The translations under genes were made by a program, and so were the position numbers. A stretch of DNA of 64,000 bases from an uncultured Alphaproteobacteria bacterium (GTDB lineage: Bacteria > Pseudomonadota > Alphaproteobacteria > RF32 > CAG-239). The stretch spans positions 501 through 64,500 of the forward strand of contig CALXVR010000005.1 in NCBI GenBank assembly GCA_944392155.1, read 5' to 3'. Below the pieces are notes generated by a model. That model made no database searches. It was not told the origin of the DNA and worked only from the letters and a program-made list of their open reading frames with translations. Shown here piece after piece: positions 1-64,000 of this stretch. The stretch's first letter is position 1, and each line of letters opens with the position of its first letter.

Positions 1-1
1 G

Positions 2-454
2 AATTCATTCGTTTATGACGGTTCCGGTAAAGTATACAAAGTAGTAGGGGCAACGGGAATTCAGAATACAAATGAAGATAGCATTGAAGCGCTGGTTAAA
101 GCCGGAACTTTGGAAGAAACGGATTTCGTGTTGAATGATGACAAAAGCCAAGCTGTTAAGATTACCATCAACAAAGAAGCCATCAACAACTCAATTACAC
201 AAGTAGAGGCAGCAGTATCCAAGCTTCGTAATATGGCATCAGTATTTGGTAACAACTACTCAATCGTAGAAGGTCGTGAAGAGTTCACCGAGAACTTGAT
301 TAACGTTCTTGAAGAAGGTGCAGATAAATTGACCTTGGCTGATATGAACGAAGAGTCAGCAAATATGTTGGCTCTGCAAACCAGACAGCAGTTGGCTATT
401 AACTCCTTGAGTTTGGCATCACAGGCTGCACAGTCCGTATTGAGCTTGTTCTAA
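2..454 (+). CDS. fliC: Flagellin, C-terminal part (gene starts upstream of the window)
   Basis: Frame is open from position 2. It ends in the flagellin C-terminal D0 motif ADMNEESANMLALQTRQQLAINSLSLASQAAQSVLSLF. Confidence 0.92.
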   Translation, partial: NSFVYDGSGKVYKVVGATGIQNTNEDSIEALVKAGTLEETDFVLNDDKSQAVKITINKEAINNSITQVEAAVSKLRNMASVFGNNYSIVEGREEFTENLINVLEEGADKLTLADMNEESANMLALQTRQQLAINSLSLASQAAQSVLSLF

Positions 455-473
455 TCAGAACAAAAAACGACAG

Positions 474-502
474 AAAAGGCGGAGTTTTCTCCGCCTTTTT
501 TT
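474..502 (+). terminator. Intrinsic terminator after flagellin
   Basis: GGCGGAG-tttt-CTCCGCC followed by T7. Confidence 0.85.
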
Positions 503-548
503 GTTGTGTTTAAATGCGATTCTCTTTATACTAAACGAGTAAGAAAGC

Positions 549-2279
549 ATGAAGAAAGACAGAATGATGTTATCGGATGTAGAATTTGGCAAAAAAATAT
601 ACCAAGAACTTTGTGAAGAGTTTGGAAGCAATTTTTTGTTTTCCACGGGGGCTTCTGTTTTTGCTCAAAATATTACGGCAAAAGATATTGTTAAGTTAAG
701 CTCAGAAGAGATTGATGCCATTCAAAAAGAATATGACAAAGAAAATTGTCGTGAGATTTTTCAGGCGTTCCTTGAACATAAAATTAATCAGGAAGAAGCT
801 CGTTTTCTGCTCAACTATTATCGTGAGGGAATGAAAGCCTATCGCGAAGTATATCGTGCTTTGTATGAAATTTATGGCATTCCGGAGAAAATAGCTTGTA
901 TGAATCCGCTGAATGGTGAGCTGGAAATGCATGTCCAAAAGATTCCGCATGTTGATGCCAAAAACAACAAAATCATCACCATAAGAGAAAATGTTGTAAC
1001 CAATTACAGCCTGAAAGAGGTTACCCCTTTTACCTGTATGCGCTTGGAATACAGAGATACGGAAAATAATCCTGTCTATGTTATTTTGCCGGTAATGAAA
1101 AAAGCTAAAAGAGCTATTGAGAAAATTCAAGATTACCGCAATGAGGAAATGGAAGAAATCAGAAAAATTAATGAAGATTATAAGCAACACGGAGATATAG
1201 AGCGCTTACAAAAAGAACTTTCATCGGTGCGAGGCCACCTAAACCGAGTAAACGACATTTTGCGTTTAACCATCACACGCAAATATTATACCGGTGTGAG
1301 TCGTACCAGAAACACTCTGACCAATGCTCCGAACTTGGGCATAAATCCGGCAGAAACGCGTAGCTTGTTTTATGACAATGATATGAGAAATTGCGCCCAA
1401 CTCAAAAAGAACGGTAAAAACTATTATGACGACAAGCTTTTTATGCACTTGCTTTTAGAAAACGGCGGTGAGTTAAGGGCTGAGGTGCAGCTCAAAATAG
1501 ATATTTTTTATCGTGCAGATTTGCAAACGCATTTGTTGTATGAAGAACAACGAGTATTAGAAGAAAAATTGCGCGCAGAAAAAGAGAAAATGTCTGCTCA
1601 GGAAGTTCAGCGCAATGAATATAAAATTAATCTGCTGAAAAAAAGTATCCAGAAGATTAATAAGCAAGCCAATCACGAATATAATATGATGGTTTTAGAA
1701 AAAGTCCGCTGGCTGGAAGACGGATATAGAGCATTGCGTATACCGCCGGATTATAAAGACGGCACGTACAAAGCCTGCCACGACTTAATAAAAAGTTGTT
1801 ATATGGTTCGTCCGCACAAGATTTTTGATGTTGATAAAGAGTTTGATGTTAAAGATAAGGAAAACATAAGCATTGCCGCTCGCGGAAATTATGACTTAAA
1901 CAGCATTTTTGCCATATCCAAACGCTACCGCAAATCCATCTCGCTTAAATATTCGCCATTGCATGATAAGGTGGATATTACGGGGCAAGATGAAACTTAT
2001 CCGAACTATATTTCGGGCAAAAAATACAATCCCCGCTATGATAAAAGCGATTGGGATGATTATGGCAAAGCGCGCAAGTTTAGGGTGGATATGAACCAAA
2101 ATATTTATCGTGGAAGTTATGATGATAAATATTGGCAGGATTATGCCGCTGCAGAAAATGAGGTGGCAAAACAAGAAAAAAAATTGACGCGCCGCCAAAT
2201 AAGAATGTATCATAAAACAGTCAATCAAAAGCGGATAAAAGGAGAGATTCCGCTATCTGGTCGTTCGTCCGAAAGATAA
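549..2279 (+). CDS. Hypothetical protein with a central RelA/SpoT-like nucleotidyltransferase domain
   Basis: Ordered motifs KKAKRAIEK (184-192), NDILRLTI (235-242), NYYDDKL (291-297), AEVQL (311-315), HLLYEEQR (328-335). Confidence 0.55.
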   Translation: MKKDRMMLSDVEFGKKIYQELCEEFGSNFLFSTGASVFAQNITAKDIVKLSSEEIDAIQKEYDKENCREIFQAFLEHKINQEEARFLLNYYREGMKAYREVYRALYEIYGIPEKIACMNPLNGELEMHVQKIPHVDAKNNKIITIRENVVTNYSLKEVTPFTCMRLEYRDTENNPVYVILPVMKKAKRAIEKIQDYRNEEMEEIRKINEDYKQHGDIERLQKELSSVRGHLNRVNDILRLTITRKYYTGVSRTRNTLTNAPNLGINPAETRSLFYDNDMRNCAQLKKNGKNYYDDKLFMHLLLENGGELRAEVQLKIDIFYRADLQTHLLYEEQRVLEEKLRAEKEKMSAQEVQRNEYKINLLKKSIQKINKQANHEYNMMVLEKVRWLEDGYRALRIPPDYKDGTYKACHDLIKSCYMVRPHKIFDVDKEFDVKDKENISIAARGNYDLNSIFAISKRYRKSISLKYSPLHDKVDITGQDETYPNYISGKKYNPRYDKSDWDDYGKARKFRVDMNQNIYRGSYDDKYWQDYAAAENEVAKQEKKLTRRQIRMYHKTVNQKRIKGEIPLSGRSSER

Positions 2280-2288
2280 GGGGGAAAA

Positions 2289-3461
2289 ATGCTTAAACTT
2301 GCTTTTTTTGTGGTGTCAATGCTCTTGGGGGCTGAATATGCTTTGGCCCAAATCCCCTCAGCACCGGTAAAAAAAGAAAAACCTCAGCTGAGTTTAACTG
2401 ATACTGTTAAAAACATAGACAGAGGTGATGCTGAAAAGCAGGAAGAGGACTCATCCCCAGCCGAAACCCTGGAAGAGGAAGATAAAGGAATTTTTTCTTT
2501 TATGAATTTTTCTTTTTCTAAAAAGAAAGAAAACAAAAAGGTCTATGCTCGTCCGGATGAAAAAAAAGAAAATTTTGTGCAAAGAATAACCAGACAAGCC
2601 GAAGAAGGAGATGTTAACGCCCAGCTGACATTAGGCTATATGTATTTGTATGGAGAAGAAGGCGTCGATATTGATTATGAAAAAGCCTTTCGTTATTATT
2701 CAATGGCGGCAGCGCAGAAAGACAATGTCGCGGTCAATAATTTAGGAAGCTTATACTATAGCGGTATAGGAACAGAAAAAGATTTTCTGAAGGCGGCAAC
2801 TTTGTTTGATGAAGCTGCAAAATTAGGTAATGTCGAGGCCGCCGTTAATCTTGCTTTTATTTATTTAAGCGGTTCCAATGTCGGGAAGAATAGCCAGGCA
2901 GCCATGGAGTTGTTTAAAAAGGCGGCGGAGAAGGGTAATCCTACGGCTAAGTTTATGCTGGGCTATGCCTATTATAAAGGTTTTGTTTATCCTCAAGACT
3001 ATGGTAAAGCCGTTAAACTTATTCGCGAGGCTGCAAACGCTGAATATGCCGAAGCACAATATATGATGGCGGTCTTGTACATGAATGGTCAAGGAATAAC
3101 TAAAAACTATGGTAATGCAGTCAAGTTTTTCCGTCTGGCCGCCGACCAAGGTAATGTAGACGCAATGACGGAACTTGGTGATATTTTAGCACTGGGAAAT
3201 GCTTATCCGAAAGATATTTATACGGCTCATATGCTGTTTAATATTGCAGCAGTCAGAGGCGCACCGAAAGCCGCCGAAAAACGAGATGCCATCGAAAAGG
3301 TTATGAAAATTGAAGAGCTGCTGCAAGCTCAAACATCAGCTGAAAAATTTGTTGAGAAACCATCGGCTCTGACATCATATGTAAAACAAACATTCGGTAG
3401 CGATATTCGAAAATATATTGATGAAAATATAAAAAAATTAGGTACACAAATTCGTAAATAA
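2289..3461 (+). CDS. Sel1-repeat protein with signal peptide
   Basis: Several AQxxLGxMYxxGxGxxxDYxKAxxxyxxAA repeats; hydrophobic N-terminus ending in ALA. Confidence 0.9.
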   Translation: MLKLAFFVVSMLLGAEYALAQIPSAPVKKEKPQLSLTDTVKNIDRGDAEKQEEDSSPAETLEEEDKGIFSFMNFSFSKKKENKKVYARPDEKKENFVQRITRQAEEGDVNAQLTLGYMYLYGEEGVDIDYEKAFRYYSMAAAQKDNVAVNNLGSLYYSGIGTEKDFLKAATLFDEAAKLGNVEAAVNLAFIYLSGSNVGKNSQAAMELFKKAAEKGNPTAKFMLGYAYYKGFVYPQDYGKAVKLIREAANAEYAEAQYMMAVLYMNGQGITKNYGNAVKFFRLAADQGNVDAMTELGDILALGNAYPKDIYTAHMLFNIAAVRGAPKAAEKRDAIEKVMKIEELLQAQTSAEKFVEKPSALTSYVKQTFGSDIRKYIDENIKKLGTQIRK

Positions 3462-3474
3462 CTAGGAATATATC

Positions 3475-4092
3475 ATGTCCCAAAAAGAACTCAGAGAAAA
3501 GTTTTCTAATTCAGGAATTGAGTTTGTAGACATTGAAACCGTCTACTTTAGGGAAGACACAGAGATAGAAGCCGGAACTTTTGTGGAGCCATTTGTGGTC
3601 TTCGGCCCAAAGGTAAAAATCGGTAAGGGCTGTACGATAAAAGCTTTTTCTCACTTGGAAGATGTTGTAATAGAAGATAATTGTATCATCGGTCCTTTTG
3701 CGCGAATAAGAGGCGGTTCTCATATTGCAAGCAATGCCGGCGTAGGCAATTTTGTTGAGGTCGTTCGCTCAACTATCGGCAGCAAAACGGCGGCATGGCA
3801 CTTAAATTATATTGCAGATGCCGAGATAGAGGAAAATGTTGAAATCGGTGGCGGCTTGGTCATCAGCAATTATGATGGTTTCAATAAGCATAAAACCAAG
3901 ATAGCCAAAAACAGTTTTGTCGGCGCGAACACCACACTAATTTCTCCCGCCAATGTAGGTGAGGGCGCTATGGTTGCCGCCGGAAGTGTTGTCTCAGGAG
4001 ATATTGAAGAGGATTCTTTGGTCATTGAACGCAGCCCGCTGATAAAGAAACCTCATGGAGCTTCAAGATATATGCAAAGAAAAAAATCTTAA
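3475..4092 (+). CDS. glmU: Stand-alone GlmU C-terminal acetyltransferase (hexapeptide repeat) domain
   Basis: IGPFARIR, GNFVEV, HLNYIADA and NYDGFNKHKT motifs; no N-terminal uridyltransferase domain (205 aa). Confidence 0.85.
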   Translation: MSQKELREKFSNSGIEFVDIETVYFREDTEIEAGTFVEPFVVFGPKVKIGKGCTIKAFSHLEDVVIEDNCIIGPFARIRGGSHIASNAGVGNFVEVVRSTIGSKTAAWHLNYIADAEIEENVEIGGGLVISNYDGFNKHKTKIAKNSFVGANTTLISPANVGEGAMVAAGSVVSGDIEEDSLVIERSPLIKKPHGASRYMQRKKS

Positions 4093-4103
4093 AATACACG
4101 AAC

Positions 4104-4132
4104 AAAAAACCCCGCAAATTTGCGGGGTTTTT
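4104..4132. terminator. Bidirectional terminator between convergent glmU-C and thrS
   Basis: A6-CCCCGCA-aatt-TGCGGGG-T5. Confidence 0.85.
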
Positions 4133-4150
4133 ATTAAAAGAATAATCAGC

Positions 4151-6082
4151 TTATTCGTGCTTGTGCGGCATCTCGGCTTCTTTAACCAAAGCAGCAATAA
4201 AGTCATCAAGTTTGACTGTTTCTTGCTTCTCTGAGCCAAGGCGACGAACCGTAACTGTGCCGTTTTCTTTTTCCTTAGCACCGACAACGGCAATAACCGG
4301 AATCTTGGCAACGGAATGCTCACGAATTTTGTAGTTAATCTTTTCGTTGCGCAAATCCGTTTTAGCATATAAACCGGCATTTTGAAGTTTCTTCGCAACT
4401 TCTTCAGCATAATCATCAATTTCGCTGACAATCGGACAAACCACAACTTGTTCCGGAGACAACCACAAAGGCAACTTACCGGCATGGTTCTCAATCAAGA
4501 TACCCAAGAAACGTTCAATAGAACCAAACAGCGCACGGTGCAACATAACCGGCTGGTGTTTTTCGCCATCTTCGCCAATGTAGGAGATGTCAAAGCGTTG
4601 CGGTAAGTTCATATCCATCTGTACCGTACCGCATTGCCACTCACGACCGATGGCGTCACGCAAAATAAATTCCAGCTTAGGACCATAGAAAGCACCTTCG
4701 CCTTCATTAATTTCGTATTTATAGCCATTATGTTCGAGAGCGTTAGCCAAAGCTTTTTCGGAGATATCCCAAATCTCGTCGGAGCCGATACGATAAATGC
4801 TGTCCGGACGAGTTGAGAGATAAATTTTAACATCTTCAAAGCCAAAGTCTTTATAGATGTCCAAAATCAGCTTAATGGTCTTAACGCATTCTTCTTCCAT
4901 TTGCTCGGGTGTGCAGAAAATATGCGCATCATCTTGTGTAAATTCACGTACGCGCATCAAGCCCATCAATGAACCGGATGCTTCGTAACGGTTAACCATA
5001 CCAAACTCAGCCACGCGTAACGGCAAATCACGGTAAGATTTTATGCCTTGTTTATAAACCAATAATCCGCCGGGGCAGTTCATCGGCTTAACGCAAAATT
5101 GTTTTTCATCTTCGGTCTTACCGGAATAGTTATGCGCGCCATATTTATCCCAGTGACCGGAGATTTCCCATAAAACGCGGTCCATAATGCGTGGGGTTGC
5201 AATCTCAATATAACCGTTGTGCTCTTGGCGGTTACGCATATATTCAATCAACTTGCGATAGATTTTATAACCTTTATCATGCCAGAAAACGGCACCCGGA
5301 GCATATTCCGGTTCAAAGTGGAACAAATCCATCTCTTTGCCGAGCTTGCGGTGGTCGCGTTTTTCGGCTTCTTCCAACATTTCCAAATAAGCTTTAAGGT
5401 CTTTTTTGTCGGCCCAAGCGGTTGCATAAATACGTTGCAACATTTCTTTGGAGGAATCTCCGCGCCAATAAGCGCCGGCAACTTTCATCAATTTGAAAGC
5501 ATCACCGATTTTACCCGTAGACGGGACATGCGGACCGCGGCAGAGATCGGTAAATGAGCCTTGGCGGTATAAAGAAATTGTTTCATCTTCCGGCAGGTCT
5601 TCAATAATTTCAGCCTTATAAAATTCACCGTTATTTTTGAAGAATTTGATTGCTTCATTGCGCGGCATGACAATGCGCTCTAACTTTTCATCGCGCTTAA
5701 CAATCTCATGCATTTTTGCTTCAATTTTTTCAAAATCTTCGGTCGTAAAGGGTTCTTTGCGAGCAAAGTCATAATAAAAACCGTTTTCAATAGCAGGGCC
5801 GATTGTAACCTGAACATCGGGCCAAAGCTCCTTAACGGCTTGAGCCATAACATGCGAGCAAGAGTGGCGCAAGATGTGTAAGCCTTCCTTATCCTTGCCG
5901 GTGATAATAGTCACGGTTGCGTCGGTAGTGATGGGAGTGCTTAAATCTTGTGTTGTGCCGTTCACGGTGATAGCTAAAGCCGCCTTGGCCAAATTGGGAC
6001 TAATCTTGTTTGCAATGTCAAAACCGTTGACACCGCTTTCCATCTCTAAAATACTACCATCAGGTAATTTTATCGCAACCAT
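4151..6082 (-). CDS. thrS: Threonine--tRNA ligase
   Basis: TGS domain, HSCSH and DLCRGPH editing motifs, KPMNCP, RVREFTQDDAH, HRALFGSIERF. Confidence 0.98.
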   Translation of the reverse strand: MVAIKLPDGSILEMESGVNGFDIANKISPNLAKAALAITVNGTTQDLSTPITTDATVTIITGKDKEGLHILRHSCSHVMAQAVKELWPDVQVTIGPAIENGFYYDFARKEPFTTEDFEKIEAKMHEIVKRDEKLERIVMPRNEAIKFFKNNGEFYKAEIIEDLPEDETISLYRQGSFTDLCRGPHVPSTGKIGDAFKLMKVAGAYWRGDSSKEMLQRIYATAWADKKDLKAYLEMLEEAEKRDHRKLGKEMDLFHFEPEYAPGAVFWHDKGYKIYRKLIEYMRNRQEHNGYIEIATPRIMDRVLWEISGHWDKYGAHNYSGKTEDEKQFCVKPMNCPGGLLVYKQGIKSYRDLPLRVAEFGMVNRYEASGSLMGLMRVREFTQDDAHIFCTPEQMEEECVKTIKLILDIYKDFGFEDVKIYLSTRPDSIYRIGSDEIWDISEKALANALEHNGYKYEINEGEGAFYGPKLEFILRDAIGREWQCGTVQMDMNLPQRFDISYIGEDGEKHQPVMLHRALFGSIERFLGILIENHAGKLPLWLSPEQVVVCPIVSEIDDYAEEVAKKLQNAGLYAKTDLRNEKINYKIREHSVAKIPVIAVVGAKEKENGTVTVRRLGSEKQETVKLDDFIAALVKEAEMPHKHE

Positions 6083-6106
6083 TTTAAAATTTTCCTTTTA
6101 CTTAAA

Positions 6107-7273
6107 TTAATCATTTTTTTTATCAGAAGCTATAAGCTCCTCATAAACCTTGATAGTTTTATCACACATAATTTCTTTTGTGAAGTTGTCTTTTACGTTT
6201 TTTATTGCAGCTTTCGAAATTTTTTCTTCTTCAGCCGGGGAAAGAGACAGAGCCCAATCAATAGCCTCAGCCAAAGAAGCTGCATTGTTATTATAAAAGA
6301 GCTTGCCTGTTTTTCCGTCAACTATACTATCAAGTGAGCCGCCATGATTTGACGCCACAACGATTTTACCCATGGCTTGTCCTTCAATCGCTATTCGTCC
6401 AAAGGCTTCAGGCTCAATAGCCGTAGATAAAATAACATTAGAAACCATCATCAATGCGGGCATATCCAAAACTTTGCCGAATATGGCGACCCGATTCTCT
6501 AACTCGTATTTTTTTATGAGTTTTTTAAGTTCGTTGACATACTCTTCACGTCCCTGCTCATCACCTGCAATAATGCAATAATAATTTTGATTTTTTACTT
6601 GAGAGAGGGCTTCAATCAACAGATGTTGACCTTTCCATCTGGTTATGCGTCCGCCTAAAAGCAAAACTTTTTTATCATCCGGAATATTGTAATCTTGAAC
6701 GGTTTTAATCATTCTTTCGGATGTAACCGCCTCAGGCGAAAACTTTTCGGTGTTAACACAGCGGTGAACTAATCTAATATTTTCCTCTGAAATCTTATAA
6801 TTAGCTAAAATATGCCGCTTAATATGCTCAGAAATGGCGATGACTTTTTCGCCATAAGTCATGATGCGGTTATAAAGCTTTTTGATACCCCAAGGACCAA
6901 GTCCGTAAGTGCCGTGAAATGTTGTCATATAGTGAGCGCCGGCTTTTTTTGCAGCCCAGTAAGCGCTCCAAGCGGGAGCCCGAGAACGAGCGTGAACAAT
7001 GTTAATCCCTTTTTCTTTAATAAACTTTGCCAGTTCCTTAGAGTTTTTACGCATTTTGAAGATATTTTTGGTCTTAAGAGGCAGCGTCAAATGCTCAACC
7101 TTCATTCTTTCCAAATCATAAACCAATCTGCCGCCTTGAGAGGCCACATAGTTTGTAATGCCTTTTTTTTGTAAGCCGCTTGCAATTTCAACCGTGCCGA
7201 TTTCCACACCGCCCATTTCAAGCTCAGGCAAAACCTGCAAGACAACAGGTTTTTGTTCATTCTCTTTAATCAT
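6107..7273 (-). CDS. Glycosyltransferase family 4
   Basis: GGVE, HARSRAPAWS, GRITRWKG and EPEAFGRIAIEGQAMG motifs. Confidence 0.92.
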   Translation of the reverse strand: MIKENEQKPVVLQVLPELEMGGVEIGTVEIASGLQKKGITNYVASQGGRLVYDLERMKVEHLTLPLKTKNIFKMRKNSKELAKFIKEKGINIVHARSRAPAWSAYWAAKKAGAHYMTTFHGTYGLGPWGIKKLYNRIMTYGEKVIAISEHIKRHILANYKISEENIRLVHRCVNTEKFSPEAVTSERMIKTVQDYNIPDDKKVLLLGGRITRWKGQHLLIEALSQVKNQNYYCIIAGDEQGREEYVNELKKLIKKYELENRVAIFGKVLDMPALMMVSNVILSTAIEPEAFGRIAIEGQAMGKIVVASNHGGSLDSIVDGKTGKLFYNNNAASLAEAIDWALSLSPAEEEKISKAAIKNVKDNFTKEIMCDKTIKVYEELIASDKKND

Positions 7274-7405
7274 GATGCAAAAATTCCTCTAAAAACAACG
7301 ACTGTAGCCGTTTTTCTTATGTTTGTCTGACTCTACAATGATTTTTGATTTACGCAAAGCAAAATTTTCAAAATTATCACATAGAAAAATCACATAAGGC
7401 AATGA

Positions 7406-7867
7406 TTAGTAAATGCCTTTGTTGATTGGGTCATCTTGAAGGACGCCTTGCGGACGATAAACATAAATGTTTGTGACGCTGGGGAGATTATAAGTCCTAT
7501 GCCAATAGCCTCTGTCTTCCATGCATAGTCTATACTTTTTGGGGCTGGAATCAGAGTCGTTGCGTAAGCTGTTAACCATGACCGGCATCGCTCCGGGATA
7601 GGGGACATAGCTGGCCCAAATACCTTTTTCGGCATGCCAATCCGCACGAATGTTCATTTTGACTTCTTCAGAGAAGAACCAAGAACGAACATCAGGCAAA
7701 AGCTTAAAATCCTCGGCTTGTCTCATGCATTCGGAGTGATCTCTGGCGAATTTTTGCACACCGGTGTTTTCTCTTTCCCAATGATAAATAACCTGCCCGT
7801 CGCCGTCTTGGAACAGCGTGCATGAAGAAATAAAAAACATAGCCCCGAGAACAATAAATTTATTCAT
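7406..7867 (-). CDS. Hypothetical lipoprotein
   Basis: Start moved to MNKFIVLGAMFFISSC, which ends in a lipobox; abuts the fzlA stop. Confidence 0.7.
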   Translation of the reverse strand: MNKFIVLGAMFFISSCTLFQDGDGQVIYHWERENTGVQKFARDHSECMRQAEDFKLLPDVRSWFFSEEVKMNIRADWHAEKGIWASYVPYPGAMPVMVNSLRNDSDSSPKKYRLCMEDRGYWHRTYNLPSVTNIYVYRPQGVLQDDPINKGIY

Positions 7868-7868
7868 A

Positions 7869-8534
7869 TTAAAAGTCCAAATTCGCATAATGTTTTGCAG
7901 GTAAAATACCTTTGATATTATCTTTCAATATCTCTTTAAAGCTGGGACGAGACTTGATTTTTGAATACCAAAGTTTTGCATTCTTGTAGCCTTCCCACGG
8001 AATATCTCCCAAATAATCCAGAACGGAAAGATGTGCGGCAGCCGCAATATCGGCAACGGAGAAGTCATCACCGGCAAGATAGTTTCGTCTTTCGGCTAAC
8101 CAATCAAGATACTCCATATGAAAATTAAGATTATTCATGCCGATTTTCAATACTTTTGAGTCCGGCGGATTCCCAAAGCCAAAACGCTTATGAATTTTTT
8201 CTTGTACAATATTACGATCAACTTCTCTTGAAAACTTTGCATCAAACCAATCAATCAAGCGACGAACTTCGGCTTTTTGCTTGGGATCGGAAGGCATAAG
8301 CTTAATTTCGCGATTAACCTCTTCCAAAAACTCGGTAATGGCATAGTTTCCGGCAATGACGTTTCCGTCAAAAACAAAAACGGGAAGTTCACCGGAGGGA
8401 TTTAATTTATACAAGTCTTGAGAAGGTTTCCAGGGCTCCTCTTCCTTTAAAACAAACAACATTCTTTTTTCGGCCATAATAATCCGAATTTTACGAGATG
8501 CCGCAGATGCAGGATGATGTATCAGGAGTACCAT
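7869..8534 (-). CDS. fzlA: GST-family FtsZ-binding protein FzlA
   Basis: GST fold (LNPSGELPV, ADIAAAAHLSVLDYLG) with the FzlA-type tail KSRPSF...PAKHYANLDF. Confidence 0.8.
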   Translation of the reverse strand: MVLLIHHPASAASRKIRIIMAEKRMLFVLKEEEPWKPSQDLYKLNPSGELPVFVFDGNVIAGNYAITEFLEEVNREIKLMPSDPKQKAEVRRLIDWFDAKFSREVDRNIVQEKIHKRFGFGNPPDSKVLKIGMNNLNFHMEYLDWLAERRNYLAGDDFSVADIAAAAHLSVLDYLGDIPWEGYKNAKLWYSKIKSRPSFKEILKDNIKGILPAKHYANLDF

Positions 8535-8627
8535 AAGTTTGCCGCCTTCTGTTAAGGTTTATGCTGAAAGTAATTTAAACAATAAGTATTCAAAGGTCAA
8601 GATGGCGATAATATTTTTTTATTGGCA

Positions 8628-9566
8628 TTACTGTCTTTTCCCCGGAGGCGTAACCATAATCATGGTGTTTGGTTGTTCAATAACCGCGGTTTCGTTAATG
8701 TCTGGCAGTTTTTTATCGCTGCTGAAAGAAGGCGGAACAACACCTTTTGTTTCTTGCTGTATTTGATTGATTGTGTCAATGAGGGTTTGTTCAATCTTCT
8801 TTACGGTTTCCGGATTTTGCATCATGGCCTCAAAGGTCTTGATAAGAAACTTTTTGTGCGGAGATGTTTTAGATATTCCTATAAATAAAGGCATATCCCA
8901 GATGGATTGTTTGGAGAAACTGACTTTATTATAGACGCCCAAACGCATGGCTTCAATCATATTATAATATCGGCTTCCGATAATGTAATCAACTTTTCCT
9001 GCAAATAAAAGCTCATACATATCAAGTGTTTTATCGAATCTTTTAATGTTGTATTGTTTGAGCTCTTGGGCAACATAATCGCTTATATGTTCATGTGTGC
9101 TCATGGCGCCTTGCAGCTTTTTTAAAGCGCTTCGAGATTTTACCTCATTGATTCTGTTAGGGAGCATTATAGCGACAATCGGATTGTTGACGGCGGCAGG
9201 GAAAATATATTCCAACCCCATATACATATCTGTTTCGTGATACATGCCGAGCAGCATGTCTATCTCGCCGCGTCTGACATCTCTTACTAATGTTGCATAG
9301 TTTTTTGTGATGACGTAGTTTACTTCAAAATTTTGCTTTTCGGCATATTGCGCGATAACAGGTTGAAAAATGCTGGTGAAACTGTCTTTGTACGGAGGAT
9401 CGGCATAATGCCCAAAGGGAGGGTAGTCTAAGAACGCAGCAATCTTTAATTCCTGCTTGACTCTGTTTTTTTCTTTCTTTAACTCAACCATCTGCGCAGA
9501 AACTGCTTCAATAAGAAAAACCCCGATGAAAAGAGAAAAAAGTATTATTTTAGTAAGTTTTGCCAT
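8628..9566 (-). CDS. Periplasmic substrate-binding domain protein (family 3-like)
   Basis: Signal peptide from MAKLTK; DYPPFG, GEIDMLLG and GKVDYIIG motifs; no permease gene adjacent. Confidence 0.7.
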   Translation of the reverse strand: MAKLTKIILFSLFIGVFLIEAVSAQMVELKKEKNRVKQELKIAAFLDYPPFGHYADPPYKDSFTSIFQPVIAQYAEKQNFEVNYVITKNYATLVRDVRRGEIDMLLGMYHETDMYMGLEYIFPAAVNNPIVAIMLPNRINEVKSRSALKKLQGAMSTHEHISDYVAQELKQYNIKRFDKTLDMYELLFAGKVDYIIGSRYYNMIEAMRLGVYNKVSFSKQSIWDMPLFIGISKTSPHKKFLIKTFEAMMQNPETVKKIEQTLIDTINQIQQETKGVVPPSFSSDKKLPDINETAVIEQPNTMIMVTPPGKRQ

Positions 9567-9613
9567 TATAGATACCGAAAAAAATTGTATTATCTTAAAA
9601 TCTATTCTAAAAT

Positions 9614-9654
9614 ATAACTCAATATTAACCAAATTTGATTAAAAAGACTTTAAC
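9614..9654 (+). promoter_or_regulatory. Tandem CtrA-type boxes upstream of flaF
   Basis: Perfect TTAA-aaagact-TTAAC at 9639-9654 and a one-mismatch ATAA-ctcaata-TTAAC at 9614-9629. Confidence 0.6.
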
Positions 9655-9679
9655 TAAAACAATATCAAGAGTGCAAAAA

Positions 9680-10072
9680 ATGAATGAATCGCAGAAATAT
9701 TCCGCAGCTGAAGTATCGTCCATGCAACAAAATGAGCTGGAAAGCAGAGCTTTTATAAGAACGGCATCTGCTCTGAACATAATCAAGGAACATTGGGAAG
9801 AAAAAAAATCAGAATTGCCGGAGGCTCTTGATAAAAATCGTCGCCTATGGACAATTATCGCCAGTGCCATGCAGGAGCAGGATTGCCCTCAGCCGCCGGA
9901 GATTAGGCAAAATATAATTAATTTGGCAATGTTTGTCTTTCAAAGAACAGTGAAAGTCTTGGCCGAGCCGTCGCCGGATGCTTTGAACGCTCTGATTAAT
10001 ATTAATATGAATATCGCCAGAGGTTTGGCGGGTAAGCAGGCTGATGAAAATGAGCTTTCTTCCGATATGTAA
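9680..10072 (+). CDS. flaF: Flagellar biosynthesis regulator FlaF
   Basis: RELE-like ELESRAF, EALDKNRRLW, PxEIRQNIINL and LININMNIARGL; start taken at ATG 9680. Confidence 0.9.
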   Translation: MNESQKYSAAEVSSMQQNELESRAFIRTASALNIIKEHWEEKKSELPEALDKNRRLWTIIASAMQEQDCPQPPEIRQNIINLAMFVFQRTVKVLAEPSPDALNALININMNIARGLAGKQADENELSSDM

Positions 10073-10096
10073 TTTGGATATGTAAGAAAATAATCT

Positions 10097-10123
10097 AAAA
10101 AAGGAGCCGAGCTCCTTTTTTTT
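10097..10123 (+). terminator. Terminator after flaF
   Basis: A6-GGAGC-cga-GCTCC-T8. Confidence 0.75.
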
Positions 10124-10138
10124 ATATCTTATTTTTTT

Positions 10139-10154
10139 TGGCACGGTATTTGCA
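10139..10154 (+). promoter_or_regulatory. Sigma54 (-24/-12) promoter of fliK-flgD-flgE
   Basis: TGGCAC-GGTAT-TTGCA is an exact match to TGGCAC-N5-TTGCW, 40 nt before ATG 10195. Confidence 0.85.
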
Positions 10155-10194
10155 TAAAAAAACGCAAGATGTTTTTTATATGAGGATTTCGGTC

Positions 10195-11862
10195 ATGGAA
10201 TTAAATGAGATTAAAAACCAGCTGGCAAGCTTGATGAGTTTTAATAAAATAAATGTGTCATCCGGTGTCGAGAGTGACGCTTTCGCTCAGTTGCTGGGAA
10301 AAAATACCGAGGCTGAAAAGACTCCTATGCGTGATACAAATCGCGTGGAAACCAAGGAAAATGATAAGCGCGCTGATGTCTCGGATAAATCTGAGAATAA
10401 ATCTTCTGCGACCGAAGATAAAAAACGTCCTGAAGCTAATGATAATAATTCCGAGCAAAAACAGGAAGTTTCATCAAAAGAGCAATCTGAGGCTCCGTCT
10501 CGGGAAAAAGATAAAAATGTAGCTAAAGAAGAAGTAGCTTCGCAGGGAAAAGCTGAGGATAAGGGTTCATTGGAGGCAAAGCCGCAGGAGGCAGGATCGG
10601 AAAATCAACCCGGAGAGGATGCGGAAAAGGCTGCAAATTCTGTTGTTGTTCCTTTGTTTGACTTGTCTTTGATGGGGATAATCAATGTCGTTAATCCTGA
10701 AAACGGTGAACTGGTTCAGATGACCGGTGCCGAATTGGCTGCTCAGCTCGCTGGAGATGATTCTCTGCAAGCCGTTATGACAATGCCGCAAGAAGGCGGA
10801 GAGCCCGTGTTTACAATAGTTCCGGCAAACACGGAAGGCGAGATGCAACTGCCGACATCTTCCGAAGCAGCCGGAGTTTTGGATGTTAGTGATTTTGTTG
10901 CAACGACAGACGATGATGTTGCAAAGTTGAATATGGAAGAGATTAAAACTCAACTCCAGGATAAGAACTTAAGAAAAGACATGGCCGTACAAGAGGCTGT
11001 TTTGGAAGAAGTTGAGGGACAAAAAGTCAGTGAACAGGCAGCTAAACTATCGGAAGTTATAGGTAAAGAGGTAAGCAAGGCTGAAATTAAAGTTTCCGTC
11101 AAAGAGGAAAAAATTTCCCAGTTGAGCAGTAATGATTTGTTGGCGGGAACGAACAGCTCTTCCGATTCTGTGGCTCTGCAAGCTCAGACGGCAACGCTGG
11201 CTGATGACGCTTCTGCAGTTAAAGATTTGAATGTAATGCCGGCAGTTAATATGGCTTCTTCCAATGTGGCTGAGGCCGGAGTTAACAATGTATCTAGAGT
11301 TGCCGGCGTGGAGGCTGGTTCAAACAATCTGAACACGGCAGTTGTTGCCGGAAGCGAATTTGTTAAAGCTGCAAAAGCAGATGCTTCAGCTGAAAGCAAT
11401 CAAACTTCATTCCGCGATATTTATAAAGGTATGAGCAGAGAGATTATAGATCAGGTTAAAGTAAATATTACCAAGTCTGCCGTTAAGGGGATTGATAAGA
11501 TTGATATCTCTTTGAAGCCTGTTGATTTAGGGCATATTGAGGTAAAAATGCAAATCGGCAAAGACGGAAAATTGCAGGCGCATATTATCTCCAGCCGCCC
11601 CGAAACCATGGAAGTTCTCCAAAAGGAAATGCAAACTTTGGAAAAGGCATTTAATGATGCCGGTTTCCAAACCGATGAGGGTTCTCTGAGCTTCAGCTTC
11701 AGAGGAGGCAATCAGGCAAACCAAAATCAAGAACGTGATAATGGCTTGCGTAACTTCATCGGCGATATCTTTGAAAAAGAGGCAAGTAATGACCTCTTGG
11801 CCGGGGATGCTTTCCAGAATCAGTCTTGGAACGGAACAACCGGTCTAAACATCAGAGTTTAA
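10195..11862 (+). CDS. fliK: Flagellar hook-length control protein
   Basis: C-terminal ISLKPVDLGHIEVKMQI...LEKAFNDAGF domain; disordered N-terminus; lies upstream of flgD; GAGGA RBS before ATG 10195. Confidence 0.9.
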   Translation: MELNEIKNQLASLMSFNKINVSSGVESDAFAQLLGKNTEAEKTPMRDTNRVETKENDKRADVSDKSENKSSATEDKKRPEANDNNSEQKQEVSSKEQSEAPSREKDKNVAKEEVASQGKAEDKGSLEAKPQEAGSENQPGEDAEKAANSVVVPLFDLSLMGIINVVNPENGELVQMTGAELAAQLAGDDSLQAVMTMPQEGGEPVFTIVPANTEGEMQLPTSSEAAGVLDVSDFVATTDDDVAKLNMEEIKTQLQDKNLRKDMAVQEAVLEEVEGQKVSEQAAKLSEVIGKEVSKAEIKVSVKEEKISQLSSNDLLAGTNSSSDSVALQAQTATLADDASAVKDLNVMPAVNMASSNVAEAGVNNVSRVAGVEAGSNNLNTAVVAGSEFVKAAKADASAESNQTSFRDIYKGMSREIIDQVKVNITKSAVKGIDKIDISLKPVDLGHIEVKMQIGKDGKLQAHIISSRPETMEVLQKEMQTLEKAFNDAGFQTDEGSLSFSFRGGNQANQNQERDNGLRNFIGDIFEKEASNDLLAGDAFQNQSWNGTTGLNIRV

Positions 11863-11874
11863 GGGGGAAGAACA

Positions 11875-12717
11875 ATGACAGACGTAAACGCATTAAACGG
11901 TTACACTCAGACAGGGACGACAACCAACACCGCCTCTCAGAATCTGTCGGCGGACATGAACACCTTTCTGACTTTGTTAACCACACAGTTAAAATATCAA
12001 GATCCGTTGGATCCGATGGATACGGCTGAGTTCACCAACCAATTGGTTCAGTATTCAAGCGTTGAACAAGCCATCCAGACCAATGAAAAATTGGATAACT
12101 TGTTGAGCATGAATATTGCTAACCTTGGCGCTCAAGCTGTTTCCTATATCGGCAAAGTAGCTCAGGTTATGGGTAACGTAATGCCTTTGGAAGGCGGCAA
12201 AGCCAAAGCAACCTATACATTAGATAAAAATGTTGTTAGTGCGACAATCGTAGTTAAAGACATGAACGGCAACATAGTTTATTCAGAGCAAGGCAAAGTA
12301 ACATCCGGTACTCATGAGTTCACATGGGACGGAAAGGATGCAAACGGCAATCAGTTGGAGGACGGAGCTTATAAAATTGAAGTTTCTACCAAGGTTGCAA
12401 GCGGAGAAACAGCGGCAAATGTTGTGACAACAGTATTTGGTCGTGTAACTGGTGTCGCAAGCGATTCCAGCGGCGTATATGTCGGCTTGGGTGACGCGGT
12501 AACGGCAGCTTTAGGTGATATTTTGACCGTTCGCAATGATGACTATTTTAATAAGGATGACGGAGCAACCGACGGAGAAGGAACCGACGGTGGCGACGAG
12601 AATACAACCCCACCGGAAGAAGGGGGAGACGAGGATGGCGCTCTGGAAACGGCAGCCGCTGTCTTTGGTCGGGCCGCAGGCGAAGCAGTTAAAGCAGCAG
12701 CTTTCGGTTTAATTTAA
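11875..12717 (+). CDS. flgD: Hook capping protein FlgD with an acidic C-terminal extension
   Basis: FLTLLTTQLKYQDPLDPMD and FTWDGKDANGNQLEDGAYKI. Confidence 0.95.
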   Translation: MTDVNALNGYTQTGTTTNTASQNLSADMNTFLTLLTTQLKYQDPLDPMDTAEFTNQLVQYSSVEQAIQTNEKLDNLLSMNIANLGAQAVSYIGKVAQVMGNVMPLEGGKAKATYTLDKNVVSATIVVKDMNGNIVYSEQGKVTSGTHEFTWDGKDANGNQLEDGAYKIEVSTKVASGETAANVVTTVFGRVTGVASDSSGVYVGLGDAVTAALGDILTVRNDDYFNKDDGATDGEGTDGGDENTTPPEEGGDEDGALETAAAVFGRAAGEAVKAAAFGLI

Positions 12718-12738
12718 TAGAACTTTAGGAGAGAGAAA

Positions 12739-14997
12739 ATGAGTATTTTTGGTGCAATGCAGTCCGGTATTTCGGCTTTGGCATCCCAGTCCAGTTCAAT
12801 GGGCGCCATTTCCGACAATATCGCTAACGTAAACACCGTGGGTTACAAAAACAACTCAGTTGCTTTTTCAACCCTGGTTACCAAACAAACATCATCAAGC
12901 CTGTATTCACCGGGTGGTGTGCAATCTGGTCCGAAACAAAGCATTAGTGCACAAGGTTTGCTTTCGGCAACATCAAATTCTACCGATGTGGCCATCAGTG
13001 GTTCAGGTTTCTTTGTAGTGAACCAAGCGGCCAACCCTGGCGAAGGTGACTTGTGGGCTTACACCAGAGCCGGTAGCTTTTCCGTAGACCAAAACGGTTT
13101 CTTAAAAAATACTGGCGGTTACTATGCGCAAGCTTGGTCTTTGTTGCCGTGGGACGGCAATCCGAACGCCACGGTCGTAGATGTAAACGGCATCAAATAT
13201 ATGAAAGCTTATTATGATTCTGCCGGCAATACTGTTTATATCAATGATAACATTATTGATGGTACAAACTTGCGCCCTGTTAACTTATCAAACATCGGTG
13301 GTACGGCAACTCCGACACATCAAATCAGTTTAGGTGCAAACTTGCCGTCATCAGATCCTATTTATGACCCGACCAATGCGGCAGCAGGTGGAAAACGCAA
13401 AGTTTCGGCTTTGATTTATGATAGCTTGGGCAATGCCAGCAACATGAGCTTGGAATATACCAAGACAAGTTCTAACGGTTGGTCTATGGGAGCTTCCGTT
13501 CCGAGCGGAGCCGCCAGTGTAACTCTGTACGGCGGAAGAGAAACTGGTGCGGATGTTAACCAAGATGTTTACTATGCCGCCGGTCAGCTTGAATTTACAA
13601 AAATTCCGGAAAATGGCTCAAGCATTGCCATTACGGATGCGGGAACAGGCGTAACTTATAACTTCATTTTCACTAACGGTACGGCAACAATTCCGCCAGA
13701 TGCCGGTAATAATAAGTATATTGCCGTAGACATCGCAACCGGAATTATAACAACCAGCGACTTTGCTGAGGCATTTGAAACAGCCCTGAGAGAAAATATG
13801 CCGTCCGCAAATCGTTTCACGGCAGAAGGTAGCACGATTCAAATCGTTCAATCCGTAGCCGGCTCAGCGCTGACTATCGATGCAAGCAAAACCTTGGCTT
13901 GTGTACAAAGTGCGACCAATCCGGCACAAGACACGGGTATTCCGACAGGTGTATTTACCATTCAGGCTATTGATAATGACATCAAAAACACGGCACGCAT
14001 TGACTTCACGTCAACCACAGCGGCTGATTATCTGAACAAAACTATTACGCTTGATGGAAAAACCTATCATTTTGTAAACACAGATACACCGGATACGCCG
14101 GATGACGGAAACTACTATGTAAATATTTCCGATGCCATCAGCGGTGGAAAAGTTGATGTCGCCAAAATGATGAATATTTTTGGCGGTAAGCTCAACACCA
14201 CGGCAACTGAACCTTCTCGTTTTGTTGTCAGCGGTTCATCTTTGGAAATTTTGCCGACCTCAACCGGTGGCGATATTGAAATTGATACCACGGATTTGGG
14301 TGCCGCCATTAATGGTATCGTCAGAGATAAAGACACCAACACATGGAAGTCGATTCAAAATACAACGGCAACATTGGGCAGCGAATTTATCGTAAATGGT
14401 ACAGAGGTTGAGCAAGGCGCCGTCGTTCCGGCAGTTCGTTTTAATGCCGATGGTACACCGAAATACTTTTATGTAGATGAAATGGCTATTGAGTGGTCTA
14501 ATGGTGCACAGAATATGGACGGAGATCCGGATAACGGAACACGCATCACACTCAATATGGGTAATGTTGGAACCAACGATGGTTTGACTAACTTGTCAGG
14601 AGATTTCTTGACCAACTACATTAATCAAGACGGTGCAAAGTTCGGTAGCTATACCGGTGTAAGCATCAGTGAAGATGGTGTTGTAACCGCATTGTTTGAT
14701 AACGGTGAAACTCGTCCGATTGCCATTCTTCCTTTGGCCACCTTTGCCAATGCGGAAGGTATGGATGCCTTAACCGGTAACACCTGGATTGAAACGGATG
14801 CTTCAGGTCAAGCTATGTTAAGACAAGCCGGAACCAACGGCGCAGGTGAGATTACGGCTTACTCCTTAGAGTCTTCAAACGTAGACTTGGCAGCAGAGTT
14901 CTCTAATATGATTGTAACGCAGAGAGCATATTCGGCAGCAACCAAGATTATTACGACAGCTGATGAAATGCTGGATGAACTCACCCGTATGACATAG
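12739..14997 (+). CDS. flgE: Flagellar hook protein FlgE, long form (752 aa)
   Basis: ISDNIANVNTVGYK, YTRAGSF and LESSNVDLAAEFSNMIVTQRAY. Confidence 0.95.
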   Translation: MSIFGAMQSGISALASQSSSMGAISDNIANVNTVGYKNNSVAFSTLVTKQTSSSLYSPGGVQSGPKQSISAQGLLSATSNSTDVAISGSGFFVVNQAANPGEGDLWAYTRAGSFSVDQNGFLKNTGGYYAQAWSLLPWDGNPNATVVDVNGIKYMKAYYDSAGNTVYINDNIIDGTNLRPVNLSNIGGTATPTHQISLGANLPSSDPIYDPTNAAAGGKRKVSALIYDSLGNASNMSLEYTKTSSNGWSMGASVPSGAASVTLYGGRETGADVNQDVYYAAGQLEFTKIPENGSSIAITDAGTGVTYNFIFTNGTATIPPDAGNNKYIAVDIATGIITTSDFAEAFETALRENMPSANRFTAEGSTIQIVQSVAGSALTIDASKTLACVQSATNPAQDTGIPTGVFTIQAIDNDIKNTARIDFTSTTAADYLNKTITLDGKTYHFVNTDTPDTPDDGNYYVNISDAISGGKVDVAKMMNIFGGKLNTTATEPSRFVVSGSSLEILPTSTGGDIEIDTTDLGAAINGIVRDKDTNTWKSIQNTTATLGSEFIVNGTEVEQGAVVPAVRFNADGTPKYFYVDEMAIEWSNGAQNMDGDPDNGTRITLNMGNVGTNDGLTNLSGDFLTNYINQDGAKFGSYTGVSISEDGVVTALFDNGETRPIAILPLATFANAEGMDALTGNTWIETDASGQAMLRQAGTNGAGEITAYSLESSNVDLAAEFSNMIVTQRAYSAATKIITTADEMLDELTRMT

Positions 14998-15034
14998 AAT
15001 TAAGAATAATTCTTATAAAATTTCTCCCCTAAAG

Positions 15035-15060
15035 AAAGGCCGCCAGAAGGCGGCCTTTTT
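15035..15060 (+). terminator. Terminator after flgE
   Basis: GGCCGCC-agaa-GGCGGCC-T5. Confidence 0.85.
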
Positions 15061-15183
15061 CTGCATTTAAAAACAAAGCCTTGTGAATATATGTTAATTA
15101 ATCGTTTTAATCTGAAAAAAATTAAGCTAATACATAAAACAAATGGGGAAATGTAGTTATTTATTTATGGATTGGGGAATCTG

Positions 15184-16803
15184 GTGAATAATTTTATACA
15201 GAATATCAAAAATTTGTCGCCCGGACGTCTGGCTTCAATAGCGGCGGTTGCAATATTTTTGATAAGTTTTTTTGTTTATCTGGCGACAAAGCTTAATACC
15301 GGTGATTATGCTATTTTATATACGGATTTGGAAATGGAAGATGCTAAACAAATTGTTCAGCATCTGGAAACGGCCAATATAAAATATCGATTGACTAAAA
15401 ACGGCACGGAAATATTAGTCCCTCAAGAAGCTGTCAATAAAATGCGTATAGATACCGCGGATTTGGCTCTTGCCTCCAAAGGTTCCAACGTCGGGTATGA
15501 AATTTTTGATCATACAGATGCACTCGGTTCTACCAATTTTGTTCAAAATGTTAATCTGATAAGAGCACTTGAAGGCGAATTGGCTCGTACGATTCGTTCC
15601 GTAAATCATATAAAATCTGCGCGAGTACATCTTGTTTTGCCTAAGAGAGAAATGTTTTCTCGAGAGGAGCAAATGCCGACGGCATCAGTTGTGATAAAAA
15701 CCGACGGTGGTCAGTTGAGCTTGGAAAATATTCGCTCAATTCAGCAGTTGGTGGCCGCGGCCGTTCCAAAGCTTGATGTGAAAAATGTTTCGATTGTTGA
15801 TAGCAACGGAAATCTCTTAACCAATAATTTTGAAGATGAAGAGGCTGTTCAGGTCGCCAATAACGAAGCGATGCGCTTGGACCAAGAACGTAAAATGTCT
15901 CAACAAGTTCAAAACTTATTGGAAAAGAGCATCGGTGAAGGAAAAGTACGTGCTCAAGTTAATCTGGAAATGGATTTTGACCAGGTCGTAACCAACGAAG
16001 AGATTTATGATCCTGATTCTCAGGTTGTTCGTTCTCAGGCCACCATTACGGATAATTCAACCAGTAATGAAATTGAGCAACCGGTAAGTGTGGCTCAAAA
16101 TATTCCCAACGGCGATGTCGTTGTTGAGGATAACGGGACAATAAGTCGTAAGTCTCGTACGGAAGAAACTATTAATTACGAAATTTCAAAGATAGTTCGC
16201 AATAAAGTCAAAAATAGCGGAACCATAAAAAGGTTGGGCGTAGCCGTTATTGTGGACGGAATTTATGAACGCAACAGTGAAGGTAAGCTTGTTTACAGAG
16301 AGCGTACGGCGGAAGAGATGGATCAAATTCGCTCATTGGTAAAATCTGCGGTTGGCTTTGATGCCGAGCGCGGAGATATGGTGGAGGTTGCAAATATGCA
16401 ATTTGCATCTAACCAGCCGGAACTGGATGTTGTTGAAGAAACCTTGATTATGGGCTTTACCAAGGACGAGTTGATTCGCATTGCGGAGGGTATAGGTGTT
16501 GCCATAGTTGCTATCTTGGTTATCTTGTTAGTTATCCGTCCGCTGATTAATAACGCCTTTGAAACCAACACAGCCAATGGAGAAGGTCGTTTGCTGGGAG
16601 ACAATGCTGAAGAGGATAATTTGCTCTTGTCTAACTTCTTGAACGAGGAAGACAGTGAGATTGATGAACTGATTAATATGAACAAGATTGATGGTCGAAT
16701 TAAAGTTTCATCACTCAAGAGAATTAATGACATTGTAGAGAAAAATCCGGATGCTGCAGTCAACATTATTCGCGGTTGGCTTTACTCCAATGATGGCAAT
16801 TAA
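15184..16803 (+). CDS. fliF: Flagellar M-ring protein
   Basis: RALEGELARTI, ARVHLVLP, two TM segments; GTG start at 15184 preferred over TTG at 15172. Confidence 0.95.
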   Translation: MNNFIQNIKNLSPGRLASIAAVAIFLISFFVYLATKLNTGDYAILYTDLEMEDAKQIVQHLETANIKYRLTKNGTEILVPQEAVNKMRIDTADLALASKGSNVGYEIFDHTDALGSTNFVQNVNLIRALEGELARTIRSVNHIKSARVHLVLPKREMFSREEQMPTASVVIKTDGGQLSLENIRSIQQLVAAAVPKLDVKNVSIVDSNGNLLTNNFEDEEAVQVANNEAMRLDQERKMSQQVQNLLEKSIGEGKVRAQVNLEMDFDQVVTNEEIYDPDSQVVRSQATITDNSTSNEIEQPVSVAQNIPNGDVVVEDNGTISRKSRTEETINYEISKIVRNKVKNSGTIKRLGVAVIVDGIYERNSEGKLVYRERTAEEMDQIRSLVKSAVGFDAERGDMVEVANMQFASNQPELDVVEETLIMGFTKDELIRIAEGIGVAIVAILVILLVIRPLINNAFETNTANGEGRLLGDNAEEDNLLLSNFLNEEDSEIDELINMNKIDGRIKVSSLKRINDIVEKNPDAAVNIIRGWLYSNDGN

Positions 16804-16818
16804 GATTGGGATATAAGT

Positions 16819-17841
16819 ATGAAGCAAAATGTAATAGATGATTATAATTTACTTTCAGGCCAGCAAAAAGCGGCAATATTAATGATGTCCTTAGATGAAG
16901 ATAAGTCGGCCCAAATATTTTCATTAATGGATGATGAAGAGATAAAAGAGCTTTCTGTCATCATGGCAAGCTTGGGTAAGGTAAATTCTAATGTCGTTGA
17001 GCAACTTTTTCAGGAATTTACTGAGAAGTCAACCAATACGGGGGCATTAATAGGAACATTTGAAAGTACGGAACGCTTGCTGTCCAAAACTTTGGATAAA
17101 GATCGCGTTGCCGCTATTATGGAAGAAATTAGCGGACCGGCGGGTCGCACGATGTGGGATAAGCTGGGTAATGTTAATGAGCATGTTTTGGCAAACTATT
17201 TGAAAAACGAATATCCGCAAACAATTGCGGTAATCTTGTCAAAGATTAAAGCAGAACATGCCGCAAAAGTTATTGCCTTGTTGCCCGAAAATTTCGCCAT
17301 GGAAATCGTAATGAGAATGTTGCGCATGGATTCTGTTCAAAAAGAGGTTTTGGATGGATTGGAGAAAACCTTGCGCAAAGAATTCATGTCTAACTTGTCT
17401 AAATCTACAAGACGCGATTCTCATGAGCTTATTGCTGATATTTTCAACTCTTTGGACCGCAATACGGAAGGTCGGTTTATGGAGGCCTTGGAAGAAAGAA
17501 ACAGAGAGAGTGCCGAACGCGTCAAATCTCTTATGTTTACGTTTGAAGATTTGGTTCGCGTCGATTCTCAAGGTATTCAGGTATTGTTGCGTAATATTGA
17601 CAAAGATAAGCTGGCCATCGCTCTGAAAGGCGCTTCGGAAACTATCAAAGATTTGTTCTTCAACAACATGTCTTCTCGTGCCGGAAAAATTATTAAGGAA
17701 GATATGGAGGCGATGGGACCTGTTCGTTTGCGTGATGTTGAAGAAGCTCAACAATATATCGTTACGACCACTAAAGAGCTGTCCAATGCTGGTGAGATAG
17801 TTATCAGTGAAGGCAAAGAAAACGACGAGTTGATTTACTAA
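16819..17841 (+). CDS. fliG: Flagellar motor switch protein FliG
   Basis: QKAAIL, EYPQTIAVILS, MFTFEDL and GPVRLRDVEEAQ. Confidence 0.96.
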   Translation: MKQNVIDDYNLLSGQQKAAILMMSLDEDKSAQIFSLMDDEEIKELSVIMASLGKVNSNVVEQLFQEFTEKSTNTGALIGTFESTERLLSKTLDKDRVAAIMEEISGPAGRTMWDKLGNVNEHVLANYLKNEYPQTIAVILSKIKAEHAAKVIALLPENFAMEIVMRMLRMDSVQKEVLDGLEKTLRKEFMSNLSKSTRRDSHELIADIFNSLDRNTEGRFMEALEERNRESAERVKSLMFTFEDLVRVDSQGIQVLLRNIDKDKLAIALKGASETIKDLFFNNMSSRAGKIIKEDMEAMGPVRLRDVEEAQQYIVTTTKELSNAGEIVISEGKENDELIY

Positions 17842-17854
17842 CGGATAAGCGGCG

Positions 17855-18586
17855 ATGGCTGAGCTCAGAAAATTTTTATTTGATAATTTTGTCATAGAGG
17901 ACAAGAAAAAAAATAAGCCGGATTTGATAGAGCCAGAACCGGTTGAAGAGCCTATTCTGGAAGAAGAGCCGGAACAGGTAAAAATAGAACCGGAACCAGA
18001 GCCCGTTATCAAAGATAAAGAACCTGAGCCGGAAGTTGTCACTTTCAGTGAAGAAGAAGTTGCAGAAAAAGTTAAGGAAGCGCAACAACAGGGATATGAA
18101 AATGGCATCAAGGCGGCGCAAGATAGCATTGAACAAGAAACCAAAGCTTTACTGGAAAGTATCAATACTAAGCTAATAACCTTAATAGCCAACACGGTTA
18201 AAGCCGAAGAAACCGCCGAAAAAGAGGTCTTTGCCTTAGCTCGAGCCGTCATTGATAAGCTGGTTCCGGGGCTAAACGATAAATATGCGGCAGAAATTGT
18301 AAGCAAATTTATTGCAGATAATTTCAACAGTTTTAAAAAGGAAGCAAAATTATCTTTCTATATTCATCCTGATATTATATCATATGCGCAGGAAACAATA
18401 GCAAAGCTCGCAAACAGCCACGATTTTGAAGGGAAAATTGCATTGCATAAAGATGCAAGTTTAGATAAAGCTGATTGTCGGGTCGAGTGGGAAAATGGCG
18501 GTGTCGAACGAAATTCGGAAAAGCTGGGTGAAAAAATAAAAGATTTATTAGCGGAAGAACCTGAAGGGAACCAAAACAATGAGTGA
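17855..18586 (+). CDS. fliH: FliH family export apparatus protein
   Basis: KFLFD N-terminus, AQQQGYENG, DCRVEWENGGVER; lies between fliG and fliN. Confidence 0.85.
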   Translation: MAELRKFLFDNFVIEDKKKNKPDLIEPEPVEEPILEEEPEQVKIEPEPEPVIKDKEPEPEVVTFSEEEVAEKVKEAQQQGYENGIKAAQDSIEQETKALLESINTKLITLIANTVKAEETAEKEVFALARAVIDKLVPGLNDKYAAEIVSKFIADNFNSFKKEAKLSFYIHPDIISYAQETIAKLANSHDFEGKIALHKDASLDKADCRVEWENGGVERNSEKLGEKIKDLLAEEPEGNQNNE

Positions 18587-18932
18587 AAATTTGGAGTTGG
18601 ATGAGTTGAGCGAAAGCGCCGGAATGGACGATGAGCCGATACTCAAAAAAGAAAATTTAGATGATAATTTTGATATTCCGAGTTCAGCGAGCGATTTGGA
18701 AGCGGTATATGACATCCCCGTAAAAGTTTCGGCAATTTTAGGTAAGACTAAAATGAAGGTCAGTCAGCTATTAAAACTAAATAAAGGAGCGATTATAGAA
18801 CTTGACCGCAAAGTCGGAGAAGCAATAGATATTTATGTTAATAATAATTTAGTTGCTCGGGGTGAAGTTGTGGTCGTTGATGATAAACTGGGAATAACAA
18901 TGACCGAAATCGTCAAATCGGTAACCAAATAA
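18579..18932 (+). CDS. fliN: Flagellar motor switch protein FliN
   Basis: DIPVKVSAILG...LDRKVGEAIDIYVNNNLVARGEVVVV. Confidence 0.95.
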   Translation: MSENLELDELSESAGMDDEPILKKENLDDNFDIPSSASDLEAVYDIPVKVSAILGKTKMKVSQLLKLNKGAIIELDRKVGEAIDIYVNNNLVARGEVVVVDDKLGITMTEIVKSVTK

Positions 18933-18943
18933 GGTAAAATACA

Positions 18944-20260
18944 ATGGAATTGTTAATTGTCGGAACATTGGACGGACAAATTGGTGCGGCAAGCAAAATT
19001 GCCATAGCACAAGGCGGTCATGTATCTTTAGCGGACAAGATTGAAACAGCTTTGGATATTCTGCGTTCTGGCAAAAATATAGAATTGGTTATGATTGATG
19101 TTAAACTTGATGTACATAAATTTATTTCAAGTTTAGAAAATGAGCGCATAAATGTTTTGGTCGTAGCCGCAGGTGTCTCCAATGATCCTGCTTTAGCGGT
19201 TAATGCGATTAAGGCCGGTGCGAAGGAGTATATCCCTTTACCTCCTGATCCCGAGCTTATCGGAGCGGTTTTGGCTGCGGCAACAAGAGAAAATCACGCC
19301 CTGATATATGGCGACAAAAAAACGGAACAAGTTTTAAAACTGGCAAAGCAGATTGCTCCGTCCGAGGCCAATGTTTTGCTAACGGGAGAGTCCGGCACCG
19401 GTAAAGAAATTTTCTCTCGTTTCGTGCATGACAATTCCAAAAGAGCAAATAAAAAATTTGTGGCGGTAAACTGTGCTGCCATACCGGAAACCCTGTTGGA
19501 ATCAGAACTTTTCGGTTATGAAAAAGGTGCTTTTACGGGAGCTGTTGCGCGTCGTATAGGCAAGTTTGAGGAAGCCTCCGGCGGAACCTTGCTGTTGGAT
19601 GAAATATCAGAGATGGATATTAGAATTCAGGCAAAACTGTTAAGGGCTATTCAGGAAAAAGAAATAGATCGTATCGGTGGTAAGGCACCCATAAAAGTTG
19701 ATACGAGAATTATTGCCACCTCAAACCGCAATTTGGATGAAGCCGTTAAAAATGGTTCTTTCAGACAAGACTTATATTATCGTCTGAATGTGGTTAATAT
19801 TAATATTCCGCCGTTAAGAGACCGTGTGGACGACATTATTGTCTTAGCTAAGCACTTTGTAAAAAAATATTCTGAGCTCAATGATATTGAGATAAAGCCG
19901 ATAGCCAAATCAGCCGAGGAAAAATTGCTCAATTATTTATGGCCGGGCAATGTCAGAGAATTAGAAAACACGATGCACCGAGCTGTTTTGCTTAGCACGG
20001 GAGAAGAGATAGACGATAATGCAATTATCTTGGATTCTCCGGATTCGGTTATAAACAAGAAAGAAGACGAAGTTATGACCGGAGCAGAATTTGTAGGCAA
20101 TACGGTAGCAAATATGGAGCGCAATTTAATAATTGATACTCTGAAACATACAATGGGCAATCGAACTGTTGCCGCAAATATTCTGGGTATATCGATTCGC
20201 ACGTTAAGAAACAAATTAAAACAGTACGAGAGCGAAGGCTTCAGTATTCCGGAAAATTAG
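18944..20260 (+). CDS. flbD: Sigma54-dependent activator FlbD
   Basis: Receiver-like N-terminus, GESGTGKE, ESELFGYEKGAFTGA, C-terminal Fis-type HTH; conserved fliN-flbD-flhA position. Confidence 0.9.
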   Translation: MELLIVGTLDGQIGAASKIAIAQGGHVSLADKIETALDILRSGKNIELVMIDVKLDVHKFISSLENERINVLVVAAGVSNDPALAVNAIKAGAKEYIPLPPDPELIGAVLAAATRENHALIYGDKKTEQVLKLAKQIAPSEANVLLTGESGTGKEIFSRFVHDNSKRANKKFVAVNCAAIPETLLESELFGYEKGAFTGAVARRIGKFEEASGGTLLLDEISEMDIRIQAKLLRAIQEKEIDRIGGKAPIKVDTRIIATSNRNLDEAVKNGSFRQDLYYRLNVVNINIPPLRDRVDDIIVLAKHFVKKYSELNDIEIKPIAKSAEEKLLNYLWPGNVRELENTMHRAVLLSTGEEIDDNAIILDSPDSVINKKEDEVMTGAEFVGNTVANMERNLIIDTLKHTMGNRTVAANILGISIRTLRNKLKQYESEGFSIPEN

Positions 20261-20280
20261 AATAGGTAATTAAAACAGGT

Positions 20281-22404
20281 ATGGCAAAGAAACCGCAAAA
20301 TAATGCAGCAATGTTCGGCGGCAAATCTTTCAAAGATTTGCTGATATCTTCTACAAAGAGAGGAGATATTTTATTTGCGTTCGGTATTGTCTTGATGTTG
20401 GTCATCTTGATTTTGCCGATGCCTGCTTGGCTGTTGGATATTGCCTTGGCATTATCCATCACGATGGCTTGTATGGTTTTGATGACAGCCATTTTTATTG
20501 AAAAGCCGACCGAGTTTAGTGCTTTCCCATTAGTCTTGCTGATTACGACGATGTATCGTTTGGCGCTGAACTTAGCGTCAACACGTTTGATTCTGTCTCG
20601 AGGCCACTTAGGTCCCAGCGCTGCCGGTGAAGTTATTGAGGCTTTCGGTGGCTTTATCATGGGTAACAGCTTTGTTATCGGTGTAATTGTTTTTGCAATT
20701 TTGGTTATCGTTAACTTCGTCGTCATCACCAAAGGTTCGGGACGTATTGCGGAAGTTGCCGCACGTTTTGCTTTGGACGCAATGCCCGGTAAACAAATGG
20801 CCATAGACGCAGACCTGTCTTCAGGCTTGATTACGGAAGAGGAAGCTCGAGCCAGACGAGAAGATTTAGCCAAAGAAAGCTCTTTCTACGGAGCTATGGA
20901 TGGTGCTTCAAAGTTTGTACGCGGAGATGCGATAGCCGGTTTAATCATTACGTTGATTAATATTGTTGCCGGTATCATTATCGGTATGGTTCAAAATGAT
21001 TTAAGTTTTTCAGAAGCTGCCGAAACTTATACGCGTTTGACGGTTGGTGATGGATTGGTTGCCCAAGTTCCCGCACTGATTATTTCTGTTGCTGCCGGTA
21101 TCTTGGTTTCTAAAGCGGGTATGACTGATGCCACCGATAAAGTTTTGTTTGACCAATTAGCAAACTATCCGAAAGCTCTGGGAATGTCATCATTCTTGGC
21201 TTTGGCTTTAGGAATGTTGCCCGGAACACCTGCTTTCCCGTTTGTTCTGTTAGCCGCCCTGACCGGAGGCACGGCCTACTACCTAAACAAACAACAGCAA
21301 GAGGCTGCCGCGCAAGCACAAGCTGTTATGGAGCAGGAGAAAAAACAAGGAGCAGCAGCAAAGGCCGCAGACGAGCCGATTGCCACAGCTTTAAGAATAG
21401 ACTCAATCCGCCTCGAAATAGGTTATGGTTTGTTACCTTTAATAAATGAAGAAACTAACCGTAAATTAACGGACCAGATTAAGGCCTTGCGCCGTGCTTT
21501 GGCATCAGAGTTAGGCTTTGTTATGCCCTCTATTCGCATTCAGGATAATATGCAACTAGAGGCGAATGAATATAATATTTACATCAAGGAAGTTAAGGCC
21601 GGTAAAGGCGAACTGCGCCCGACACAGCTTTTGGTTATGGACCCGAGAGGTGAGCCGATAACTCTTCCCGGAGAAGCAACGACTGAGCCGACCTTTGGTC
21701 TAAAAGCCATGTGGGTAGACCAGTCATATCGTGAAGAAGCGATGTTTAGAGGTTATACAGTTGTTGATCCGGCAACGGTTGTTACCACGCACATTACTGA
21801 GCTGGTTAAAGATAATATGCCGGAGCTTCTCTCTTATGCCGAAACCCAAAAACTTCTGGATGAGATGGATAAAGACCAACAGAAGTTGGTTAAAGAGCTT
21901 ATCCCAAGCAAAGTCAGCCTTGGCGCGGTTCAACGCATTTTGCAAAATCTGTTGCAAGAAAGAGTTTCTATCAGAGATTTGCCGACTATTTTGGAAGGAA
22001 TATCCGAAGCTGTTTCAACAACCCGCTCTCTGATGATGATAACCGAACACGTAAGAACCCGTTTGGCAAGACAATTATCAAATGCCAATACCAATGAGTT
22101 TGGTGTTATTCCGTTGGTAACTTTATCGCCGGAATGGGAAAGAGCCTTTGCCGAGTCGATTATAGGCGAGGGCGATGAAAGACAACTTGCGATGGCCCCG
22201 ACCGCATTGCAGAGTTTTATTACCAAAGTGCGCAATGTCTTGGAAGATTTGGCCATTAAAGGCGAAACTGCCGTATTGCTTACCAGCCCGGCGATTCGAC
22301 CTTTTGTACGTTCTATTATTGAACGTTTTAGACCTTTAACGGTCGTTATGTCTCAAAACGAGATTCACCCCAAAGCTAAGATTAAAACAGTTGGACAAAT
22401 TTAG
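20281..22404 (+). CDS. flhA: Flagellar export gate protein FlhA
   Basis: RIAEVAARFALDAMPGKQMAIDADL and FYGAMDGASKFVRGDA. Confidence 0.97.
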   Translation: MAKKPQNNAAMFGGKSFKDLLISSTKRGDILFAFGIVLMLVILILPMPAWLLDIALALSITMACMVLMTAIFIEKPTEFSAFPLVLLITTMYRLALNLASTRLILSRGHLGPSAAGEVIEAFGGFIMGNSFVIGVIVFAILVIVNFVVITKGSGRIAEVAARFALDAMPGKQMAIDADLSSGLITEEEARARREDLAKESSFYGAMDGASKFVRGDAIAGLIITLINIVAGIIIGMVQNDLSFSEAAETYTRLTVGDGLVAQVPALIISVAAGILVSKAGMTDATDKVLFDQLANYPKALGMSSFLALALGMLPGTPAFPFVLLAALTGGTAYYLNKQQQEAAAQAQAVMEQEKKQGAAAKAADEPIATALRIDSIRLEIGYGLLPLINEETNRKLTDQIKALRRALASELGFVMPSIRIQDNMQLEANEYNIYIKEVKAGKGELRPTQLLVMDPRGEPITLPGEATTEPTFGLKAMWVDQSYREEAMFRGYTVVDPATVVTTHITELVKDNMPELLSYAETQKLLDEMDKDQQKLVKELIPSKVSLGAVQRILQNLLQERVSIRDLPTILEGISEAVSTTRSLMMITEHVRTRLARQLSNANTNEFGVIPLVTLSPEWERAFAESIIGEGDERQLAMAPTALQSFITKVRNVLEDLAIKGETAVLLTSPAIRPFVRSIIERFRPLTVVMSQNEIHPKAKIKTVGQI

Positions 22405-22415
22405 GGAGATAGGTT

Positions 22416-23372
22416 GTGCGTATTAAGAAGATCACAGCCCCCGATATGCCGACGGCCTTGTCTGTTATTAGAGAGACTTTGGGAGCAGATGCTGTCATTA
22501 TTTCTGAAGAACATAACGCTCAAGGCGAGCTGGAGTTAACCGTTGCGTTGGAAGAAGCGGAAGAAATTTCTTTTGATAAGGAAGAAAAGACAGAAGTCAG
22601 ACAAGCCAAATGGAAATATGATGACGACGCACTGCGCGAAAGCTTAGATTATCATTGTTTGCTGGATGTGGTTAAGGAACGGATTTTAGCTCGTTGCCGC
22701 AAAATAGCCGCAGAAGAAAATATCCGTGGCGATAAAGAGTTATTGGCACAGTGTTTTGCAAAAATGTTTAAGTTTCATGATGTCTTGGATTGCAAACAAC
22801 CGGTCAAAATGTTTATGGGCGTTCCCGGCTCCGGAAAATCTACGGCCATAGCTAAGGTAGCCACTCAGGCCAAGCTGCAAAAGTTAAGCGCCTGCATTAT
22901 CTCAACGGACAATGTCAGGGCCGGAGCCAATAATCAGTTGGAAGCCTTTGCAAATATTTTAGGAACAAATTTTCGTTTTGTAAAAACCCCGCGGGGATTA
23001 TATGACATGGTCGAAGAAGCCAAGCAAAAATATGCTTTGGTTTTGATAGATACCCCCGGAATTAATCCGTTTCTGACTGAAGAAGTTGAAAAAGTAAGCC
23101 TGATGTCTGAAGCTGTGCGTGCTGACATGATTTTAACGATGGATGCCGGTAAAAATACAATGGAAGCAGTAGAAATTGCCGATGTCTTTGCCGAGATTGG
23201 CGCGAAATACTTATTGCCGACAAGGCTGGATTTAACGCGCCGAATTGGTGCGTTATTATCTGTTGCCGCATGTTGCGATTTTGGGTTTTGCGGAGCAAGT
23301 GTTAGCTCAAGCATAGCCAAAGGTTTATCTAAAGTAGATAACACCTCTCTGGCCAAATTGGTTTTGTCCTGA
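22416..23372 (+). CDS. flhF: SRP-family GTPase FlhF
   Basis: MRIKKITAPDM B-domain, GVPGSGKST, DTPG, TRLD. Confidence 0.9.
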   Translation: MRIKKITAPDMPTALSVIRETLGADAVIISEEHNAQGELELTVALEEAEEISFDKEEKTEVRQAKWKYDDDALRESLDYHCLLDVVKERILARCRKIAAEENIRGDKELLAQCFAKMFKFHDVLDCKQPVKMFMGVPGSGKSTAIAKVATQAKLQKLSACIISTDNVRAGANNQLEAFANILGTNFRFVKTPRGLYDMVEEAKQKYALVLIDTPGINPFLTEEVEKVSLMSEAVRADMILTMDAGKNTMEAVEIADVFAEIGAKYLLPTRLDLTRRIGALLSVAACCDFGFCGASVSSSIAKGLSKVDNTSLAKLVLS

Positions 23373-23389
23373 ACGATAGGAGAAAAAAG

Positions 23390-24199
23390 ATGGAAGAAAA
23401 AGTGCAGGAAGAATTACGAATAATGCCGCGAGGCGGAATGCCGAGAGCTGCGCGCAAAGGCCGTAATATGATAGCTGTCGCTTCAGGCAAAGGCGGTGTC
23501 GGAAAAACATGGTTTTCCATTACTCTGGCGCATGCGTTAAGCGGCTTAAGACAAAAAACACTTTTGTTTGACGGTGATTTAGGCTTGGCGAATATAGACA
23601 TACAATTGGGCCTGATGGTTAAGGATGATTTAGGCAGCGTTATCAGTGGAGCCAAAACGCTCAATCAGGTTGTGCACCATTGCGACAAAACGCATTTTGA
23701 CATTATCGCCGGTCGTTCCGGTTCAGCGGGCTTAGCTTCCATGCCGATAGGAAGGTTACAGATTTTAGGTGAAGATTTGTCGCTTTTGGCATCAAATTAT
23801 AATAAGGTTATTCTGGATATGGGCGCCGGAGTAGAAAAGCCTGTGCGTATTTTATCCGGCATGGCAGAGAAAATTATTGTACTTTGCACCGGAGAGCCGA
23901 CATCTTTAACCGATGCCTATGCTTTTATTAAAATAATGGCAATGCAATATCCGAAATGTAATTTAAATGTTGTGATAAATCAGGCAAATTCTGTAAGAGA
24001 GGGACAACGCACTTATGATACTTTGCTTAAGGCTTGCCGTAACTTTTTGAAAATATCGCCGGAGCTTTTAGGCATCATCAGACATGATACAAGAGTGCGC
24101 GATTCTATCCGCAATCAAACCCCGCTGATAAACCGTTATCCAACCTCGGAAGCGGCAGAAGATGTTATAGAGATAGCAAGGAAATTGATAGATGAGTAA
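23390..24199 (+). CDS. flhG: MinD-like ATPase FlhG/FleN
   Basis: SGKGGVGKT, DGDLGLAN, EPTSLTDAYA. Confidence 0.9.
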   Translation: MEEKVQEELRIMPRGGMPRAARKGRNMIAVASGKGGVGKTWFSITLAHALSGLRQKTLLFDGDLGLANIDIQLGLMVKDDLGSVISGAKTLNQVVHHCDKTHFDIIAGRSGSAGLASMPIGRLQILGEDLSLLASNYNKVILDMGAGVEKPVRILSGMAEKIIVLCTGEPTSLTDAYAFIKIMAMQYPKCNLNVVINQANSVREGQRTYDTLLKACRNFLKISPELLGIIRHDTRVRDSIRNQTPLINRYPTSEAAEDVIEIARKLIDE

Positions 24200-25799
24200 T
24201 GTTATTCCGCCACTGAACACGCCGCAAATAAGCACGCCGACAACAGACAAACCCATCACCGGCAGCATAGAAAATTTGGGCGGACAGTTAGGCGGAGAAA
24301 GTATTACCGTAGGACAAAGCGCGATGTTGGAGGTTCTATCTTCAGCCAAGCAAAATGCCTTAAAAAACTTTTCGGGCACAATCAGCCTAACCATCAACAA
24401 CCAACTTGTAAAAATTCCCGTCGAACTGAAGTTAGATATCCCCATCAAACTTCCTTCAGCCATGCCGACGGATAATCTGGAATTAAAACTGCAGCCGCAA
24501 AAAGACGGGACTATTGCGGTCAAGCTTGTGTCGGTAAACAACGAAAACCCGACAAAATTTATTGTACCACAAACCGAAAATTTGCCTAAAGGCGAAATGG
24601 CTCAAGCCGTTATTAAGGATACAAACGCCAAACTTCCGCCGATGGAAACCACACCTTTAAGAGCGGAAAATGTACTTGAAAAAATGGCAACGGAGTTAAA
24701 AATTCCACAAGCCAAAGTTCAGCCCTTGTTACAAGAATTTGCCAATCTGTCCTCGCGTGTCTCTGTCAGCTTGCAACCCCAACAAGCATCCGAAATGCCA
24801 CAGCCAAATCTTAAGCCGCAAGTTATAAATATTCAAAACATATTAAAAGCATTCGGTGAGGGAAAAATTAATCTGCAAGAAGCCGTAGGGCAGATTAAGA
24901 CAGAATTAAGCGGTTTAAGAGGTCAGACCTTTGTTGTGCCGAGTGAAGTTAGACCGGATAATGGTATGGTCTTGCTCAAAACACCTTTGGCAGAGCTTCC
25001 GCTGAATAATCCGCCCAAGCTGGGCAATGGTCTGCCTTTGCTGTTGGAAATAGAGGGTTTTGAGGAAGTATTGCCCAAATTAACCGAGGCTTTAACGGAA
25101 CAAACTTCGGTTACGCATAATGTTACCAAAAATGCCGTGCCGGATAATATTATGAAGATTCTAAAGCCTCTGATTAACGCCGGACAGCAGGAATTAGCAG
25201 CGGCTGTATTAAATAAAATTCCTGAGCCGTCATCTCCGAAGATGTTGGCCAATATGGTGTCATATATCAAAGCCGGAAGTGAACATAATTTAAGCAAATG
25301 GTTAGGTTCGGAGATTGTTGATAAACTAAGCGCCACCAAAGAGGGCAGAGAGGTTGTCGCCAAATTGGGAACAATGTTTGTCTCTTCCAATCAGGATGGT
25401 ATAAATTGGCGGATTATGGAAGTCCCCGTACTTAATGGGCAGGCAATTAATAAAATCAGAATAGCCGTCAAAAAAATTCTGGATGAGGAAGAAAAGAAAA
25501 AACGCAAAGAAAACAGATTATATGGCACGCGTTTTGTGGTGGATACCAACTTCAGCCGTTTAGGCTCTTTCCAGTTTGATGGTTTTGCCTTGGCTAAAGA
25601 TAAAAGGTTTGACTTGGTGATTAGAACCGAGCGTGAAATAGATTCTGATTTCTGCGCCAACATTATGCGTTTGTTTAAGAATACGTTATATGAGGAAGGA
25701 TATTCCGGTAACGTTAAAATTAATGTTAAAGAAAAGTTTATTAAAGTATGCGAAGATAACGCCGAGAATGAAATTTTAGCAGACGGAATTTTCATATGA
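24192..25799 (+). CDS. Hypothetical protein with a FliK-like C-terminal domain
   Basis: Pro-rich N-terminal region; C-terminal RFVVDTNFSRLGSFQFDG...FDLVIRTE; overlaps the flhG stop. Confidence 0.5.
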   Translation: MSNVIPPLNTPQISTPTTDKPITGSIENLGGQLGGESITVGQSAMLEVLSSAKQNALKNFSGTISLTINNQLVKIPVELKLDIPIKLPSAMPTDNLELKLQPQKDGTIAVKLVSVNNENPTKFIVPQTENLPKGEMAQAVIKDTNAKLPPMETTPLRAENVLEKMATELKIPQAKVQPLLQEFANLSSRVSVSLQPQQASEMPQPNLKPQVINIQNILKAFGEGKINLQEAVGQIKTELSGLRGQTFVVPSEVRPDNGMVLLKTPLAELPLNNPPKLGNGLPLLLEIEGFEEVLPKLTEALTEQTSVTHNVTKNAVPDNIMKILKPLINAGQQELAAAVLNKIPEPSSPKMLANMVSYIKAGSEHNLSKWLGSEIVDKLSATKEGREVVAKLGTMFVSSNQDGINWRIMEVPVLNGQAINKIRIAVKKILDEEEKKKRKENRLYGTRFVVDTNFSRLGSFQFDGFALAKDKRFDLVIRTEREIDSDFCANIMRLFKNTLYEEGYSGNVKINVKEKFIKVCEDNAENEILADGIFI

Positions 25800-26980
25800 G
25801 CAAGATAGAAAACAAAACATTTTCTTTTGATCCCTTAGGTTATTATGCCATTTTGGGCGTGGCATATAATGCCGGAGAGGAAGAGATAAAGCAAAATTAT
25901 CGTGAGCAAGCCAAAGTTTTGCACCCGGATCGCAATCCTGATGAAAATGCTTTGGAGAAGTTTCAAAAATTATCCGTAGCTTACGATGTGTTAAAAGATG
26001 AAACTTCACGTCTGATATATGATTTGATGGCGCAGGCTCACCCGAAAGAGAGCTTCCCGGATATCAATGCCCTAAAGGCGTATAAAAATCGCAGCGGAGA
26101 GGAAGATATAAGTGTCCGAGCTTTGGTTTTGCGACAAGTAACTGGAAAAATAATCAAATTTTCAGATGTCGAAAATTATGAAATTTGCAATTTTAAAGAG
26201 GCGCAAACTGCCGTCTTGTTAGCATCTGTTTCCAATTGGGTTTTGGGTTGGTGGCACCCCAAAGCTTTTGGAAGAAACGTGCTGGCCTTAATTGAAAATA
26301 TTAAAGGGATTAATGCCAATCGTCAGGACAACTTTACTCTGCTTGCACATAATGCGGTGGCTTATTGGGAAGATGGCAAAAAAGAGCCGGCGTTGTTATC
26401 CGCTTTGCAGGCCGGAGCCTATGCCAACGCTTATCAAAGATCATTGTTAAATAAATTTATAGCAATGCTGAATATCAGAACATCAGCTAAAATTCCATTA
26501 TGGAAATGGGGACGTTTAAAGGCTATTCAGCTGATAATTCCTTTTTCGCTGGTTCTCGCTGTTTTATTTTCATTAAGCAGTAAGGTCGTAACAGATTCTG
26601 AGCTGGCAAAATATTTTGCTAAGAAGAATGAAATAACCTATTTTCAGCAAGTCCAGTTCCGTACCGGCGGAGAGACGGTGGATGATATGGTGGTGGGAAG
26701 AATTATAGATTTACCTCCGGATCCGGAAGATACAAGGCTTTTATATCATACAACAACGGAAGTCAAAGCCATGTACGGTCCTTCTGACAATTTTGATGTT
26801 ATGACAACTCTGAAACCTCGGCAAACAGTGCGCATGACAGGATATTCTCCTGATAACATCTGGTACAGAGTACAAATTGACAACGGTGAAATGGGTTTTG
26901 TTCGAGCAGAGTTTTTAAAAAAAGGTATCGGAGCCAAAATTCCTGATGGTAGCAAAGTTTATACCGGACCTGAACTCTGA
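25796..26980 (+). CDS. J-domain membrane protein with a C-terminal SH3b domain
   Basis: YYAILGV...HPDRN J-domain, GWW membrane segment, TM helix, GPSDNFDVMTTL...WYRVQIDNGEMGFV SH3b. Confidence 0.8.
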   Translation: MSKIENKTFSFDPLGYYAILGVAYNAGEEEIKQNYREQAKVLHPDRNPDENALEKFQKLSVAYDVLKDETSRLIYDLMAQAHPKESFPDINALKAYKNRSGEEDISVRALVLRQVTGKIIKFSDVENYEICNFKEAQTAVLLASVSNWVLGWWHPKAFGRNVLALIENIKGINANRQDNFTLLAHNAVAYWEDGKKEPALLSALQAGAYANAYQRSLLNKFIAMLNIRTSAKIPLWKWGRLKAIQLIIPFSLVLAVLFSLSSKVVTDSELAKYFAKKNEITYFQQVQFRTGGETVDDMVVGRIIDLPPDPEDTRLLYHTTTEVKAMYGPSDNFDVMTTLKPRQTVRMTGYSPDNIWYRVQIDNGEMGFVRAEFLKKGIGAKIPDGSKVYTGPEL

Positions 26981-27020
26981 TAATCTTGTGTATAAAAAAA
27001 GATGTTTTGTCTATTTTGGC

Positions 27021-27048
27021 TTGACAGAAAATATCACCGTACTATATT
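27021..27048 (+). promoter_or_regulatory. Sigma70-type promoter
   Basis: TTGACA-16 nt-TATATT upstream of ORF 27154. Confidence 0.6.
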
Positions 27049-27153
27049 CAGCAATACAAAAGCTATTATTAGGGATGAATTTTAGACTAAAATCTTATTT
27101 CAAAAACCTAAAAATAGCGAAAAAAGATTGTTGAACTTTTAAATAAAATCTGT

Positions 27154-27498
27154 ATGGAAGCAAAAAAATTTTCCGTAAACGGCGGTCTGATTGTTTCAAC
27201 AGACAGAGTACCGAGAGTTGTTCATGCTGCGGTTCGTCGTGGTTCTTCTGAGGTATACGGACGTTACGAAGTCGGACGTTCATATGTTGCCAAAGTTGAA
27301 AATGATAAAGTACAATTTCCAATATTCAACGCGGAAGAAAAAGCCAAAATCAAAATCGTCTGCCAAGGAGATTTGAAGTTGGAGAATGGCAAATACTACG
27401 AATTTTTGCTGATAAAAGTAATGTTTGTAGCTTGCCGGAGACTGGAAAAAATCAAATTTCGCGCCCTTCGTGAGGTTACACCCGACGAATGGGAATAG
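27154..27498 (+). CDS. Hypothetical protein (114 aa)
   Basis: Has its own promoter and a downstream hairpin (about 27518-27560); no family recognised. Confidence 0.6.
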   Translation: MEAKKFSVNGGLIVSTDRVPRVVHAAVRRGSSEVYGRYEVGRSYVAKVENDKVQFPIFNAEEKAKIKIVCQGDLKLENGKYYEFLLIKVMFVACRRLEKIKFRALREVTPDEWE

Positions 27499-27580
27499 AA
27501 GTAAGATTAACTTAAACAAAAAGCTTTTCATTGGTTGCACACCTTTGAAAAGCTTTTTTGTTTTTATAAAGATAAAGAAG

Positions 27581-28363
27581 CTAAAGTTTAATCTGAGTAA
27601 CGGATTTTGCCAAGCCCGTAGCATCATCGGTTTCAACAAAAATCCCAAACAAAGTTCCCTTTCCTTTGGCCGGAACAAGGCGTCCGCCCGTATAACGACG
27701 ATTTAAGCGATTGATGGGTTCTTCAACTTCAAATCCCAGCACAGACTCATAATCGCCGCACATTCCGACATCCGTAATATAAGCGGTTCCTTTGGGCAAA
27801 ACTCTGGCATCAGCCGTAGGCACATGTGTATGAGTTCCGGCCACAACGGAGACGCGTCCGTCCAGAAAATAACCCATAGCCAGTTTTTCGGAAGTTGCTT
27901 CAGCATGAATATCAACCAAAATGGCTGAGATGTTTTTGCCGAGCGTATAGTTCTTCAAAAGTTTCTCAATCGCTTGTGCCGGACAATCTACGGCTTCCAT
28001 AAACAAGCGTCCCAGCACTTGGGCAACCAAGATTTTTTTGCCATTCGCAAGCTCAATTTCAATAGCGCCGCGTCCGGGCAAACCCTCAGGATAGTTTAGC
28101 GGGCGCACAATCTTTTTACAGTCATTAAGAAAGGGAATAATATCTCGTTGCTGCCAAACATGGTTTCCCGTAACCAAAGCATCAACGCCTTTTTCTAAAA
28201 AGTCTCGGCAAATTCCTGGACTGACACCAAAACCATGTGCGGCATTTTCCACATTAACCACAATCACGTCCGGCTTATAAATTTCACGAAGTTTAGGCAG
28301 GTTATTAAGGACAGCTTCCCGACCGGCTCGTCCGACCACATCGCCACAATAAATGATTTTCAC
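27581..28363 (-). CDS. ymdB: YmdB-family metallophosphoesterase
   Basis: GDVVGRAGR, NVENAAHGFG, GNH, DIHAEATSEK, GTHTH. Confidence 0.93.
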   Translation of the reverse strand: MKIIYCGDVVGRAGREAVLNNLPKLREIYKPDVIVVNVENAAHGFGVSPGICRDFLEKGVDALVTGNHVWQQRDIIPFLNDCKKIVRPLNYPEGLPGRGAIEIELANGKKILVAQVLGRLFMEAVDCPAQAIEKLLKNYTLGKNISAILVDIHAEATSEKLAMGYFLDGRVSVVAGTHTHVPTADARVLPKGTAYITDVGMCGDYESVLGFEVEEPINRLNRRYTGGRLVPAKGKGTLFGIFVETDDATGLAKSVTQIKL

Positions 28364-28394
28364 TTAAACAAACTTTCAAAATATTTTAAAACGC

Positions 28395-28415
28395 AAAAAT
28401 CCCGCAACGGGATTT
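28395..28415 (-). terminator. Hairpin and U-tract after 6S RNA
   Basis: AAATCCCG-ttg-CGGGATTT then TT on the minus strand. Confidence 0.6.
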
Positions 28416-28424
28416 ATAAAAAAT

Positions 28425-28583
28425 GGAGGGGCCGTCTCAGCCGTATAATGACATTCTTATCGAACCGCTTCTCACAAAGTGGGTGCCATATAATTAAACC
28501 AGGGTCTAAACAGTGACAGCTCCCTAAATAAAAATGTTGGCTCGGAAGATCTGCGGAAACAACGCACCGGACAGCTCGCCTCC
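28425..28583 (-). ncRNA. ssrS: 6S RNA
   Basis: Lies directly downstream of zapA; ends pair (GGAGG/CCTCC); alphaproteobacterial 6S motifs GGTGCGTTGTTTCC, GGGAGCTGTC and ATGGCACCCAC. Confidence 0.85.
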
Positions 28584-28595
28584 TATGCCCATAGC

Positions 28596-28949
28596 TTACA
28601 ATGATTCTATTTGATTTGCAACAAAATTTATTTGCTTTGCAATCTTATCCAGAGCCTCTGCCGTAAGCTTATCCGTTTCAAGGAGTCGCTGCTTATCAAA
28701 AGCTGCGGGTGCGGCGGTTTGAGCAATTACCGGAGCCGGATTCCCTTTGCGTAATTCGGACAATTCGTCAGCCAACAGCAACCCGACCATTGCGAGCAAC
28801 ATATTTTCATTAACTTGTCCGCTCGCTTGTGTTAAAAGCTTTGCTTTTTCATCAAGCATACGAGCCAATTGCAAAATGCGAACCTCTTGTCCGTCCTCGC
28901 AAGCGACGGCATATTCGCGTGAATTAATTGTTATTGTTACTTGAGCCAT
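28596..28949 (-). CDS. zapA: Cell division protein ZapA
   Basis: MAQVTITINSREYAVACEDGQE...MLLAMVGLLLADE. Confidence 0.93.
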   Translation of the reverse strand: MAQVTITINSREYAVACEDGQEVRILQLARMLDEKAKLLTQASGQVNENMLLAMVGLLLADELSELRKGNPAPVIAQTAAPAAFDKQRLLETDKLTAEALDKIAKQINFVANQIESL

Positions 28950-29193
28950 TGTTTTCCAATACGTTGTCTAGTTTCAAAATAATCTCGTCCATCTGTCCGA
29001 TGATGTTGGCGGAGTTTTCTTTCAAAAAGGCTATTTTATCTTCGCTTTCTTTGAGTTTGCCTTCGCAATTTTTCTTCTGCAACGCCAGCTCTTCTTTCTT
29101 GGCTGAAAGTACGGAGCTGAGGCGGTCTAAGGCTTCGCTGAGTGCGGCAATTGCGTCGGAAGTCATCGGTAAATCGGAATTTTTTACGTCCAT
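28924..29193 (-). CDS. Small coiled-coil protein upstream of zapA (DUF4164/ZapB-like)
   Basis: Heptad-rich 89 aa from MDVKNS; occupies the usual pre-zapA position. Confidence 0.6.
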   Translation of the reverse strand: MDVKNSDLPMTSDAIAALSEALDRLSSVLSAKKEELALQKKNCEGKLKESEDKIAFLKENSANIIGQMDEIILKLDNVLENNGSSNNNN

Positions 29194-29285
29194 AATCAAA
29201 ATTCTCTTTCTTTTACAAGATTCTTTAAGTATATTGAAGAGCATATTATAACATAAAAAATCAATTACAAGCGGCAAACGAAATT

Positions 29286-29828
29286 ATGCAAAAGTTTATT
29301 ATCACAATCACCGAAGAAAATGATGAGCTGATTCAAGATTCTGCCATAGAATGTTATCTTTTAACATCAAGTTTGAGCAAGAAGTTTATGTCAGACTTTG
29401 CTAAAAAGGCGGCTCAGGCTCAAAAATTAGTTTTGGTGCAAGGTGAAAATGCACCGGCTTTAAGCAAAGAATTAGGGCTGGATGGTTTTGTTTTGGATGT
29501 GTCTCATTCAGAGAAGATAAAGGCAGAATTTGAAAAAGCCAAAAAAGCGGCCGGGAGTGATAAGGTTTCGGGTTTAATCGTGCGCAACCGTCGCCACGAG
29601 GCAATGATAGCGAGCGAATGTGAGCCCGATTTTATAATCTTTCAGGCTTGGAAGGAAGGACTGGAGCATACTCAAGAACTTGTGTCATGGTACTCGGAAT
29701 TATTTTTAATTCAGTCGGCGATTCTCTGCGAAGAAGATGTGGATTTTGAAAAAATAAATGCCGATATTGTGATATTAAATGACAAGTCATATAAGATTTT
29801 TGTTGCTAAAAAGCAAAGATTAGATTAA
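29286..29828 (+). CDS. Degenerate thiamine-phosphate-synthase-like TIM barrel
   Basis: GLDGFVL, RNRRHEAMIASECEPDFIIF and WYSEL match the alphaproteobacterial ThiE-like gene found before efp; catalytic motifs are eroded. Confidence 0.6.
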   Translation: MQKFIITITEENDELIQDSAIECYLLTSSLSKKFMSDFAKKAAQAQKLVLVQGENAPALSKELGLDGFVLDVSHSEKIKAEFEKAKKAAGSDKVSGLIVRNRRHEAMIASECEPDFIIFQAWKEGLEHTQELVSWYSELFLIQSAILCEEDVDFEKINADIVILNDKSYKIFVAKKQRLD

Positions 29829-29877
29829 TTTGCCCTTAATCATTTCATTTCAAAAATTGTAAATATGGAGAATAAAT

Positions 29878-30441
29878 ATGAAACAGTTAGCAGGATCAAT
29901 CAGAATTGGTTGGGTAATTGAATACAAAGGCAAACCCTGGACAGTGGTTAAAGCTATGCATATTAAACCGGGTAAAGGCGGTGCGTTTATGCAAGTTGAA
30001 CTGAAGTCCGTTGAAGAAGGTACTAAAACCAACGAACGTTTCAGAACTGAAGATAACGTAGAAAAATTGATGGTCGAAGAAAGAGATTGCCAATTCTTGT
30101 TTGAAGACAGCAACGGCTTAACCTTTATGGAAAGTGATACTTTTGATCAATTCACAATGCCTGCTGACATCTTAGGCGATTCTCGCCCGTTTATGACAGA
30201 AGGTATGGCCGTCCATGTAGACTTCATTGAAGGTCGTCCTATTTCTGTTGAACTTCCGTTGCAAGTAACATGCGAAGTTGTTGAAACAGAGCCTGTTGTT
30301 AAAGGTCAAACAGCAGCCTCTTCTTATAAGCCGGCTATTTTGGATAATGGTGTTCGTTGTATGGTTCCTCCGTTCATCAACACCGGTGACAAAATTGTTG
30401 TCGGCACCGCTGAAGCTAACTATGTAGAGAGAGCAAAATAA
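29878..30441 (+). CDS. efp: Elongation factor P
   Basis: HIKPGKGGAFMQVELK and KGQTAASSYKPA. Confidence 0.97.
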   Translation: MKQLAGSIRIGWVIEYKGKPWTVVKAMHIKPGKGGAFMQVELKSVEEGTKTNERFRTEDNVEKLMVEERDCQFLFEDSNGLTFMESDTFDQFTMPADILGDSRPFMTEGMAVHVDFIEGRPISVELPLQVTCEVVETEPVVKGQTAASSYKPAILDNGVRCMVPPFINTGDKIVVGTAEANYVERAK

Positions 30442-30442
30442 C

Positions 30443-31243
30443 ATGTCATATCTTTCACCTTTTATGACGCAGTTAATCTCCGCCGTGAAGAAAGCATCAG
30501 GTTCTTTGAACCGCGACTTCAGCGAGATAGAACAACTGCAATCCTCGGTCAAAGGGTATAAAGAATTTGTCGTTATGTCCTATGGTAAGGTTGAACGTGC
30601 GCTTCGAACCGAATTGGCAAAAATCAGACCGGATTATCCGATAGCGATAGACGGCTTGCCCAAACCCAAAGGGCCGTATTTTATTGTTTCCCCGATTGAT
30701 GGTTTAAGCAATTTTGCCCATGGTGTTGCGCATTTTGCCGTTTCAGTAGCCGTTTTTGAAAACGATACCATCACGGCGGCAGTGGTTTACAATCCGGCAT
30801 CAGATGAAATGTATTTTGCCGAGAAAGGCAAGGGTGCATATAAAGAAGGCTTCCGCAATCATGAAAGACTTCGCGTTTCTGCGCGCAAGGATGTGGCTGA
30901 TGCCCTCATTTCCACCTTGGTAAATTATAAAAAGACAGCCTCGGAATATCTGAAGTTGCATGAGAAAATTGTCAAGGCTGCAGACAATGTTCGTGTCTTG
31001 GGTGCAGTATCCTTGGATCTGGCCTATGTTGCCGCCGGTAAGTTGGACGGTACGGTAAGCCTGAGTAACAAATTCTCAGAAATAGCCGCCGGTCTGCTTT
31101 TGGTCAAAGAAGCAGGCGGATATATTTTGGACATAAATCAGAAGGATAACCGCACAGAACAGTTGAATCTTGTTTTAGAGAGCGGTAACCTGATAGCAAC
31201 CAACGCCGAACTTTCCAAAAAGGTATATGATTTGGTGCACTGA
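30443..31243 (+). CDS. suhB: Inositol monophosphatase/SuhB family protein, probably catalytically inactive
   Basis: LNRDFSEIEQLQSSVKG, SPIDGLSNFAHG, LDLAYVAAGKLDG, IAAGLLLVKEAGG; efp-suhB order. Confidence 0.85.
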   Translation: MSYLSPFMTQLISAVKKASGSLNRDFSEIEQLQSSVKGYKEFVVMSYGKVERALRTELAKIRPDYPIAIDGLPKPKGPYFIVSPIDGLSNFAHGVAHFAVSVAVFENDTITAAVVYNPASDEMYFAEKGKGAYKEGFRNHERLRVSARKDVADALISTLVNYKKTASEYLKLHEKIVKAADNVRVLGAVSLDLAYVAAGKLDGTVSLSNKFSEIAAGLLLVKEAGGYILDINQKDNRTEQLNLVLESGNLIATNAELSKKVYDLVH

Positions 31244-31269
31244 TTTAATTTTTATTATGGGGAAGAGCA

Positions 31270-32322
31270 ATGCGTAAAATTTTGGTTTTGGCAGCAAGTG
31301 TTCTGTTTTGTAGCACAATGGCAGGACAAGGACTTGCCGCAGATGATGTTTATGTTGACCTTTCGGTTTTGGATGAAATCGGTGGTAATAATTCATCTTC
31401 AGCCTACGGAAAACCGGATCCGCTTTTCCCCGTAATCAAAAATACGCCGCAGTTTCCGATAGTAAAAAAAGCTGAGCCCAAACCGACAAAAGTCAGCAAA
31501 AAAGCAGAAAAAAAGAAAACTGTCAAAAAAGCTAAACCTCAAAAGAAGATAGAAAAGAAAAAGGCTGAAAAGGTAGTCGTTCCCGAAAAGCCGAAAAAGA
31601 TAATACAAAAAACAGCTAAGCCGGAAGTCGCGACTGAGCAGAAAAATGCTCCGTTAACGGACAAAACGGCGGAGGAGGCTTTGGTAAAACAACCGCAAGC
31701 CTCAGTCGAAAGCAAGGCTGAAGTAAAACAACCTGAAGAGAAGGCAAAAACTCAGGCGGAAGTTCAACCTCAAACAACAACGCAAAAAGATATGCCGTTT
31801 AAGGTTGAAAAGACGACTCCGTCTGAAGCAGTAACACCGGCTCCGATTAAGGAAGTTATCGTTAAGTCAGAGGAAAAGCCAGATTTTTCTAACAAAGCAG
31901 TTGAAAAAGATGAGCAGACAGCCTCGGAACAAACTCAGCCTGCGGAAAAGAAAGCGGTTGTTGAGCCGTTAGTTCCGGTTTCGGACGTGGCTATGCCTAA
32001 GGCTGCCGAGAATATAGAACAAATAAAGAGAGAAATTATTTTTGCTGAAGGTTCATCAGAGTTAGATGAAGTCGCTAAAGAGAAGATTGATGCAATAATT
32101 TCATCTTTTGACAATGCAAAAGCCAATAAAATAGCAATAATGGCTTATAACTACGACAACGGTGAAGATGTTTTTCGTAAGAAAAGACAAAGCTTAAATC
32201 GTGCCATAGAAATTCGTTCATATCTTTTAGGCAAGGGATATAAGAATTTCAGCATTAAGGTTATCAATATTACAGATGACCCGGCTAAAGGAAATGTTGT
32301 AGAAATAGATGAGCTTAAATAA
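31270..32322 (+). CDS. Exported protein with a Lys/Pro/Glu-rich linker and C-terminal OmpA-like domain
   Basis: Signal peptide, low-complexity stalk, IIFAEGSSEL...SLNRAIEIRSYLLGKG. Confidence 0.7.
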   Translation: MRKILVLAASVLFCSTMAGQGLAADDVYVDLSVLDEIGGNNSSSAYGKPDPLFPVIKNTPQFPIVKKAEPKPTKVSKKAEKKKTVKKAKPQKKIEKKKAEKVVVPEKPKKIIQKTAKPEVATEQKNAPLTDKTAEEALVKQPQASVESKAEVKQPEEKAKTQAEVQPQTTTQKDMPFKVEKTTPSEAVTPAPIKEVIVKSEEKPDFSNKAVEKDEQTASEQTQPAEKKAVVEPLVPVSDVAMPKAAENIEQIKREIIFAEGSSELDEVAKEKIDAIISSFDNAKANKIAIMAYNYDNGEDVFRKKRQSLNRAIEIRSYLLGKGYKNFSIKVINITDDPAKGNVVEIDELK

Positions 32323-32424
32323 AAAATTTAAAAATATGTAAATTAATGCTTGCCTAATTTGTAACTCTAATGTATAAGAGCACTAAATTTATGTGTCATA
32401 AATTCAGTTTTTGGAGAAAATAAG

Positions 32425-32664
32425 ATGAAAAAAGGTATTCATCCTGATTATCACGAGATTACATATGTGATGACAGATGGTTCAGAATTCAAAACCAGAT
32501 CTACTTGGGGTAAAGCTGGCGATAAGATGACTTTGGAATTGGATCCGAAGTCTCATCCGGCATGGACAGGTATTCACCGCATGGTAGATAGTGGCGGTCA
32601 GGTTTCTAAATTCAACAGCAAATTTGCTGCTTTTGGTTTGAAGCCGGATACCTCTGTAAAATAA
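32425..32664 (+). CDS. rpmE: 50S ribosomal protein L31
   Basis: [31 protein letters not shown]. Confidence 0.97.
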
Positions 32665-32687
32665 TTTATAAAGGTTTAATCTTTATT

Positions 32688-32723
32688 AACCTGCATTTGA
32701 GTATAATCAATGCAGGTTTTTTT
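32688..32723 (+). terminator. Terminator after rpmE
   Basis: AACCTGCATT...AATGCAGGTT plus T-tract. Confidence 0.7.
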
Positions 32724-32743
32724 ATATCTTAACGGAAAGAACA

Positions 32744-34345
32744 ATGGTTAAAATATCGCATTACGAAATATATACGGATAGGGGTGACGGATGGAAGCTT
32801 GAAGACAGGTTTTCCAGCGATCAGCGATACGAAGCTATGCGTATAGCCAAAGAAAGAGAATCTGAAAAGGTTGCCGTTAAGTTGTTGAAAGAGGATTTTG
32901 ACGTACAAGACAACTCATATGTTGAAACGATTGAGTATGTGAGTTTAGCCGGAAAAAAAGATAAAACGGGATCAGATTATTCTCTTAAAGGAGGTCTGTC
33001 GACAACTCGGTCTGGAGAATACAATATCGAGACACAAGAACCGGCAGGACCGATAAATGGTCAAAATGTCGTAACTGCCATATTTAAGCTGGTAGCGATT
33101 ATTGTATTTTGCTTAATTTCAGCCAATATTTTGGTAACGCTGCTAATCCCCGTAATAGAAATAGCTGTGCCGGAAAAATTCCGACAAACAGTAATGTTTT
33201 TAAGCTTTTTTGTTTTGTTCCTGTTATTTGCGGTTCCTTTGGTTTTAAGAAAAGTTCCTTGGTATGTATTTTCTTCCCGCAAAGTTCGTCGCAAAAAAAT
33301 AATTCATGAAAAGAAATTTTTTGACAAAGCCGATGCCATTATCCAAATTTATAATTTAAATGATAACTATGAGCCCTCATTAGCGCCGGCATTTCCGGAG
33401 GCTCCGGCAGAGTTCAAACGGAGCATTGTTGATTATATGAGCCAGATAATCTCAAATTTAGATGGAGAGATAGACATCAGCGACGCATTCAACCGTTTGG
33501 GGGTAAAGCTCATTATTTATGGCGGCGTGTTAGAGTTGTCTCGTTACAACGGCTTAAGCATAACTCATGCCAATTCCATGCTGCACGAAGCCTTTAGTAT
33601 CTTGGATGGAAATATAGGAGATGTAGAAGCTTTTTATGAGGCTAAACGTACATACAAGGATAATAAAGTTGCCGTATTTTTAACCGGTGTCGGAGCATAC
33701 TTGATGGCGCAACTGCTGGCAGAACGCCCGCTTGATACTCATGTCTTAAAAAAGACATTTAAAAAATGGGAAGCGCTAAATAAATATGCTGCAGTCGGTG
33801 ATGAAAAAGCCACAAAAAAAGAAAAACAAAATCCCAAAAAAACAGATATTTTACTGAAGTGTATCGTTGGTATTGAAAATAGAGTACGCTTTTATGAAAA
33901 TGACCAACCGGGCGATAGAGAAGATTTTGCTCGCGTCAAATCAGAGGTGGAAAATATTATTGCAGACTTATCAGACAAATTTGGCGGTGAAGATATAAAA
34001 AATGATAACTATATCACTTCTATAGAATTTACAAAACTTAATTCGGCGATGGATTTTGTGAATGAATTTTTTAAGAGTGTTTCTCTTTATGAGGAAAAAT
34101 TAAACAATACAAATCTAATTGTCGCTGATAAATGCTGTGTATTATCCCTGACATCCGAACAAGAAGAAAAAATGGCATTATTCTTGCAAGATGTTCTTGA
34201 GCAGACTTTTGATGACGAAATAATCGTTAATGAAGAGGTCAAAAAGCAGCTTCAGGGTGAAAAATATGGCTTTGAGTTTTTGGGAGAAAAAATCTTGAAT
34301 AAGACTGGAGCTTCTGAGGCTTTGTATAAAATAACAGAGCAATAG
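32744..34345 (+). CDS. Membrane protein with a degenerate class III cyclase-like C-terminal domain
   Basis: Two TM helices; C-terminal IIADLSDKFGGEDIK...AMDF and FEFLGEKILNKTGASEALYKI. Confidence 0.5.
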   Translation: MVKISHYEIYTDRGDGWKLEDRFSSDQRYEAMRIAKERESEKVAVKLLKEDFDVQDNSYVETIEYVSLAGKKDKTGSDYSLKGGLSTTRSGEYNIETQEPAGPINGQNVVTAIFKLVAIIVFCLISANILVTLLIPVIEIAVPEKFRQTVMFLSFFVLFLLFAVPLVLRKVPWYVFSSRKVRRKKIIHEKKFFDKADAIIQIYNLNDNYEPSLAPAFPEAPAEFKRSIVDYMSQIISNLDGEIDISDAFNRLGVKLIIYGGVLELSRYNGLSITHANSMLHEAFSILDGNIGDVEAFYEAKRTYKDNKVAVFLTGVGAYLMAQLLAERPLDTHVLKKTFKKWEALNKYAAVGDEKATKKEKQNPKKTDILLKCIVGIENRVRFYENDQPGDREDFARVKSEVENIIADLSDKFGGEDIKNDNYITSIEFTKLNSAMDFVNEFFKSVSLYEEKLNNTNLIVADKCCVLSLTSEQEEKMALFLQDVLEQTFDDEIIVNEEVKKQLQGEKYGFEFLGEKILNKTGASEALYKITEQ

Positions 34346-34416
34346 TTCCATTTAAAATATTGTTATAATTGTTTTTTTATGATAATATATAAAATGGGCT
34401 AGTAAGGAGTAAAACC

Positions 34417-35250
34417 ATGGCGACAACCGTAAGTACGACAATACCGGCAGACAGCAGTAACTTAGGTTACTGGGAAAAAACCGTTACCGATATGAATAAT
34501 ATTGACGAGACCTTTGCCAACGCGCGTGATTTGGGTTACACCCGTTTGAATTATGCGCGCGTAAGCGTTGTCGGCAAATTATCCGAAAGCTATGATAGCG
34601 TCGATATGTACAAAATTCAGCTCCAGTCAAATGGTGTTGTATCTTTGTCTGTTAAAGGCGGCAATGCCGATAAAGATAAGGTTTTGGACCTTTCAAAATA
34701 TGAACAAAAGCTGGATGAGCTAAAACAAATAACGGATCCGGAAGGTTGGGCTAAAGAACAAGCCGAAAAACTGGAAGCAGAGGCCAACAAAGACTGGATG
34801 GCAGAACTTGCTCCCGGTTTGAAGGTTGAAGTATATACTCTGAAAAAGAATGGTCAGGAAGTCTTAATCGGAGACAGTTCGGCAGAAAAGGGAACAGAAA
34901 CCAGAGATAATATTGATGCCATGTTCCGGGGAGAGTATAAAGCTCAAAAAGATACGATGCTTTATATAAAAATCACCAGAGACGATACGGTAGGAAAAAA
35001 TGATGAACTAGCCTATGTTATGCAAATTCAGCAAGGTGAAAAATATGTTCACGACTACGTCTCAAAAGAAAGCCTGTCTGAGGATTCAACCAATAAAACA
35101 GAAACCAAGATTCCTCTGACCCAAACCAGCGCAAGCGGAAGCTTATCAAGTGTTAATGCTTTGCAAATACAAGCCAGCAAATATGAAGCGACAGCACAAA
35201 TGTTACAAGTCGGTTATTTGAATATGGCGAACATTTTAAGCAAGAAATAA
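34417..35250 (+). CDS. Hypothetical protein (277 aa)
   Basis: AGGAG RBS; no Sec signal; C-terminal amphipathic helix. Confidence 0.7.
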   Translation: MATTVSTTIPADSSNLGYWEKTVTDMNNIDETFANARDLGYTRLNYARVSVVGKLSESYDSVDMYKIQLQSNGVVSLSVKGGNADKDKVLDLSKYEQKLDELKQITDPEGWAKEQAEKLEAEANKDWMAELAPGLKVEVYTLKKNGQEVLIGDSSAEKGTETRDNIDAMFRGEYKAQKDTMLYIKITRDDTVGKNDELAYVMQIQQGEKYVHDYVSKESLSEDSTNKTETKIPLTQTSASGSLSSVNALQIQASKYEATAQMLQVGYLNMANILSKK

Positions 35251-35355
35251 TTTAATTTAGCAAAAAAAATCTTGTATAATCCTTAAACATTCTCTATTCT
35301 CAGACATAGAGAATGTTTTTTTATGTAAGAAATAAAGTAAGAAAGGATAATTAAT

Positions 35356-35973
35356 ATGACTGCGCCTTTGATGCCGAAAGCAACGGCAGTATGGTTGGTT
35401 GAAAATACAACATTAACATTTCGCCAGATTGCTGAATTTTGTGAACTTCATGAACTTGAAATTCAGGCTATTGCGGATGGTGATGTTGCCTTCAATATTT
35501 TGGGTGTTAGCCCAATAGAAACAGGACAGCTGACAATTGAAGAAATTAGGCGCTGTGAGGCTGATCGTAAAACATCGTTGCAAGCAAACGAGTTGGAACG
35601 CAACGTCAAAGCCAAAAACGCAAAAGCTAAAAAGATGCTGTCTCCGTCACAACGAAGCGATAAACCCTGCGCCGTTTTGTGGATTTTTAAGAATTGTCCG
35701 GAAATTATCGATTCGCAGATATGTAAATTGATTGGTACAACCAAGCCGACAATTGAGTCTATTCGTACCGGAGCTCATAAAGATATGGCCAATATCAGAG
35801 CAAAGAACCCTGTTGCAATAGGACTTTGTTCAGAAAAAGACCTCGATGCTGCAATCAGCATATCTAAGGCTCGCGCAATGAAAAAAGAAAAGCCGGCCAA
35901 AGAGAAAAAGAGCAAAGAGACAAAGGTAAAAAAAGAGAAAAAAGTCTCAACAAAGAAAGAAAAGAAAGCATAA
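35356..35973 (+). CDS. trcR: DUF1013 family RNAP-associated regulator TrcR
   Basis: PLMPKATAVWLVENTTLTFRQIAEFCELHELEI...LIGTTKPTIESIR. Confidence 0.9.
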   Translation: MTAPLMPKATAVWLVENTTLTFRQIAEFCELHELEIQAIADGDVAFNILGVSPIETGQLTIEEIRRCEADRKTSLQANELERNVKAKNAKAKKMLSPSQRSDKPCAVLWIFKNCPEIIDSQICKLIGTTKPTIESIRTGAHKDMANIRAKNPVAIGLCSEKDLDAAISISKARAMKKEKPAKEKKSKETKVKKEKKVSTKKEKKA

Positions 35974-36004
35974 AGAAAAGAGCCCGATAACGGGCTCTTT
36001 TCTT
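35973..36004. terminator. Bidirectional terminator
   Basis: AAGAAAAGAGCCCG-ataa-CGGGCTCTTTTCTT between convergent genes. Confidence 0.85.
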
Positions 36005-36512
36005 ATTTTTCATCAACGGGATGAAGTCCAAATCTCTCTGTAACCACAAGTCTCTCATTTGTGCTCATTTTCATTAGGTCAAAAGAGACTCTGGGATTCT
36101 CAGGGATTTTTCCCGTCTTGGCAATTTCTTTTAAGTCCGCAATATAATCATCATATTTTTGTTTATATTCAGGAATTTGTGCTAACTCATCTTTATCATA
36201 TTCCAAATAAGGACTTTGAGATACGGTCTGTTGAACAGAGTTCTGAGGAATCTCAGTCGAGATTTGTTCCGGAGATTTAATAGTTTTTATAACCTGAGAC
36301 GAAGTCTCTTCGGTCTTTTTTTGCTTTTTACGGTAGATGGTTGGATAGTAGTTAAACTCGGGAAGTTTTTCTGTATAATTCAAATCCTGTTCCGGGATAA
36401 AAAAATTCGGCTTTAGCTGTTTGCGGACATAACGCTCCGCTTGAGCAGCATCGGTATTAATGCCGAAAACAAAAAGTATACTTAAAACAGAAAAAAGAAC
36501 TAGTTTTTGCAT
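36003..36512 (-). CDS. Hypothetical exported protein
   Basis: Signal peptide MQKLVLFSVLSILFVFGINTDAAQA. Confidence 0.65.
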   Translation of the reverse strand: MQKLVLFSVLSILFVFGINTDAAQAERYVRKQLKPNFFIPEQDLNYTEKLPEFNYYPTIYRKKQKKTEETSSQVIKTIKSPEQISTEIPQNSVQQTVSQSPYLEYDKDELAQIPEYKQKYDDYIADLKEIAKTGKIPENPRVSFDLMKMSTNERLVVTERFGLHPVDEK

Positions 36513-36555
36513 AATCTCAACTCTATGTTAAGAAATCTCATATAGAGTATCTTAT

Positions 36556-37257
36556 ATGAAAAAACTTTTTTTTATATTAACTTTTTTTATCTTTTTATTC
36601 TGCTTTTTCCCAAACAATGGGTTTGCGGAAGAAGATGTCTGTTCATCTATAATATCCGAGCCTGAAATAGAATTTACGACATCGTACGGAAAATTGAAAT
36701 ATGACTATGGCTATAATCTGCAAGAACTAACAAATTTAGGAAGGAAGTATAATATTGTGGAGCAGGGGCTTTTTGCTTCTGGTTTGGCAACAGTCAGCGT
36801 TAATTGGGAAGTTTCATTAAATACCGTTAGTCGAATTGTGAATGATACAAATATATGTGTTGTTCCGGTCAGCTTAAATGTATTTATTGGCTATCAGGAT
36901 CCGACAATATATATTTCTAATCAGCTTCAGCCGGGAAGTTGTGAGTACAATGTGGTTGTCAGACACGAGCAAACACATCATCAGATAAACGCGGCGGCGT
37001 TAGAATATTTTATTCCGTCATTAAGACGTTCGGTTGAAAAAATGGCTAAAGATATAAAACCATATAAAATTGATTCGCCTTCAAAGATAGATGAAGCCAC
37101 GAATGAGCTAACCGAAACATATATTGCCAATATAGAACCTCTGATTAACCATTTCAAAAACGAGCTTATGCAGGAACAAAGCAAGCTGGACAATCAGATG
37201 AATTACGATATGGAAAGCAATCTTTGCCGCCGTTTTAATGCCGCACACCGGCAATAA
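36556..37257 (+). CDS. Exported protein with an HExxH zinc-peptidase motif (DUF922-like)
   Basis: Signal peptide; CEYNVVVRHEQTHHQIN. Confidence 0.6.
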   Translation: MKKLFFILTFFIFLFCFFPNNGFAEEDVCSSIISEPEIEFTTSYGKLKYDYGYNLQELTNLGRKYNIVEQGLFASGLATVSVNWEVSLNTVSRIVNDTNICVVPVSLNVFIGYQDPTIYISNQLQPGSCEYNVVVRHEQTHHQINAAALEYFIPSLRRSVEKMAKDIKPYKIDSPSKIDEATNELTETYIANIEPLINHFKNELMQEQSKLDNQMNYDMESNLCRRFNAAHRQ

Positions 37258-37258
37258 A

Positions 37259-37948
37259 CTATTGCGCAGAGGCTTTAGGTAAATATTCTTCCAAAAAACT
37301 GTTAATCCCTTTATATGCTTCGTCGATATAAGTTTTATCCTTTGCCGAATTTGCATTATAATAAATTCTGACGGTTGTCATTCCTAATTCTTTGGCAAAT
37401 TCAAGGTTTGAATAACTGTCATCAACAAAAACACAGTTTTTCGGATCAACGTTGATTTTTTTGCAAAGTTTAGCGTAGACATCGGAGCTTTCATTTTTCT
37501 TAACGGTTCCGAAATCTTCAACAGAGTAAAAACGTCCTTCAAAGAAGTCATACAAGCCAATATGTTTTAAGATTTTTTCACAAACATCTCTGGTGCTTGT
37601 TGAAAAAATATATTGCTGGTTCGGAAGAGCCTGAAGTTTTTCAAGCAGATTTTCATAAGGGACAATGGGTGAAATAGGCTTACGCTTATGGTATGCCTGA
37701 AACATGGCTTCAGGATCAATGCCATATTGTTTTACAAAGATTTCTCCGCCGTCACGATAAGTCATATAGGACTCTTTTACCTTGGCTTTAGCTTCAGCCA
37801 AATCAAGCGGAATTCCCAAATCTTTAACGGCAGCAATGGCAGTTGCTTCATCAAGCATATCAGCAAATTCTGGTGTAATTCGATATAATGTATTATCTAA
37901 ATCCCAAATGATAACTTTACCTGCAAGTGTCACTTTTACTATCTCCAT
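37259..37948 (-). CDS. HAD-family hydrolase (pyrimidine 5'-nucleotidase-like)
   Basis: WDLDNTLY, KK, FVDDSYSNL; start taken at MEIVKV. Confidence 0.88.
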   Translation of the reverse strand: MEIVKVTLAGKVIIWDLDNTLYRITPEFADMLDEATAIAAVKDLGIPLDLAEAKAKVKESYMTYRDGGEIFVKQYGIDPEAMFQAYHKRKPISPIVPYENLLEKLQALPNQQYIFSTSTRDVCEKILKHIGLYDFFEGRFYSVEDFGTVKKNESSDVYAKLCKKINVDPKNCVFVDDSYSNLEFAKELGMTTVRIYYNANSAKDKTYIDEAYKGINSFLEEYLPKASAQ

Positions 37949-38109
37949 AAAATTCTTTATCAAACCTAACAATAGTAACACATAAGAGGTAATCGTCAAC
38001 AGCAAATTTAAGTATAAGAAAGTTTGTCCTTTCCCTTGAATAAGGATGTTTATGTCATATATCAAATTCTGTAAAACTGAAAATTAAAACTAAGACAAAG
38101 GGGAAAACA

Positions 38110-38433
38110 ATGAAAAAACTATTAGCTGTTTTAAGTGTTTCAATTTTTGCTCTGACGGCTTGCAACAGTCATCATGCAAATGCACAATCACAAATGTCCG
38201 GAGCTGCGTCAAATGGCAACTCAGCGGATATGGTTGTTGTTGAAGAAGCTTATGAAGCGGTAGTAGCAGCGCCGACCAACACACAGCCGGCAGCGTCTCA
38301 GAATAATAATGCCGCTTCCAATAACGCTGCTAATACAACATCAGAAGATGCCCCATCAATGGTGACGGAAAGTGTGTCTGAAAGTGTCACACCAAACAGC
38401 GTGTCATATGAAGTTGATGAAATGGCTGATTAA
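38110..38433 (+). CDS. Small low-complexity lipoprotein
   Basis: Lipobox ALTAC; Ala/Asn/Ser-rich. Confidence 0.75.
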   Translation: MKKLLAVLSVSIFALTACNSHHANAQSQMSGAASNGNSADMVVVEEAYEAVVAAPTNTQPAASQNNNAASNNAANTTSEDAPSMVTESVSESVTPNSVSYEVDEMAD

Positions 38434-38440
38434 ACACAAA

Positions 38441-38468
38441 AAAAAGCCCCATGAAAATGGGGCTTTTT
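38441..38468. terminator. Bidirectional terminator
   Basis: AAAAAGCCCCAT-gaaa-ATGGGGCTTTTT. Confidence 0.85.
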
Positions 38469-38469
38469 A

Positions 38470-38991
38470 CTAGAAGTTTTCCATTGCGTAAACGTCCTTA
38501 ACAACCCAGCCGCCGCTTTTGTTGCTTAAAACGTAAATAATATTTCCTTCACATAACCCGAACCACATACCATTGCAGGTACTTTCCGTATAAACTTCAA
38601 TCATATGGGTATCAATTGGTTTTATTTTTGTAATTTTAAAGCTCATCTCGGTCGGACGCTGCAAGCTTTCGTCATCCATAAAAACAAACTTCGGCAATTT
38701 ATCTTTAGCGCATTCGCTGTCTTTAAAATTAAGAGTGCATTTCATGTAAAGGTCAATAGCGCATGCAACCTCGCTTCCTTTATTGCAACCTTTTTGAGTC
38801 TCGCCGAGCTTATATCTATAAGTTGTTTCCTCAAATTCTATGTCAAAATTCGGTTGAACAACAATTTGCTCACCTTCTTCCAAGGCAGCTTCCAAGGGAA
38901 CATTTTCGGTGTTTTGAGATTGTTCCTCTTTTTTGTCTGAACATCCGGAAACAAAAGCAACCAATAAAAGCATCATCCATAATTTTTTCAT
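38470..38991 (-). CDS. Cys-rich lipoprotein
   Basis: Lipobox FVSGC; six further Cys in the mature part. Confidence 0.75.
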   Translation of the reverse strand: MKKLWMMLLLVAFVSGCSDKKEEQSQNTENVPLEAALEEGEQIVVQPNFDIEFEETTYRYKLGETQKGCNKGSEVACAIDLYMKCTLNFKDSECAKDKLPKFVFMDDESLQRPTEMSFKITKIKPIDTHMIEVYTESTCNGMWFGLCEGNIIYVLSNKSGGWVVKDVYAMENF

Positions 38992-39006
38992 ATCTCTATC
39001 CCCGAT

Positions 39007-39558
39007 TTAGAATGTATAACGAACACCTGCGGAATATTCCATCATATGGTCAAAATCCTCAATTTGGTTAAGATTAACATATCTGGCAATCATACGTAGG
39101 CTCCAATTTTGGTCAACATTAACCAAAGCACCGACACCGGCTCTCCATCCGATACCGTGGTCGCGTTGTTTTTTTGCAAAAGAAGCATCTTTAACAAAAG
39201 TATATTCACCGACACCGGCAGTCCCAAGCAGGCTGAATGTTTCTCCGCATCCCAAAGGCAAATACCCATATAAGTCTAAACCATAAGCCTGAAAAGAAGA
39301 CTTGCTTTTCTCCAGTCCGGACCGTGTTTTATGGCTGTCAGAGATTTGATAAAACATTTCGGTTCCGAAAAGTCGGTTATACATGGTACCGACATTAACG
39401 GAAGCTGAATTATAATGAGGCCGAACAAACTTGGCGTTGGCATCCGCGTAAGAATAATCTAAGCCGACATAGGGCAAATATTCTCCATCTCTGGCGGCAT
39501 ATGCGGAAGAGGTAGCCAAAAGAGATGCGGCAAGGGCAACAGAAAAAAACTTCTTCAT
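39007..39558 (-). CDS. Eight-stranded outer-membrane beta-barrel protein
   Basis: Signal peptide, alternating beta pattern, terminal YSAGVRYTF. Confidence 0.85.
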   Translation of the reverse strand: MKKFFSVALAASLLATSSAYAARDGEYLPYVGLDYSYADANAKFVRPHYNSASVNVGTMYNRLFGTEMFYQISDSHKTRSGLEKSKSSFQAYGLDLYGYLPLGCGETFSLLGTAGVGEYTFVKDASFAKKQRDHGIGWRAGVGALVNVDQNWSLRMIARYVNLNQIEDFDHMMEYSAGVRYTF

Positions 39559-39706
39559 GACAAAAATTCCTAACATAGTTTCTAAACTACATCTAATATA
39601 ACGAAGATTTAAGAAAAATAAAGTAATTTAAAACAGTTGTTTATGATAAAAATGTTGAGCATAAGAGAGATTGGTGCTATAACTAAAAAGATATAAGGAG
39701 GCGCGG

Positions 39707-40249
39707 ATGAAGTTTGGCGGAAACGAAAAAGGAGCGACGATGGTCGAGGTAATCATGACGCTTGGCGTTATAGGCGCGTTAGGTGTTGGTATAGCTACGC
39801 TTGTAACTTCTATGTATGATAGATATCGTGTTAGCCGTATAGGAGCGCAGATAGAAGAGCTCAAAAAGACAATCAATAATCGTTATGTCGCAGATGGTCA
39901 ATATACCGATATATCCATAGCAACGCTTATAGATGAAGAAATAGCTCCCAAAGATATGGTAAATAACAAAAAATTATCCCACGCATATAAAGGCGAGGTG
40001 ACATTAAAAGGAAGCGCGGACAGCTATGAGATAACTTTTTCTGACTTACCTCAAAGAATTTGCGTGGAATTAGGTATAATGAATTGGACTGTTGATAATA
40101 CATCAGACTTAGTTAGCTTAGATATAAACGGCAAAGATTTTGAATGGCCTTGGGTGACCGGAAGCTATAAATTACCGGCACAAATGGCAGATGTTTCCGT
40201 TGCGTGCAAAAGCGGCAGCGCCAACATAATAAAATGGACCTTTCAGTAG
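39707..40249 (+). CDS. Type IV (IVb/PilS-like) prepilin
   Basis: KG|ATMVEVIMTLGVIG class III signal; ITFSDLPQRICVELG; C-terminal Cys pair. Confidence 0.75.
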   Translation: MKFGGNEKGATMVEVIMTLGVIGALGVGIATLVTSMYDRYRVSRIGAQIEELKKTINNRYVADGQYTDISIATLIDEEIAPKDMVNNKKLSHAYKGEVTLKGSADSYEITFSDLPQRICVELGIMNWTVDNTSDLVSLDINGKDFEWPWVTGSYKLPAQMADVSVACKSGSANIIKWTFQ

Positions 40250-40261
40250 CGGAGAGCAAAA

Positions 40262-40684
40262 GTGATAAAAATTAATGATGTTAATAAAACAGGGGATTTA
40301 AATAATGCCGCTAAAACTAAAAAAGCCAGCGGCGGAGAAAGCTTTTCCTTATACCTGAAAGAGACGATGAAGCCGGCATCCAATCCTGTGGGCGGCACAA
40401 CGGGAATAGCCGTTGCCGATGCTATTTTTGCCGCGCAAATGGTTGACGGTGAAGAAGAAAAAGCAAAGCGTAAACAAATGCTCAAAAGGGGCAACACGTT
40501 GCTTGAAAAGCTTGAAGAAATAAGGGATGGTTTGCTTGTGGGGTATATTTCTAAGGATAAATTGATAGAAATATCCCGCTACGTAAAAGAAACAAAAATC
40601 AACACCGCAGATGAAAGATTAGCGGAATTAATCGGCGAAATCGAGCTGCGGGTGGAGGTTGAGCTCGCAAAACTGATGAAATAA
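40262..40684 (+). CDS. fliX: Flagellar trans-acting factor FliX
   Basis: RGNTLLEKLEEIRDGLLVG...EIELRVEVELAKL; fliX-dksA order. Confidence 0.9.
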   Translation: MIKINDVNKTGDLNNAAKTKKASGGESFSLYLKETMKPASNPVGGTTGIAVADAIFAAQMVDGEEEKAKRKQMLKRGNTLLEKLEEIRDGLLVGYISKDKLIEISRYVKETKINTADERLAELIGEIELRVEVELAKLMK

Positions 40685-40791
40685 CTGTGGCTTATTCGTT
40701 TTTTTGCTTGCAGTTAATAATTGAAGTCTGTATTTTGCTTGCTATATAAAGAACCTCGCTAATAAACACAAATAATCCAAGGAGACTGAAA

Positions 40792-41217
40792 ATGGATAGC
40801 GAAATCATTCTTCCTCCCGACTATAAACCTTCAGCCGATGAAGAGTATATGAACGAATATCAGATAGAGTATTTTCGTCAGAAACTTTTGAGCTGGAAAA
40901 AATCTCTTTTGGAACAATCCAAAGACACATTGGAAGACTTGCGTCAAGGAGGCTTAAACCAACCGGATCAGCTGGACAGAGCATCTCTGGAAACGGACAA
41001 AGCTCTGGACTTGCGCACCAAAGACCGCGCTCGTAAGTTGATTTCCAAAATCAATGATGCCTTAAAGCGCATTGAAGACGGTGTCTATGGTTATTGTGAA
41101 GAAACCGGTGAGCCGATTGGTATTGAACGTTTGGAAGCTCGTCCGGTAGCCACACTTTCAATTGAGGCTCAGGAACGCCACGAAAGAATGGAAAAAACTT
41201 ACGACGACGAAGCCTAA
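40792..41217 (+). CDS. dksA: RNA polymerase-binding protein DksA
   Basis: PDQLDRAS, YGYCEETGEPIGIERLEARPVATLSIEAQE. Confidence 0.96.
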   Translation: MDSEIILPPDYKPSADEEYMNEYQIEYFRQKLLSWKKSLLEQSKDTLEDLRQGGLNQPDQLDRASLETDKALDLRTKDRARKLISKINDALKRIEDGVYGYCEETGEPIGIERLEARPVATLSIEAQERHERMEKTYDDEA

Positions 41218-41220
41218 GCA

Positions 41221-41799
41221 ATGATACAGCCGCAAGAAAAAGACTTCATTCTGGCTTCGGGCTCTCCGCAACGCCGCGAACTTTTGGCACAAATGGGCTT
41301 TCTGCCCAAGCAAATTCGTCCGGCAGACATTGATGAGAGCGAAAAAAAATATGAGACGGCCACAGCTTATGTAAAGCGGATGGCCTTAGAAAAAGCCCGC
41401 CGTATTGCCGGGCTTTTTCCGCAAGAAAATATCTTGGCTTGCGACACGGTTGTTGTTGTCGGTACTGCCATTTTGCACAAGGCTCATAGCGAAGAAGAAC
41501 AAACCAAGGTTATGGAAAAACTCTCGGGCAAGGCGCATCGGGTCATCAGCTCCGTTTGCGTCATAGCCAAGGATGGAAGAGTTGCTCAGCGCACCGTTTC
41601 AACGCGGATTTTGATGAAAAAGCTCACCCAAACAGAGATTAAGGCTTATGTCGAAAGCCACAATTGGGAAGGAGCTTGCGGTTATAAAATTGAAGATATG
41701 GACTGCTATGTCAAAAAGATAATCGGTTCTTATTCCGGTGTTATCGGTTTGCCGTTATATGAAACCAGAAACTTGTTGAATGGGATTGGTATAAAATGA
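41221..41799 (+). CDS. maf: Maf-family nucleotide pyrophosphatase
   Basis: ILASGSPQRRELL, LACDTVV, GSYSGVIGLPL. Confidence 0.9.
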   Translation: MIQPQEKDFILASGSPQRRELLAQMGFLPKQIRPADIDESEKKYETATAYVKRMALEKARRIAGLFPQENILACDTVVVVGTAILHKAHSEEEQTKVMEKLSGKAHRVISSVCVIAKDGRVAQRTVSTRILMKKLTQTEIKAYVESHNWEGACGYKIEDMDCYVKKIIGSYSGVIGLPLYETRNLLNGIGIK

Positions 41800-42965
41800 A
41801 TACAGATGTAATCGTTTATGAAAAAAAGAATAATCTGACCCGTATTGCCATGCTTGGTGCAGGCGAGTTGCAAGAGATTGAGTTTGTCAAAGAAAATCAG
41901 GCCGCAGAAGGCAACATCTATCTGGGTAAGATAACTCATAAGCTGGATTTGGCGCATGATAAGGTCGGCTTTTTTGTAGATATTGCCGATGGTAAAGATG
42001 CCTTTCTGAATGCTGAGGAAGCAGGACTGAATGAAGCCAATATGACGGAAGGCCAAAGTCTGGTTGTTCAGGTCGCGCAAGAACAACGCGCCGAGAAGGG
42101 AGCAAAGGTTGTTCGTTCCATTCAGATTGTCGGTCCGCATTTGGTCTATTGTCCCTATCGTTTGCATGTAGATGCCTCACCGCGCATTGAAGATAAGGAA
42201 AAGCTGGCGGAATATAAGGAAAAAGTTATTGAGAACACAACCGGACAGGAAGGTTGGATTCTGCGCACTTCTTCGGTAGAAGTTCCGTTCGAGATTTTAG
42301 CCGAGGAGATGAAAAGCCTGCGTGAGATTTATGAAAATGTCCGCATCAAAGCCCGCAACGCCAAGGCTCCGGCTTTACTATATGCCAAAGCAGATCCTCT
42401 GGCGGAATATATTATGCGCTCTCAGCCGGCTTTGACCAAAGTTGTAGTGAACAATCATAATGTTGAAAACGAGCTGAAAGAAGCTTTTAAAGGCGAATTT
42501 GCTGTAGAATATATGGCGGAGCCTTTTGCTGAATATGGTTTGGAAGAGGCGATTTCTGAGGCCTTGCAAAAGACGGTTCGCTTAAAGAGCGGCGGTCGCA
42601 TTCATATTGAGGAGACCAGAGCTTGCGTTGCCATAGATGTAGACAGCGGCGATGACAAGTCTAACGGCTCCATCACAAGATTAAATTCTGAGGCAGCGGT
42701 AGAAATTGCACGCCAGATTCGCCTGCGCAACTTATCGGGCAAGATTATTGTAGATTTTGCCGGCTCCTCGGAATACAAGTTTTTGAAGCCGGTTATTGAG
42801 GAACTGGAAAATGCTTTGGCGGAAGACCCGCATCGCGCAAGGGTTTTGGGCTTGAGCCGTGGCGGCAATGTAGAGATTCAGCGCGTTCGTCGTCGTCCGA
42901 CCCTTTCGGATGTCTTGACCACCGAATGTGAAACTTGTCAGGGCACAGGGAGGGTTGCCAAATGA
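41796..42965 (+). CDS. rng: Ribonuclease E/G family protein (short form)
   Basis: GNIYLGKI S1 domain, AIDVDSG, EIARQIRLRNLSGKIIVDF, CETCQGTG. Confidence 0.88.
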   Translation: MNTDVIVYEKKNNLTRIAMLGAGELQEIEFVKENQAAEGNIYLGKITHKLDLAHDKVGFFVDIADGKDAFLNAEEAGLNEANMTEGQSLVVQVAQEQRAEKGAKVVRSIQIVGPHLVYCPYRLHVDASPRIEDKEKLAEYKEKVIENTTGQEGWILRTSSVEVPFEILAEEMKSLREIYENVRIKARNAKAPALLYAKADPLAEYIMRSQPALTKVVVNNHNVENELKEAFKGEFAVEYMAEPFAEYGLEEAISEALQKTVRLKSGGRIHIEETRACVAIDVDSGDDKSNGSITRLNSEAAVEIARQIRLRNLSGKIIVDFAGSSEYKFLKPVIEELENALAEDPHRARVLGLSRGGNVEIQRVRRRPTLSDVLTTECETCQGTGRVAK

Positions 42966-43177
42966 GCGAAGTCATAAAAACTTATCGCTGCCCCATATGC
43001 AAAAAAATCGCTCCTGCGGGAAAATATAAACCCTTTTGCTCCAAACGCTGTGCAGACATAGACTTAGGTAATTGGTTTAATGAGAGTTACCGCATTCCGG
43101 CAGAGGAGCTGGACGAAGAGGACTATGAGGAGCTTGAAAAAGAGCTTGAAAAACAAAAAGCAGATAAGGAAGAATAA
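42962..43177 (+). CDS. yacG: DNA gyrase inhibitor YacG
   Basis: CPICKK...PFCSKRCADIDLGNWFNESYRIP; ATGA overlap with rng. Confidence 0.93.
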   Translation: MSEVIKTYRCPICKKIAPAGKYKPFCSKRCADIDLGNWFNESYRIPAEELDEEDYEELEKELEKQKADKEE

Positions 43178-43211
43178 CAAAGACCCCTCGCATAACCGCG
43201 AGGGGTTTGGG

Positions 43212-43877
43212 TTATAGTAAATCGTAAATGTTTTTTTTGCTCTTAAGTATATTTCGTATCTCATTAATATCGCCATCAGAACAAAATCCTTGATTTATTA
43301 GAGCATCTAAAACTCTATTATCAGTTTTTTTTGTGTCAGCATATTTAATGGCACGGGCAAAATAAACATAATTAGACTTATTTTGTTCTCCGATTAAAAT
43401 TTCATCAGATGGAATCATCATAATAATTTCGGGTTGGTCAGTAGCAATAGCAAGATCTGTTATTGTCATTCCCTTAGCTAAGACATCAAGATTAGCTCCT
43501 TTTCCTATCAAAAATTTGGCAATTTCAGGTTTTTTAATGAATATGGCCAACTGGAGCGGCGTATTTCCGCCATGGAGCGGACTATCAATATCAATATTGT
43601 TTTTTAAGAAAAAATCTATGACTTCAATCGGGTTTGGCGCATTAATTAAAGCTGCTTCAAAATGGTTAGTTTTATAATAAAAATCACTTTTAGTAATATT
43701 CATTGGATTATAACCATTTTCTAGCATATCAGACATTGTTTGAATGTCGCCGTTATCTGCGGCTTGATTAAATTTCCACCAAGACCAATAAGAAATGTTA
43801 AAAACAAGATTAGCCAAAAGCCAAACAATAAAACAGCCGCCCAGAATAAGTCCGAAATATTTGAAAAACTTTTTCAT
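43212..43877 (-). CDS. Ankyrin-repeat protein with an N-terminal anchor
   Basis: GNTPLQLAI...AKFLIGKGANLD, GMTITDLAI; AT-rich sequence. Confidence 0.8.
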   Translation of the reverse strand: MKKFFKYFGLILGGCFIVWLLANLVFNISYWSWWKFNQAADNGDIQTMSDMLENGYNPMNITKSDFYYKTNHFEAALINAPNPIEVIDFFLKNNIDIDSPLHGGNTPLQLAIFIKKPEIAKFLIGKGANLDVLAKGMTITDLAIATDQPEIIMMIPSDEILIGEQNKSNYVYFARAIKYADTKKTDNRVLDALINQGFCSDGDINEIRNILKSKKNIYDLL

Positions 43878-43939
43878 AGAAGATACTCCGTCATCTCAAA
43901 GATAGCTGTATTTTAGCCAAATCAAGATAATATTTGGTT

Positions 43940-43968
43940 AAAAAAACCGCCTGATAAAGGCGGTTTTT
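43940..43968 (-). terminator. Terminator after ftsI
   Basis: AAAAACCGCC-loop-GGCGGTTTTT hairpin. Confidence 0.75.
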
Positions 43969-44047
43969 AAATACACTAAGAGCAAGTGACAAAAGAACAA
44001 TATCAAAAATTTTTCAAATTGTCAAGGATTATATTCCTAAAATATCC

Positions 44048-45796
44048 TTACCTTCCGTAAGAAGCCTCAATAATTCGATTCCGTCTTTGTTCATCAAGGT
44101 CATAATTCGCCTTAATATTCAGTTGAGGTGCGATGGTTGAAATAATCTTTCCGGCAGTCGGAACCGTGTTCCAACCGGAAGTAACAAAGCCCCAAGTATC
44201 TTTGGTTGCTTTAGGTTCGTCCATCATCAGGAATAAGGCATATTGCGGGTTTGAGGCCGGAAAAGTAGCCAAGAAAGAGGTCATAACTTTTTTGTTGATA
44301 TATTTGCCGTCTACCAGCTTGTTGGCTGTTCCGGTCTTGCCTGCGACCTCATAGCCCAAAACATTGGCGCGTTTGCCGGAACCTTCCACAACAACGCCGC
44401 GAAGCAATTGGCGCATTTCTTTAGATGTGTTGAAGGAAACGACACGATGGCTGGCTGTATTCTTATTGTCCTTTATAAGTGTCGGTTCATGATAAATTCC
44501 GCCGTTGATAACACCGGCAAAAGCGCTGACTAAGTGCAACGGCGTAATTGAGATACCGTAGCCGTACCCGATGGTCGCAGTTGTTTCTTCGCCCCAGCGT
44601 TTGGGCACCAAAGGATAGCCTTTTTCCGCCACTTCAATGCTTTTGATTGGTTCAAAGAAACCAAGATTTTTTAGAAAGTTTTGTTGCTCTTTTTTGCCGA
44701 CTTTCAAGGCAATTTGCGCCGAGCCGATATTAGAGGAGTAAATCAAGACTTCTTGCAAAGTCAGCCACCGATTTTCGCCGCGATAATCCTTGATGGTGTT
44801 GTAGCGGAGTTTTAAGGGCTTGGTTGCGTCAAAACTGTCAGCCATTTTAACTTTTCCGCTTTCCAGACCAAGGGCGGCATTAAAAATCTTCAAAACCGAC
44901 CCCGGTTCATAAACGCCTTTTGTCGCAAAATTAAATTGTGCGCGCGGTGTTTTATAATTATTAAGGTTCGGGTCATAGTCCGGCAGGGAAATCATAGAGA
45001 TAATTTCACCATTCTTAACATCCATCAGGATGGCGGCGGCACCGTCTGCGCTGAATTTTTCAACGGCGACGGCAAGTTCGTTGCGAATAGTGTCCTGAAT
45101 ACCGGCATCAATGGTCAGCTGCAACGGAATATCAGATTCTGTTAGGCGTTCGTCAAGTTTCTTTTCAAGACCGGATATTCCCTTGTTGTCAATGTTTGTG
45201 TTGCCCAAGATATGAGCAAAGAGGTTTTTGTGCGGGTAAATACGTTTTTCGCCGTCTTCAAAATCCAACCCCGGAATACCCAAATAATTGATTTGATATT
45301 GTTGCGAAGGGGAAAGGTTGCGTTTGATATAAACAAAACTGCCTCTGCGTTGGAGCTTTGATAAAATATCCTCATAGCGCATATCAGGAAAAATCCGGCT
45401 CAATTCAGCGGCGGCTTTTTTTGCGTTCAGAATTTTTTTAGGATTGGCATAAAGGTTAACAGTAGGGAGAGAGGTTGCAATGATTGTGCCGTTGCGGTCA
45501 AGAATATCAGCGCGTTTAATGGGGTTTGCGGCATAGGCGCGAATAGTATCGGCTTCCTCGGCAGTTTGGGTTTCTGTGTTGTTGGGTGTAATGCATACAT
45601 TGAATAATCTAACGCCGATAACCGCATACACCAACAAAAACATCAGGGTTGCAAAAGCGACGCGATTCTTGCAGGTGGAAAGAGGGTCTTTCTCACAAGT
45701 ATAATTATTAAAAGAAAAACTCTTATCAATCTTAATTTCCTGACCTGGAAGATAAAAATTCTTCTCCTCGCGGCCGGAAAAATACTTTCCCCACAT
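44048..45796 (-). CDS. ftsI: Septal transpeptidase FtsI (PBP3)
   Basis: RADILDRNG; SxxK (GSVLK), SxN (SSN) and KTG motifs; follows ftsL. Confidence 0.93.
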   Translation of the reverse strand: MWGKYFSGREEKNFYLPGQEIKIDKSFSFNNYTCEKDPLSTCKNRVAFATLMFLLVYAVIGVRLFNVCITPNNTETQTAEEADTIRAYAANPIKRADILDRNGTIIATSLPTVNLYANPKKILNAKKAAAELSRIFPDMRYEDILSKLQRRGSFVYIKRNLSPSQQYQINYLGIPGLDFEDGEKRIYPHKNLFAHILGNTNIDNKGISGLEKKLDERLTESDIPLQLTIDAGIQDTIRNELAVAVEKFSADGAAAILMDVKNGEIISMISLPDYDPNLNNYKTPRAQFNFATKGVYEPGSVLKIFNAALGLESGKVKMADSFDATKPLKLRYNTIKDYRGENRWLTLQEVLIYSSNIGSAQIALKVGKKEQQNFLKNLGFFEPIKSIEVAEKGYPLVPKRWGEETTATIGYGYGISITPLHLVSAFAGVINGGIYHEPTLIKDNKNTASHRVVSFNTSKEMRQLLRGVVVEGSGKRANVLGYEVAGKTGTANKLVDGKYINKKVMTSFLATFPASNPQYALFLMMDEPKATKDTWGFVTSGWNTVPTAGKIISTIAPQLNIKANYDLDEQRRNRIIEASYGR

Positions 45797-45825
45797 ATTC
45801 TCGCTTCTGCCTTACTATAATTTAA

Positions 45826-46212
45826 TTATCGTTGAGCCTTGACCAGACGTTTAAGTTGTCTGTTTTTCTCAGCCTGATTACTGATATTTTGACGAGCCAA
45901 CAGCTTTCTACCTGATTCGCCCGATTCATAATTAAATGGTAACGCAGAATAGTTAATAATTTGTTCAGCCTTGAGCTGATTTAGCGCAATATGTTTGGTT
46001 GCCAAAGAACGAAGTCTTGCCGGATTATTCAAATGGCTCCATTCTGCTTTAAGAATATGAATAGTTTTAACGTCCTCTTGGATGTTGTGATTAATGCTGG
46101 CAAGTTCTTTTTCCAGATTCTGTACCTGATTCTTCATCACGAACATTCCGAACCCGACCAAGCATGTAAGGGCAACCCAAAGTCCTAACGTTGCTGTTTT
46201 TGTACTATTCAT
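45826..46212 (-). CDS. ftsL: Cell division protein FtsL
   Basis: TM helix, coiled coil, LKAEWSHLNNPARL. Confidence 0.88.
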   Translation of the reverse strand: MNSTKTATLGLWVALTCLVGFGMFVMKNQVQNLEKELASINHNIQEDVKTIHILKAEWSHLNNPARLRSLATKHIALNQLKAEQIINYSALPFNYESGESGRKLLARQNISNQAEKNRQLKRLVKAQR

Positions 46213-46246
46213 TATCGCATTCCTTTCCTAGGTAAGCGGGTTAAAA

Positions 46247-47167
46247 TTACTTTTTGACGGCGCAGCGCAATTTTGCCGAACGAGCTCTTTTATTGCTTTC
46301 CGTCTCTTCTGGACTTGGAGCAATCGCTTTAGAGCATTCAGCGAGGCATGCGCTGTCATCTTTGGGCAAAACCTCCGGCATATAGCGTGATACACCGGCA
46401 TTTTTGCCGCTTTGTTCTTTGAAAAAGCATTTGACAATCCTGTCTTCCAATGAGTGGAATGTAACCACGACCAAGCGGCCGCGAGAGGAAAGAAGGTCAA
46501 CGGCGCCTTTCAAACCGTTTTCGAGCTCCTCCAGCTCATTATTGACCACAATCCGCAGAGCCTGAAAAGTTCTGGTTGCCGGATCAATACTGTTGTTTGG
46601 GGTTTTATGAATAACTTTGTAGATAATTTCGGCCAATTCTTTAGTGGTTTCAATCGGTTTAAGACGGCGGTATTCCGCGATTTTTGCCGCAATCTGACGA
46701 GATTTGCGCTCTTCGCCGTATTTATAAATCAAATCTGCCAATTCTTTTTCATCTGTTTCGTTGACAATATCTGCGGCAGTACGACCGGAGCAGGACATCC
46801 GCATATCAAGCGGCGCATCTTTGGCAAAAGAGAAGCCTCTTTGTGCCTCATCCAACTGCATGGATGATACGCCGATATCAAAAACCGCACCGTTAATCGG
46901 CTGAGCAATAAGGTCTTTGATATTGCCGAAAGTTCCTTGCCTAAACTCAAAGCGAGAGCCGAATTTTTGTTTGAGCTCTTCAACTCTGGGCAAAACCGTC
47001 GGGTCGCGGTCAATAGCGATAACTTTGCAATCGGCGGAGTTCAAAATAGCCTCGGTATAACCGCCGTTGCCAAAAGTTGCGTCAACATAAACCTCACCGT
47101 CTTTGGGAGACAGATATTCCAAAACTTCTTTCAGCATAACCGGAATATGTTTGGGCTGACTGTTCAT
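46247..47167 (-). CDS. rsmH: 16S rRNA m4C1402 methyltransferase
   Basis: HIPVML, DATFGNGGY, DIGVSSMQLD, TFHSLEDR. Confidence 0.96.
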   Translation of the reverse strand: MNSQPKHIPVMLKEVLEYLSPKDGEVYVDATFGNGGYTEAILNSADCKVIAIDRDPTVLPRVEELKQKFGSRFEFRQGTFGNIKDLIAQPINGAVFDIGVSSMQLDEAQRGFSFAKDAPLDMRMSCSGRTAADIVNETDEKELADLIYKYGEERKSRQIAAKIAEYRRLKPIETTKELAEIIYKVIHKTPNNSIDPATRTFQALRIVVNNELEELENGLKGAVDLLSSRGRLVVVTFHSLEDRIVKCFFKEQSGKNAGVSRYMPEVLPKDDSACLAECSKAIAPSPEETESNKRARSAKLRCAVKK

Positions 47168-47634
47168 TATTCGCCCTCCGTCTTGCGAGTGAGGGTCGGT
47201 CTGTTTTTCAAGACCTCAGCCCGAATGCGTGCTTCTTCTTTTTCCCAGTTTTCAGGGTTCCAAATCTGGAATTTGCGTCCTTTGCCGACAAAAACGGCTG
47301 TATCGGTGATGTTGGCGTGTTTAAGAAGCTTTTCGGTGAGCATAATGCGTCCGGTTGAATCGAAGGTAAATCTTTTGGCATCACCGAAAATAAGGTTTGT
47401 AAGGTTATCTTGGGTTTCGGAGAAAAAGTCCGTAGCGTTTTCAATCTCTGTGGCAAGCTTGTCCAAAAGTTCTTCGGTGCAGCCCTCAATGCAGGGAGCG
47501 GTAAGACTGCGGTAGCAAACAATCTCGGTTGATAATTCTTTAACGATTGCGCGATAGTCTGAAGGCAAGGAAACGCGCCCCTTGGCGTCCACCTTGTTAA
47601 AAATCGTATCCATAAAGAGAAAAGTTTTTCTCAA
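47167..47634 (-). CDS. mraZ: Division/cell wall cluster repressor MraZ
   Basis: NKVDAKGRVSLP, FDSTGRIML, FQIWNP; TTG start with a GAAGGA RBS. Confidence 0.93.
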   Translation of the reverse strand: MRKTFLFMDTIFNKVDAKGRVSLPSDYRAIVKELSTEIVCYRSLTAPCIEGCTEELLDKLATEIENATDFFSETQDNLTNLIFGDAKRFTFDSTGRIMLTEKLLKHANITDTAVFVGKGRKFQIWNPENWEKEEARIRAEVLKNRPTLTRKTEGE

Positions 47635-47670
47635 TTTTAGAATCCTTCAAACGCATTAACCCTATACCTT

Positions 47671-47705
47671 ATGGTATATCATGGGTTTTTATGGGTTTCA
47701 ATGGG
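47671..47705. promoter_or_regulatory. Putative MraZ operator: four ATGG(G) boxes at a 10-bp period
   Basis: atggtatatc atgggttttt atgggtttca atggg, starting 37 nt upstream of mraZ. Confidence 0.7.
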
Positions 47706-47980
47706 AAAATTTAGTATTTTGTTAACTGTTCATGTTTTGTTCTGAATAAAGTTATTGCGATTCTCGCCAATCTGGCTCTGGGCTTGGTGTAAGAAAAAAT
47801 AATTTTTTGGGGATAAAAAATAACATTTTTTTAGCCCTTGTTTAAATCTAGATTTCTGTTTATTTTGTCTATTTACACCCCTTGGAAAATATGATATTCT
47901 GATAACTGTTAAAATATTAAATGTATCTTGCTTGAGGATGGGCTCTTGAGTGTAGATGAATTAAACGCCCGATTATTAGT

Positions 47981-48727
47981 ATGGAAAATTTTAATAAGGT
48001 ATTCCGCACTGCGGACAACGTGGTATTTACTAGAGTTAGTGCTAAAGAAGCAGAGACATTTGTAGGAAACTACATAACAGCGATTGACGGAAAAGCCATC
48101 GCTGTTGTGGACGGAAAAGAAGTAGAAATGCCGAAATCATTATTTAATGAGATAGGTGTGCAGTATTTCTTTGTGGACTACAAAGAGCACGGCAAAAAGA
48201 TGCTGCGAAAACACGGTGTCTATGCGGCTGTAAAAACGGAGAAAATCCGCGTGTGGCGGAATGTAAAGCCGGGAGAAAAGCTGACGACTGTGATTGATGG
48301 TTATGTTGAGCACGAAATAGAGCTTGATGAAACCAAGGTTGCCGCTCAAAACGTCATAAAGAATGAGTATTATGCCATTCCCAAAGACGTGCTGGCAAAA
48401 AAATATGAGTTCTCCCATTCAGAGTTTGACTACGACGTATATGTTCCGAAAGGAAATGTAACGTCATATTGGGTCTACTCCGATGTAAACACCTTCGGAG
48501 TGCTCTGGGGTGGACTTGAATTTTTAACCACGCCAATGATAAATATTACAGACTTAAACGACGTTTATGGTTGTAATTATATTGTTTGGTGGGGAAATGA
48601 TGGGAAGCTGGCCTCTTATAAAGTTCTGGGCTACTTCTCGGCAGAAAAATCAGAATTTTATGACGACCAGATGGGCAAACCCAAATCGGTCGCTCAAACA
48701 ACATTCCAGCCGCCACGCGTTGCATAA
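47981..48727 (+). CDS. Hypothetical protein (248 aa), possibly PGDYG-like
   Basis: VKPGEKLTTVIDG...NEYYAIPKDVLAKKYE pattern; followed by a terminator at 48751-48780. Confidence 0.6.
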   Translation: MENFNKVFRTADNVVFTRVSAKEAETFVGNYITAIDGKAIAVVDGKEVEMPKSLFNEIGVQYFFVDYKEHGKKMLRKHGVYAAVKTEKIRVWRNVKPGEKLTTVIDGYVEHEIELDETKVAAQNVIKNEYYAIPKDVLAKKYEFSHSEFDYDVYVPKGNVTSYWVYSDVNTFGVLWGGLEFLTTPMINITDLNDVYGCNYIVWWGNDGKLASYKVLGYFSAEKSEFYDDQMGKPKSVAQTTFQPPRVA

Positions 48728-48849
48728 TGCAAGTGGTTGGAATCACAAAGAAGGGCTCTCGGGAGAGAGCTCTTTTTTTTGTTAAAATTGCTCAATCTTT
48801 TCATAAAGCACTTGCAATAATTTTGAGCTGCGTTTAATCTACCAAGAAC

Positions 48850-49226
48850 AGGCGACCGGATAGCTGCTTTGCGGAAAGGAAAATCCGCCAAAGAGGAAAG
48901 TCCGGGCTTCAAGGAAACAAGATACCGGATAACGTCCGGCCGGAGAAATCCGAGGGAAAGTGCCGCAGAAATATACCGCCTTTTTTTGAAAGGTAAGGTT
49001 GAAAAGGCGAGGTAAGAGCTCACCGCAAAATCGGCAACGGTTTTGGCAAGGTAAACCCTATCTGAAGCAAGACCAAGTTAGGAGGGCTGAGGCTTTATGT
49101 CTTGGTTATACGGAGGGTTTCCACTCCGCTCCAGAGGTAGGTCGCGTTGAGCCGCATAGTAATATTCGGCCAAGATGAATAGCTATCGCGCCGCAAGGCG
49201 TACAGAACCCGGCTTATAGGTCGCCT
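48850..49226 (+). ncRNA. rnpB: RNase P RNA (type A)
   Basis: GAGGAAAGTCCGGGC, GGAAAGTGCC-CAGAAA, GGTAAACCC, GAGCAAG-like segment, ACAGAACCCGGCTTA; P1 AGGCGACC/GGTCGCCT. Confidence 0.96.
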
Positions 49227-49257
49227 AAAAAGTTTTTTTGTTCATAAGGAGTTGCAT

Positions 49258-50106
49258 ATGCAGACGACTATATCAAAATCAGTTCAACTAAACGGCATCG
49301 GTCTTCATTCCGGCTGTAACGTCACTATGTCAATTCTTCCCGCGCCGGCCAATACGGGAATAGTTTTTCGCCGTGTTGATTTGCCGAACAAACCAGAGAT
49401 TAAGGCCTTGTATAGCAATGTTGTTAATACTCAGAATTGCACTTGCTTGGGCGATGCCGAAGGCAATTTGGTTTCCACCATTGAGCATGTAATGGCGGCT
49501 TTATATGTTAAGGGCATAGATAATGCGCTGATAGAAGTCAATAATCAGGAGCTCCCGATTATGGACGGTAGCGGTAAAATGTTTTTTGATGCCTTAAAGG
49601 AAGTTGAACTTAAGGATTTGAGCGCCCCGCGTATGTATCTCAAAGTTAAAAAGGAAGTTTCTTTTACGGATAAAAACGGCAATACGGCAAGCTTAAAACC
49701 GGCCGACAAATTTGCCGTAAATTTTGAGATAGAATTTCCGTCTCAGATTGTCGGACATCAGAAGTTTTCGGGCGAGATTACGCCGGAGGTTTTTGAACAA
49801 AAAATCGCGCCTTGCCGCACTTTTTGTGAAAAATATCAGGTAGACTATCTTCAATCCATCGGTCTGGCCAAAGGTGGCAGCTTAGATAATGCGGTGGTTT
49901 TGGATGGCGAGCAGATTTTAAACCCCGGTGGTTTTCGTGTCAAAAACGAATGTGTCAACCATAAGGTTATGGATGCCATTGGCGATTTGTTCACTTCCGG
50001 ACATCGCATTTTGGGCGAATTAACCGCTTCCAAAACCGGACATTTTCATAACAACGAGCTCTTAAAACTTTTGTTCGCTGACAAATCTAATTATGAATTG
50101 GTATAA
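49258..50106 (+). CDS. lpxC: UDP-3-O-acyl-GlcNAc deacetylase
   Basis: GIGLHSG, STIEHVMAAL, GGSLDNAVV, HKVMDAIGDL; AGGAG RBS before ATG 49258. Confidence 0.96.
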   Translation: MQTTISKSVQLNGIGLHSGCNVTMSILPAPANTGIVFRRVDLPNKPEIKALYSNVVNTQNCTCLGDAEGNLVSTIEHVMAALYVKGIDNALIEVNNQELPIMDGSGKMFFDALKEVELKDLSAPRMYLKVKKEVSFTDKNGNTASLKPADKFAVNFEIEFPSQIVGHQKFSGEITPEVFEQKIAPCRTFCEKYQVDYLQSIGLAKGGSLDNAVVLDGEQILNPGGFRVKNECVNHKVMDAIGDLFTSGHRILGELTASKTGHFHNNELLKLLFADKSNYELV

Positions 50107-50116
50107 GGATGAGAGA

Positions 50117-50863
50117 ATGAAAAAGTTAAAACTTTTTTTGGTCTGCATTTTTTGTTTGGGTTTAACGGTTGGTTGCTCTTCCACCAAAGAGGTGGAAAAG
50201 CCGCAAACCGCAGAGGAGTTGTACAATCAGGCGCATAATGACCTGGACAAGACCTCTTATAAAAAAGCCGCCGAAACTTTTGAAAAAGTTGAGCTGGAAT
50301 ATCCTTATTCCAAATGGGCGACCAAAGCCAAAATCATGGGGGCTTATGCTTATTACAAAGATCAAAAATATGATGACGCTATTTTAAGTCTGGACCGTTT
50401 CATCAAATTTCACCCCGGCAACAAAGACATCGCCTATGCTTATTATCTGAAAGCCCTTTGCTACTATGAGCAAATCACCGGTGTTGAAAAAGACCAAGAA
50501 AACACACGGCTGGCTCTGCAGGCTTTGCGTCAGGTTATCACACGTTTCCCGAATACCGAATATGCCAAAGATGCTTCGCTTAAATTGGAGCTGACTTATG
50601 ACCACTTGGCCGGTAAAGAGATGGAAGTCGGACGTTATTATCTTAAGCAGGGTAATTATCTTTCGGCTTTGAACAGATTTTCGGTTGTGGTCAATGATTA
50701 TCAGATGACCTCGCATATTGAGGAAGCTTTATATCGTCAGGTAGAGATTTATACGATTTTGGGCTTGAGCAAAGAAGCCAATCAGGCTTATCGGGTTTTG
50801 GAATATAACTATCCCAAGAGCAAATGGACCAAAGCCGCCCGCAAGGTGCTGAAAATAAAATAA
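50117..50863 (+). CDS. bamD: Outer membrane assembly lipoprotein BamD
   Basis: Lipobox TVGC, YPYSKWA, DHLAGKEMEVGRYY; lpxC-bamD-recN order. Confidence 0.93.
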   Translation: MKKLKLFLVCIFCLGLTVGCSSTKEVEKPQTAEELYNQAHNDLDKTSYKKAAETFEKVELEYPYSKWATKAKIMGAYAYYKDQKYDDAILSLDRFIKFHPGNKDIAYAYYLKALCYYEQITGVEKDQENTRLALQALRQVITRFPNTEYAKDASLKLELTYDHLAGKEMEVGRYYLKQGNYLSALNRFSVVVNDYQMTSHIEEALYRQVEIYTILGLSKEANQAYRVLEYNYPKSKWTKAARKVLKIK

Positions 50864-50871
50864 GGTAAACA

Positions 50872-52536
50872 ATGCTTCAATCTCTTTCAATTCGCAATGT
50901 GGTTTTAATAGACAAGCTGGATTTGGACTTCAAATCCGGCTTAAGCGTTTTGACGGGTGAAACCGGCGCCGGAAAATCCATTTTGTTGGATTCACTGGGC
51001 TTGGTACTTGGCAATCGGGCGGAAACTTCGCTCATTCGCCAAGGAGAGGATAAGTTGAGCGTAACCGCCACTTTTGAGGTGAAGGATAAGAATAATCCGC
51101 TTTTTGCGCTGTGTGAGGAATATGAGCTTGAGGCGGATGACGAGATAACCATCAAGAGAAGCCTGAATAAAGACGGCAAGGGCAAGATATTTTTCAACGA
51201 CCAACCCATAAGCGCCAAACTCTTAAAAGAGTTGGGCAAATATCTGGTAGAGGTTCACGGGCAGTTTGACAATCAAGGCTTGCTTAATCCCGCCAATCAT
51301 CGCGATGTCTTAGACGCTTATGCCGGATATAAAAATCTTCTGGCAGAGGTAAAGGAAAAATTTGCAAACTACAAAAAAGCCAAAGCCGCAAGGTTAGAGG
51401 CGGAGAATAACGTTGCCAAAGCCAAAAGCGATGAAGATGCCTTGCGCCATTGGGTAGATGAGCTGGAAAAACTAAACCCCGAAAAAGGCGAAGAGGAAAG
51501 CCTGAGCAAAAAGCGTCTGGAGATGATGAACGCCGAAAAAATCATTGAGAGCTTAAGCTATGCTTACGGAGCTCTGACCCAAGGCGCGGATGTGCAGTCA
51601 GCCATACGTCAGGCGCAATCAGCCATGGACAAGGCTAATAGCTTGGTAGAAGGTAAATATGACGACATTGTCAATATGCTGGAGCAGGCTTTGATAGATG
51701 TGAACGAGGCCGTCAATGAGTTGGAGGAGGCTTCGCAAAACGTGAGCTTAAACCAAAACGAGCTGGAAAATATTGAGAGCCGCTTGTTTGCTTTAAGAGG
51801 TTTGGCGCGCAAACATCAAACCACCATTGATGACTTGCCGGATGTTTTGGCAGATTTTAAGCAGAAATTGGCAACCATAGAGTTAGGCGAGGAGGGTATA
51901 AACGAACTCCGTCGCGCCGAAGAACAAGCTAAGACAGATTATATCAAGTCGGCAACGGAATTAAGCTCGCGCCGCAAGGCTGCGGCATTGCAGCTGGACA
52001 ATCAGGTTATGGCTGAGTTGCCGCCGTTGAAAATGGAAAAAGCTCGCTTTGTAACCATTGTTGAAAAATTAGACGAGAGCGCTTGGAACGAGAGCGGTTT
52101 TGACAATGTTTATTTCACGGTTGCCACCAACCCGAACTCGCCGCAAGGTCCGATTAACAAAATAGCCTCAGGCGGTGAGCTGGCCAGATTTATGTTGGCC
52201 TTAAAGGTTAACTTGGCACAAAGCTCATCTGTTTCTACCATGATTTTTGATGAGGTTGATGCCGGTGTCGGCGGAGCCACGGCTCAGGCAGTGGGCGAAA
52301 GGTTGGCCCGCTTGGCGCATGATGTTCAGGTCTTGGTTGTAACCCATTCTCCGCAAGTCGCCTCACGCGGCAATCATCATTTTAAGGTGGAGAAAAATAC
52401 GGTCGAGAACATAACCACCACCAAAGTTCGTGAGTTAAACGACATTGAACGGCATGAGGAAATCGCCCGTATGCTTGCCGGAGAAAAAATCACCGATGAA
52501 GCAAGAGCGGCAGCCAGAGTTTTAATCGGGGCATAG
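50872..52536 (+). CDS. recN: DNA repair protein RecN
   Basis: TGETGAGKS, EVHGQ, ASGGELARFMLALK, FDEVDAG. Confidence 0.96.
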   Translation: MLQSLSIRNVVLIDKLDLDFKSGLSVLTGETGAGKSILLDSLGLVLGNRAETSLIRQGEDKLSVTATFEVKDKNNPLFALCEEYELEADDEITIKRSLNKDGKGKIFFNDQPISAKLLKELGKYLVEVHGQFDNQGLLNPANHRDVLDAYAGYKNLLAEVKEKFANYKKAKAARLEAENNVAKAKSDEDALRHWVDELEKLNPEKGEEESLSKKRLEMMNAEKIIESLSYAYGALTQGADVQSAIRQAQSAMDKANSLVEGKYDDIVNMLEQALIDVNEAVNELEEASQNVSLNQNELENIESRLFALRGLARKHQTTIDDLPDVLADFKQKLATIELGEEGINELRRAEEQAKTDYIKSATELSSRRKAAALQLDNQVMAELPPLKMEKARFVTIVEKLDESAWNESGFDNVYFTVATNPNSPQGPINKIASGGELARFMLALKVNLAQSSSVSTMIFDEVDAGVGGATAQAVGERLARLAHDVQVLVVTHSPQVASRGNHHFKVEKNTVENITTTKVRELNDIERHEEIARMLAGEKITDEARAAARVLIGA

Positions 52537-52651
52537 CTCTTGCATTAAAGGGCAAATTGCCTTATATCAATCTCAAATATTATCATTTTATAAATAAATT
52601 TATGCTATTTTCACATTAAATTCAGATTCTTATAAGAAAGAGGAAAAGTAA

Positions 52652-53659
52652 ATGACAAAAATTGCAGTTGTCGGCGTAATGGAAAGTGTCGGCAGAGAAA
52701 TTTTGAGCTTCTTGGAAGCGGATGGTATTAAAGCTAAAGATGTTTTTGCGCTGGAACCCAAATGCCCCTTGGGAAATCAGGTATCTTACGGCGAAGATGA
52801 TGAGTTAGATGTTTTAAACTTGGATGATTTTGATTTTTCCAAGACCGATGTCGTTATTTTTACAGGCAATGCGGAGACCTCCAAACGCTTTGTAAAAAAA
52901 GCGGCGCAGCATGCCAAGGTCATAGATTGCACGGATGCTTTTTTTGCCGAGCCAGATGTCCCGATGATTATTGCCGGTTTGAATGATGAGCAGATAGCTT
53001 CCGCCAAGCACAATATTGTGTCTTTGCCTTCGGCGATGGTAACTCAAATGCTTTTGCCGATAGAAAAGGTTATCAAGAATAACAAGATAAAGCGTATTGT
53101 CGTTTCGGCATATATTTCCGCTTCGGTTTATGGCAAGGACGGAATGGATGAACTGTTCAACCAAACCCGCAAAATTTTTATGAACGAAACTTTGGTTGAT
53201 GACCAACAAGTTTTCCATAAACAAATAGCTTTTAACGTTATTCCGCAAGTCGGCGAGTTCATCGGCGAAGAGACACAATGCGAATGGTCAATGAATGCCG
53301 AAACCAAAAAGATTTTGGGCGGAGATATCAAGGTCCATGCCAACTGTGCGATTGTTCCGGCATTTATCGGCGCGGCACAGTTTGTAAATGTGGAATGCGA
53401 ACAAGATGTAGACGTAGACGCTGTTCGTAGCGATATGAAGTCAGCCAAAGGCATAGTTGTTTTTGACAAGAATGTAGAAGGCGGTTATGTCAGCTTGACT
53501 GATGTTCAGGGCGAAGACGAGATTTATGTCAGCCGCCTGCGTCAGGATGCCTCGGTTGAAAACGGTTTCAGCTTTTGGTCTGTCGCGGATAACTTGCGCG
53601 TCGGCATAGCCAAAAATGCTTTTGAGGTAATGAAACAAATCTTGGCTGAAAAGAACTAA
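52652..53659 (+). CDS. Aspartate-semialdehyde dehydrogenase homolog lacking its catalytic residues
   Basis: Full-length Asd fold (MDELFNQTR, KQIAFNVIP, ETKKIL, ADNLR) but PNC->PSA and GH->GA. Confidence 0.85.
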   Translation: MTKIAVVGVMESVGREILSFLEADGIKAKDVFALEPKCPLGNQVSYGEDDELDVLNLDDFDFSKTDVVIFTGNAETSKRFVKKAAQHAKVIDCTDAFFAEPDVPMIIAGLNDEQIASAKHNIVSLPSAMVTQMLLPIEKVIKNNKIKRIVVSAYISASVYGKDGMDELFNQTRKIFMNETLVDDQQVFHKQIAFNVIPQVGEFIGEETQCEWSMNAETKKILGGDIKVHANCAIVPAFIGAAQFVNVECEQDVDVDAVRSDMKSAKGIVVFDKNVEGGYVSLTDVQGEDEIYVSRLRQDASVENGFSFWSVADNLRVGIAKNAFEVMKQILAEKN

Positions 53660-53681
53660 ACCCTATTAAAGGAAACCTCTG

Positions 53682-56132
53682 ATGAAAAAACTGTTAAGTC
53701 TTTTACTTGTTGCTCTATTGGTTAATGTTTCCGGAGCATTTGCGGCGGACAAAACTTCGGTTGATGCCGTAACCGAACTGGTGGATGTCTACAATACACC
53801 GGAAATAAACTATCCCAAAACAAGTAAAAAACTGCAGCAGATAGAGGAAATGCTTAAAAGCGGTCAGGTTTCCATTAAGCAGATGTCTGAAGAAGTCAGC
53901 TTTTTGGATGAAACCAGAGGGAAACTTATGGTCGCCCGCAAAAGCATAGAACAAGAACTAACCTTTGTTCAAAAGAGAATAGAGGCTTTGGGAACGGCGC
54001 CGGAGGATGGCAGTCAAGAATTAAAAGTCATTGCTCAGAAAAGAGAGGAGTTTGGTAAAGAAGAAGCCTATCAAAAAGGCAAACTTGCGGAAGCAGATGT
54101 CTTGCTGACCAAAATAGATGAGTTGAATGCTCTTATTTTAGACATCCGTAACAAGGAGCTTTTGGGTAGTTTGCTAACCAAACAAACGCCGCTTTATTAT
54201 CCGAGTGTTTTGTTAGGGGCTTCCAAGCAGTTTATGGAATTTGTTTTTGACATCATACGTTCGCCTGTTTTGTGGTATGGAGAGCTAAATGCGGAGCAAC
54301 GCGAATTTGTCAAATCAAACACCATTCCGGTTGGTTTCACGGTTCTGTTTTCTTTGTGGTTTGGTATTTGGCTGCGCTTGTTCATTATGCGTCGTTTTGG
54401 CTACAAAAAGGAAGAAGAACACCCGAGATACGGTAAAAAAGTTTTTGCTGCTGTTTTTGTGGCAATCGCTTATGGCGTTATTCCATCCTCAATCATCATA
54501 GGTTTTCTGGTATGGATAATTAGTACCAAGGTTTTGACTATTGGTTTTTTTGGTCTGACATTAGCCAGCTTTTTGTATTATTCTTTGTTTGTTATTATGG
54601 CTGCTGCATTTTCGCGCGTAACTTTTGCACCATATAACGAAAAATGGCGCTTGGTAAATATCAGCAATGACAAAGCCAAACGCATAACCAAAGCCTTATA
54701 TTTCAGTGCCTATGCCATCGGTATTGCCTCATTTCTGGAGCATGTTGCTGTAACAGCCAATTATGGTTTGGAGCTAAACTATTTCATAACCGTATTATCA
54801 AGCGCTGTGAAGGCCTTCTGCATTATCTTGATTGTAAAAAGAGTCATCTGGGATGATGAGATGGTGCAAGATGATATTGCCGATGAAACATCAGAAACGG
54901 AAGAAGACGAGGGATTAAGCCCCGCATTTAAAATTACGTTTTTTGTATCATTGTTCGCAGCCGGCGTCTTCTTAATCTCAGTCATCGGATATCCGAAACT
55001 CTCGGCCTTTATCTTAGACAGATCTATTTTGACAGCCATCGTCATAGGATTTTTTATAGTTTTGCGCAAAGCTCTATCAGAGGTTATGCATCGTGTTTTG
55101 ATGTTGCGCTTTTGGGTTAAGACCTTTAAGATGCGTCGGCGTATGCTTTCCAAGATAGACTTTTGGATGAGCTTGATAATTGACCCCATGTTGGTTTTGT
55201 TGGTGGCTTTTGTATTGCTGTCGCTCTGGGGTGTCTCAACAGATTTATTGTTGCGTAGTATCAAAAAGCTGTTTTTTGGCTTTCAGGTCGGTGGTGTCAA
55301 TATATCCTTAATTGCCATAATCTTTGCTATATTGGCATTCTTTATCTCTTTGGCAGCCGTAAAAGCATTAAGAGGACGTTTGGTCAATAATGTTCTCGCA
55401 AAGATGGATATTGATGATGGTATCAAGCATTCATTGTCATCAGGTTTTAGCTTTGTAGGCTTTATTCTGGCGGCCATTATCGCCATCACTGTAATGGGCG
55501 GAAACTTATCCAATCTGGCCTTGATTGCATCAGCCTTATCCGTTGGTATCGGTTTTGGTTTGCAGAACGTAATTAACAACTTTGTATCAGGTATTATCAT
55601 TTTGTTTGAGCGTCCGTTCAAGGTAGGCGATTGGGTAATCGTAAACAATGAGGAAGGGCGAATTAAGCAGATAAACATTCGCTCAACCGAGATAGAAACT
55701 TTCAAGAAGACAAGTATTATCATACCGAATGCAACGCTGATTTCAAATTCCGTAACAAACTTGACCCACGGCAATAATTGGTCCCGTCAGTCTGTAACGG
55801 TAGGCGTTGCCTATGGTACGGATGTAGATAAGGTAAAGCAGATTTTGCTTGAGTGTGCGGCAAAATGCAAATATGTTTTGAAAAACCCCGCACCTTATGT
55901 CTTGTTTAAAGATTTTGGTCCGTCTAGCTTAGACTTTGAGGTCAGATGTTATACCAATGATATCTGGAATGGTTGGATAATCCCGAGTGATTTAAGAACT
56001 GAGATTAATAGACGTTTTATAGAAGAGGGAATAGAAATACCGTTCCAGCAGATGGTTATTCACCAAGGCGAGAAGGTTGCACCTGAGGAACAGTTCTATG
56101 CCAAAAGAAAAGTTAAGAAAGAAGAAAAGTAA
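53682..56132 (+). CDS. Large MscS-family mechanosensitive channel
   Basis: Periplasmic coiled coil, many TM helices, SALSVGIGFGLQNVINNFVSGIIILFERPFKVGDW. Confidence 0.92.
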   Translation: MKKLLSLLLVALLVNVSGAFAADKTSVDAVTELVDVYNTPEINYPKTSKKLQQIEEMLKSGQVSIKQMSEEVSFLDETRGKLMVARKSIEQELTFVQKRIEALGTAPEDGSQELKVIAQKREEFGKEEAYQKGKLAEADVLLTKIDELNALILDIRNKELLGSLLTKQTPLYYPSVLLGASKQFMEFVFDIIRSPVLWYGELNAEQREFVKSNTIPVGFTVLFSLWFGIWLRLFIMRRFGYKKEEEHPRYGKKVFAAVFVAIAYGVIPSSIIIGFLVWIISTKVLTIGFFGLTLASFLYYSLFVIMAAAFSRVTFAPYNEKWRLVNISNDKAKRITKALYFSAYAIGIASFLEHVAVTANYGLELNYFITVLSSAVKAFCIILIVKRVIWDDEMVQDDIADETSETEEDEGLSPAFKITFFVSLFAAGVFLISVIGYPKLSAFILDRSILTAIVIGFFIVLRKALSEVMHRVLMLRFWVKTFKMRRRMLSKIDFWMSLIIDPMLVLLVAFVLLSLWGVSTDLLLRSIKKLFFGFQVGGVNISLIAIIFAILAFFISLAAVKALRGRLVNNVLAKMDIDDGIKHSLSSGFSFVGFILAAIIAITVMGGNLSNLALIASALSVGIGFGLQNVINNFVSGIIILFERPFKVGDWVIVNNEEGRIKQINIRSTEIETFKKTSIIIPNATLISNSVTNLTHGNNWSRQSVTVGVAYGTDVDKVKQILLECAAKCKYVLKNPAPYVLFKDFGPSSLDFEVRCYTNDIWNGWIIPSDLRTEINRRFIEEGIEIPFQQMVIHQGEKVAPEEQFYAKRKVKKEEK

Positions 56133-56173
56133 TGCTTGCAAAATAAAAAAAGCGTGATAAAAAAGTAAGCGTT

Positions 56174-56244
<71 letters not shown>

Positions 56245-56249
<5 letters not shown>

Positions 56250-56287
56250 CTAAAAAAGCCTCCCCTGTGGAGGCTTTTTTAGTGGTG
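56245..56287 (+). terminator. 19-bp perfect inverted repeat/terminator overlapping the tRNA 3' end
   Basis: CACCACTAAAAAAGCCTCC-cctgt-GGAGGCTTTTTTAGTGGTG. Confidence 0.8.
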
Positions 56288-56325
56288 ATGATAATAAAGA
56301 CTGCTCAAACTATGTAAGACATAAG

Positions 56326-56355
56326 AAAAAAGCGGTTGAAAATCAGCCGCTTTTT
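56326..56355. terminator. Second hairpin terminator, probably ending ORF 56984
   Basis: A5-AGCGGTTGA-aaa-TCAGCCGCT-T4. Confidence 0.7.
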
Positions 56356-56375
56356 GTGTTTCTTAGTGAACCTTT

Positions 56376-56984
56376 TTAAGGGATAGTTTCAAGAAGATTA
56401 TCAACAGCTTCTGTCTGCCTTGAGTTATTTTTGTATTCATACAATGATAAAATTGCATCGTCGCAAAAATGTGATCCAAGCAGATCTACAATATCCCCTT
56501 TTTGTGTTGCAGCCAATTTGCTGACAAAATCTCCGGGAACCCTAAAGGCAACAAAACTTGTGCCAGTTCCTTTAATCAAGCAAAAATAAAAATCTTGCGG
56601 AATATAGTGCCTATTCAAAATCTCAAAAGGCATATGTATAAGCATGATCTCATCAACCGCGTAATCATATACGGCCAAATTTTTGCTCAAGTTTACATTT
56701 TTCCATTTAACGGAAAGGTTTCGGCACTTTTCAACACCCAAAACACGAGATCTCGGATATATGCTGATAAGTGTTACAAGCAATTTATCGCCTTTTTTAG
56801 CTAATAAAAAATTAGATAAATCATTCATCTTTACGGCGCATCTAAAAACCTTGTTGTCCGAGGTTAAGATGTCACAGCAAAAAGGGAATTCTTGGGTGCC
56901 ACAATATTCGCAATGAATTTTTTCAACACAAAACCGCAAATAATATACATTTTCGCTTTTGCTAAAAAAATAAATTGTTTTCAT
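56376..56984 (-). CDS. AT-rich hypothetical protein with an internal duplication
   Basis: Two ...KGD...-ending beta-rich repeats; no family recognised. Confidence 0.6.
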   Translation of the reverse strand: MKTIYFFSKSENVYYLRFCVEKIHCEYCGTQEFPFCCDILTSDNKVFRCAVKMNDLSNFLLAKKGDKLLVTLISIYPRSRVLGVEKCRNLSVKWKNVNLSKNLAVYDYAVDEIMLIHMPFEILNRHYIPQDFYFCLIKGTGTSFVAFRVPGDFVSKLAATQKGDIVDLLGSHFCDDAILSLYEYKNNSRQTEAVDNLLETIP

Positions 56985-57073
56985 AAGCGTAAAGTTTAAA
57001 ATATTAATAATAGAATTTTTTATACTTGTTTTGTATGTTATAAAATACTTTTTGTCAAATTTAATTTATTTAG

Positions 57074-57106
57074 AAAAAAAGCTCTGAAAGCCGAAGCTTT
57101 CAGAGC
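57074..57106 (-). terminator. cUUCGg-loop terminator after ORF 57699
   Basis: Minus strand GCTCTGAAAGC-TTCG-GCTTTCAGAGC-T7. Confidence 0.88.
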
Positions 57107-57120
57107 CAGGAGTTTAAACG

Positions 57121-57699
57121 TTAAGATAGGAAACATATATATAATCCGAGGCCGAGGTAAAAACCAAAGACATATTCACCCCAGTTCCACCCCTCTTTGC
57201 CTAAAGCATAATAATTTTCCAGTTTGGAGCCGAGCCAATAGCAAGGTCCCATTCCCAGCCCCCAAAACATAAAGCTTACGGATTGCGCGGCTAGCCCCAT
57301 TAAAAAAGTCAGAATAAGACCTGTCAAACAAGTTCCGATAAAACCAAATATTTTGGGATATTCACTCAGGTAGACCACATTCCCTTTGACGGAAATGCGT
57401 AGCGGCATGAGCAAATCATCAATCAATTCGCATTCCTTATCAACATTTGGGTCAACCTCTTTGCCGTTATAAATGCGTGAGGCATAAACACCCCAGCCAT
57501 AAAGCTGATAACCTGCATAAGCAGCTACAAAAGTTGTTAAGGCCAAATCAAAAGAGAAGCCTTCCGCTAAACAAATAATAATACTGAAGAAGACCGCATA
57601 CCAAATTTTGTTAAGCGGCAATTTTTTGTTGCCGAAACGTAATCCGCCGCGGACTCTCCACAGAAAGGAAGAGATAAATGTCACCAATACAATATACAT
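57121..57699 (-). CDS. Multi-pass membrane hypothetical protein
   Basis: Several TM segments, Gly/Trp-rich (LWRVRGG, GWNWGEYVFG). Confidence 0.7.
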   Translation of the reverse strand: MYIVLVTFISSFLWRVRGGLRFGNKKLPLNKIWYAVFFSIIICLAEGFSFDLALTTFVAAYAGYQLYGWGVYASRIYNGKEVDPNVDKECELIDDLLMPLRISVKGNVVYLSEYPKIFGFIGTCLTGLILTFLMGLAAQSVSFMFWGLGMGPCYWLGSKLENYYALGKEGWNWGEYVFGFYLGLGLYICFLS

Positions 57700-57933
57700 T
57701 CAGAATGTCCTTTTTTACAATTAAAGACAGAATTATGGATAGCATATAAAACTTAAGTTGTCAAGGATAAAATTCCTATTTTAGGATAAAAAGCCTTGAC
57801 AAGGATTGTTTTTTGTAGTAAGAGCAAAATATCACTAACCATAACTGTAACCAAAAAGCGGCGGATTCTTCCGCTGTTTTTTTTTGTATAACTTGGCAGG
57901 CTGTAAGGCTTGCCATTTTTTTTAGGAACAACA

Positions 57934-58140
57934 ATGCAAAAGATAATTTTAATTTTATCCGCCGCCGCTCTTGTTTGTATTTTGTTTTACAAGTTAGGGC
58001 AGGGGCGATGTCAGGTTGAAACATTAGTCAAAGAAAAGGAGGTCATCAGGTATGTTGAAAAGCAAAAGTCGGATATTTATTCTCGTCCTAATGCCAATCG
58101 GACTGAGTTGCTTGAGCTCATGCGCAACAACAAACTATAA
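57934..58140 (+). CDS. Putative i-spanin (Rz-like)
   Basis: N-terminal TM helix, charged helical periplasmic part; AGGA RBS; 3' end overlapped out of frame by a lipoprotein ORF. Confidence 0.65.
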   Translation: MQKIILILSAAALVCILFYKLGQGRCQVETLVKEKEVIRYVEKQKSDIYSRPNANRTELLELMRNNKL

Positions 58141-58279
58141 TCTATGCCCGCAATATCCCATAGCCGGAGAAAAAGTTGCTTCAGAGCTTGAGAAGATTCC
58201 CGCAAAAGACTTGGAGGCAACTTGGGAGTGGCTGGGCAGAATCAACAAGTTGCGCCAAGAACTGGAAATTTGTCGTTAA
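58052..58279 (+). CDS. Putative o-spanin (Rz1-like lipoprotein)
   Basis: Starts inside the preceding gene in the +1 frame; lipobox LSSC; CPQYP; short mature peptide. Confidence 0.7.
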   Translation: MLKSKSRIFILVLMPIGLSCLSSCATTNYNLCPQYPIAGEKVASELEKIPAKDLEATWEWLGRINKLRQELEICR

Positions 58280-58343
58280 CATTCAAGATTGAAAAAACAG
58301 TGATGATGATTATTTGTATAGCCTAGATTAAAAGGAGGAAGAT

Positions 58344-58754
58344 ATGAAAAAAGTATTTCTTGTTTGTGGCGCGATTTTGTTATTACAAGCCTGTGCAACG
58401 GAGGCTAAATATGATAAAAAATTGCAGTCAATGGTGGGTAAGCCCGAATCTCAGCTGATAGCAGAATGGGGAGCTCCGAGTGCTGCAAAAATTTTGAATA
58501 ATGGCGAGCAAGTCATAACCTATACTCAGGCTAATGATATGTATGTCCCCTCAGAATATTACATCTATAATACGACGGGAGCAGAACCGAGTGAAACCGT
58601 CTTATACTCACCTTTTATGGATGACTACGACTTTGGTCCCTACAACCAGACTTTTGGCTATGAAGTAGAAGAGGTTTGCCAAACATCATTTTACATCAAA
58701 GAAGGTATTGTCAGCGGTTGGAAGTGGAAGGGAAACAACTGTGTGTCAAACTAG
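58344..58754 (+). CDS. Hypothetical lipoprotein
   Basis: AGGAGG RBS; lipobox LQAC; MVGKPESQLIAEWGAP motif. Confidence 0.8.
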   Translation: MKKVFLVCGAILLLQACATEAKYDKKLQSMVGKPESQLIAEWGAPSAAKILNNGEQVITYTQANDMYVPSEYYIYNTTGAEPSETVLYSPFMDDYDFGPYNQTFGYEVEEVCQTSFYIKEGIVSGWKWKGNNCVSN

Positions 58755-58961
58755 TTTGGCTTTGCCGAATGTAAGCAGCCAAGGAGTCGTGCTTGGCTGT
58801 TTTTTTATCTGTTAAAATATCATTAAAGGAGCCAAAAATAAAAAAATTAAAGATAAGCTCAAAAGAATTTTCCGTAACCAATTTTTAACTTAAATATGTT
58901 GCAATTTTCTCATGTTGCACAAGGTGTCGGAGTCATAATTTTTATAAGGTGTGGAAAAACA

Positions 58962-59285
58962 ATGGGCTTATTCTTAGAATTAACAAACAAAATTAAAAAC
59001 TCTGGATTTCTGATTCTTTGTGTGTTGTTGTTTTTCTACTTCAGCTTTTATACCATCAATGGCGAGCGTGGTTTGCTTAAGTACATGTATTTGAGCAAAG
59101 AAATAGCTTATGCCAAAGATATTGCGGCACAATACAGCGCGCAAAAACAAAAACTGGAAGCCAAAGTTCGCTTATTATCATCATCCAGCTTGGATTTGGA
59201 TATGTTGGATGAAAGAGCTCGCGTTGTTCTAAATTTTGCCGGAGATGATGAGTTTGTTATTTTAGATGATTTTGAAAATAATTAG
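58962..59285 (+). CDS. ftsB: Septum formation initiator FtsB/DivIC
   Basis: TM, GERGLL, coiled coil, SLDLDMLDERARVVLN. Confidence 0.88.
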   Translation: MGLFLELTNKIKNSGFLILCVLLFFYFSFYTINGERGLLKYMYLSKEIAYAKDIAAQYSAQKQKLEAKVRLLSSSSLDLDMLDERARVVLNFAGDDEFVILDDFENN

Positions 59286-59390
59286 TCTCGGAAAATCAAG
59301 TATTTTCAAGGCATAAACTCGCATTTGGGATAACTGGATAAAAAAAGCTGTATTTTTTAAATTTTATTTGCTATACAATATGTTGCTAAA

Positions 59391-60665
59391 TTGATTGATA
59401 ACAATTTAATGTCTCGGTGTGCCCGAGCGGGAACTTGGATGAATATAGGTAACGATAGCATTCCGCCGCATATGCAATATACGGAAAAAAAGCCGTTATT
59501 CTCGGAGAAAGAGATTATCTTCCGAGGATCTGGTTGTGCTAAGGTATGGAAAATTTCTTCCCGAGCTCAAGTCATAGTTTTTATGGCTTTGTTATTAATC
59601 AGTTCTTGGTGCTTTTATTCTTACTATCTATACAATAAATCAGGTCACATTATTTCTTACAAAGAACGAGAATTAGATGAAACTAGGGATGCCTATGTTG
59701 AATTAATGACTGATTTTGTGACCTTGCACAAAAATATTGGAGCCATGATAAGCTCTATCGGCGAAGGTAAAGGCAAAGATAATAAAAAATTTGATCAATA
59801 TAAGCGCCAAGCGCAGATGGTTGAAGATAAAATTAAACAAATTACGGATGAAAAAGATTGGTTAAGCTCAGAAACAATTTCAGAAAGAGCCTCGTTAAGT
59901 GAAGCTCTTTTACAAAGAGATATTATTGCTTCTGAGCGAGATGCTTTGAAAAAACAGATTAATGAGCTGGAAGAAACCATTAAAGATATAAAAAAGGCAG
60001 AAATGGAGGTCCTTGAGCGCATAGACGGTGTTGCAGACAAGGAGATAAGTAAAATAAAATCAGCTATCAATTCCATCAATCAAGCCTTAAAAAGCAAAGG
60101 TTTGTATTTTAATGCCTTAGCCAATTCAAAACGCAAAAACAACAGCGGCGGTCCATATATCCCGGATCGCCGTAATTTGGTAAAAGATAAAAAAATCGAC
60201 GATAAAATTTCCGCAATTTTCAAAAACTACGATGACTTAGAGTATTATAAAGAAGTTGTACAATATATTCCGATGGGTAAACCCGTATGGAGTTATTGGG
60301 TAACATCCCAATATGGCACTCGTTCAGATCCGTTTAATGGCAAAAGAGCTCGTCATAAAGGAATGGATTTAGCCAGCCGAACAGGAAACAAAATCAAAGT
60401 AAAAGCCAAAGGCAAAGTAACCAGAGCAGAGTTCGCCGGCGGTTACGGAAACCTTGTGGTGGTTGACCATGGTAATGGTTTTCAAACAAAATATGCACAT
60501 ATGCATAAAATCTATGTTAAAAAAGGCCAATATGTGGAGTATGATGACACATTAGGAGAGGTTGGCAGCACCGGCCGATCAACAGGCCCTCATTTACACT
60601 ACGAAGTTTTGTATATGGGAAAGAATGTTGACCCGATGCCGTTCTTGAAAGCTAAAATATCTTAA
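59391..60665 (+). CDS. Membrane-anchored coiled-coil M23 endopeptidase (LmdC-like); exact start uncertain
   Basis: TM, long coiled coil, HKGMD and HLH zinc motifs; directly upstream of a bactofilin. Confidence 0.9.
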   Translation: MIDNNLMSRCARAGTWMNIGNDSIPPHMQYTEKKPLFSEKEIIFRGSGCAKVWKISSRAQVIVFMALLLISSWCFYSYYLYNKSGHIISYKERELDETRDAYVELMTDFVTLHKNIGAMISSIGEGKGKDNKKFDQYKRQAQMVEDKIKQITDEKDWLSSETISERASLSEALLQRDIIASERDALKKQINELEETIKDIKKAEMEVLERIDGVADKEISKIKSAINSINQALKSKGLYFNALANSKRKNNSGGPYIPDRRNLVKDKKIDDKISAIFKNYDDLEYYKEVVQYIPMGKPVWSYWVTSQYGTRSDPFNGKRARHKGMDLASRTGNKIKVKAKGKVTRAEFAGGYGNLVVVDHGNGFQTKYAHMHKIYVKKGQYVEYDDTLGEVGSTGRSTGPHLHYEVLYMGKNVDPMPFLKAKIS

Positions 60666-60677
60666 GGGAAGAAAACA

Positions 60678-61139
60678 ATGTTTAAAAAATTAAAACGAAT
60701 TGCTTATTTGAAATTTGCTCGCAAATTAAATAATGCGCCTTCTGTTCCCGTGCCCAGCATCATTAGCGAAAATACCAAAGTAACAGGAGATATTATCAGT
60801 ACCGGTATTATTCATATAGACGGTCGTGTCGAAGGGGATATCTCTTGTGAGGAATTGGTTATAGGTCTTAAAGGAACGGTTATCGGTTCGGTTAATGCTA
60901 ATAATTTGCATCTATATGGTCAGTTGCAAGGCAAAGCGGTTGTAGACAAGCTCTTTGTTGCCAAGACAGCGAAGTTATTGGGTGATGCAACACATAACCA
61001 GATTGCAATAGAGCCGGGTGCTTATATTGATGGTCATTGTATCAGAGCCGGTGCACCGATTCCGGCAGAGCAAGCAAAGCCGGATTTAATGATAACGGAT
61101 GCTCATGAAAAACCATCTAAAAAAGCCGCAAATAATTAA
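60678..61139 (+). CDS. Bactofilin (BacA/CcmA family)
   Basis: PSIISENTKVTGDI...IHIDGRVEGDI beta-helix; IAIEPGAYIDG. Confidence 0.92.
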   Translation: MFKKLKRIAYLKFARKLNNAPSVPVPSIISENTKVTGDIISTGIIHIDGRVEGDISCEELVIGLKGTVIGSVNANNLHLYGQLQGKAVVDKLFVAKTAKLLGDATHNQIAIEPGAYIDGHCIRAGAPIPAEQAKPDLMITDAHEKPSKKAANN

Positions 61140-61140
61140 T

Positions 61141-61168
61141 TAAAAGCCCTCAGAAATGAGGGCTTTTT
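61141..61168. terminator. Bidirectional terminator
   Basis: AAAAGCCCTCA-gaaa-TGAGGGCTTTTT. Confidence 0.85.
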
Positions 61169-61306
61169 CGTTCCTTCGTCATCTAACGAAGAATCCATAA
61201 AGATACAGGGCACAAAAGATAGATATGCACTCTGGAAGCATCGCGGTTCAATAAAGGTCGCTGCCACAGCTAGTGCCGCGGTCAAGCTGGCAACAGCTTG
61301 TCATTT
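61141..61306 (-). ncRNA. Candidate structured small RNA (unassigned; strand uncertain)
   Basis: Several hairpins in a non-coding gap; minus-strand TATAAT at 61318-61313 upstream and a terminator downstream. Confidence 0.35.
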
Positions 61307-61359
61307 TCCTTGATTATATTTTCAAATTATGTATAACAAAAGGAAAATGAGGAAAGAAA

Positions 61360-61848
61360 ATGGCTAAGAAAGTATCAAAATCTGATTTTATTTCTACCGG
61401 TTTGGTTGCGCAAAACCGCCGTGCAAATTTTGATTATCAGATAGACAAGGTTTATATTGCGGGGCTGGAGCTGACAGGAACGGAAGTCAAGTCCTTGCGT
61501 CTTGGTCATGCCAATATTAATGATGCTTACGGTATTGAGAAAAACGGCGAGCTTTTTATCTCCAATATGTTTATTGCCGAATATGCCAACAAAGGCTATG
61601 AAAGCCACGCCGAAAAACGTGACCGTAAGTTGCTGTTGCTTCATAAAGAGATTTGCGAAATTATTTCGGAGCTTTCGCGCAAGGGTTCAACCCTTGTGGC
61701 GATGAAATTGTTTTTTAATGACAAGGGAAGAGCAAAGCTGGAAGTCGGTCTCGGCCGCGGTAAAAAGAACTATGATAAGAGAGAGACAATCAAAGACCGC
61801 GATTGGAGCAGAGACAAGAAACGCATTTTGATTAATGCCAATCACTAG
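61360..61848 (+). CDS. smpB: SsrA-binding protein
   Basis: QNRRANFDY, AGLELTGTEVKSLR, RDRKLLLLHK, GRGKKNYDKRETIK. Confidence 0.96.
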   Translation: MAKKVSKSDFISTGLVAQNRRANFDYQIDKVYIAGLELTGTEVKSLRLGHANINDAYGIEKNGELFISNMFIAEYANKGYESHAEKRDRKLLLLHKEICEIISELSRKGSTLVAMKLFFNDKGRAKLEVGLGRGKKNYDKRETIKDRDWSRDKKRILINANH

Positions 61849-62306
61849 GCTTTAAGCCGCTTTTGTCGGAAGAATTTTTTTAAGATTTCCCCGCATTCTT
61901 CTTCCATAATTCCACCGATAACATTAGGTTTGTGATGGCATGTTGCCGCTTCATAAAAACGCACGCCGTTTGCAACAGCGCCGCCTTTGGTGTCATGAGC
62001 CCCGAAATAAAGTGTTTTAATCCGTGCCATAGAGATTGCCGCAGCGCACATAGTGCAGGGTTCAAGCGTAACATATAAATCCATATCTCTGAGCCGATTA
62101 ATGCCTAATTTTTCGCAGGCGCGGCGAATAGCCAGAACCTCGGCATGGGCGGTGGCATCGCTGCCATGTTCGCTTAAGTTATAAGCCTCGCTGATAATTT
62201 CGCCTGTTTCGGGATTAACCACAATCGCCCCGATTGGCACTTCGTCGGCAGCATAAGCCTGTTGAGCCAAAGTCAGACAATATTGCATATATTCTTGCGG
62301 GGTCAT
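61845..62306 (-). CDS. tadA: tRNA adenosine deaminase
   Basis: EVPIGA, HAEVLAIR, TLEPCTMC; start taken at MTPQEY. Confidence 0.9.
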   Translation of the reverse strand: MTPQEYMQYCLTLAQQAYAADEVPIGAIVVNPETGEIISEAYNLSEHGSDATAHAEVLAIRRACEKLGINRLRDMDLYVTLEPCTMCAAAISMARIKTLYFGAHDTKGGAVANGVRFYEAATCHHKPNVIGGIMEEECGEILKKFFRQKRLKA

Positions 62307-62377
62307 ATTTCCTCTTTGCATTTTTAATTTAATCCGTTTATATAATAACAAAGGTTTCAGATAAGGAAAGATAAAAA

Positions 62378-63100
62378 ATGAGCGAAAGACTGGCAAAATT
62401 TATGGCGCGTTCGGGCGTATGCTCGCGCCGTCAGGCAGAGGAATATATCAAACAAAAACGCGTGAGCGTTAATGGTGAAATAATCGATTCTCCGGCTTTT
62501 AATGTTGAAGGAAGTGAGAAGATTTTGTTTGATGGCGAAAAACTTCCTGCTATTGAGAGCACAAGGCTTTGGCTTTATTATAAACCGGTGGGTTTGGTAA
62601 CCACGCATAAAGATAATCAAAACCGCCCCACGGTTTTTGATAGTTTGCCTCCTTTTATGCCCAGAGTTATTTCAGTCGGCAGATTAGACCTAAACTCAGA
62701 AGGTTTGTTGTTGCTCACTAACAATGGCGAACTCTCTCGCAAGCTGGAGCTGCCGGAAAATGGTTGGAGCCGTCGCTATAAGGTTAAAGTCCATGGTTTT
62801 ATTGATACCAAAAAACTGGCTTCTTTGGAAAAAAGAGCAACGGTTGACGGCATAAATTATGGTCCTATCAAAGCCGAGATTGAAACACAAAAAGGCACCA
62901 ATGCTTGGTTGATAATAACTTTGAGTGAAGGCAAAAATCGAGAGATTCGTAAACTTATGAAGTCTATAGGTTTAGATGTCGCGCGATTGATTCGTTTGTC
63001 TTACGGTCCGTTCCAGCTGGGTGCTCTGAAAAAAGGCGAGGTTAAAGAAGTTCCGGGCAAAGTTTTGCAAGAGCAGTTAGGGAGCAAGTTTAAGTTATGA
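62378..63100 (+). CDS. rluB: rRNA pseudouridine synthase (RluB/RsuA family)
   Basis: S4 domain, VGRLDLNSEGLLLLTN, EGKNREIR. Confidence 0.9.
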   Translation: MSERLAKFMARSGVCSRRQAEEYIKQKRVSVNGEIIDSPAFNVEGSEKILFDGEKLPAIESTRLWLYYKPVGLVTTHKDNQNRPTVFDSLPPFMPRVISVGRLDLNSEGLLLLTNNGELSRKLELPENGWSRRYKVKVHGFIDTKKLASLEKRATVDGINYGPIKAEIETQKGTNAWLIITLSEGKNREIRKLMKSIGLDVARLIRLSYGPFQLGALKKGEVKEVPGKVLQEQLGSKFKL

Positions 63101-63645
63101 GAATAATCGGCGGCGCATATCGCGGCAAAAAGTTATATTCTCCGCAAAACGAAGGAGTCCGTCCTACGGCAGACCGCGCGCGTGAAGCTGTTTTTAATAT
63201 CCTAAATTCCAAGCTTGATAATAATTGGGCAGAATATGATGTTTTGGATGTCTTTACCGGTACGGGCGCTCTTGGGTTGGAAGCCTTGTCTCGTGGCGCG
63301 AAATCAGTAGCTTTGCTGGATATAAACCTGCAAACAGCCAAACGTAATGTCGAATTGTTTTCCAAAGAAAAAGAAAAGATAAAACTCATTTTGGCTGATG
63401 CGGCAAAATTACCTTCAGCTCAAAAAACATATAATCTGGTTTTTATGGATGCGCCTTATAACAAAGGTCTGAGTGCCGCAGCCCTAAAGTCTTTGGCGGA
63501 AAGAGATTGGCTCGCGCCAAATGCTTGGGTCTTGGTAGAACTGGAAAAAGATGAAGCATTAGAGAACATACCTTGTTTTGAACAGGTCGACGAACGTCGC
63601 TATGGCTTAGCTAGAGTAGTTTTTTTCCGATTCCAAGTAAAATAA
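63097..63645 (+). CDS. rsmD: 16S rRNA m2G966 methyltransferase
   Basis: MRIIGG, RPTADRAREAVFNIL, ALGLEALSRGA, DAPY. Confidence 0.93.
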   Translation: MRIIGGAYRGKKLYSPQNEGVRPTADRAREAVFNILNSKLDNNWAEYDVLDVFTGTGALGLEALSRGAKSVALLDINLQTAKRNVELFSKEKEKIKLILADAAKLPSAQKTYNLVFMDAPYNKGLSAAALKSLAERDWLAPNAWVLVELEKDEALENIPCFEQVDERRYGLARVVFFRFQVK

Positions 63646-63712
63646 ATTTCATTAAAATTATTGTCATCTTTTTCGGTTGTGCTATTATCCCTCTCCGAAA
63701 AGGAGAAAACAA

Positions 63713-64000
63713 ATGCCGCAGGAAAAATCAGCAGACTTGCAAAAACAAATTGATGATATTGACCTCAAACTCTACAACCTTCTTATTCATAGAACCGAGT
63801 TGGTTGAACGCCAATTAGATAATACCATAGAAAATTCTTTGGGCAAAGAAGCCGCCGCTATTAAAAATCTGCTGAAACTCCATCGTGGAAATTTTCCGCG
63901 TTATGTGATCGCCAAAATCTGGCGCGAGATTTTAAGCGCGAGCGCTTGCCTGAAAGAAAAACCCAAACTCTCCGTTTTAGAAACCGATTCTTGTACGGGA
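63713..64000 (+). CDS. Chorismate mutase-like protein, N-terminal part (runs off the window)
   Basis: Own translation: MPQEKSADLQKQIDDIDLKLYNLLIHRTELV...IAKIWREILSAS; AGGAG RBS. Confidence 0.75.
   Translation, partial: MPQEKSADLQKQIDDIDLKLYNLLIHRTELVERQLDNTIENSLGKEAAAIKNLLKLHRGNFPRYVIAKIWREILSASACLKEKPKLSVLETDSCTG

Follow-up and report, generated by a model that had tools for sequence, protein, structure and literature searches.

A highly divergent RSH-like enzyme family of uncultured Alphaproteobacteria, in one clade paired with an exported Sel1-repeat protein

Introduction

Enzymes of the RelA/SpoT-homologue (RSH) superfamily play a central part in the stress signalling of bacteria, and its toxSAS and secreted synthetases act in phage defence and interbacterial antagonism. 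The small alarmone synthetases (SAS) are the closest described relatives of the enzyme considered here, providing its best fold and profile matches. In the small alarmone synthetase RelP of Staphylococcus aureus (SaRelP), K80, S84 and K88 bind the phosphates of ATP, D107 and E174 coordinate Mg2+, R78 sandwiches the ATP adenine, R91 binds phosphate, H190 contacts ribose and Y151, the tyrosine of the G-loop, stacks on the acceptor base (PMC5794853). Related synthetase folds occur in toxSAS toxin-antitoxin modules, including FaRel, FaRel2, CapRel and PhRel (PMC7229694, PMC11782079), and in exported alarmone synthetases, which are marked by a Sec signal peptide or by LXG, PAAR/Rhs, XopAD, MuF or DUF4157 domains (PMC12691689).

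The locus described here lies at the beginning of a 64,000-nucleotide stretch of DNA (the window) from an uncultured alphaproteobacterium of the chicken gut. Its features are collected in Table 1.

Table 1. Features of the locus and their coordinates in the window
Feature	Coordinates	Strand	Description
Flagellin gene, 3' end	2..454	+	Upstream neighbour, separate unit; Pfam Flagellin_C E=2.5e-9
Intrinsic terminator of flagellin gene	472..501	+	13-bp stem, T-run; reads on both strands
RSH-like enzyme gene	549..2279	+	576 aa; conserved start probably ATG at 567, giving 570 aa
N-terminal family-specific domain	666..1019	+	Residues 40-157; helices 52-109, then beta-strands 114-150
Catalytic core, predicted RSH synthetase fold	1020..1583	+	Residues 158-345; core model pLDDT 90
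K184-x3-R188-x3-K192, putative ATP-phosphate-binding motif	1098..1124	+	Strand-to-helix junction; invariant; putative equivalence
Variable helical insert, motif 1 to putative Mg-binding Asp	1125..1253	+	Residues 193-235; >150 aa in some members
D236-I-L-R239-L-T-I, beta-strand with putative Mg2+-binding Asp	1254..1274	+	D236 and R239 invariant
N291-Y292-Y293-D294-D295-K296, putative G-loop equivalent	1419..1436	+	Y292 aligns to Tyr of RelP NGYRS
A311-E312-V-Q314-L-K316, putative catalytic strand, equivalent to AEIQIRT	1479..1496	+	E312 invariant; aligned to RelP AEIQIR
H328-L-L-Y331-E332-E-Q-R335, helix after catalytic strand	1530..1553	+	H328, Y331 and R335 invariant
C-terminal family-specific helical domain	1584..1958	+	Residues 346-470; long helices 318-395, then small helical bundle
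C-terminal tail	1959..2276	+	Poorly conserved, low-confidence, basic; pLDDT 34-69; ends in Arg
Exported Sel1-repeat protein gene	2289..3461	+	390 aa; Pfam Sel1 E=1.5e-43, five repeats
Sel1 signal peptide	2289-2351	+	Residues 1-21
Stand-alone GlmU C-terminal (LbH acetyltransferase) half	3475..4092	+	NCBIfam PRK14353 positions 242-444 of 453

Comparison with described systems

Like the SAS, the enzyme is synthetase-only, without HD, TGS or ACT domains, and presents its putative catalytic elements in the same order and at the same spacing: candidate phosphate-binding basic residues at i, i+4 and i+8, the Asp strand, the G-loop Tyr, ExQx(R/K) and a His at +16. However, its identity to SAS is 10-15%, it scores below the Pfam threshold, and at 576 aa, against about 210 aa, it adds a 120-aa N-terminal domain, an insert of 40 aa (up to >150 aa) and 230 aa at the C-terminus. 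It has no counterpart of two SaRelP residues, R78, which stacks on adenine, and R91, which binds phosphate; Arg takes the place of Ser84 in motif 1, and the enzyme shows no sign of a homotetramer or of a pppGpp allosteric site. In contrast to the SAS of Firmicutes, its family is found in Alphaproteobacteria.

The motifs of the putative catalytic strand and of the helix after it are nearly identical to those of SaEAS (8vx3), with AEVQLKI...THLLYEEQR in the window protein and FEVQFHT...THKLYEEQR in SaEAS, and both SaEAS and the Apk1/Tas1 (p)ppApp/(p)ppGpp synthetases (6ox6) are in the list of fold matches. Unlike these proteins, the enzyme lacks a Sec signal peptide and delivery domains such as PAAR/Rhs, LXG or MuF, as well as any Pfam domain among those that mark exported alarmone synthetases; it is not accompanied by a Tis1-type immunity gene, and its chromosomal position is conserved. 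With toxSAS, represented among the fold matches by 8pu1 and 8pu4, it has in common the RSH synthetase fold and, in one clade only, close bicistronic linkage to another gene; as in fused CapRel, its extra domains could gate activity. Here, however, the partner gene encodes an exported Sel1-repeat protein whose sequence is more conserved than that of the enzyme, and a whole clade is partnerless; the gene is neither mobile nor in a defence island, and has no PADLOC match. Long RSH enzymes (Rel, RelA, SpoT) resemble it in the fold of the synthetase domain (7oiw, 5xnx, 6s2u and 6yxa are among the core-model matches), but the enzyme lacks their HD hydrolase, TGS, AH/RIS and ACT domains. The genome of one relative encodes both a family member and a canonical long RSH, the two genes lying 4 kb apart.

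The gene and its variation

The open reading frame given in the preliminary description is borne out, and its conserved start is probably M7, as in the orthologs. Strain variants in the gene comprise 15 synonymous and three non-synonymous changes, and it is therefore a real gene under purifying selection. The family evolves fast: dN is 0.144 for the enzyme vs 0.018 for ThrS. Against the 81%-identical ortholog, dS is saturated, and no dN/dS ratio is given for the enzyme. Such fast change, together with basic tails that end in Arg, would suit an effector or toxin no less than a regulator. Two sequencing runs labelled RNA-Seq yield contigs of flat depth, up to 39 kb long, and thus behave like DNA and are uninformative on transcription or co-transcription. 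The enzyme contains no signal peptide or transmembrane segment (maximum 19-residue hydropathy 0.77), and appears to be cytoplasmic.

Relationship to RSH synthetases

Searches of Pfam, NCBIfam, PADLOC and PDB with the single sequence gave nothing significant. The RelA_SpoT profile PF04607 did not match the window protein at E<=1, nor any of the 31 aligned family members at E<0.05, one of them reaching E=0.073. Compared with the sequences of the PDB, the family profile produced weak matches to SAS (E 0.003-0.99), led by Bacillus subtilis RelP (6fgk; E=0.003 at full length, 0.0065 for the core) and followed by SaEAS (8vx3), then 3l9d and 2be3. In the RelP alignment, D236, Y292, E312, Q314, H328 and Y331 fall on D, Y, E, Q, H and Y, a register that was unchanged when the core alignment was compared with two SAS fragments by hhalign (probability 83.8%, E=7.9e-6). 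A core profile searched against 5.8 billion proteins retrieved fragments of its own family only, and bridged to no PF04607-annotated protein.

AF2 models were made without templates from shallow alignments of 22-31 sequences, with a pLDDT of 84.6 and a pTM of 0.77 at full length. In Foldseek searches of the PDB, the top 18 matches of the full model are all SAS (probability about 1.0) and the top 32 of the core model are all RSH synthetase domains (best E=1.7e-4), including long Rel, FaRel2, Tas1 and SaEAS; TM values for the two models are 0.35-0.43. Of the top matches in BFVD, those that carry a name include YjbM and phage RelA/SpoT as well as a relA/spoT nucleotidyltransferase from a giant virus; large phage proteins make up the rest. 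The predicted structure thus has the nucleotidyltransferase fold proposed in the preliminary description. The narrower assignment to RelA/SpoT is upheld by the predicted fold and by invariant motif residues, though not by the curated PF04607 profile.

Conserved motifs and the putative active site

An alignment of 31 family members, 21-81% identical, contains nine invariant columns (K184, R188, K192, D236, R239, E312, H328, Y331 and R335), with Q314, K316 and E332 kept at 90% or more. All nine fall among the 31 residues, out of 576, that had been singled out as motifs before any homolog was aligned (hypergeometric P about 1e-12); both the placement of these motifs (K184KAKRAIEK192, D236ILRLTI242, Y293-D294, A311EVQL315 and H328LLYEEQR335) and their expected conservation among homologs were correct. 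An amendment applies to Y293-D, which is rightly positioned, but the conserved aromatic residue of the G-loop is Y292, not Y293. Here the window protein reads K290-N-Y-Y-D-D-K296 and the family consensus K-N-Y-R-D-x-K, with Y, F or H in the column of Y292. A reading of YRDxK as a protein-kinase motif was rejected, since some members have Asn instead of the Asp and kinase folds do not occur among the matches.

SaRelP offers provisional counterparts for these residues among its ATP, Mg2+ and G-loop positions. The spacing of K184, R188 and K192 is that of K80, S84 and K88, to which they would correspond by spacing and secondary structure, with Arg at the position of the RelP Ser. In both hmmsearch and hhalign, D236 aligns to the Asp of RelP DIAGVRI, and D236 and E312 align to the Mg2+-binding Asp and Glu of RelP, making them candidate metal ligands; R239 is offset by two residues from the RelP Arg. 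E312 and H328 are 16 residues apart, as are E174 and H190 in SaRelP. Compared with the ExQxRT strand, E312-V-Q314-L-K316 has Lys for Arg and is followed by Ile in place of Thr. It is very probable that the enzyme is homologous to proteins of the RSH fold and that its active site is intact.

Domain architecture

The earlier picture of a synthetase-only RelA/SpoT-like core embedded in N- and C-terminal sequence without known match agrees with the predicted fold; HD, TGS and ACT domains are absent (none in Pfam at E<=1), and the helical insert expected between the first two motifs is modelled as helices 186-214 and 217-225. The N-terminal domain is conserved in the family and modelled with pLDDT above 90, and the N-terminus of the enzyme is itself modelled as a confident helix. 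The domain has no confident match among solved structures, the PDB matches of the full model below E=0.3 all being RSH. At the other end, the last 30 residues carry a net charge of +7, and the final position is occupied by Arg in 19 of the 31 members and by Lys in three. The C-terminal tails are unalignable. Presumably, the N-terminal domain (40-157), the insert (193-235) and the C-terminal part (346-576) regulate or target the core.

Genomic context and distribution

The gene does lie behind the flagellin gene, as first described, but the strong terminator between them sets the flagellin apart as a separate unit. In relatives, FlbT and three to five flagellin genes are found upstream. Flagellin is directly upstream in the window, in 81%-identical relatives and in one 25%-identical member; it does not precede the gene in locus L007, nor is it seen in the little sequence that L005 and L006 have ahead of theirs. 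In relatives with 78-97% identical ThrS, the gene occupies a fixed chromosomal site beside thrS and a glycosyltransferase gene, and is therefore vertically inherited rather than mobile or island-like.

The Sel1 gene starts 9 nt past the stop codon of the enzyme gene, and a Sel1 gene is immediately downstream in all six examined members of one clade. All six partners have a Sec signal peptide and a GIFSF(M/L)NF motif, in line with the secretion that had been proposed for the one in the window. Between loci, the partners are 55-59% identical and the enzymes 27-29%. The signal peptide means that the Sel1 protein cannot be a classical cytoplasmic antitoxin, a role for which it was considered and rejected. 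The tight two-gene unit is read as a sign that the enzyme is co-regulated with some function of the envelope or flagellar region, rather than of a toxin being neutralised, and suggests a link between the two proteins. The GlmU half, whose gene begins 13 nt after the Sel1 gene, matches PRK14353 with E=1.2e-71, below the cut-off. It had been counted as a member of the unit, but its presence is not conserved: in 81%-identical relatives that place is taken by HTH genes.

The enzyme was initially taken for an orphan. This view is superseded by 367 homologs at E<=0.001, which form 41 clusters at 50% identity. The family is rare, and its members come only from uncultured Alphaproteobacteria as judged by taxonomy from source names only. 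It comprises two clades, one with a signal-peptide-bearing Sel1 gene downstream and the other, of 10 members, without Sel1 and in unrelated genomic contexts. For the Sel1-free clade, a HAD phosphatase was considered as a possible conserved partner and discarded, since its orientation and position vary. The hosts of the family are abundant uncultured gut Alphaproteobacteria of poultry and other hosts.

Proposed activity and alternatives

On balance, the ORF probably encodes a cytoplasmic, catalytically competent and highly divergent RSH-fold ATP-dependent pyrophosphokinase that is accessory to a canonical long RSH (SpoT/Rel). From the correspondence with SaRelP, we infer its activity, donor and acceptor as follows. 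K184, R188 and K192, at the strand-to-helix junction, would hold the phosphates of ATP, and D236 and E312 the Mg2+ that kinks it, while H328 would contact the donor ribose and Y292 of the G-loop equivalent would stack on the acceptor base. The beta,gamma-pyrophosphate would then be transferred to the 3'-OH of a purine nucleotide or nucleotide-like end, giving a product of alarmone type, in the class of (p)ppGpp or (p)ppApp. That this product is a classical alarmone is a tentative assignment, with somewhat less than an even chance of being right.

A possible though doubtful alternative is that the family represents a deep, unrecognised RSH branch whose product is not (p)ppGpp, but either a nucleotide messenger of a new kind or a macromolecule that has been pyrophosphorylated. 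In that case the N- and C-terminal domains and, in one clade, the Sel1 protein and the flagellar region would tie the chemistry to the state of the envelope or of motility, or the basic, Arg-terminated tail would act as a signal for export of the enzyme.

The enzyme is unlikely to be a toxSAS-like toxic RSH, self-inhibited by its extra domains in the manner of fused CapRel until a trigger such as phage unleashes pyrophosphorylation of tRNA 3' ends or synthesis of (pp)pApp and stops growth. Several observations would suit such a toxin: FaRel, FaRel2 and Tas1 are among the fold matches, the enzyme evolves fast, its large N- and C-terminal domains are unexplained, its basic tail could bind RNA, and its EVQ...TH.LYEEQR motif is closest to that of SaEAS, which is toxic when retained in the cytoplasm. 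They are countered by the lack of a PADLOC match and of a conserved cytoplasmic antitoxin-like partner, the Sel1 protein being exported in six of six loci and missing from one clade, by vertical inheritance at the fixed site next to thrS and the glycosyltransferase gene, and by the best fold matches, which are to the housekeeping SAS1 and SAS2.

Retention of the RSH fold with a change of chemistry or role is rather improbable. The protein would then act as a nucleotidyltransferase or kinase on something other than a nucleotide (a protein, sugar or envelope precursor), or serve as a nucleotide-binding sensor without turnover, as might be suggested by the missing counterparts of R78 and R91, the Ser-to-Arg exchange in motif 1, the family's own invariant residues R239, Y331 and R335, TM values of just about 0.4, and the envelope and flagellar neighbours (Sel1, the GlmU half and the glycosyltransferase). 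However, the family keeps both putative metal ligands together with the ExQ strand, the His that would contact ribose and the aromatic G-loop residue, and this full catalytic set for transferring pyrophosphate to an acceptor that bears a base argues against changed chemistry; invariance of D236 and E312 at 21% identity would be unexpected in a pseudoenzyme.

It is very unlikely that the protein is an exported enzyme or effector, released by the flagellar type III apparatus or by type IV secretion in the manner of the exported alarmone synthetases. Positively charged C-terminal type IV signals do resemble the tails of this family, which are unalignable yet basic, 19 of the 31 having Arg as their last residue. 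The gene's position directly behind flagellin in the window, the 81%-identical relatives and the 25%-identical member would also fit, as would the export of the Sel1 partner and the association of exported RSH enzymes with several secretion systems (PMC12691689). Against this, the enzyme has no Sec signal, hydrophobic segment or known secretion-recognition domain, and the model shows a confident helix at its N-terminus; L007 has no flagellin ahead of the gene, none is seen in the short stretches of L005 and L006, and the Sel1-free clade occurs in unrelated contexts.

Least probable is that the RSH resemblance is convergent or a modelling artefact hiding an unrelated fold and function, since for all the insignificance of curated profiles, the marginal sequence E-values (0.003-0.99) and the shallow alignments (22-31 sequences) behind the AF2 models, profile-to-sequence, profile-to-profile and structure comparisons agree on one register, and RSH proteins fill the match lists of template-free models before other folds.

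Significance

Surveys of the RSH superfamily rely on profile HMMs. The present family keeps the catalytic set yet escapes PF04607, and such surveys therefore miss deep RSH branches. The family presents a new architecture, in which an RSH core lies between two domains without known match, and a new genetic association, in which the gene of an RSH-like enzyme is paired with that of an exported Sel1-repeat protein and frequently neighbours flagellin genes. Depending on the identity of its product, the enzyme would provide either an accessory source of alarmone in a little-studied lineage or a new target of pyrophosphorylation.

Gene and immediate neighbours

The enzyme is encoded by a 576-aa ORF (ORF listing of the window), whose true start is probably nt 567, because the ortholog in the closest relatives begins at the equivalent of M7. 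A flagellin gene fragment and a terminator precede it, and it is followed after 9 nt by a gene for an exported Sel1-repeat protein and then, after a further 13 nt, by a gene identified as the acetyltransferase half of GlmU because only that part of the GlmU model was matched (see table). No uridyltransferase half adjoins this last gene; it may represent a remnant, a paralogous acetyltransferase or one part of a split glmU. The 15 synonymous versus 3 non-synonymous changes in one chicken-gut strain (~1% different) show that purifying selection acts on the ORF and that it is a genuine gene. Two public sequencing runs labelled 'METAGENOMIC RNA-Seq' (X7 and X15) yield contigs of flat depth, up to 39 kb long, that extend across genes of both strands (window 1-8000); these runs behave as DNA and are unfit as expression evidence.

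Features at the enzyme locus and at the loci of relatives
Feature	Sequence	Position	Strand	Evidence or content
Flagellin C-terminus, ORF fragment upstream of enzyme	Window	2-454	+	Flagellin_C, E=2.5e-9
Terminator between flagellin gene and enzyme ORF	Window	472-501		Terminator scan; 13-bp stem
Enzyme ORF	Window	549-2279	+	ORF listing
Sel1-repeat protein gene, downstream of enzyme	Window	2289-3461	+	Sel1, E=1.5e-43
GlmU C-terminal (LbH acetyltransferase) half, 205 aa	Window	3475-4092	+	PRK14353 positions 242-444 of 453, E=1.2e-71
Sel1-free locus	L009	5324-8201		NfeD, Band_7, small ORF, enzyme
Sel1-free locus	L012	4543-8019		NfeD, Band_7, small ORF, enzyme
Sel1-free locus	L013	1074-3027		NfeD, Band_7, small ORF, enzyme
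Canonical long RSH gene	L014	11299-12049		HD, RelA_SpoT, TGS, ACT
thrS in two ORFs (391 and 256 aa)	L002	12594-14526		1.89-Mb contig of a close relative

A distant relative of the RSH synthetases

Scans of the window protein against Pfam, NCBIfam and PADLOC, and a phmmer search of PDB sequences, returned nothing significant, and RelA_SpoT was unmatched in Pfam even at E<=1. A word-indexed search recovered 367 homologs, the best 120 of which are all ~81% identical, 570 aa long and annotated as hypothetical, from gut Alphaproteobacteria MAGs (named 'Azospirillum sp. CAG:239', Candidatus Scatocola or 'Alphaproteobacteria bacterium'). When 1.84 billion cluster representatives were searched exhaustively with phmmer, just 41 clusters emerged, with conservation over approximately residues 40-440; among ten distant clusters, the one recorded name was 'hypothetical protein', from an Alphaproteobacteria MAG, and the records were otherwise uninformative.

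Profile searches connect this family to small alarmone synthetases (SAS). A profile of 31 near-full-length members (21-81% identity) matched B. subtilis RelP/YwaC best among PDB sequences (6fgk, E=0.0031), followed by 'SaSAS' (8vx3, E=0.059) and a GTP pyrophosphokinase (3l9d, E=0.45); a profile of the core (residues 158-345) found 6fgk, 8vx3 and 3l9d again, along with 2be3. In the printed alignments, D236 corresponds to the Asp of DIAGVRI, N-Y292-R-D to NGYRS, E312-x-Q-x-K to AEIQIR and H328-xx-Y331 to HKIY. The register was unchanged when hhalign compared the core alignment with an alignment of two SAS fragments taken from the core-profile matches (probability 83.8%, E=7.9e-6).

The predicted structures bear out the RSH domain proposed in the preliminary description. 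The full-length AF2 model, built from the 31-sequence alignment, has a mean pLDDT of 84.6 (mostly >90 over residues 10-470) and a pTM of 0.77, and its top 18 Foldseek matches in the PDB are all small alarmone synthetases, among them 2be3, 6fgk, 5ded, 6ewz, 6fgj, 5dec, 5f2v, 6ex0, 6fgx and FaRel (8pu1). Ranked below these are mTOR and a Megaviridae nucleotidyltransferase, among a few helical matches that are weak and of low probability, as well as the N-terminal domain of M. tuberculosis Rel and Pol lambda. For a core-only model (pLDDT 90), the top 32 are all RSH synthetase domains, newly including the exported alarmone synthetase SaEAS, long Rel of four species, FaRel2 and Tas1. Named top matches in a viral structure library include phage RelA/SpoT, YjbM and a giant-virus relA/spoT nucleotidyltransferase; the others are all large phage proteins, either uncharacterised or carrying the name of a different domain. 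Because TM-scores against RSH structures reach just ~0.4, the protein is a distant relative of the RSH synthetases and not a typical member.

Conserved residues and active site

A script check placed all the proposed motifs (K184KAKRAIEK192, D236ILRLTI, Y293-D294, A311EVQL315 and H328LLYEEQR335) exactly at the positions claimed for them. Nine columns are invariant across the 31 members (K184, R188, K192, D236, R239, E312, H328, Y331 and R335), and all nine fall inside the 31 residues named beforehand (P ~1e-12); Q314, K316 and E332 are kept in at least 90%. The third motif is present, but its conserved aromatic is Y292 and not Y293, as its consensus is K-N-Y-R-D-x-K.

The active-site residues of S. 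aureus RelP have described roles (Steinchen et al. 2018, PMC5794853): contact with the ATP phosphates for K80, S84, K88 and R91, Mg2+ coordination for D107 and E174, adenine stacking for R78 and R112, ribose contact for H190 and, for the G-loop tyrosine Y151, a requirement in binding the guanosine nucleotide. D107, Y151, E174 and H190 align with D236, Y292, E312 and H328, the Glu-to-His distance being 16 residues in both proteins. K184, R188 and K192 are the putative equivalents of K80, S84 and K88, sharing their i, i+4, i+8 spacing where a strand passes into a helix. R239 sits two residues off the R112 position, and R78 and R91 have no equivalents. SaEAS, which makes (p)ppApp/(p)ppGpp very fast, has the nearest counterpart (FEVQF...THKLYEEQR) to the strand and helix motif AEVQL...THLLYEEQR.

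Everywhere outside the active site the protein evolves rapidly: dN against the 81% ortholog falls from 0.144 (enzyme) through 0.111 (Sel1) and 0.066 (glycosyltransferase) to 0.018 (ThrS), and in a relative with 78%-identical ThrS and a 55%-identical Sel1 partner the identity of the enzyme is only ~29% and covers part of the protein. The last ~100 residues, though basic, show poor conservation and low model confidence. The tails are unalignable; most carry a charge of +2 to +12 over the last 30 residues, the exceptions being two members at 0 and -1. Arg is the final residue in 19 of 31 members and Lys in three (window codon 2274-2276), which may point to RNA binding by the tail or to a signal at the terminus. 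An N-terminal F-D-x-(S/G)-(V/L)-S-F-P motif, missing from the window protein, is common to one subclade (P0130, P0137, P0142, P0146 and P0147).

Two clades with distinct neighbourhoods

The chromosomal site is conserved in the 81% relatives, which have FlbT, 3-5 flagellin genes, the enzyme, Sel1, HTH genes, thrS and a glycosyltransferase gene in this order. The GlmU half, initially considered part of the enzyme's unit, does not belong to this site, where HTH genes take its place. The split thrS of L002 is a frameshift or assembly error in an essential gene. In DNA run X1, one contig (depth 90) skips 240 nt at 5093-5334 inside thrS, with 22 nt on its shorter side, and is probably a conserved thrS segment of another organism.

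Sel1 pairing extends to much more distant members. Sel1 genes lie directly downstream (gaps 1-19 nt) of P0130, P0138, P0135 and P0143, each 25-26% identical to the window protein; flagellin is also upstream of P0135, and P0143 retains thrS and the glycosyltransferase gene next to it. All six Sel1 partners (window, L001, L005, L006, L007 and L011) comprise a signal peptide, an acidic low-complexity linker, a G-I-F-S-F-(M/L)-N-F motif and Sel1 repeats; their top NCBIfam matches, MerG and the flagellar T-ring protein MotX, are far below cut-offs. No Sel1 partner was present beside P0125, P0132, P0139, P0151 or P0160 at the loci examined. In a maximum-likelihood tree, a single branch (100/99 support) separates the groups, with Sel1 in 6/6 examined members on the 21-row side and 0/5 on the 10-row side. 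At three Sel1-free loci, NfeD, Band_7 and an unannotated ORF of 117-124 aa precede the enzyme and HAD-family phosphatase genes adjoin it in varying orientation; upstream, L009 additionally carries a gene for an inorganic pyrophosphatase. A phosphatase adjoining a putative pyrophosphokinase may be meaningful.

Proposed function

The protein is best read as active and cytoplasmic, a putative RSH-fold pyrophosphokinase whose acceptor probably bears a base; the hydropathy of the window protein reveals no hydrophobic segment. A self-inhibited toxin, an exported effector, or an RSH fold with changed chemistry are possible alternatives. For the putative pyrophosphokinase, the new flanking domains would regulate or target the RSH-fold core. 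The family member of L014 lies ~4 kb from a canonical long RSH gene, which has acpS, lepB, rnc and era as neighbours; this indicates that the family is accessory to the canonical long RSH.

Follow-up and report, generated by a model that had tools for sequence, protein, structure and literature searches.

AsdX, an aspartate-semialdehyde dehydrogenase pseudoenzyme encoded next to an MscK-like channel gene in an order of uncultured Alphaproteobacteria

Introduction

What can a homolog of aspartate-semialdehyde dehydrogenase (Asd) do once its catalytic residues are gone, and why would a genome keep it? The question is raised by a gene, here designated asdX, in a window of 64,000 nt (by window we mean the whole stretch of DNA analyzed) from an uncultured alphaproteobacterium, whose assembly of 1.63 Mb is scored as 100% complete. 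The relatives of this host are uncultured Alphaproteobacteria of the gut and the rumen, among them Candidatus Scatocola, which NCBI places in Rhodospirillales incertae sedis; the order of the asdX-bearing genomes is probably the GTDB order RF32.

Results

AsdX lacks the Asd active site in a fold that is predicted to be intact

The asdX ORF is uninterrupted and its product matches the two Pfam domains of semialdehyde dehydrogenases, the N-terminal (PF01118, 45 bits) and the dimerisation domain (PF02774, 121 bits). Among the NCBIfam models, it scores above the cut-off of NF011456 (262 vs. 223 bits) and below those of TIGR01296, or asd_B (233 vs. 324 bits), and of the USG-type models NF005957 (174 vs. 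273 bits) and NF004224 (162 vs. 284 bits). The score above the NF011456 cut-off is why databases call AsdX an Asd.

Residue-by-residue alignment of AsdX to Vibrio cholerae Asd2 (2qz9) and Porphyromonas gingivalis Asd (8juo), together with the translation, bore out all the motif substitutions listed in an earlier sequence-only reading of this DNA. The dinucleotide loop GATGxVG is G8-V-M-E-S-V-G14, with loss of the middle Gly of GxxGxxG; NPNCST is L125-P-S-A128-M-V, with Ala128 where the nucleophile Cys is expected; TYQS is A153-Y-I-S, with Ile155 for the Gln; RVPVFxGHS is I234-V-P-A-F-I-G-A241-A, with Ile234 for the substrate Arg and Ala241 for the acid-base His; and DNLRKG is D313-N-L-R-V-G. 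Comparison to live sequences revealed two losses that are not in that reading: Phe98 occupies the place of the Arg of DNSSxFR, and Ser213 that of the Lys of EExK. In Asd structures these last two residues bind phosphate, and the Gln of TYQS forms the oxyanion site. The motifs MDELFNQTR (165–173), KQIAFNVIP (190–198) and ETKKIL (217–222), which the same reading had described as well kept outside of the active site, are likewise present.

An AF2 model of AsdX, built from 66 family members, reached a pLDDT of 88.7 and a pTM of 0.87, and superposed on V. cholerae Asd2 (2qz9) with a TM score of 0.91 and an rmsd of 2.2 Å. Considered with the replacement of the active-site residues, the confidence of the model and its superposition suggest that the two-domain Asd fold is intact, as modeled, and that the chemistry is gone. 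The residues for thioester catalysis and for contacts with the substrate, the phosphate and the dinucleotide are all replaced, and the enzymes of the pathway were not found in the host (see below); judging from these sequences, the earlier claim that the protein cannot work by the Asd mechanism appears to be right, and it is close to certain that AsdX is not an Asd enzyme.

AsdX is under strong purifying selection

Substitutions of the same kind were found in the 120 closest database homologs (64–98% identity), all of which lack the Cys, the Arg and the His. Values of dN/dS between asdX and close relatives went from 0.024 (dS 0.38) to 0.044, and the AsdX protein evolves more slowly than the product of the neighboring channel gene. 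The occurrence of the same substitutions in 120 homologs, together with strong purifying selection, indicates that they are due neither to chance nor to sequencing errors. AsdX is, then, a pseudoenzyme that has lost its catalytic residues and has kept its fold under purifying selection. A decaying pseudogene was also considered and was discarded on the basis of the dN/dS values of 0.02–0.04.

We contrasted conservation in 66 members of the asdX family with that in 19 live alphaproteobacterial Asds. The enzyme-invariant positions T10, S36, G73, S95, N125, S129, Q155, G159, E210, R234, H241 and K317 are variable within the asdX family, whereas at 60 scaffold positions both groups conserve one and the same residue. 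Around 20 positions are conserved in the asdX family only and cluster at 205–233 and 271–308, and seven positions, among them N127S, T231N and V233A, are fixed to another residue. As far as alignments can tell, this pattern fits a lost pocket and a newly constrained surface, and not a re-tooled catalytic site.

Residues at the former active site differ among members. At the nucleophile position, 128, each of the 120 homologs has Ala, Ser or Pro; 112 of 121 members have Glu, Asp or Ser instead of the middle Gly of the dinucleotide loop; the former His position, 241, is occupied by C, A, S, N or T, being Cys in a third of the members; the former Gln position, 155, can be T, I, M or S; and the former substrate-Arg position, 234, is variable. 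E211, H229 and E248 are invariant in the 121 sequences, and S127, which stands for a conserved Asn, occurs in 114 of them. An alternative Cys in the active site was what the sequence-only reading held would speak against its view, and the family has no invariant Cys column: C93 is present in 81% of the members, C210 in 54% and C232 in 90%, the latter being replaced by Ser or Phe in some of them. C232 is also conserved, at 85% or more, in the live alphaproteobacterial Asds sampled, where it occurs beside the nucleophile Cys of NPNC.

The asdX locus

The features of the locus are collected in Table 1. Promoter-like sites in the region are no commoner than in shuffled sequence, and the site preceding asdX is therefore only a candidate. 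We found no terminator-like hairpin between asdX and the channel gene. The first strong hairpin downstream is followed by the tail GTGTTTCTTA, with no clean T run, and the tRNA-Thr gene possibly ends the same transcription unit as asdX and the channel gene.

Table 1. Position of asdX, its presumed expression signals and other elements in the 64,000 nt window.
Feature	Position	Strand	Basis
6S RNA	28425-28580	-	
ORF of 248 aa without Pfam match	47981-48727	+	
RNase P RNA, directly upstream of lpxC	48848-49232	+	
lpxC, bamD and recN, in a row upstream of asdX	49252-52536	+	
Promoter-like site TTGCCT, 18 nt, TATCAT (candidate)	52557..52586	+	Consensus scan; in the 115-nt recN-asdX gap
Ribosome-binding site GAGGA, 7 nt before the asdX ATG	52640..52644	+	Sequence read
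asdX, for a 335-aa protein with the Asd fold that lacks the catalytic and NADP-binding residues	52652..53659	+	Translation, Pfam, alignments
Ribosome-binding site AAGGA in the 22-nt asdX-channel spacer	53669..53673	+	Sequence read
MscK/MscM-like mechanosensitive channel gene, 816 aa	53682..56132	+	Pfam PF00924, PF21082; NCBIfam
tRNA-Thr (CGT), 42 nt past the channel gene	56174..56249	+	
Terminator-like hairpin, 13 pairs; first strong one downstream of asdX on this strand	56327..56355	+	
ORF of 202 aa without Pfam match	56376-56984	-	
ORF of 192 aa without Pfam match	57121-57699	-	

From hydrophobicity and conservation profiles, the channel consists of a signal peptide, a periplasmic coiled-coil (approximately residues 23–215) and around ten hydrophobic helices (217–627), followed by the MscS beta and C-terminal domains (629–786). 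Its best NCBIfam match is MscK, which covers the C-terminal third only, with 220 bits vs. a cut-off of 991.

Outside of the pair, the order lpxC-bamD-recN is kept only in close relatives (at least 84% identity, plus one locus at 70%). Conservation of the three ORFs without Pfam matches is limited to the nearest relatives; the one of 192 aa has many hydrophobic stretches.

asdX is paired with the channel gene across the order

The channel gene lies directly 3′ of asdX, in the same strand, in 76 of 80 related genome loci, with a median gap of 4 nt between the open frames; in one apparently unpaired locus among the 80 (L088), the pair spans a contig end. The sequence-only reading did not include this pairing. 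Across the order, comparing by hand the coordinates of both genes, we found that at least 139 of 147 genomes have the pair side by side, among them the representative of the second family and genomes whose asdX copy is as little as 36% identical; five genomes are undecided because of contig ends or unlisted rows. A scan of metagenomes found the pair in 10 of the 11 Cys-less loci with enough flanking sequence. The upstream neighbors of asdX are not conserved, the commonest one being present in 18 of the 80 loci, and no metabolic gene is a conserved neighbor in these loci. Around live asd genes, no MscK-like gene was found within 4–5.5 kb in 20 loci from 20 other alphaproteobacterial families, nor beside live asd in 66 metagenome loci (0 of 86 in all). 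In those 20 families, recN, bamD and lpxC were likewise not found near the live gene.

Exceptions do occur. Both genes are present and unlinked in three species belonging to a single genus, and genome G084, which is 100% complete, contains a channel ortholog (51% identity) without asdX, with a DUF2207-like ORF upstream of the channel gene instead. These cases indicate that the partnership is not obligatory or does not depend on adjacency.

A partial Mantel test with the 32 loci containing murD showed that asdX and channel distances are correlated when murD is controlled for (r = 0.82; permutation p ~0.0005), while the partial correlation of asdX and murD distances, with the channel controlled for, was -0.45; the test is suggestive only, because its one control gene belongs to the same locus and no correction is made for shared phylogeny. 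Among longer proteins we found no natural fusion of AsdX and the channel, the only longer matches being two unrelated Asd fusions.

Several other observations concern the surroundings of the pair. In one genome (G140:C2:300292-303599) asdX and the channel gene are in a single frame with only a TAA between them, a near-fusion that would give 1232 aa if read through. Envelope genes recur around the pair: murD is directly 3′ of the channel gene in 32 of the 80 loci (e.g., L057:5143-6579), and two loci (L083 and L085) have a gene for a class A penicillin-binding protein upstream of asdX. Additionally, the host genome (G000) and many others of the order (e.g., loci L140 and L145-L147) contain elsewhere, not beside asdX, a second MscK-like paralog that is 35–40% identical.

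No asdX copy in the order reaches the asd_B cut-off, and the host has no detectable route to DAP

One Asd-like gene is present in 147 of the 151 species genomes of the order, and none of the copies reaches the asd_B cut-off (114–310 bits vs. 324). G001, the only genome that represents the order's second family, contains an intermediate form, which keeps TYQS, DNLRKG and the phosphate Arg, and has the motif CPNS, an Ile for the Arg and a Glu for the His. Two genomes (G071 and G090) have additional fragmentary Asd matches. In the first of them, a further 304-aa Asd-like ORF (L098, G071:C1:27956-28747, minus strand) keeps the Cys, the Arg and the His, is 25% identical to AsdX and may be a foreign or contaminant gene.

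A second intact asd and the DAP pathway, which the sequence-only reading regarded as telling, were both sought in the host genome: asdX is the only PF02774 match, dapA, dapB and dapF were not found, and no aspartate kinase was above noise. Likewise, neither the host nor any of six genomes of the genus yielded homoserine dehydrogenase (hom) or lysA, and dapA was not found in 61 genomes of the order. Nevertheless, the host has MurE (429 bits; G000:C3:18351-19718, locus L003, outside the window) with the motif DNPR, which we take to mark the ligases that add meso-DAP. From a DAP-type MurE and the DAP-pathway genes not being found, it follows that the cell wall should need DAP that the cell cannot make. 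As for scavenging of DAP-containing peptides through Mpl, no clear mpl was found in the host, where the typed Mur-ligase matches besides murE are murC and murF. This points to a dependency in this bacterium, which has a DAP-type MurE and no detectable route to the DAP of its peptidoglycan.

Origin of asdX and other degenerate Asd copies

The live Asds nearest to AsdX are 40–46% identical, and there are many other Asd homologs with degenerate sites at the level of 50% clusters. Five small alphaproteobacterial genomes (G211, G239, G207, G186 and G245) have a degenerate, Cys-less copy as their only Asd, and dapA was not found in four of them (G211, G239, G207 and G186); larger genomes (G187, G199, G260 and G266) have a degenerate copy beside a live asd. 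The class-wide count took in G182, a genome flagged as unpublished, on which none of our conclusions depends. The neighbors of these degenerate copies from other alphaproteobacterial families (L103-L108 and L111-L114) encode SdhA, a class I tRNA synthetase, an M23 peptidase, ribosomal protein L19, DinB and CTP synthase, and none of these copies has an MscK-like channel gene as a neighbor.

In a FastTree phylogeny, the asdX family (support 1.00) joins the copy from the second family of the order (G001; 0.87), and both then weakly join degenerate second copies from genomes with a live asd, outside the clade of alphaproteobacterial Asds; this topology does not separate long-branch attraction from true old paralogy. 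From sequence comparison, asdX could have originated either by decay in place or from an old paralog, both being compatible with the tree. The proposal of the sequence-only reading, a direct derivation from the alphaproteobacterial Asd type, is therefore one of two options: the best live relatives reach only 40–46% identity, and the position of the family outside that clade does not agree with it, unless long-branch attraction is responsible.

Discussion

The almost constant position of asdX directly before the channel gene suggests that AsdX probably serves the channel and not metabolism. The explanation that we favor, tentatively and with not quite an even chance of being correct, is that AsdX is, by analogy with KefF and KefG, a non-catalytic ancillary partner of the MscK-like channel, with asdX co-transcribed with the channel gene and AsdX binding to its product. 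The protein, retained in an order of gut Alphaproteobacteria with small genomes, keeps the Asd fold and would neither bind NADP(H) nor convert aspartyl-phosphate to the semialdehyde; AsdX and the channel would be made from one two-gene unit, and AsdX would act as a soluble, cytoplasmic ancillary subunit, be it a regulator, a stabilizer or an assembly factor. A shared transcript, physical contact between AsdX and the channel, and any influence on its gating are presumed here. A further reading, only a little less likely, is that a dehydrogenase formerly involved in amino acid biosynthesis was taken over as a cytoplasmic subunit dedicated to an MscS-family channel and became fixed across the order.

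The main rival to a channel partner is an Asd scaffold with a second role, independent of the pathway and unrelated to the channel, such as a protein-protein interaction coming from the live Asd or from an old paralog, in which case the order of asdX and the channel gene would be due to operon hitch-hiking in compact genomes. The presence of a sole degenerate Asd, with unrelated neighbors, in other small genomes does point to a reason for keeping the scaffold that does not involve the channel, as do the grouping of degenerate copies found beside a live asd (G187, G199, G260 and G266) with the asdX family in the tree, the channel without asdX in G084 and the three species with unlinked genes. 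Hitch-hiking, however, is difficult to reconcile with an adjacency that persists from 36 to 98% identity while all other neighbors change, and a channel-independent role with the lack of pairing at the 86 live-asd loci and with asdX distances that co-vary with those of the channel and not of murD; we consider this rival rather unlikely.

A channel partner could also be a ligand sensor, with the old pocket binding an amino-acid-like or nucleotide ligand and coupling metabolic state to gating. This variant shares the pairing evidence and is consistent with the invariance of the Glu that in live Asd holds the amino group of the substrate; it is nonetheless improbable, since the pocket residues vary within the family, and hydrophobic or small residues stand in for the carboxylate Arg and the two phosphate ligands. 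Variation of this kind, at the former Cys, Arg, His and Gln positions, is also unlike a catalytic site, and argues against a new enzyme acting on another substrate through residues of the old cleft (Glu211, His229, Ser127, Cys93, Cys210 and Cys232). The invariance of Glu211 and His229 and the near-invariance of Ser127, together with the Cys that the USG-1 structure has at the position of Ser127, would favor such an enzyme; but the dinucleotide loop has lost its middle Gly in most members, the remaining NADP contacts vary and no metabolic gene is kept nearby, and we attach equally little probability to it. Finally, it is hardly credible that asdX is a relic about to be lost, or that AsdX still works as an Asd through an unrecognized nucleophile. 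A score above the cut-off of NF011456, a PGAP model, agrees with a working enzyme, whereas no aspartate kinase was found to supply its substrate, and neither dapA nor hom to use its product; a relic is at odds with the low dN/dS and with intact frames in 147 genomes spanning the order. A still-working Asd was rejected because no Cys is invariant and the pathway genes were not found.

Since AsdX scores above the NF011456 cut-off used by PGAP, and at least one homolog is named aspartate-semialdehyde dehydrogenase, metabolic reconstructions could wrongly credit these organisms with an Asd step, a mis-annotation that touches abundant uncultured gut bacteria. asdX also offers a clean, order-wide case of an enzyme scaffold under strong selection where no trace of its pathway was found. 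In the literature we found no paper on an Asd pseudoenzyme, nor on an accessory subunit of MscK or of a bacterial channel of that family; the conserved pairing provides a testable hypothesis on accessory subunits of bacterial mechanosensitive channels.

Comparison with known systems

AsdX has the same length, both Pfam domains and, as predicted (TM 0.91), the fold of short-type Asd (asd_B or Asd2; TIGR01296, NF011456; 2qz9/2r00), with which it has in common around 60 scaffold positions; live enzymes of this type are 31–46% identical to it. Unlike them, AsdX lacks the Cys, the His, the Arg, the phosphate ligands, the oxyanion Gln and an intact GxxGxxG, no pathway genes were found in its genome, and the channel gene is its fixed neighbor.

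The sequence-only reading also likened AsdX to USG-1/Usg of Gammaproteobacteria (NF005957, NF004224), homologs with the Asd fold whose function is unknown. The comparison is apt. As in AsdX, the substrate Arg and the His are missing from the Pseudomonas aeruginosa USG-1 structure 2hjs (IQAPVFFGD), where the canonical nucleophile position is not a Cys either; however, 2hjs retains GATGSVG, an intact NADP loop, and a Cys one residue early (SPCA), whereas AsdX has GVMESVG and a Ser (LPSA), and is closer to the asd_B models than to the USG-type ones, whose cut-offs it does not reach. Other degenerate alphaproteobacterial Asds share with AsdX the fold, the replacement of the Cys and usually of the Arg and the His, and intact genes, but differ in having no MscK-like neighbor.

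The closest parallel in gene arrangement is found in KefF and KefG, the subunits of KefC and KefB, respectively. Each of the genes kefF and kefG precedes that of its transporter, with an overlap of a few bases, and some lineages do not have them (PMC10224563). These proteins differ from AsdX in being flavodoxin-like quinone reductases that are still active and contain FMN, and in their partner, an antiporter with a KTN domain instead of a channel of the MscS family; binding is proven for KefF, and is what we infer for AsdX. As with AsdX, however, each is a soluble protein with an oxidoreductase fold, encoded with minimal spacing immediately 5′ of the gene for a membrane ion-efflux protein, and each is missing in some of the lineages that keep the membrane protein.

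Follow-up and report, generated by a model that had tools for sequence, protein, structure and literature searches.

Outside phage lysis cassettes spanins are not normally encountered, and a spanin pair that lacks a cassette, is fixed in a bacterial chromosome and is kept under selection therefore offers a natural case in which to ask what a spanin does for the cell. Two overlapping genes of this appearance, ORF A and ORF B, lie in a stretch of 64,000 nucleotides from an uncultured Alphaproteobacteria bacterium (GCA_944392155.1, CALXVR010000005.1:501-64500; hereafter the window), within a variable chromosomal island (Table 1). An earlier note, made from the sequence of the window alone, had described them as an orphan spanin-like pair and proposed either a minimal prophage remnant or a domesticated membrane-fusion module, possibly the partner of a lysis system encoded elsewhere.

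Table 1. Features of the spanin-like locus and of the T7-like cluster in the reference genome; positions are those of the window unless a contig is named
Feature	Position	Strand	Remark
MscS	53682-56132		flanking gene
tRNA-Thr(CGT)	56174..56249	+	likely integration hot spot, one bound of the variable island
202-aa ORF	island	-
192-aa polytopic membrane protein gene	57121..57699	-	divergent neighbour of the pair
Dyad TTGTCAAGG...CCTTGACAA	57758..57802	strand-neutral	back-to-back -35 boxes for the pair and the divergent 192-aa gene
Promoter TTGACA	57796-57801	+	-10-like TAAGAG 17 nt downstream
20-nt leader element ATCACTAACCATAACTGTAA	57831-57850	+	eroded copy of ATCACTTGCnnnWAGTGTAT
Two intrinsic-terminator-like hairpins with T-runs	57853-57882, 57894-57915 (within 57853..57925)	+	between the element and ORF A
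ORF A	57934..58140	+	68-aa i-spanin-like protein; N-terminal transmembrane helix, helical charged periplasmic part
AAGGAGG Shine-Dalgarno of ORF B	58037..58043	+	inside ORF A; read from sequence
ORF B	58052..58279	+	75-aa o-spanin-like lipoprotein, +1 frame over ORF A
Lipoprotein gene, 136 aa	58344-58754		phrog_3716, E 4e-11
ftsB	58896-59285		other bound of the island
T7-like cluster	G000 C7, ~14.6-26.3 kb		~12 kb, compact head-tail and lysis genes

Each of the two proteins has the predicted build of one spanin subunit. The hydropathy of ORF A (Kyte-Doolittle(15)) peaks at 3.15 over residues 4-18 and the rest of the protein is charged, so that a single N-terminal transmembrane domain with type II topology is predicted, as in i-spanins. 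The periplasmic domain that would follow is short (~46 residues) and, also as in i-spanins, predicted to be alpha-helical: the AF2 model built on the family alignment has helices at residues 2-50 and 56-64 (mean pLDDT 81), and the same alignment defines a C-terminal motif, RPNAxRxELLxLMR. Cys26 of ORF A is present across the genus and is not conserved family-wide. ORF B has the features expected of an o-spanin, namely a predicted signal peptidase II signal and an LSSC lipobox whose Cys24 is invariant in 31 sequences; two further cysteines, Cys32 and Cys74, candidates for intermolecular disulfides, are near-invariant. By the lipoprotein sorting rule of E. coli, which was the one applied here, the decisive +2 residue after the lipobox Cys is Ala, i.e., not Asp. 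The AF2 model of ORF B, likewise based on the family alignment, consists of the signal helix followed by helices 40-47 and 55-70 (pLDDT 72), with a periplasmic part of ~52 residues.

The two reading frames overlap by exactly 89 nt, and this arrangement is that of overlapped spanins. A perfect AAGGAGG stands 8 nt ahead of the start of ORF B; it is formed by the codons K-E-V of the EVIRYV motif of ORF A, which is conserved in the family alignment, and the ATG of ORF B falls across the codons for Tyr and Val in ORF A. The earlier description of a 68-aa transmembrane gene with a charged helical body, overlapped over 89 bp in the +1 frame by a 75-aa LSSC lipoprotein with later Cys residues, agrees in all these points with the coordinates, the hydropathy and the AF2 helices, and the two frames that it took to be intact are open both here and across relatives.

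Like LysB/LysC of P2 and Rz/Rz1 of lambda (SpaninDB, PMC6139136), the pair thus combines an anchored helical subunit with a lipoprotein that is read in the +1 frame across the 3′ portion of its partner's gene. Unlike the usual overlapped spanins, ORF A and ORF B are about half the size (68 + 75 aa) and show no significant similarity to any curated spanin family, ORF B contains three Cys and helices are predicted for part of it, and the pair of the window is fixed in the chromosome without a cassette. Spanins of comparable size are on record for the Brucella phages Bk and F1, with an i-spanin of 69 aa, an o-spanin of 73 aa and an overlap of 83 nt (PMC6139136), and their small size was remarked on as unusual by the curators of SpaninDB (PMC6139136 supplements). 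ORF A and ORF B resemble these mini-spanins in their near-equal sizes, overlap length, frame and alphaproteobacterial hosts, and the o-spanins are further alike in that a Cys lies close to either end of the mature part. They differ in that the Bk and F1 genes belong to lytic phage genomes and that profile comparison with the Bk spanins gave no significant homology (hhalign probability 11% and 27%).

Database searches link the pair to Rz-like proteins by weak but repeated matches. Neither ORF A nor ORF B matches Pfam, and tblastn against 50,697 GenBank phage records returned no match for ORF A, ORF B or the divergent 192-aa protein. The ORF B of the window weakly matches phrog_456, annotated "Rz-like spanin," a family that is also matched, weakly, by 13 of 31 ORF B homologues (best E 1.2e-4). 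Another "Rz-like spanin" family, phrog_1026, is weakly matched by 6/20 ORF A homologues (best E 1.6e-4), and other ORF A homologues match five more Rz-like PHROG families. The comparison with spanin databases that the earlier note had proposed thus yielded Rz-like matches in PHROG, but no significant similarity to a curated spanin. Because homology to the Bk spanins is not significant and no relative was found among GenBank phages, ORF A and ORF B are best described as a new sequence family of a known spanin kind. The family is widespread: both frames are open in the pair carried by 92/151 genomes of the bacterial family, ORF B relatives occur at 133 places in GTDB species representatives and on 46 viral contigs of IMG/VR, and 44 of these 46 contigs also have ORF A, nearly always overlapped in the same way. 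Since the overlapping pair recurs in all three collections, it is far beyond what chance would produce.

The decisive evidence for spanin identity comes from the phage gene context of these homologues. In P2, the lysis genes run in the order Y-K-lysA-lysB-lysC. On the viral contigs, many of which measure 38-46 kb, the phage homologues of ORF A and ORF B likewise end a cassette in the order holin, endolysin, multi-TM protein, i-spanin and overlapped o-spanin. An endolysin is encoded at most ~2 kb upstream of the pair in 39/46 contigs with an ORF B relative, is usually preceded by the gene of a holin-like membrane protein, and belongs to one of three unrelated kinds: PF00959 lysozyme, SleB/Hydrolase_2, or a 148-aa phrog_873 type. 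The gap between endolysin and pair, which corresponds to the position of P2 LysA, holds a homologue of the window's 192-aa protein in 14/46 contigs and a different, 187-aa membrane protein in 2/46. These two membrane proteins had been considered as possible homologues; their BLASTP similarity was not significant and they are treated as positional alternatives. Three phage loci without the ORF A/B family (L039-L041), in which a homologue of the 192-aa protein adjoins the lysozyme, carry a classical pair in the same slot after this 195-aa membrane protein, i.e., a 91-aa TM coiled-coil protein overlapped by a 76-aa lipoprotein, neither being homologous to ORF A or ORF B. Elsewhere the homologues of ORF A and ORF B lie apart, with a further gene between them (L037/L073 and L081); in one 41.5-kb phage, such an insertion of a small gene shows that they are independent genes. 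The spanin reading of the earlier note is therefore upheld by homologues that occupy the spanin slot of phage lysis cassettes and by the repeated, weak Rz-like PHROG matches, and from these comparisons ORF A and ORF B very probably descend from a two-component spanin of phage origin.

In the window, no cassette surrounds the pair. Between tRNA-Thr and ftsB there are four units (the 202-aa ORF, the 192-aa gene, the spanin pair and the 136-aa lipoprotein), flanked by MscS, ftsB, an M23 peptidase and a bactofilin, and no holin, endolysin, capsid or integrase gene occurs in this island, in contrast with the holin/endolysin cassette seen for phage homologues. The earlier remark that no such gene is adjacent was correct, but the surroundings are not devoid of phage genes: the divergent 192-aa neighbour belongs to no Pfam or PHROG family and has 141 homologues, many of them on ~40-kb contigs, which mark it as a phage gene associated with lysis cassettes. 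Convincing att-like direct repeats of the tRNA-Thr 3′ end were not found in 56100-59000, and Rfam reports only the tRNA in 56000-59400, the leader of the pair belonging to no known RNA family.

Each of the seven species genomes that represent the genus has the pair at the same MscS/tRNA-Thr...ftsB site, as have two genomes of a second genus (G018, G055). From MscS and tRNA-Thr the order runs through variable cargo to the pair, then, after surE in two genomes, to the lipoprotein and ftsB. Eight of these syntenic genomes, all but G055, were measured, and in every one ORF A has a length of 68 aa and overlaps ORF B by 89 nt. The tRNA-Thr keeps its place in every syntenic genome, and the cargo behind it differs, including a glycosyltransferase cluster, a MutY-like gene, or the 192-aa gene together with an ORF of 202 or 338 aa, which fits an integration hot spot with a stable distal end. 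Two further genes upstream of the pair are common to G002, G003 and the second genus and argue for a single insertion long ago. When ORF A and ORF B were concatenated and placed in a tree together with copies from phages and prophages, the seven sequences of the genus grouped in one clade (98/97 support) whose internal branching follows host divergence; those of the second genus are placed nearby on a long branch and may share a single origin with them. Nei-Gojobori estimates against the reference genome (G000) gave dN/dS values of 0.17-0.25 for ORF A and 0.10-0.23 for ORF B, which are somewhat confounded by the overlap of the two frames, compared with 0.01-0.04 for core neighbours. The argument from intact frames is independent of dN/dS: pS of the flanking core genes reaches ~0.8 (saturated) for the more distant genomes, and both frames are still open.

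The check on synteny and dN/dS that had been suggested for this locus thus found the same site in 9 genomes and dN/dS of 0.10-0.25. The pair has been vertically inherited under purifying selection through at least one genus, probably two, and its long-term retention in the lineage can be stated with high confidence. The idea of a minimal prophage remnant, raised in the earlier note, survives as an account of origin, in keeping with the location beside tRNA-Thr and the variable cargo, but not as a decaying remnant, because the pair is vertically inherited, intact in both frames and under purifying selection. A plausible course of events would begin with the integration of a ~40-kb prophage near tRNA-Thr, of which the pair would be the remaining distal end; the holin and endolysin of this prophage would then have been lost and the pair passed on vertically.

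A lysis system that could employ the pair is suggested by its leader. In all nine syntenic genomes, a TTGACA promoter is followed by the 20-nt element, a hairpin with a T-run and the ribosome-binding site of ORF A; the position of the terminator hairpin is kept and the stem sequences differ. The element lies around the presumed transcription start, and the dyad further upstream includes two AGGAWAAAWnCCT repeats. In the reference genome, the same pattern (TTGACA-N17-TAnnnn, ATCACTTGC-TATAAG-TGTAT, hairpin and T-run) occurs at 10 sites. The copy in the window differs at 4/16 specified positions, with a leave-one-out profile E of 0.6, and because of this erosion the link of the window's leader to the others rests on its promoter, which is in exact register with that of the other copies, on the terminator, and on the orthologous elements ahead of ORF A in G003 (20/20) and G006 (19/20).

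Several of the leader's other sites lead to phage-like genes. The leader heads a T7-like structural operon (G000 C7:16186), where it is kept in G002, G006, G018, G022, G016, and G021, and a three-gene tail-fibre operon (G000 C4:21117) whose N-terminal domain matches T7 tail fibre (PF03906) and phrog_1640. In the reference genome it also precedes the gene of an ankyrin membrane protein, which lies within the window (element 43971-43990, minus strand), and those of four paralogous "MSNLIQYI" proteins, with C-domains resembling peptidoglycan hydrolases (VgrG3-like_C, pesticin-like), as well as two further units. The element was absent from every phage or prophage locus examined. Its occurrence is tied to the T7-like genes: two or more copies of the motif were found in 25/42 genomes with a T7-like capsid gene vs. 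4/109 without (Fisher 1.5e-13).

The T7-like cluster was reached through a tblastn search of the reference genome with genes of related prophages, which revealed no other prophage of that type and located a SleB-type hydrolase on contig C7. The cluster to which this hydrolase belongs starts with an S24/HTH repressor on the minus strand, ORFs of 109 and 139 aa and a TerS-like ORF of 103 aa, and continues with a T7-like TerL, an 85-aa TM protein, the SleB/Hydrolase_2 endolysin and a holin, a shortened homologue of PF11351 (GTA_holin_3TM) whose counterparts in other genera have full length and pass the Pfam threshold. A 63-aa ORF, the portal (PF12236), scaffold (PF05396) and capsid (PF19821) genes, tail tubular proteins A and B, and two small ORFs complete the cluster, which contains no polymerase, integrase or fibre gene. 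Identified by its capsid gene, it is present in 42/151 genomes of the family. The order of its genes and the host genes on either side agree in at least nine genera, and capsid identity is 74-100%, above that of MscS; the capsid gene of several genomes has one in-frame stop. With packaging and head-tail genes but without full phage content, at a fixed and vertically inherited site, the cluster looks like a domesticated, GTA-like element of T7 type.

T7-like phages need a two-component spanin, and in T7 itself the gp18.5/gp18.7 pair is encoded next to the terminase genes. The cluster on C7 differs in having no spanin in cis: a lipobox scan of the cluster yielded no o-spanin candidate beside the lysis genes, and the candidate partner lies on another contig and is of different phage ancestry. 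A 43-aa ORF (LTSC) embedded in the tubular A gene was considered as an o-spanin and judged unconvincing.

Across the family, the presence of ORF A/B does not track that of the T7-like cluster. The pair occurs in 20/42 genomes with the cluster and in 72/109 without it, hence without enrichment, because most copies are prophage-borne, and the cluster is found without the ORF A/B family in 22 genomes. Only the syntenic, leader-linked copies do track it. One of the 22, G016, belongs to another genus and is instructive: behind the element, it encodes a 182-aa homologue of the 187-aa phage membrane protein (E 7e-10), then a 101-aa TM coiled-coil protein with Rz-like PHROG matches that is overlapped by a 63-aa lipoprotein, these last two being non-homologous to ORF A and ORF B. 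By its sequence, this is an independent, convergent spanin unit behind the same leader. In G022, none of the three motif sites has a leader-linked spanin, so that the spanin is perhaps not required.

The suggestion of the earlier note that the pair could serve a lysis system encoded elsewhere fits these observations best, the C7 cluster having an endolysin and a holin, no spanin, and the shared leader. The preferred reading, to which a probability of about 0.55 may be given from genomic evidence, is that ORF A and ORF B provide the outer-membrane lysis step of a dispersed, domesticated T7-like system whose holin and endolysin act in trans. By analogy with Rz/Rz1, the inner-membrane ORF A and the outer-membrane lipoprotein ORF B would bridge the periplasm through their C-termini. 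Upon induction of the T7-like element, the C7 holin would open the inner membrane and the SleB endolysin would degrade the wall, whereupon the ORF A/B complexes, already spanning the periplasm, would fuse or disrupt the outer membrane and allow particles to be released. Co-expression of the pair with the cluster would follow from the leader, expression of all leader units being gated at its terminator. This gate could work by terminator read-through, in the style of Q-type antitermination, with the TATAAG-like hexamer of the element as a pause site, or by a repressor that occupies the CACTT-N5-AAGTG dyad until it is released, the S24 repressor encoded beside the cluster being a candidate.

The leader has the layout expected of a Q-type circuit, i.e., promoter, early -10-like element and terminator. 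The antitermination of such circuits is known from GTAs: BrrG controls BaGTA in Bartonella, and the Caulobacter GTA is likewise a documented case (bioRxiv 10.1101/2024.11.20.624540). As in Q-type circuits, an early-transcribed element with a -10-like hexamer (TATAAG/TAGTAG) and a terminator precede what would be late genes, and, as in the BaGTA/BrrG circuit, the leader links loci of different phage origin. Unlike in Q-type circuits, the palindromic element may just as well serve as an operator, to be bound by the S24-type repressor encoded nearby; its arms, CACTT and AAGTG, are conserved and do not covary, so that an RNA hairpin and a DNA operator are both compatible with the sequence. Sequence searches with orf109 and orf139, which lie upstream of the T7-like operon, found no Q-like antiterminator protein and no match in Pfam, PHROG or PDB.

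A wider reading is possible, albeit tentative, in which the pair is one module of an undescribed podovirus-derived (T7-like) system, GTA-like or tailocin-like, distributed over at least ten chromosomal loci. Its modules could be the head-tail and lysis cluster, the fibre operon, the spanin pair, the polymorphic "MSNLIQYI" proteins and the adjacent membrane proteins, an assignment that is held with less than even confidence. The C-domains of the "MSNLIQYI" proteins might then act as peptidoglycan hydrolases or toxins, and all units might share one leader that is read through only on induction, which is conceivable to the same limited degree.

The preferred reading, in which the pair completes the lysis of the T7-like system, has to be set against three others. 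Purifying selection and vertical inheritance show only that the pair benefits the host or a resident element, and the benefit could come from a host function unrelated to the T7-like element, such as outer-membrane vesicle release, envelope remodelling or a faster lysis that serves in abortive infection or exclusion of related phages, the leader being then a general accessory-gene regulon. The leader's presence ahead of non-lysis genes (ankyrin, and "MSNLIQYI" with hydrolase-like or toxin-like C-domains) and the many genomes that have the T7-like cluster and lack the ORF A/B family speak for such a function, which is nevertheless rather unlikely: the motif is tightly associated with the cluster and heads its structural and tail-fibre operons, G016 has independently placed a different spanin pair behind the leader, and a lone spanin would not be expected to act while the peptidoglycan is intact, as established for lambda (PMC6139136). 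That the genes form a phage-derived pair of TM protein and lipoprotein with another role, e.g., as a lysis-timing regulator or a superinfection-exclusion pair, is improbable. It would agree with the weak PHROG matches (best E ~1e-4), the lack of a GenBank phage match and of a significant Bk profile match, the very short ORF A, and the predicted partly helical ORF B, unlike the proline-rich Rz1; yet a classical spanin pair takes the exact slot where ORF A/B are absent, no other spanin candidate was noticed in the cassettes on non-systematic inspection, and the pair agrees in its architecture, its lipobox, its conserved periplasmic Cys residues and its +1 overlap with the definitions of SpaninDB, in which spanins of 69 and 73 aa from Brucella phages already figure.

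Finally, an inert prophage fossil that has not yet decayed, or repeated re-seeding of the tRNA-Thr site by related phages, would account for the tRNA neighbour with its variable cargo, for the position of the pair at the extreme end of many proviral elements, for the erosion of the 20-nt element in the subclade of the window and for the abundance of the family in prophages of this bacterial family (92/151 genomes). Both variants are highly improbable in the face of identical boundaries in the 8 measured syntenic genomes with the same leader and terminator, a monophyletic clade that mirrors the host, dN/dS well below 1 compared with saturated synonymous sites in the neighbouring genes, the two additional upstream genes common to G002, G003 and the second genus, and the lack of a duplicated tRNA-end repeat in 56100-59000.

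If the pair indeed belongs to a T7-like system, the nearest precedent is RcGTA of Rhodobacter capsulatus, which has been described as a "multilocus genome" (PMC5026251) and has separate lysis genes, its release depending on a classical holin-endolysin system (PMC13236601). Both combine a domesticated head-tail cluster with lysis and fibre functions at other loci, co-regulation of these loci being inferred in the present case, and PF11351, the family of the C7 holin, is named for GTA release. RcGTA is siphovirus/HK97-like, in contrast to the T7-like cluster on C7. To our knowledge, no spanin locus is known for RcGTA. The formal classification of GTAs reportedly comprises three families so far, and the literature searched contained no T7-like or podovirus-derived GTA. 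What sets the present case apart from known systems is a spanin pair that is chromosomally fixed, cassette-less and maintained by selection and that has apparently been recruited into a multilocus T7-like regulon. If correct, the vertically inherited T7-like cluster would represent a new type of podovirus-derived GTA-like element, and the leader points to a terminator-gated regulon like those of BaGTA and the Caulobacter GTA. Members of the lineage are common in the guts of humans, poultry and ruminants, where such an element could matter for gene flow or bacterial antagonism.

Among public sequencing data, the only two runs labelled RNA-Seq that contain the locus behave like DNA, with flat coverage across genes and spacers and contigs of 5-12 kb, and are therefore no evidence of transcription. 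The locus of the window was recovered in chicken-gut runs.

The leader (promoter, 20-nt element and terminator) found upstream of ORF A, the i-spanin-like member of the pair, also precedes a three-gene operon elsewhere in the same genome, G000. This operon codes for a 320-aa protein with an N-domain of the T7-tail-fibre type (phrog_1640, E 7e-18; PF03906 below threshold), a Gly-rich 216-aa protein assigned to a tail-fibre-assembly PHROG and, as its third member, a 133-aa protein. Equivalent leader-linked fibre operons also occur in G006, a species genome of the same genus, in G016, from another genus, and in genome G022. The operon looks like the fibre missing from a 12-kb T7-like head-tail cluster on contig C7, which comprises genes for TerL, an 85-aa TM protein, a SleB endolysin, a shortened PF11351 holin, portal, scaffold, capsid, and tail tubular proteins A and B; within these 12 kb, no replication, integrase or fibre genes were found. 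The cluster is present in 42 of the 151 family genomes, with a gene order syntenic across at least nine genera and a capsid identity of 74 to 100% between genomes, and could represent a new GTA-like element of the podovirus type. A single in-frame TAA lies within the capsid gene of several genomes.

Coordinates of the leader-linked units, the T7-like cluster and other features
Feature	Location	Strand	Remarks
Tail-fibre operon	G000 C4:19007-21117	-	preceded by leader
T7-like head-tail cluster	G000 C7, about 14650-26300		locus L042 = C7:13001-28000
Second copy of 20-nt element	window 43971-43990	-	GTCACTTGCTCTTAGTGTAT
Ankyrin-repeat ORF	window 43212-43877	-	downstream of second copy
MSNLIQYI-family genes	G000 C8:26868-27457; C29:21253-21947; C50:26-1018; C50:1994-2935; C23:28564-29707
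Non-homologous spanin locus	L187 = G016:C6:18200-21400		leader-linked
Gene separating ORF A from ORF B	L037 16475-16663	-	L037 = L073; also L081
Homologue of 192-aa protein	L036-L038, 10001-10576		baseplate module
Dyad between 192-aa gene and pair	window 57758-57802		back-to-back TTGACA boxes, two AGGAWAAAWnCCT repeats
Cargo directly after tRNA-Thr	window 56376-56984	-	orthologous sites compared: G001-G006, G018, G055

Within the window, the second element copy is accompanied by the same promoter and a terminator, and the gene behind it, an insertion in the dcw region that follows ftsI, codes for a 221-aa membrane-anchored ankyrin-repeat protein; G016 has two such genes behind the element. In the dyad region between the 192-aa gene and the pair, the repeat AGGAATAAATTCCT lies just upstream of the -35; it is also present at the fibre and ankyrin promoters and may be an activator site.

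Every MSNLIQYI gene tabulated for G000 is preceded by the same leader. These paralogues have in common the N-terminus MSNLIQYIxQDDPEEELKK, while their C-domains vary (VgrG3-like_C/GH46, E 4e-19; pesticin-like; PG_binding), and a small multi-TM protein is often encoded after them, a layout like that of polymorphic effector/immunity pairs. The two genes that precede ORF A/B in G002, G003 and the second genus are part of such a module (L192).

In L187, the gene behind the leader codes for a 182-aa protein homologous to the 187-aa membrane protein of phages; next comes the gene of a 101-aa TM coiled-coil protein, overlapped by that of a 63-aa lipoprotein (lipobox AVCSC). The latter two are a spanin pair non-homologous to ORF A/B in an equivalent regulatory position. 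In some phages, a gene for a 62-aa DNA-binding-like protein lies between ORF A and ORF B, so that the two no longer overlap and the architecture is of the separated type. One group of myovirus-like phages of ~41 kb encodes its homologue of the 192-aa protein outside the lysis cassette, between the spike/Apex and sheath-initiator genes.

The tRNA-Thr cargo differs by species: a Cys-rich 202-aa ORF in the window and G004, and a 338-aa ORF in G001 and G005. G006 carries five genes in a glycosyltransferase/epimerase block, and the second genus (G018, G055) has a MutY-like gene. Neither an integrase nor an att repeat was found. Despite their label ("METAGENOMIC RNA-Seq"), runs X8 and X12 behave like DNA libraries: against window 55800-59800 they give contigs of 5-12 kb with flat depth over genes and spacers, and their longest records reach 91-160 kb.
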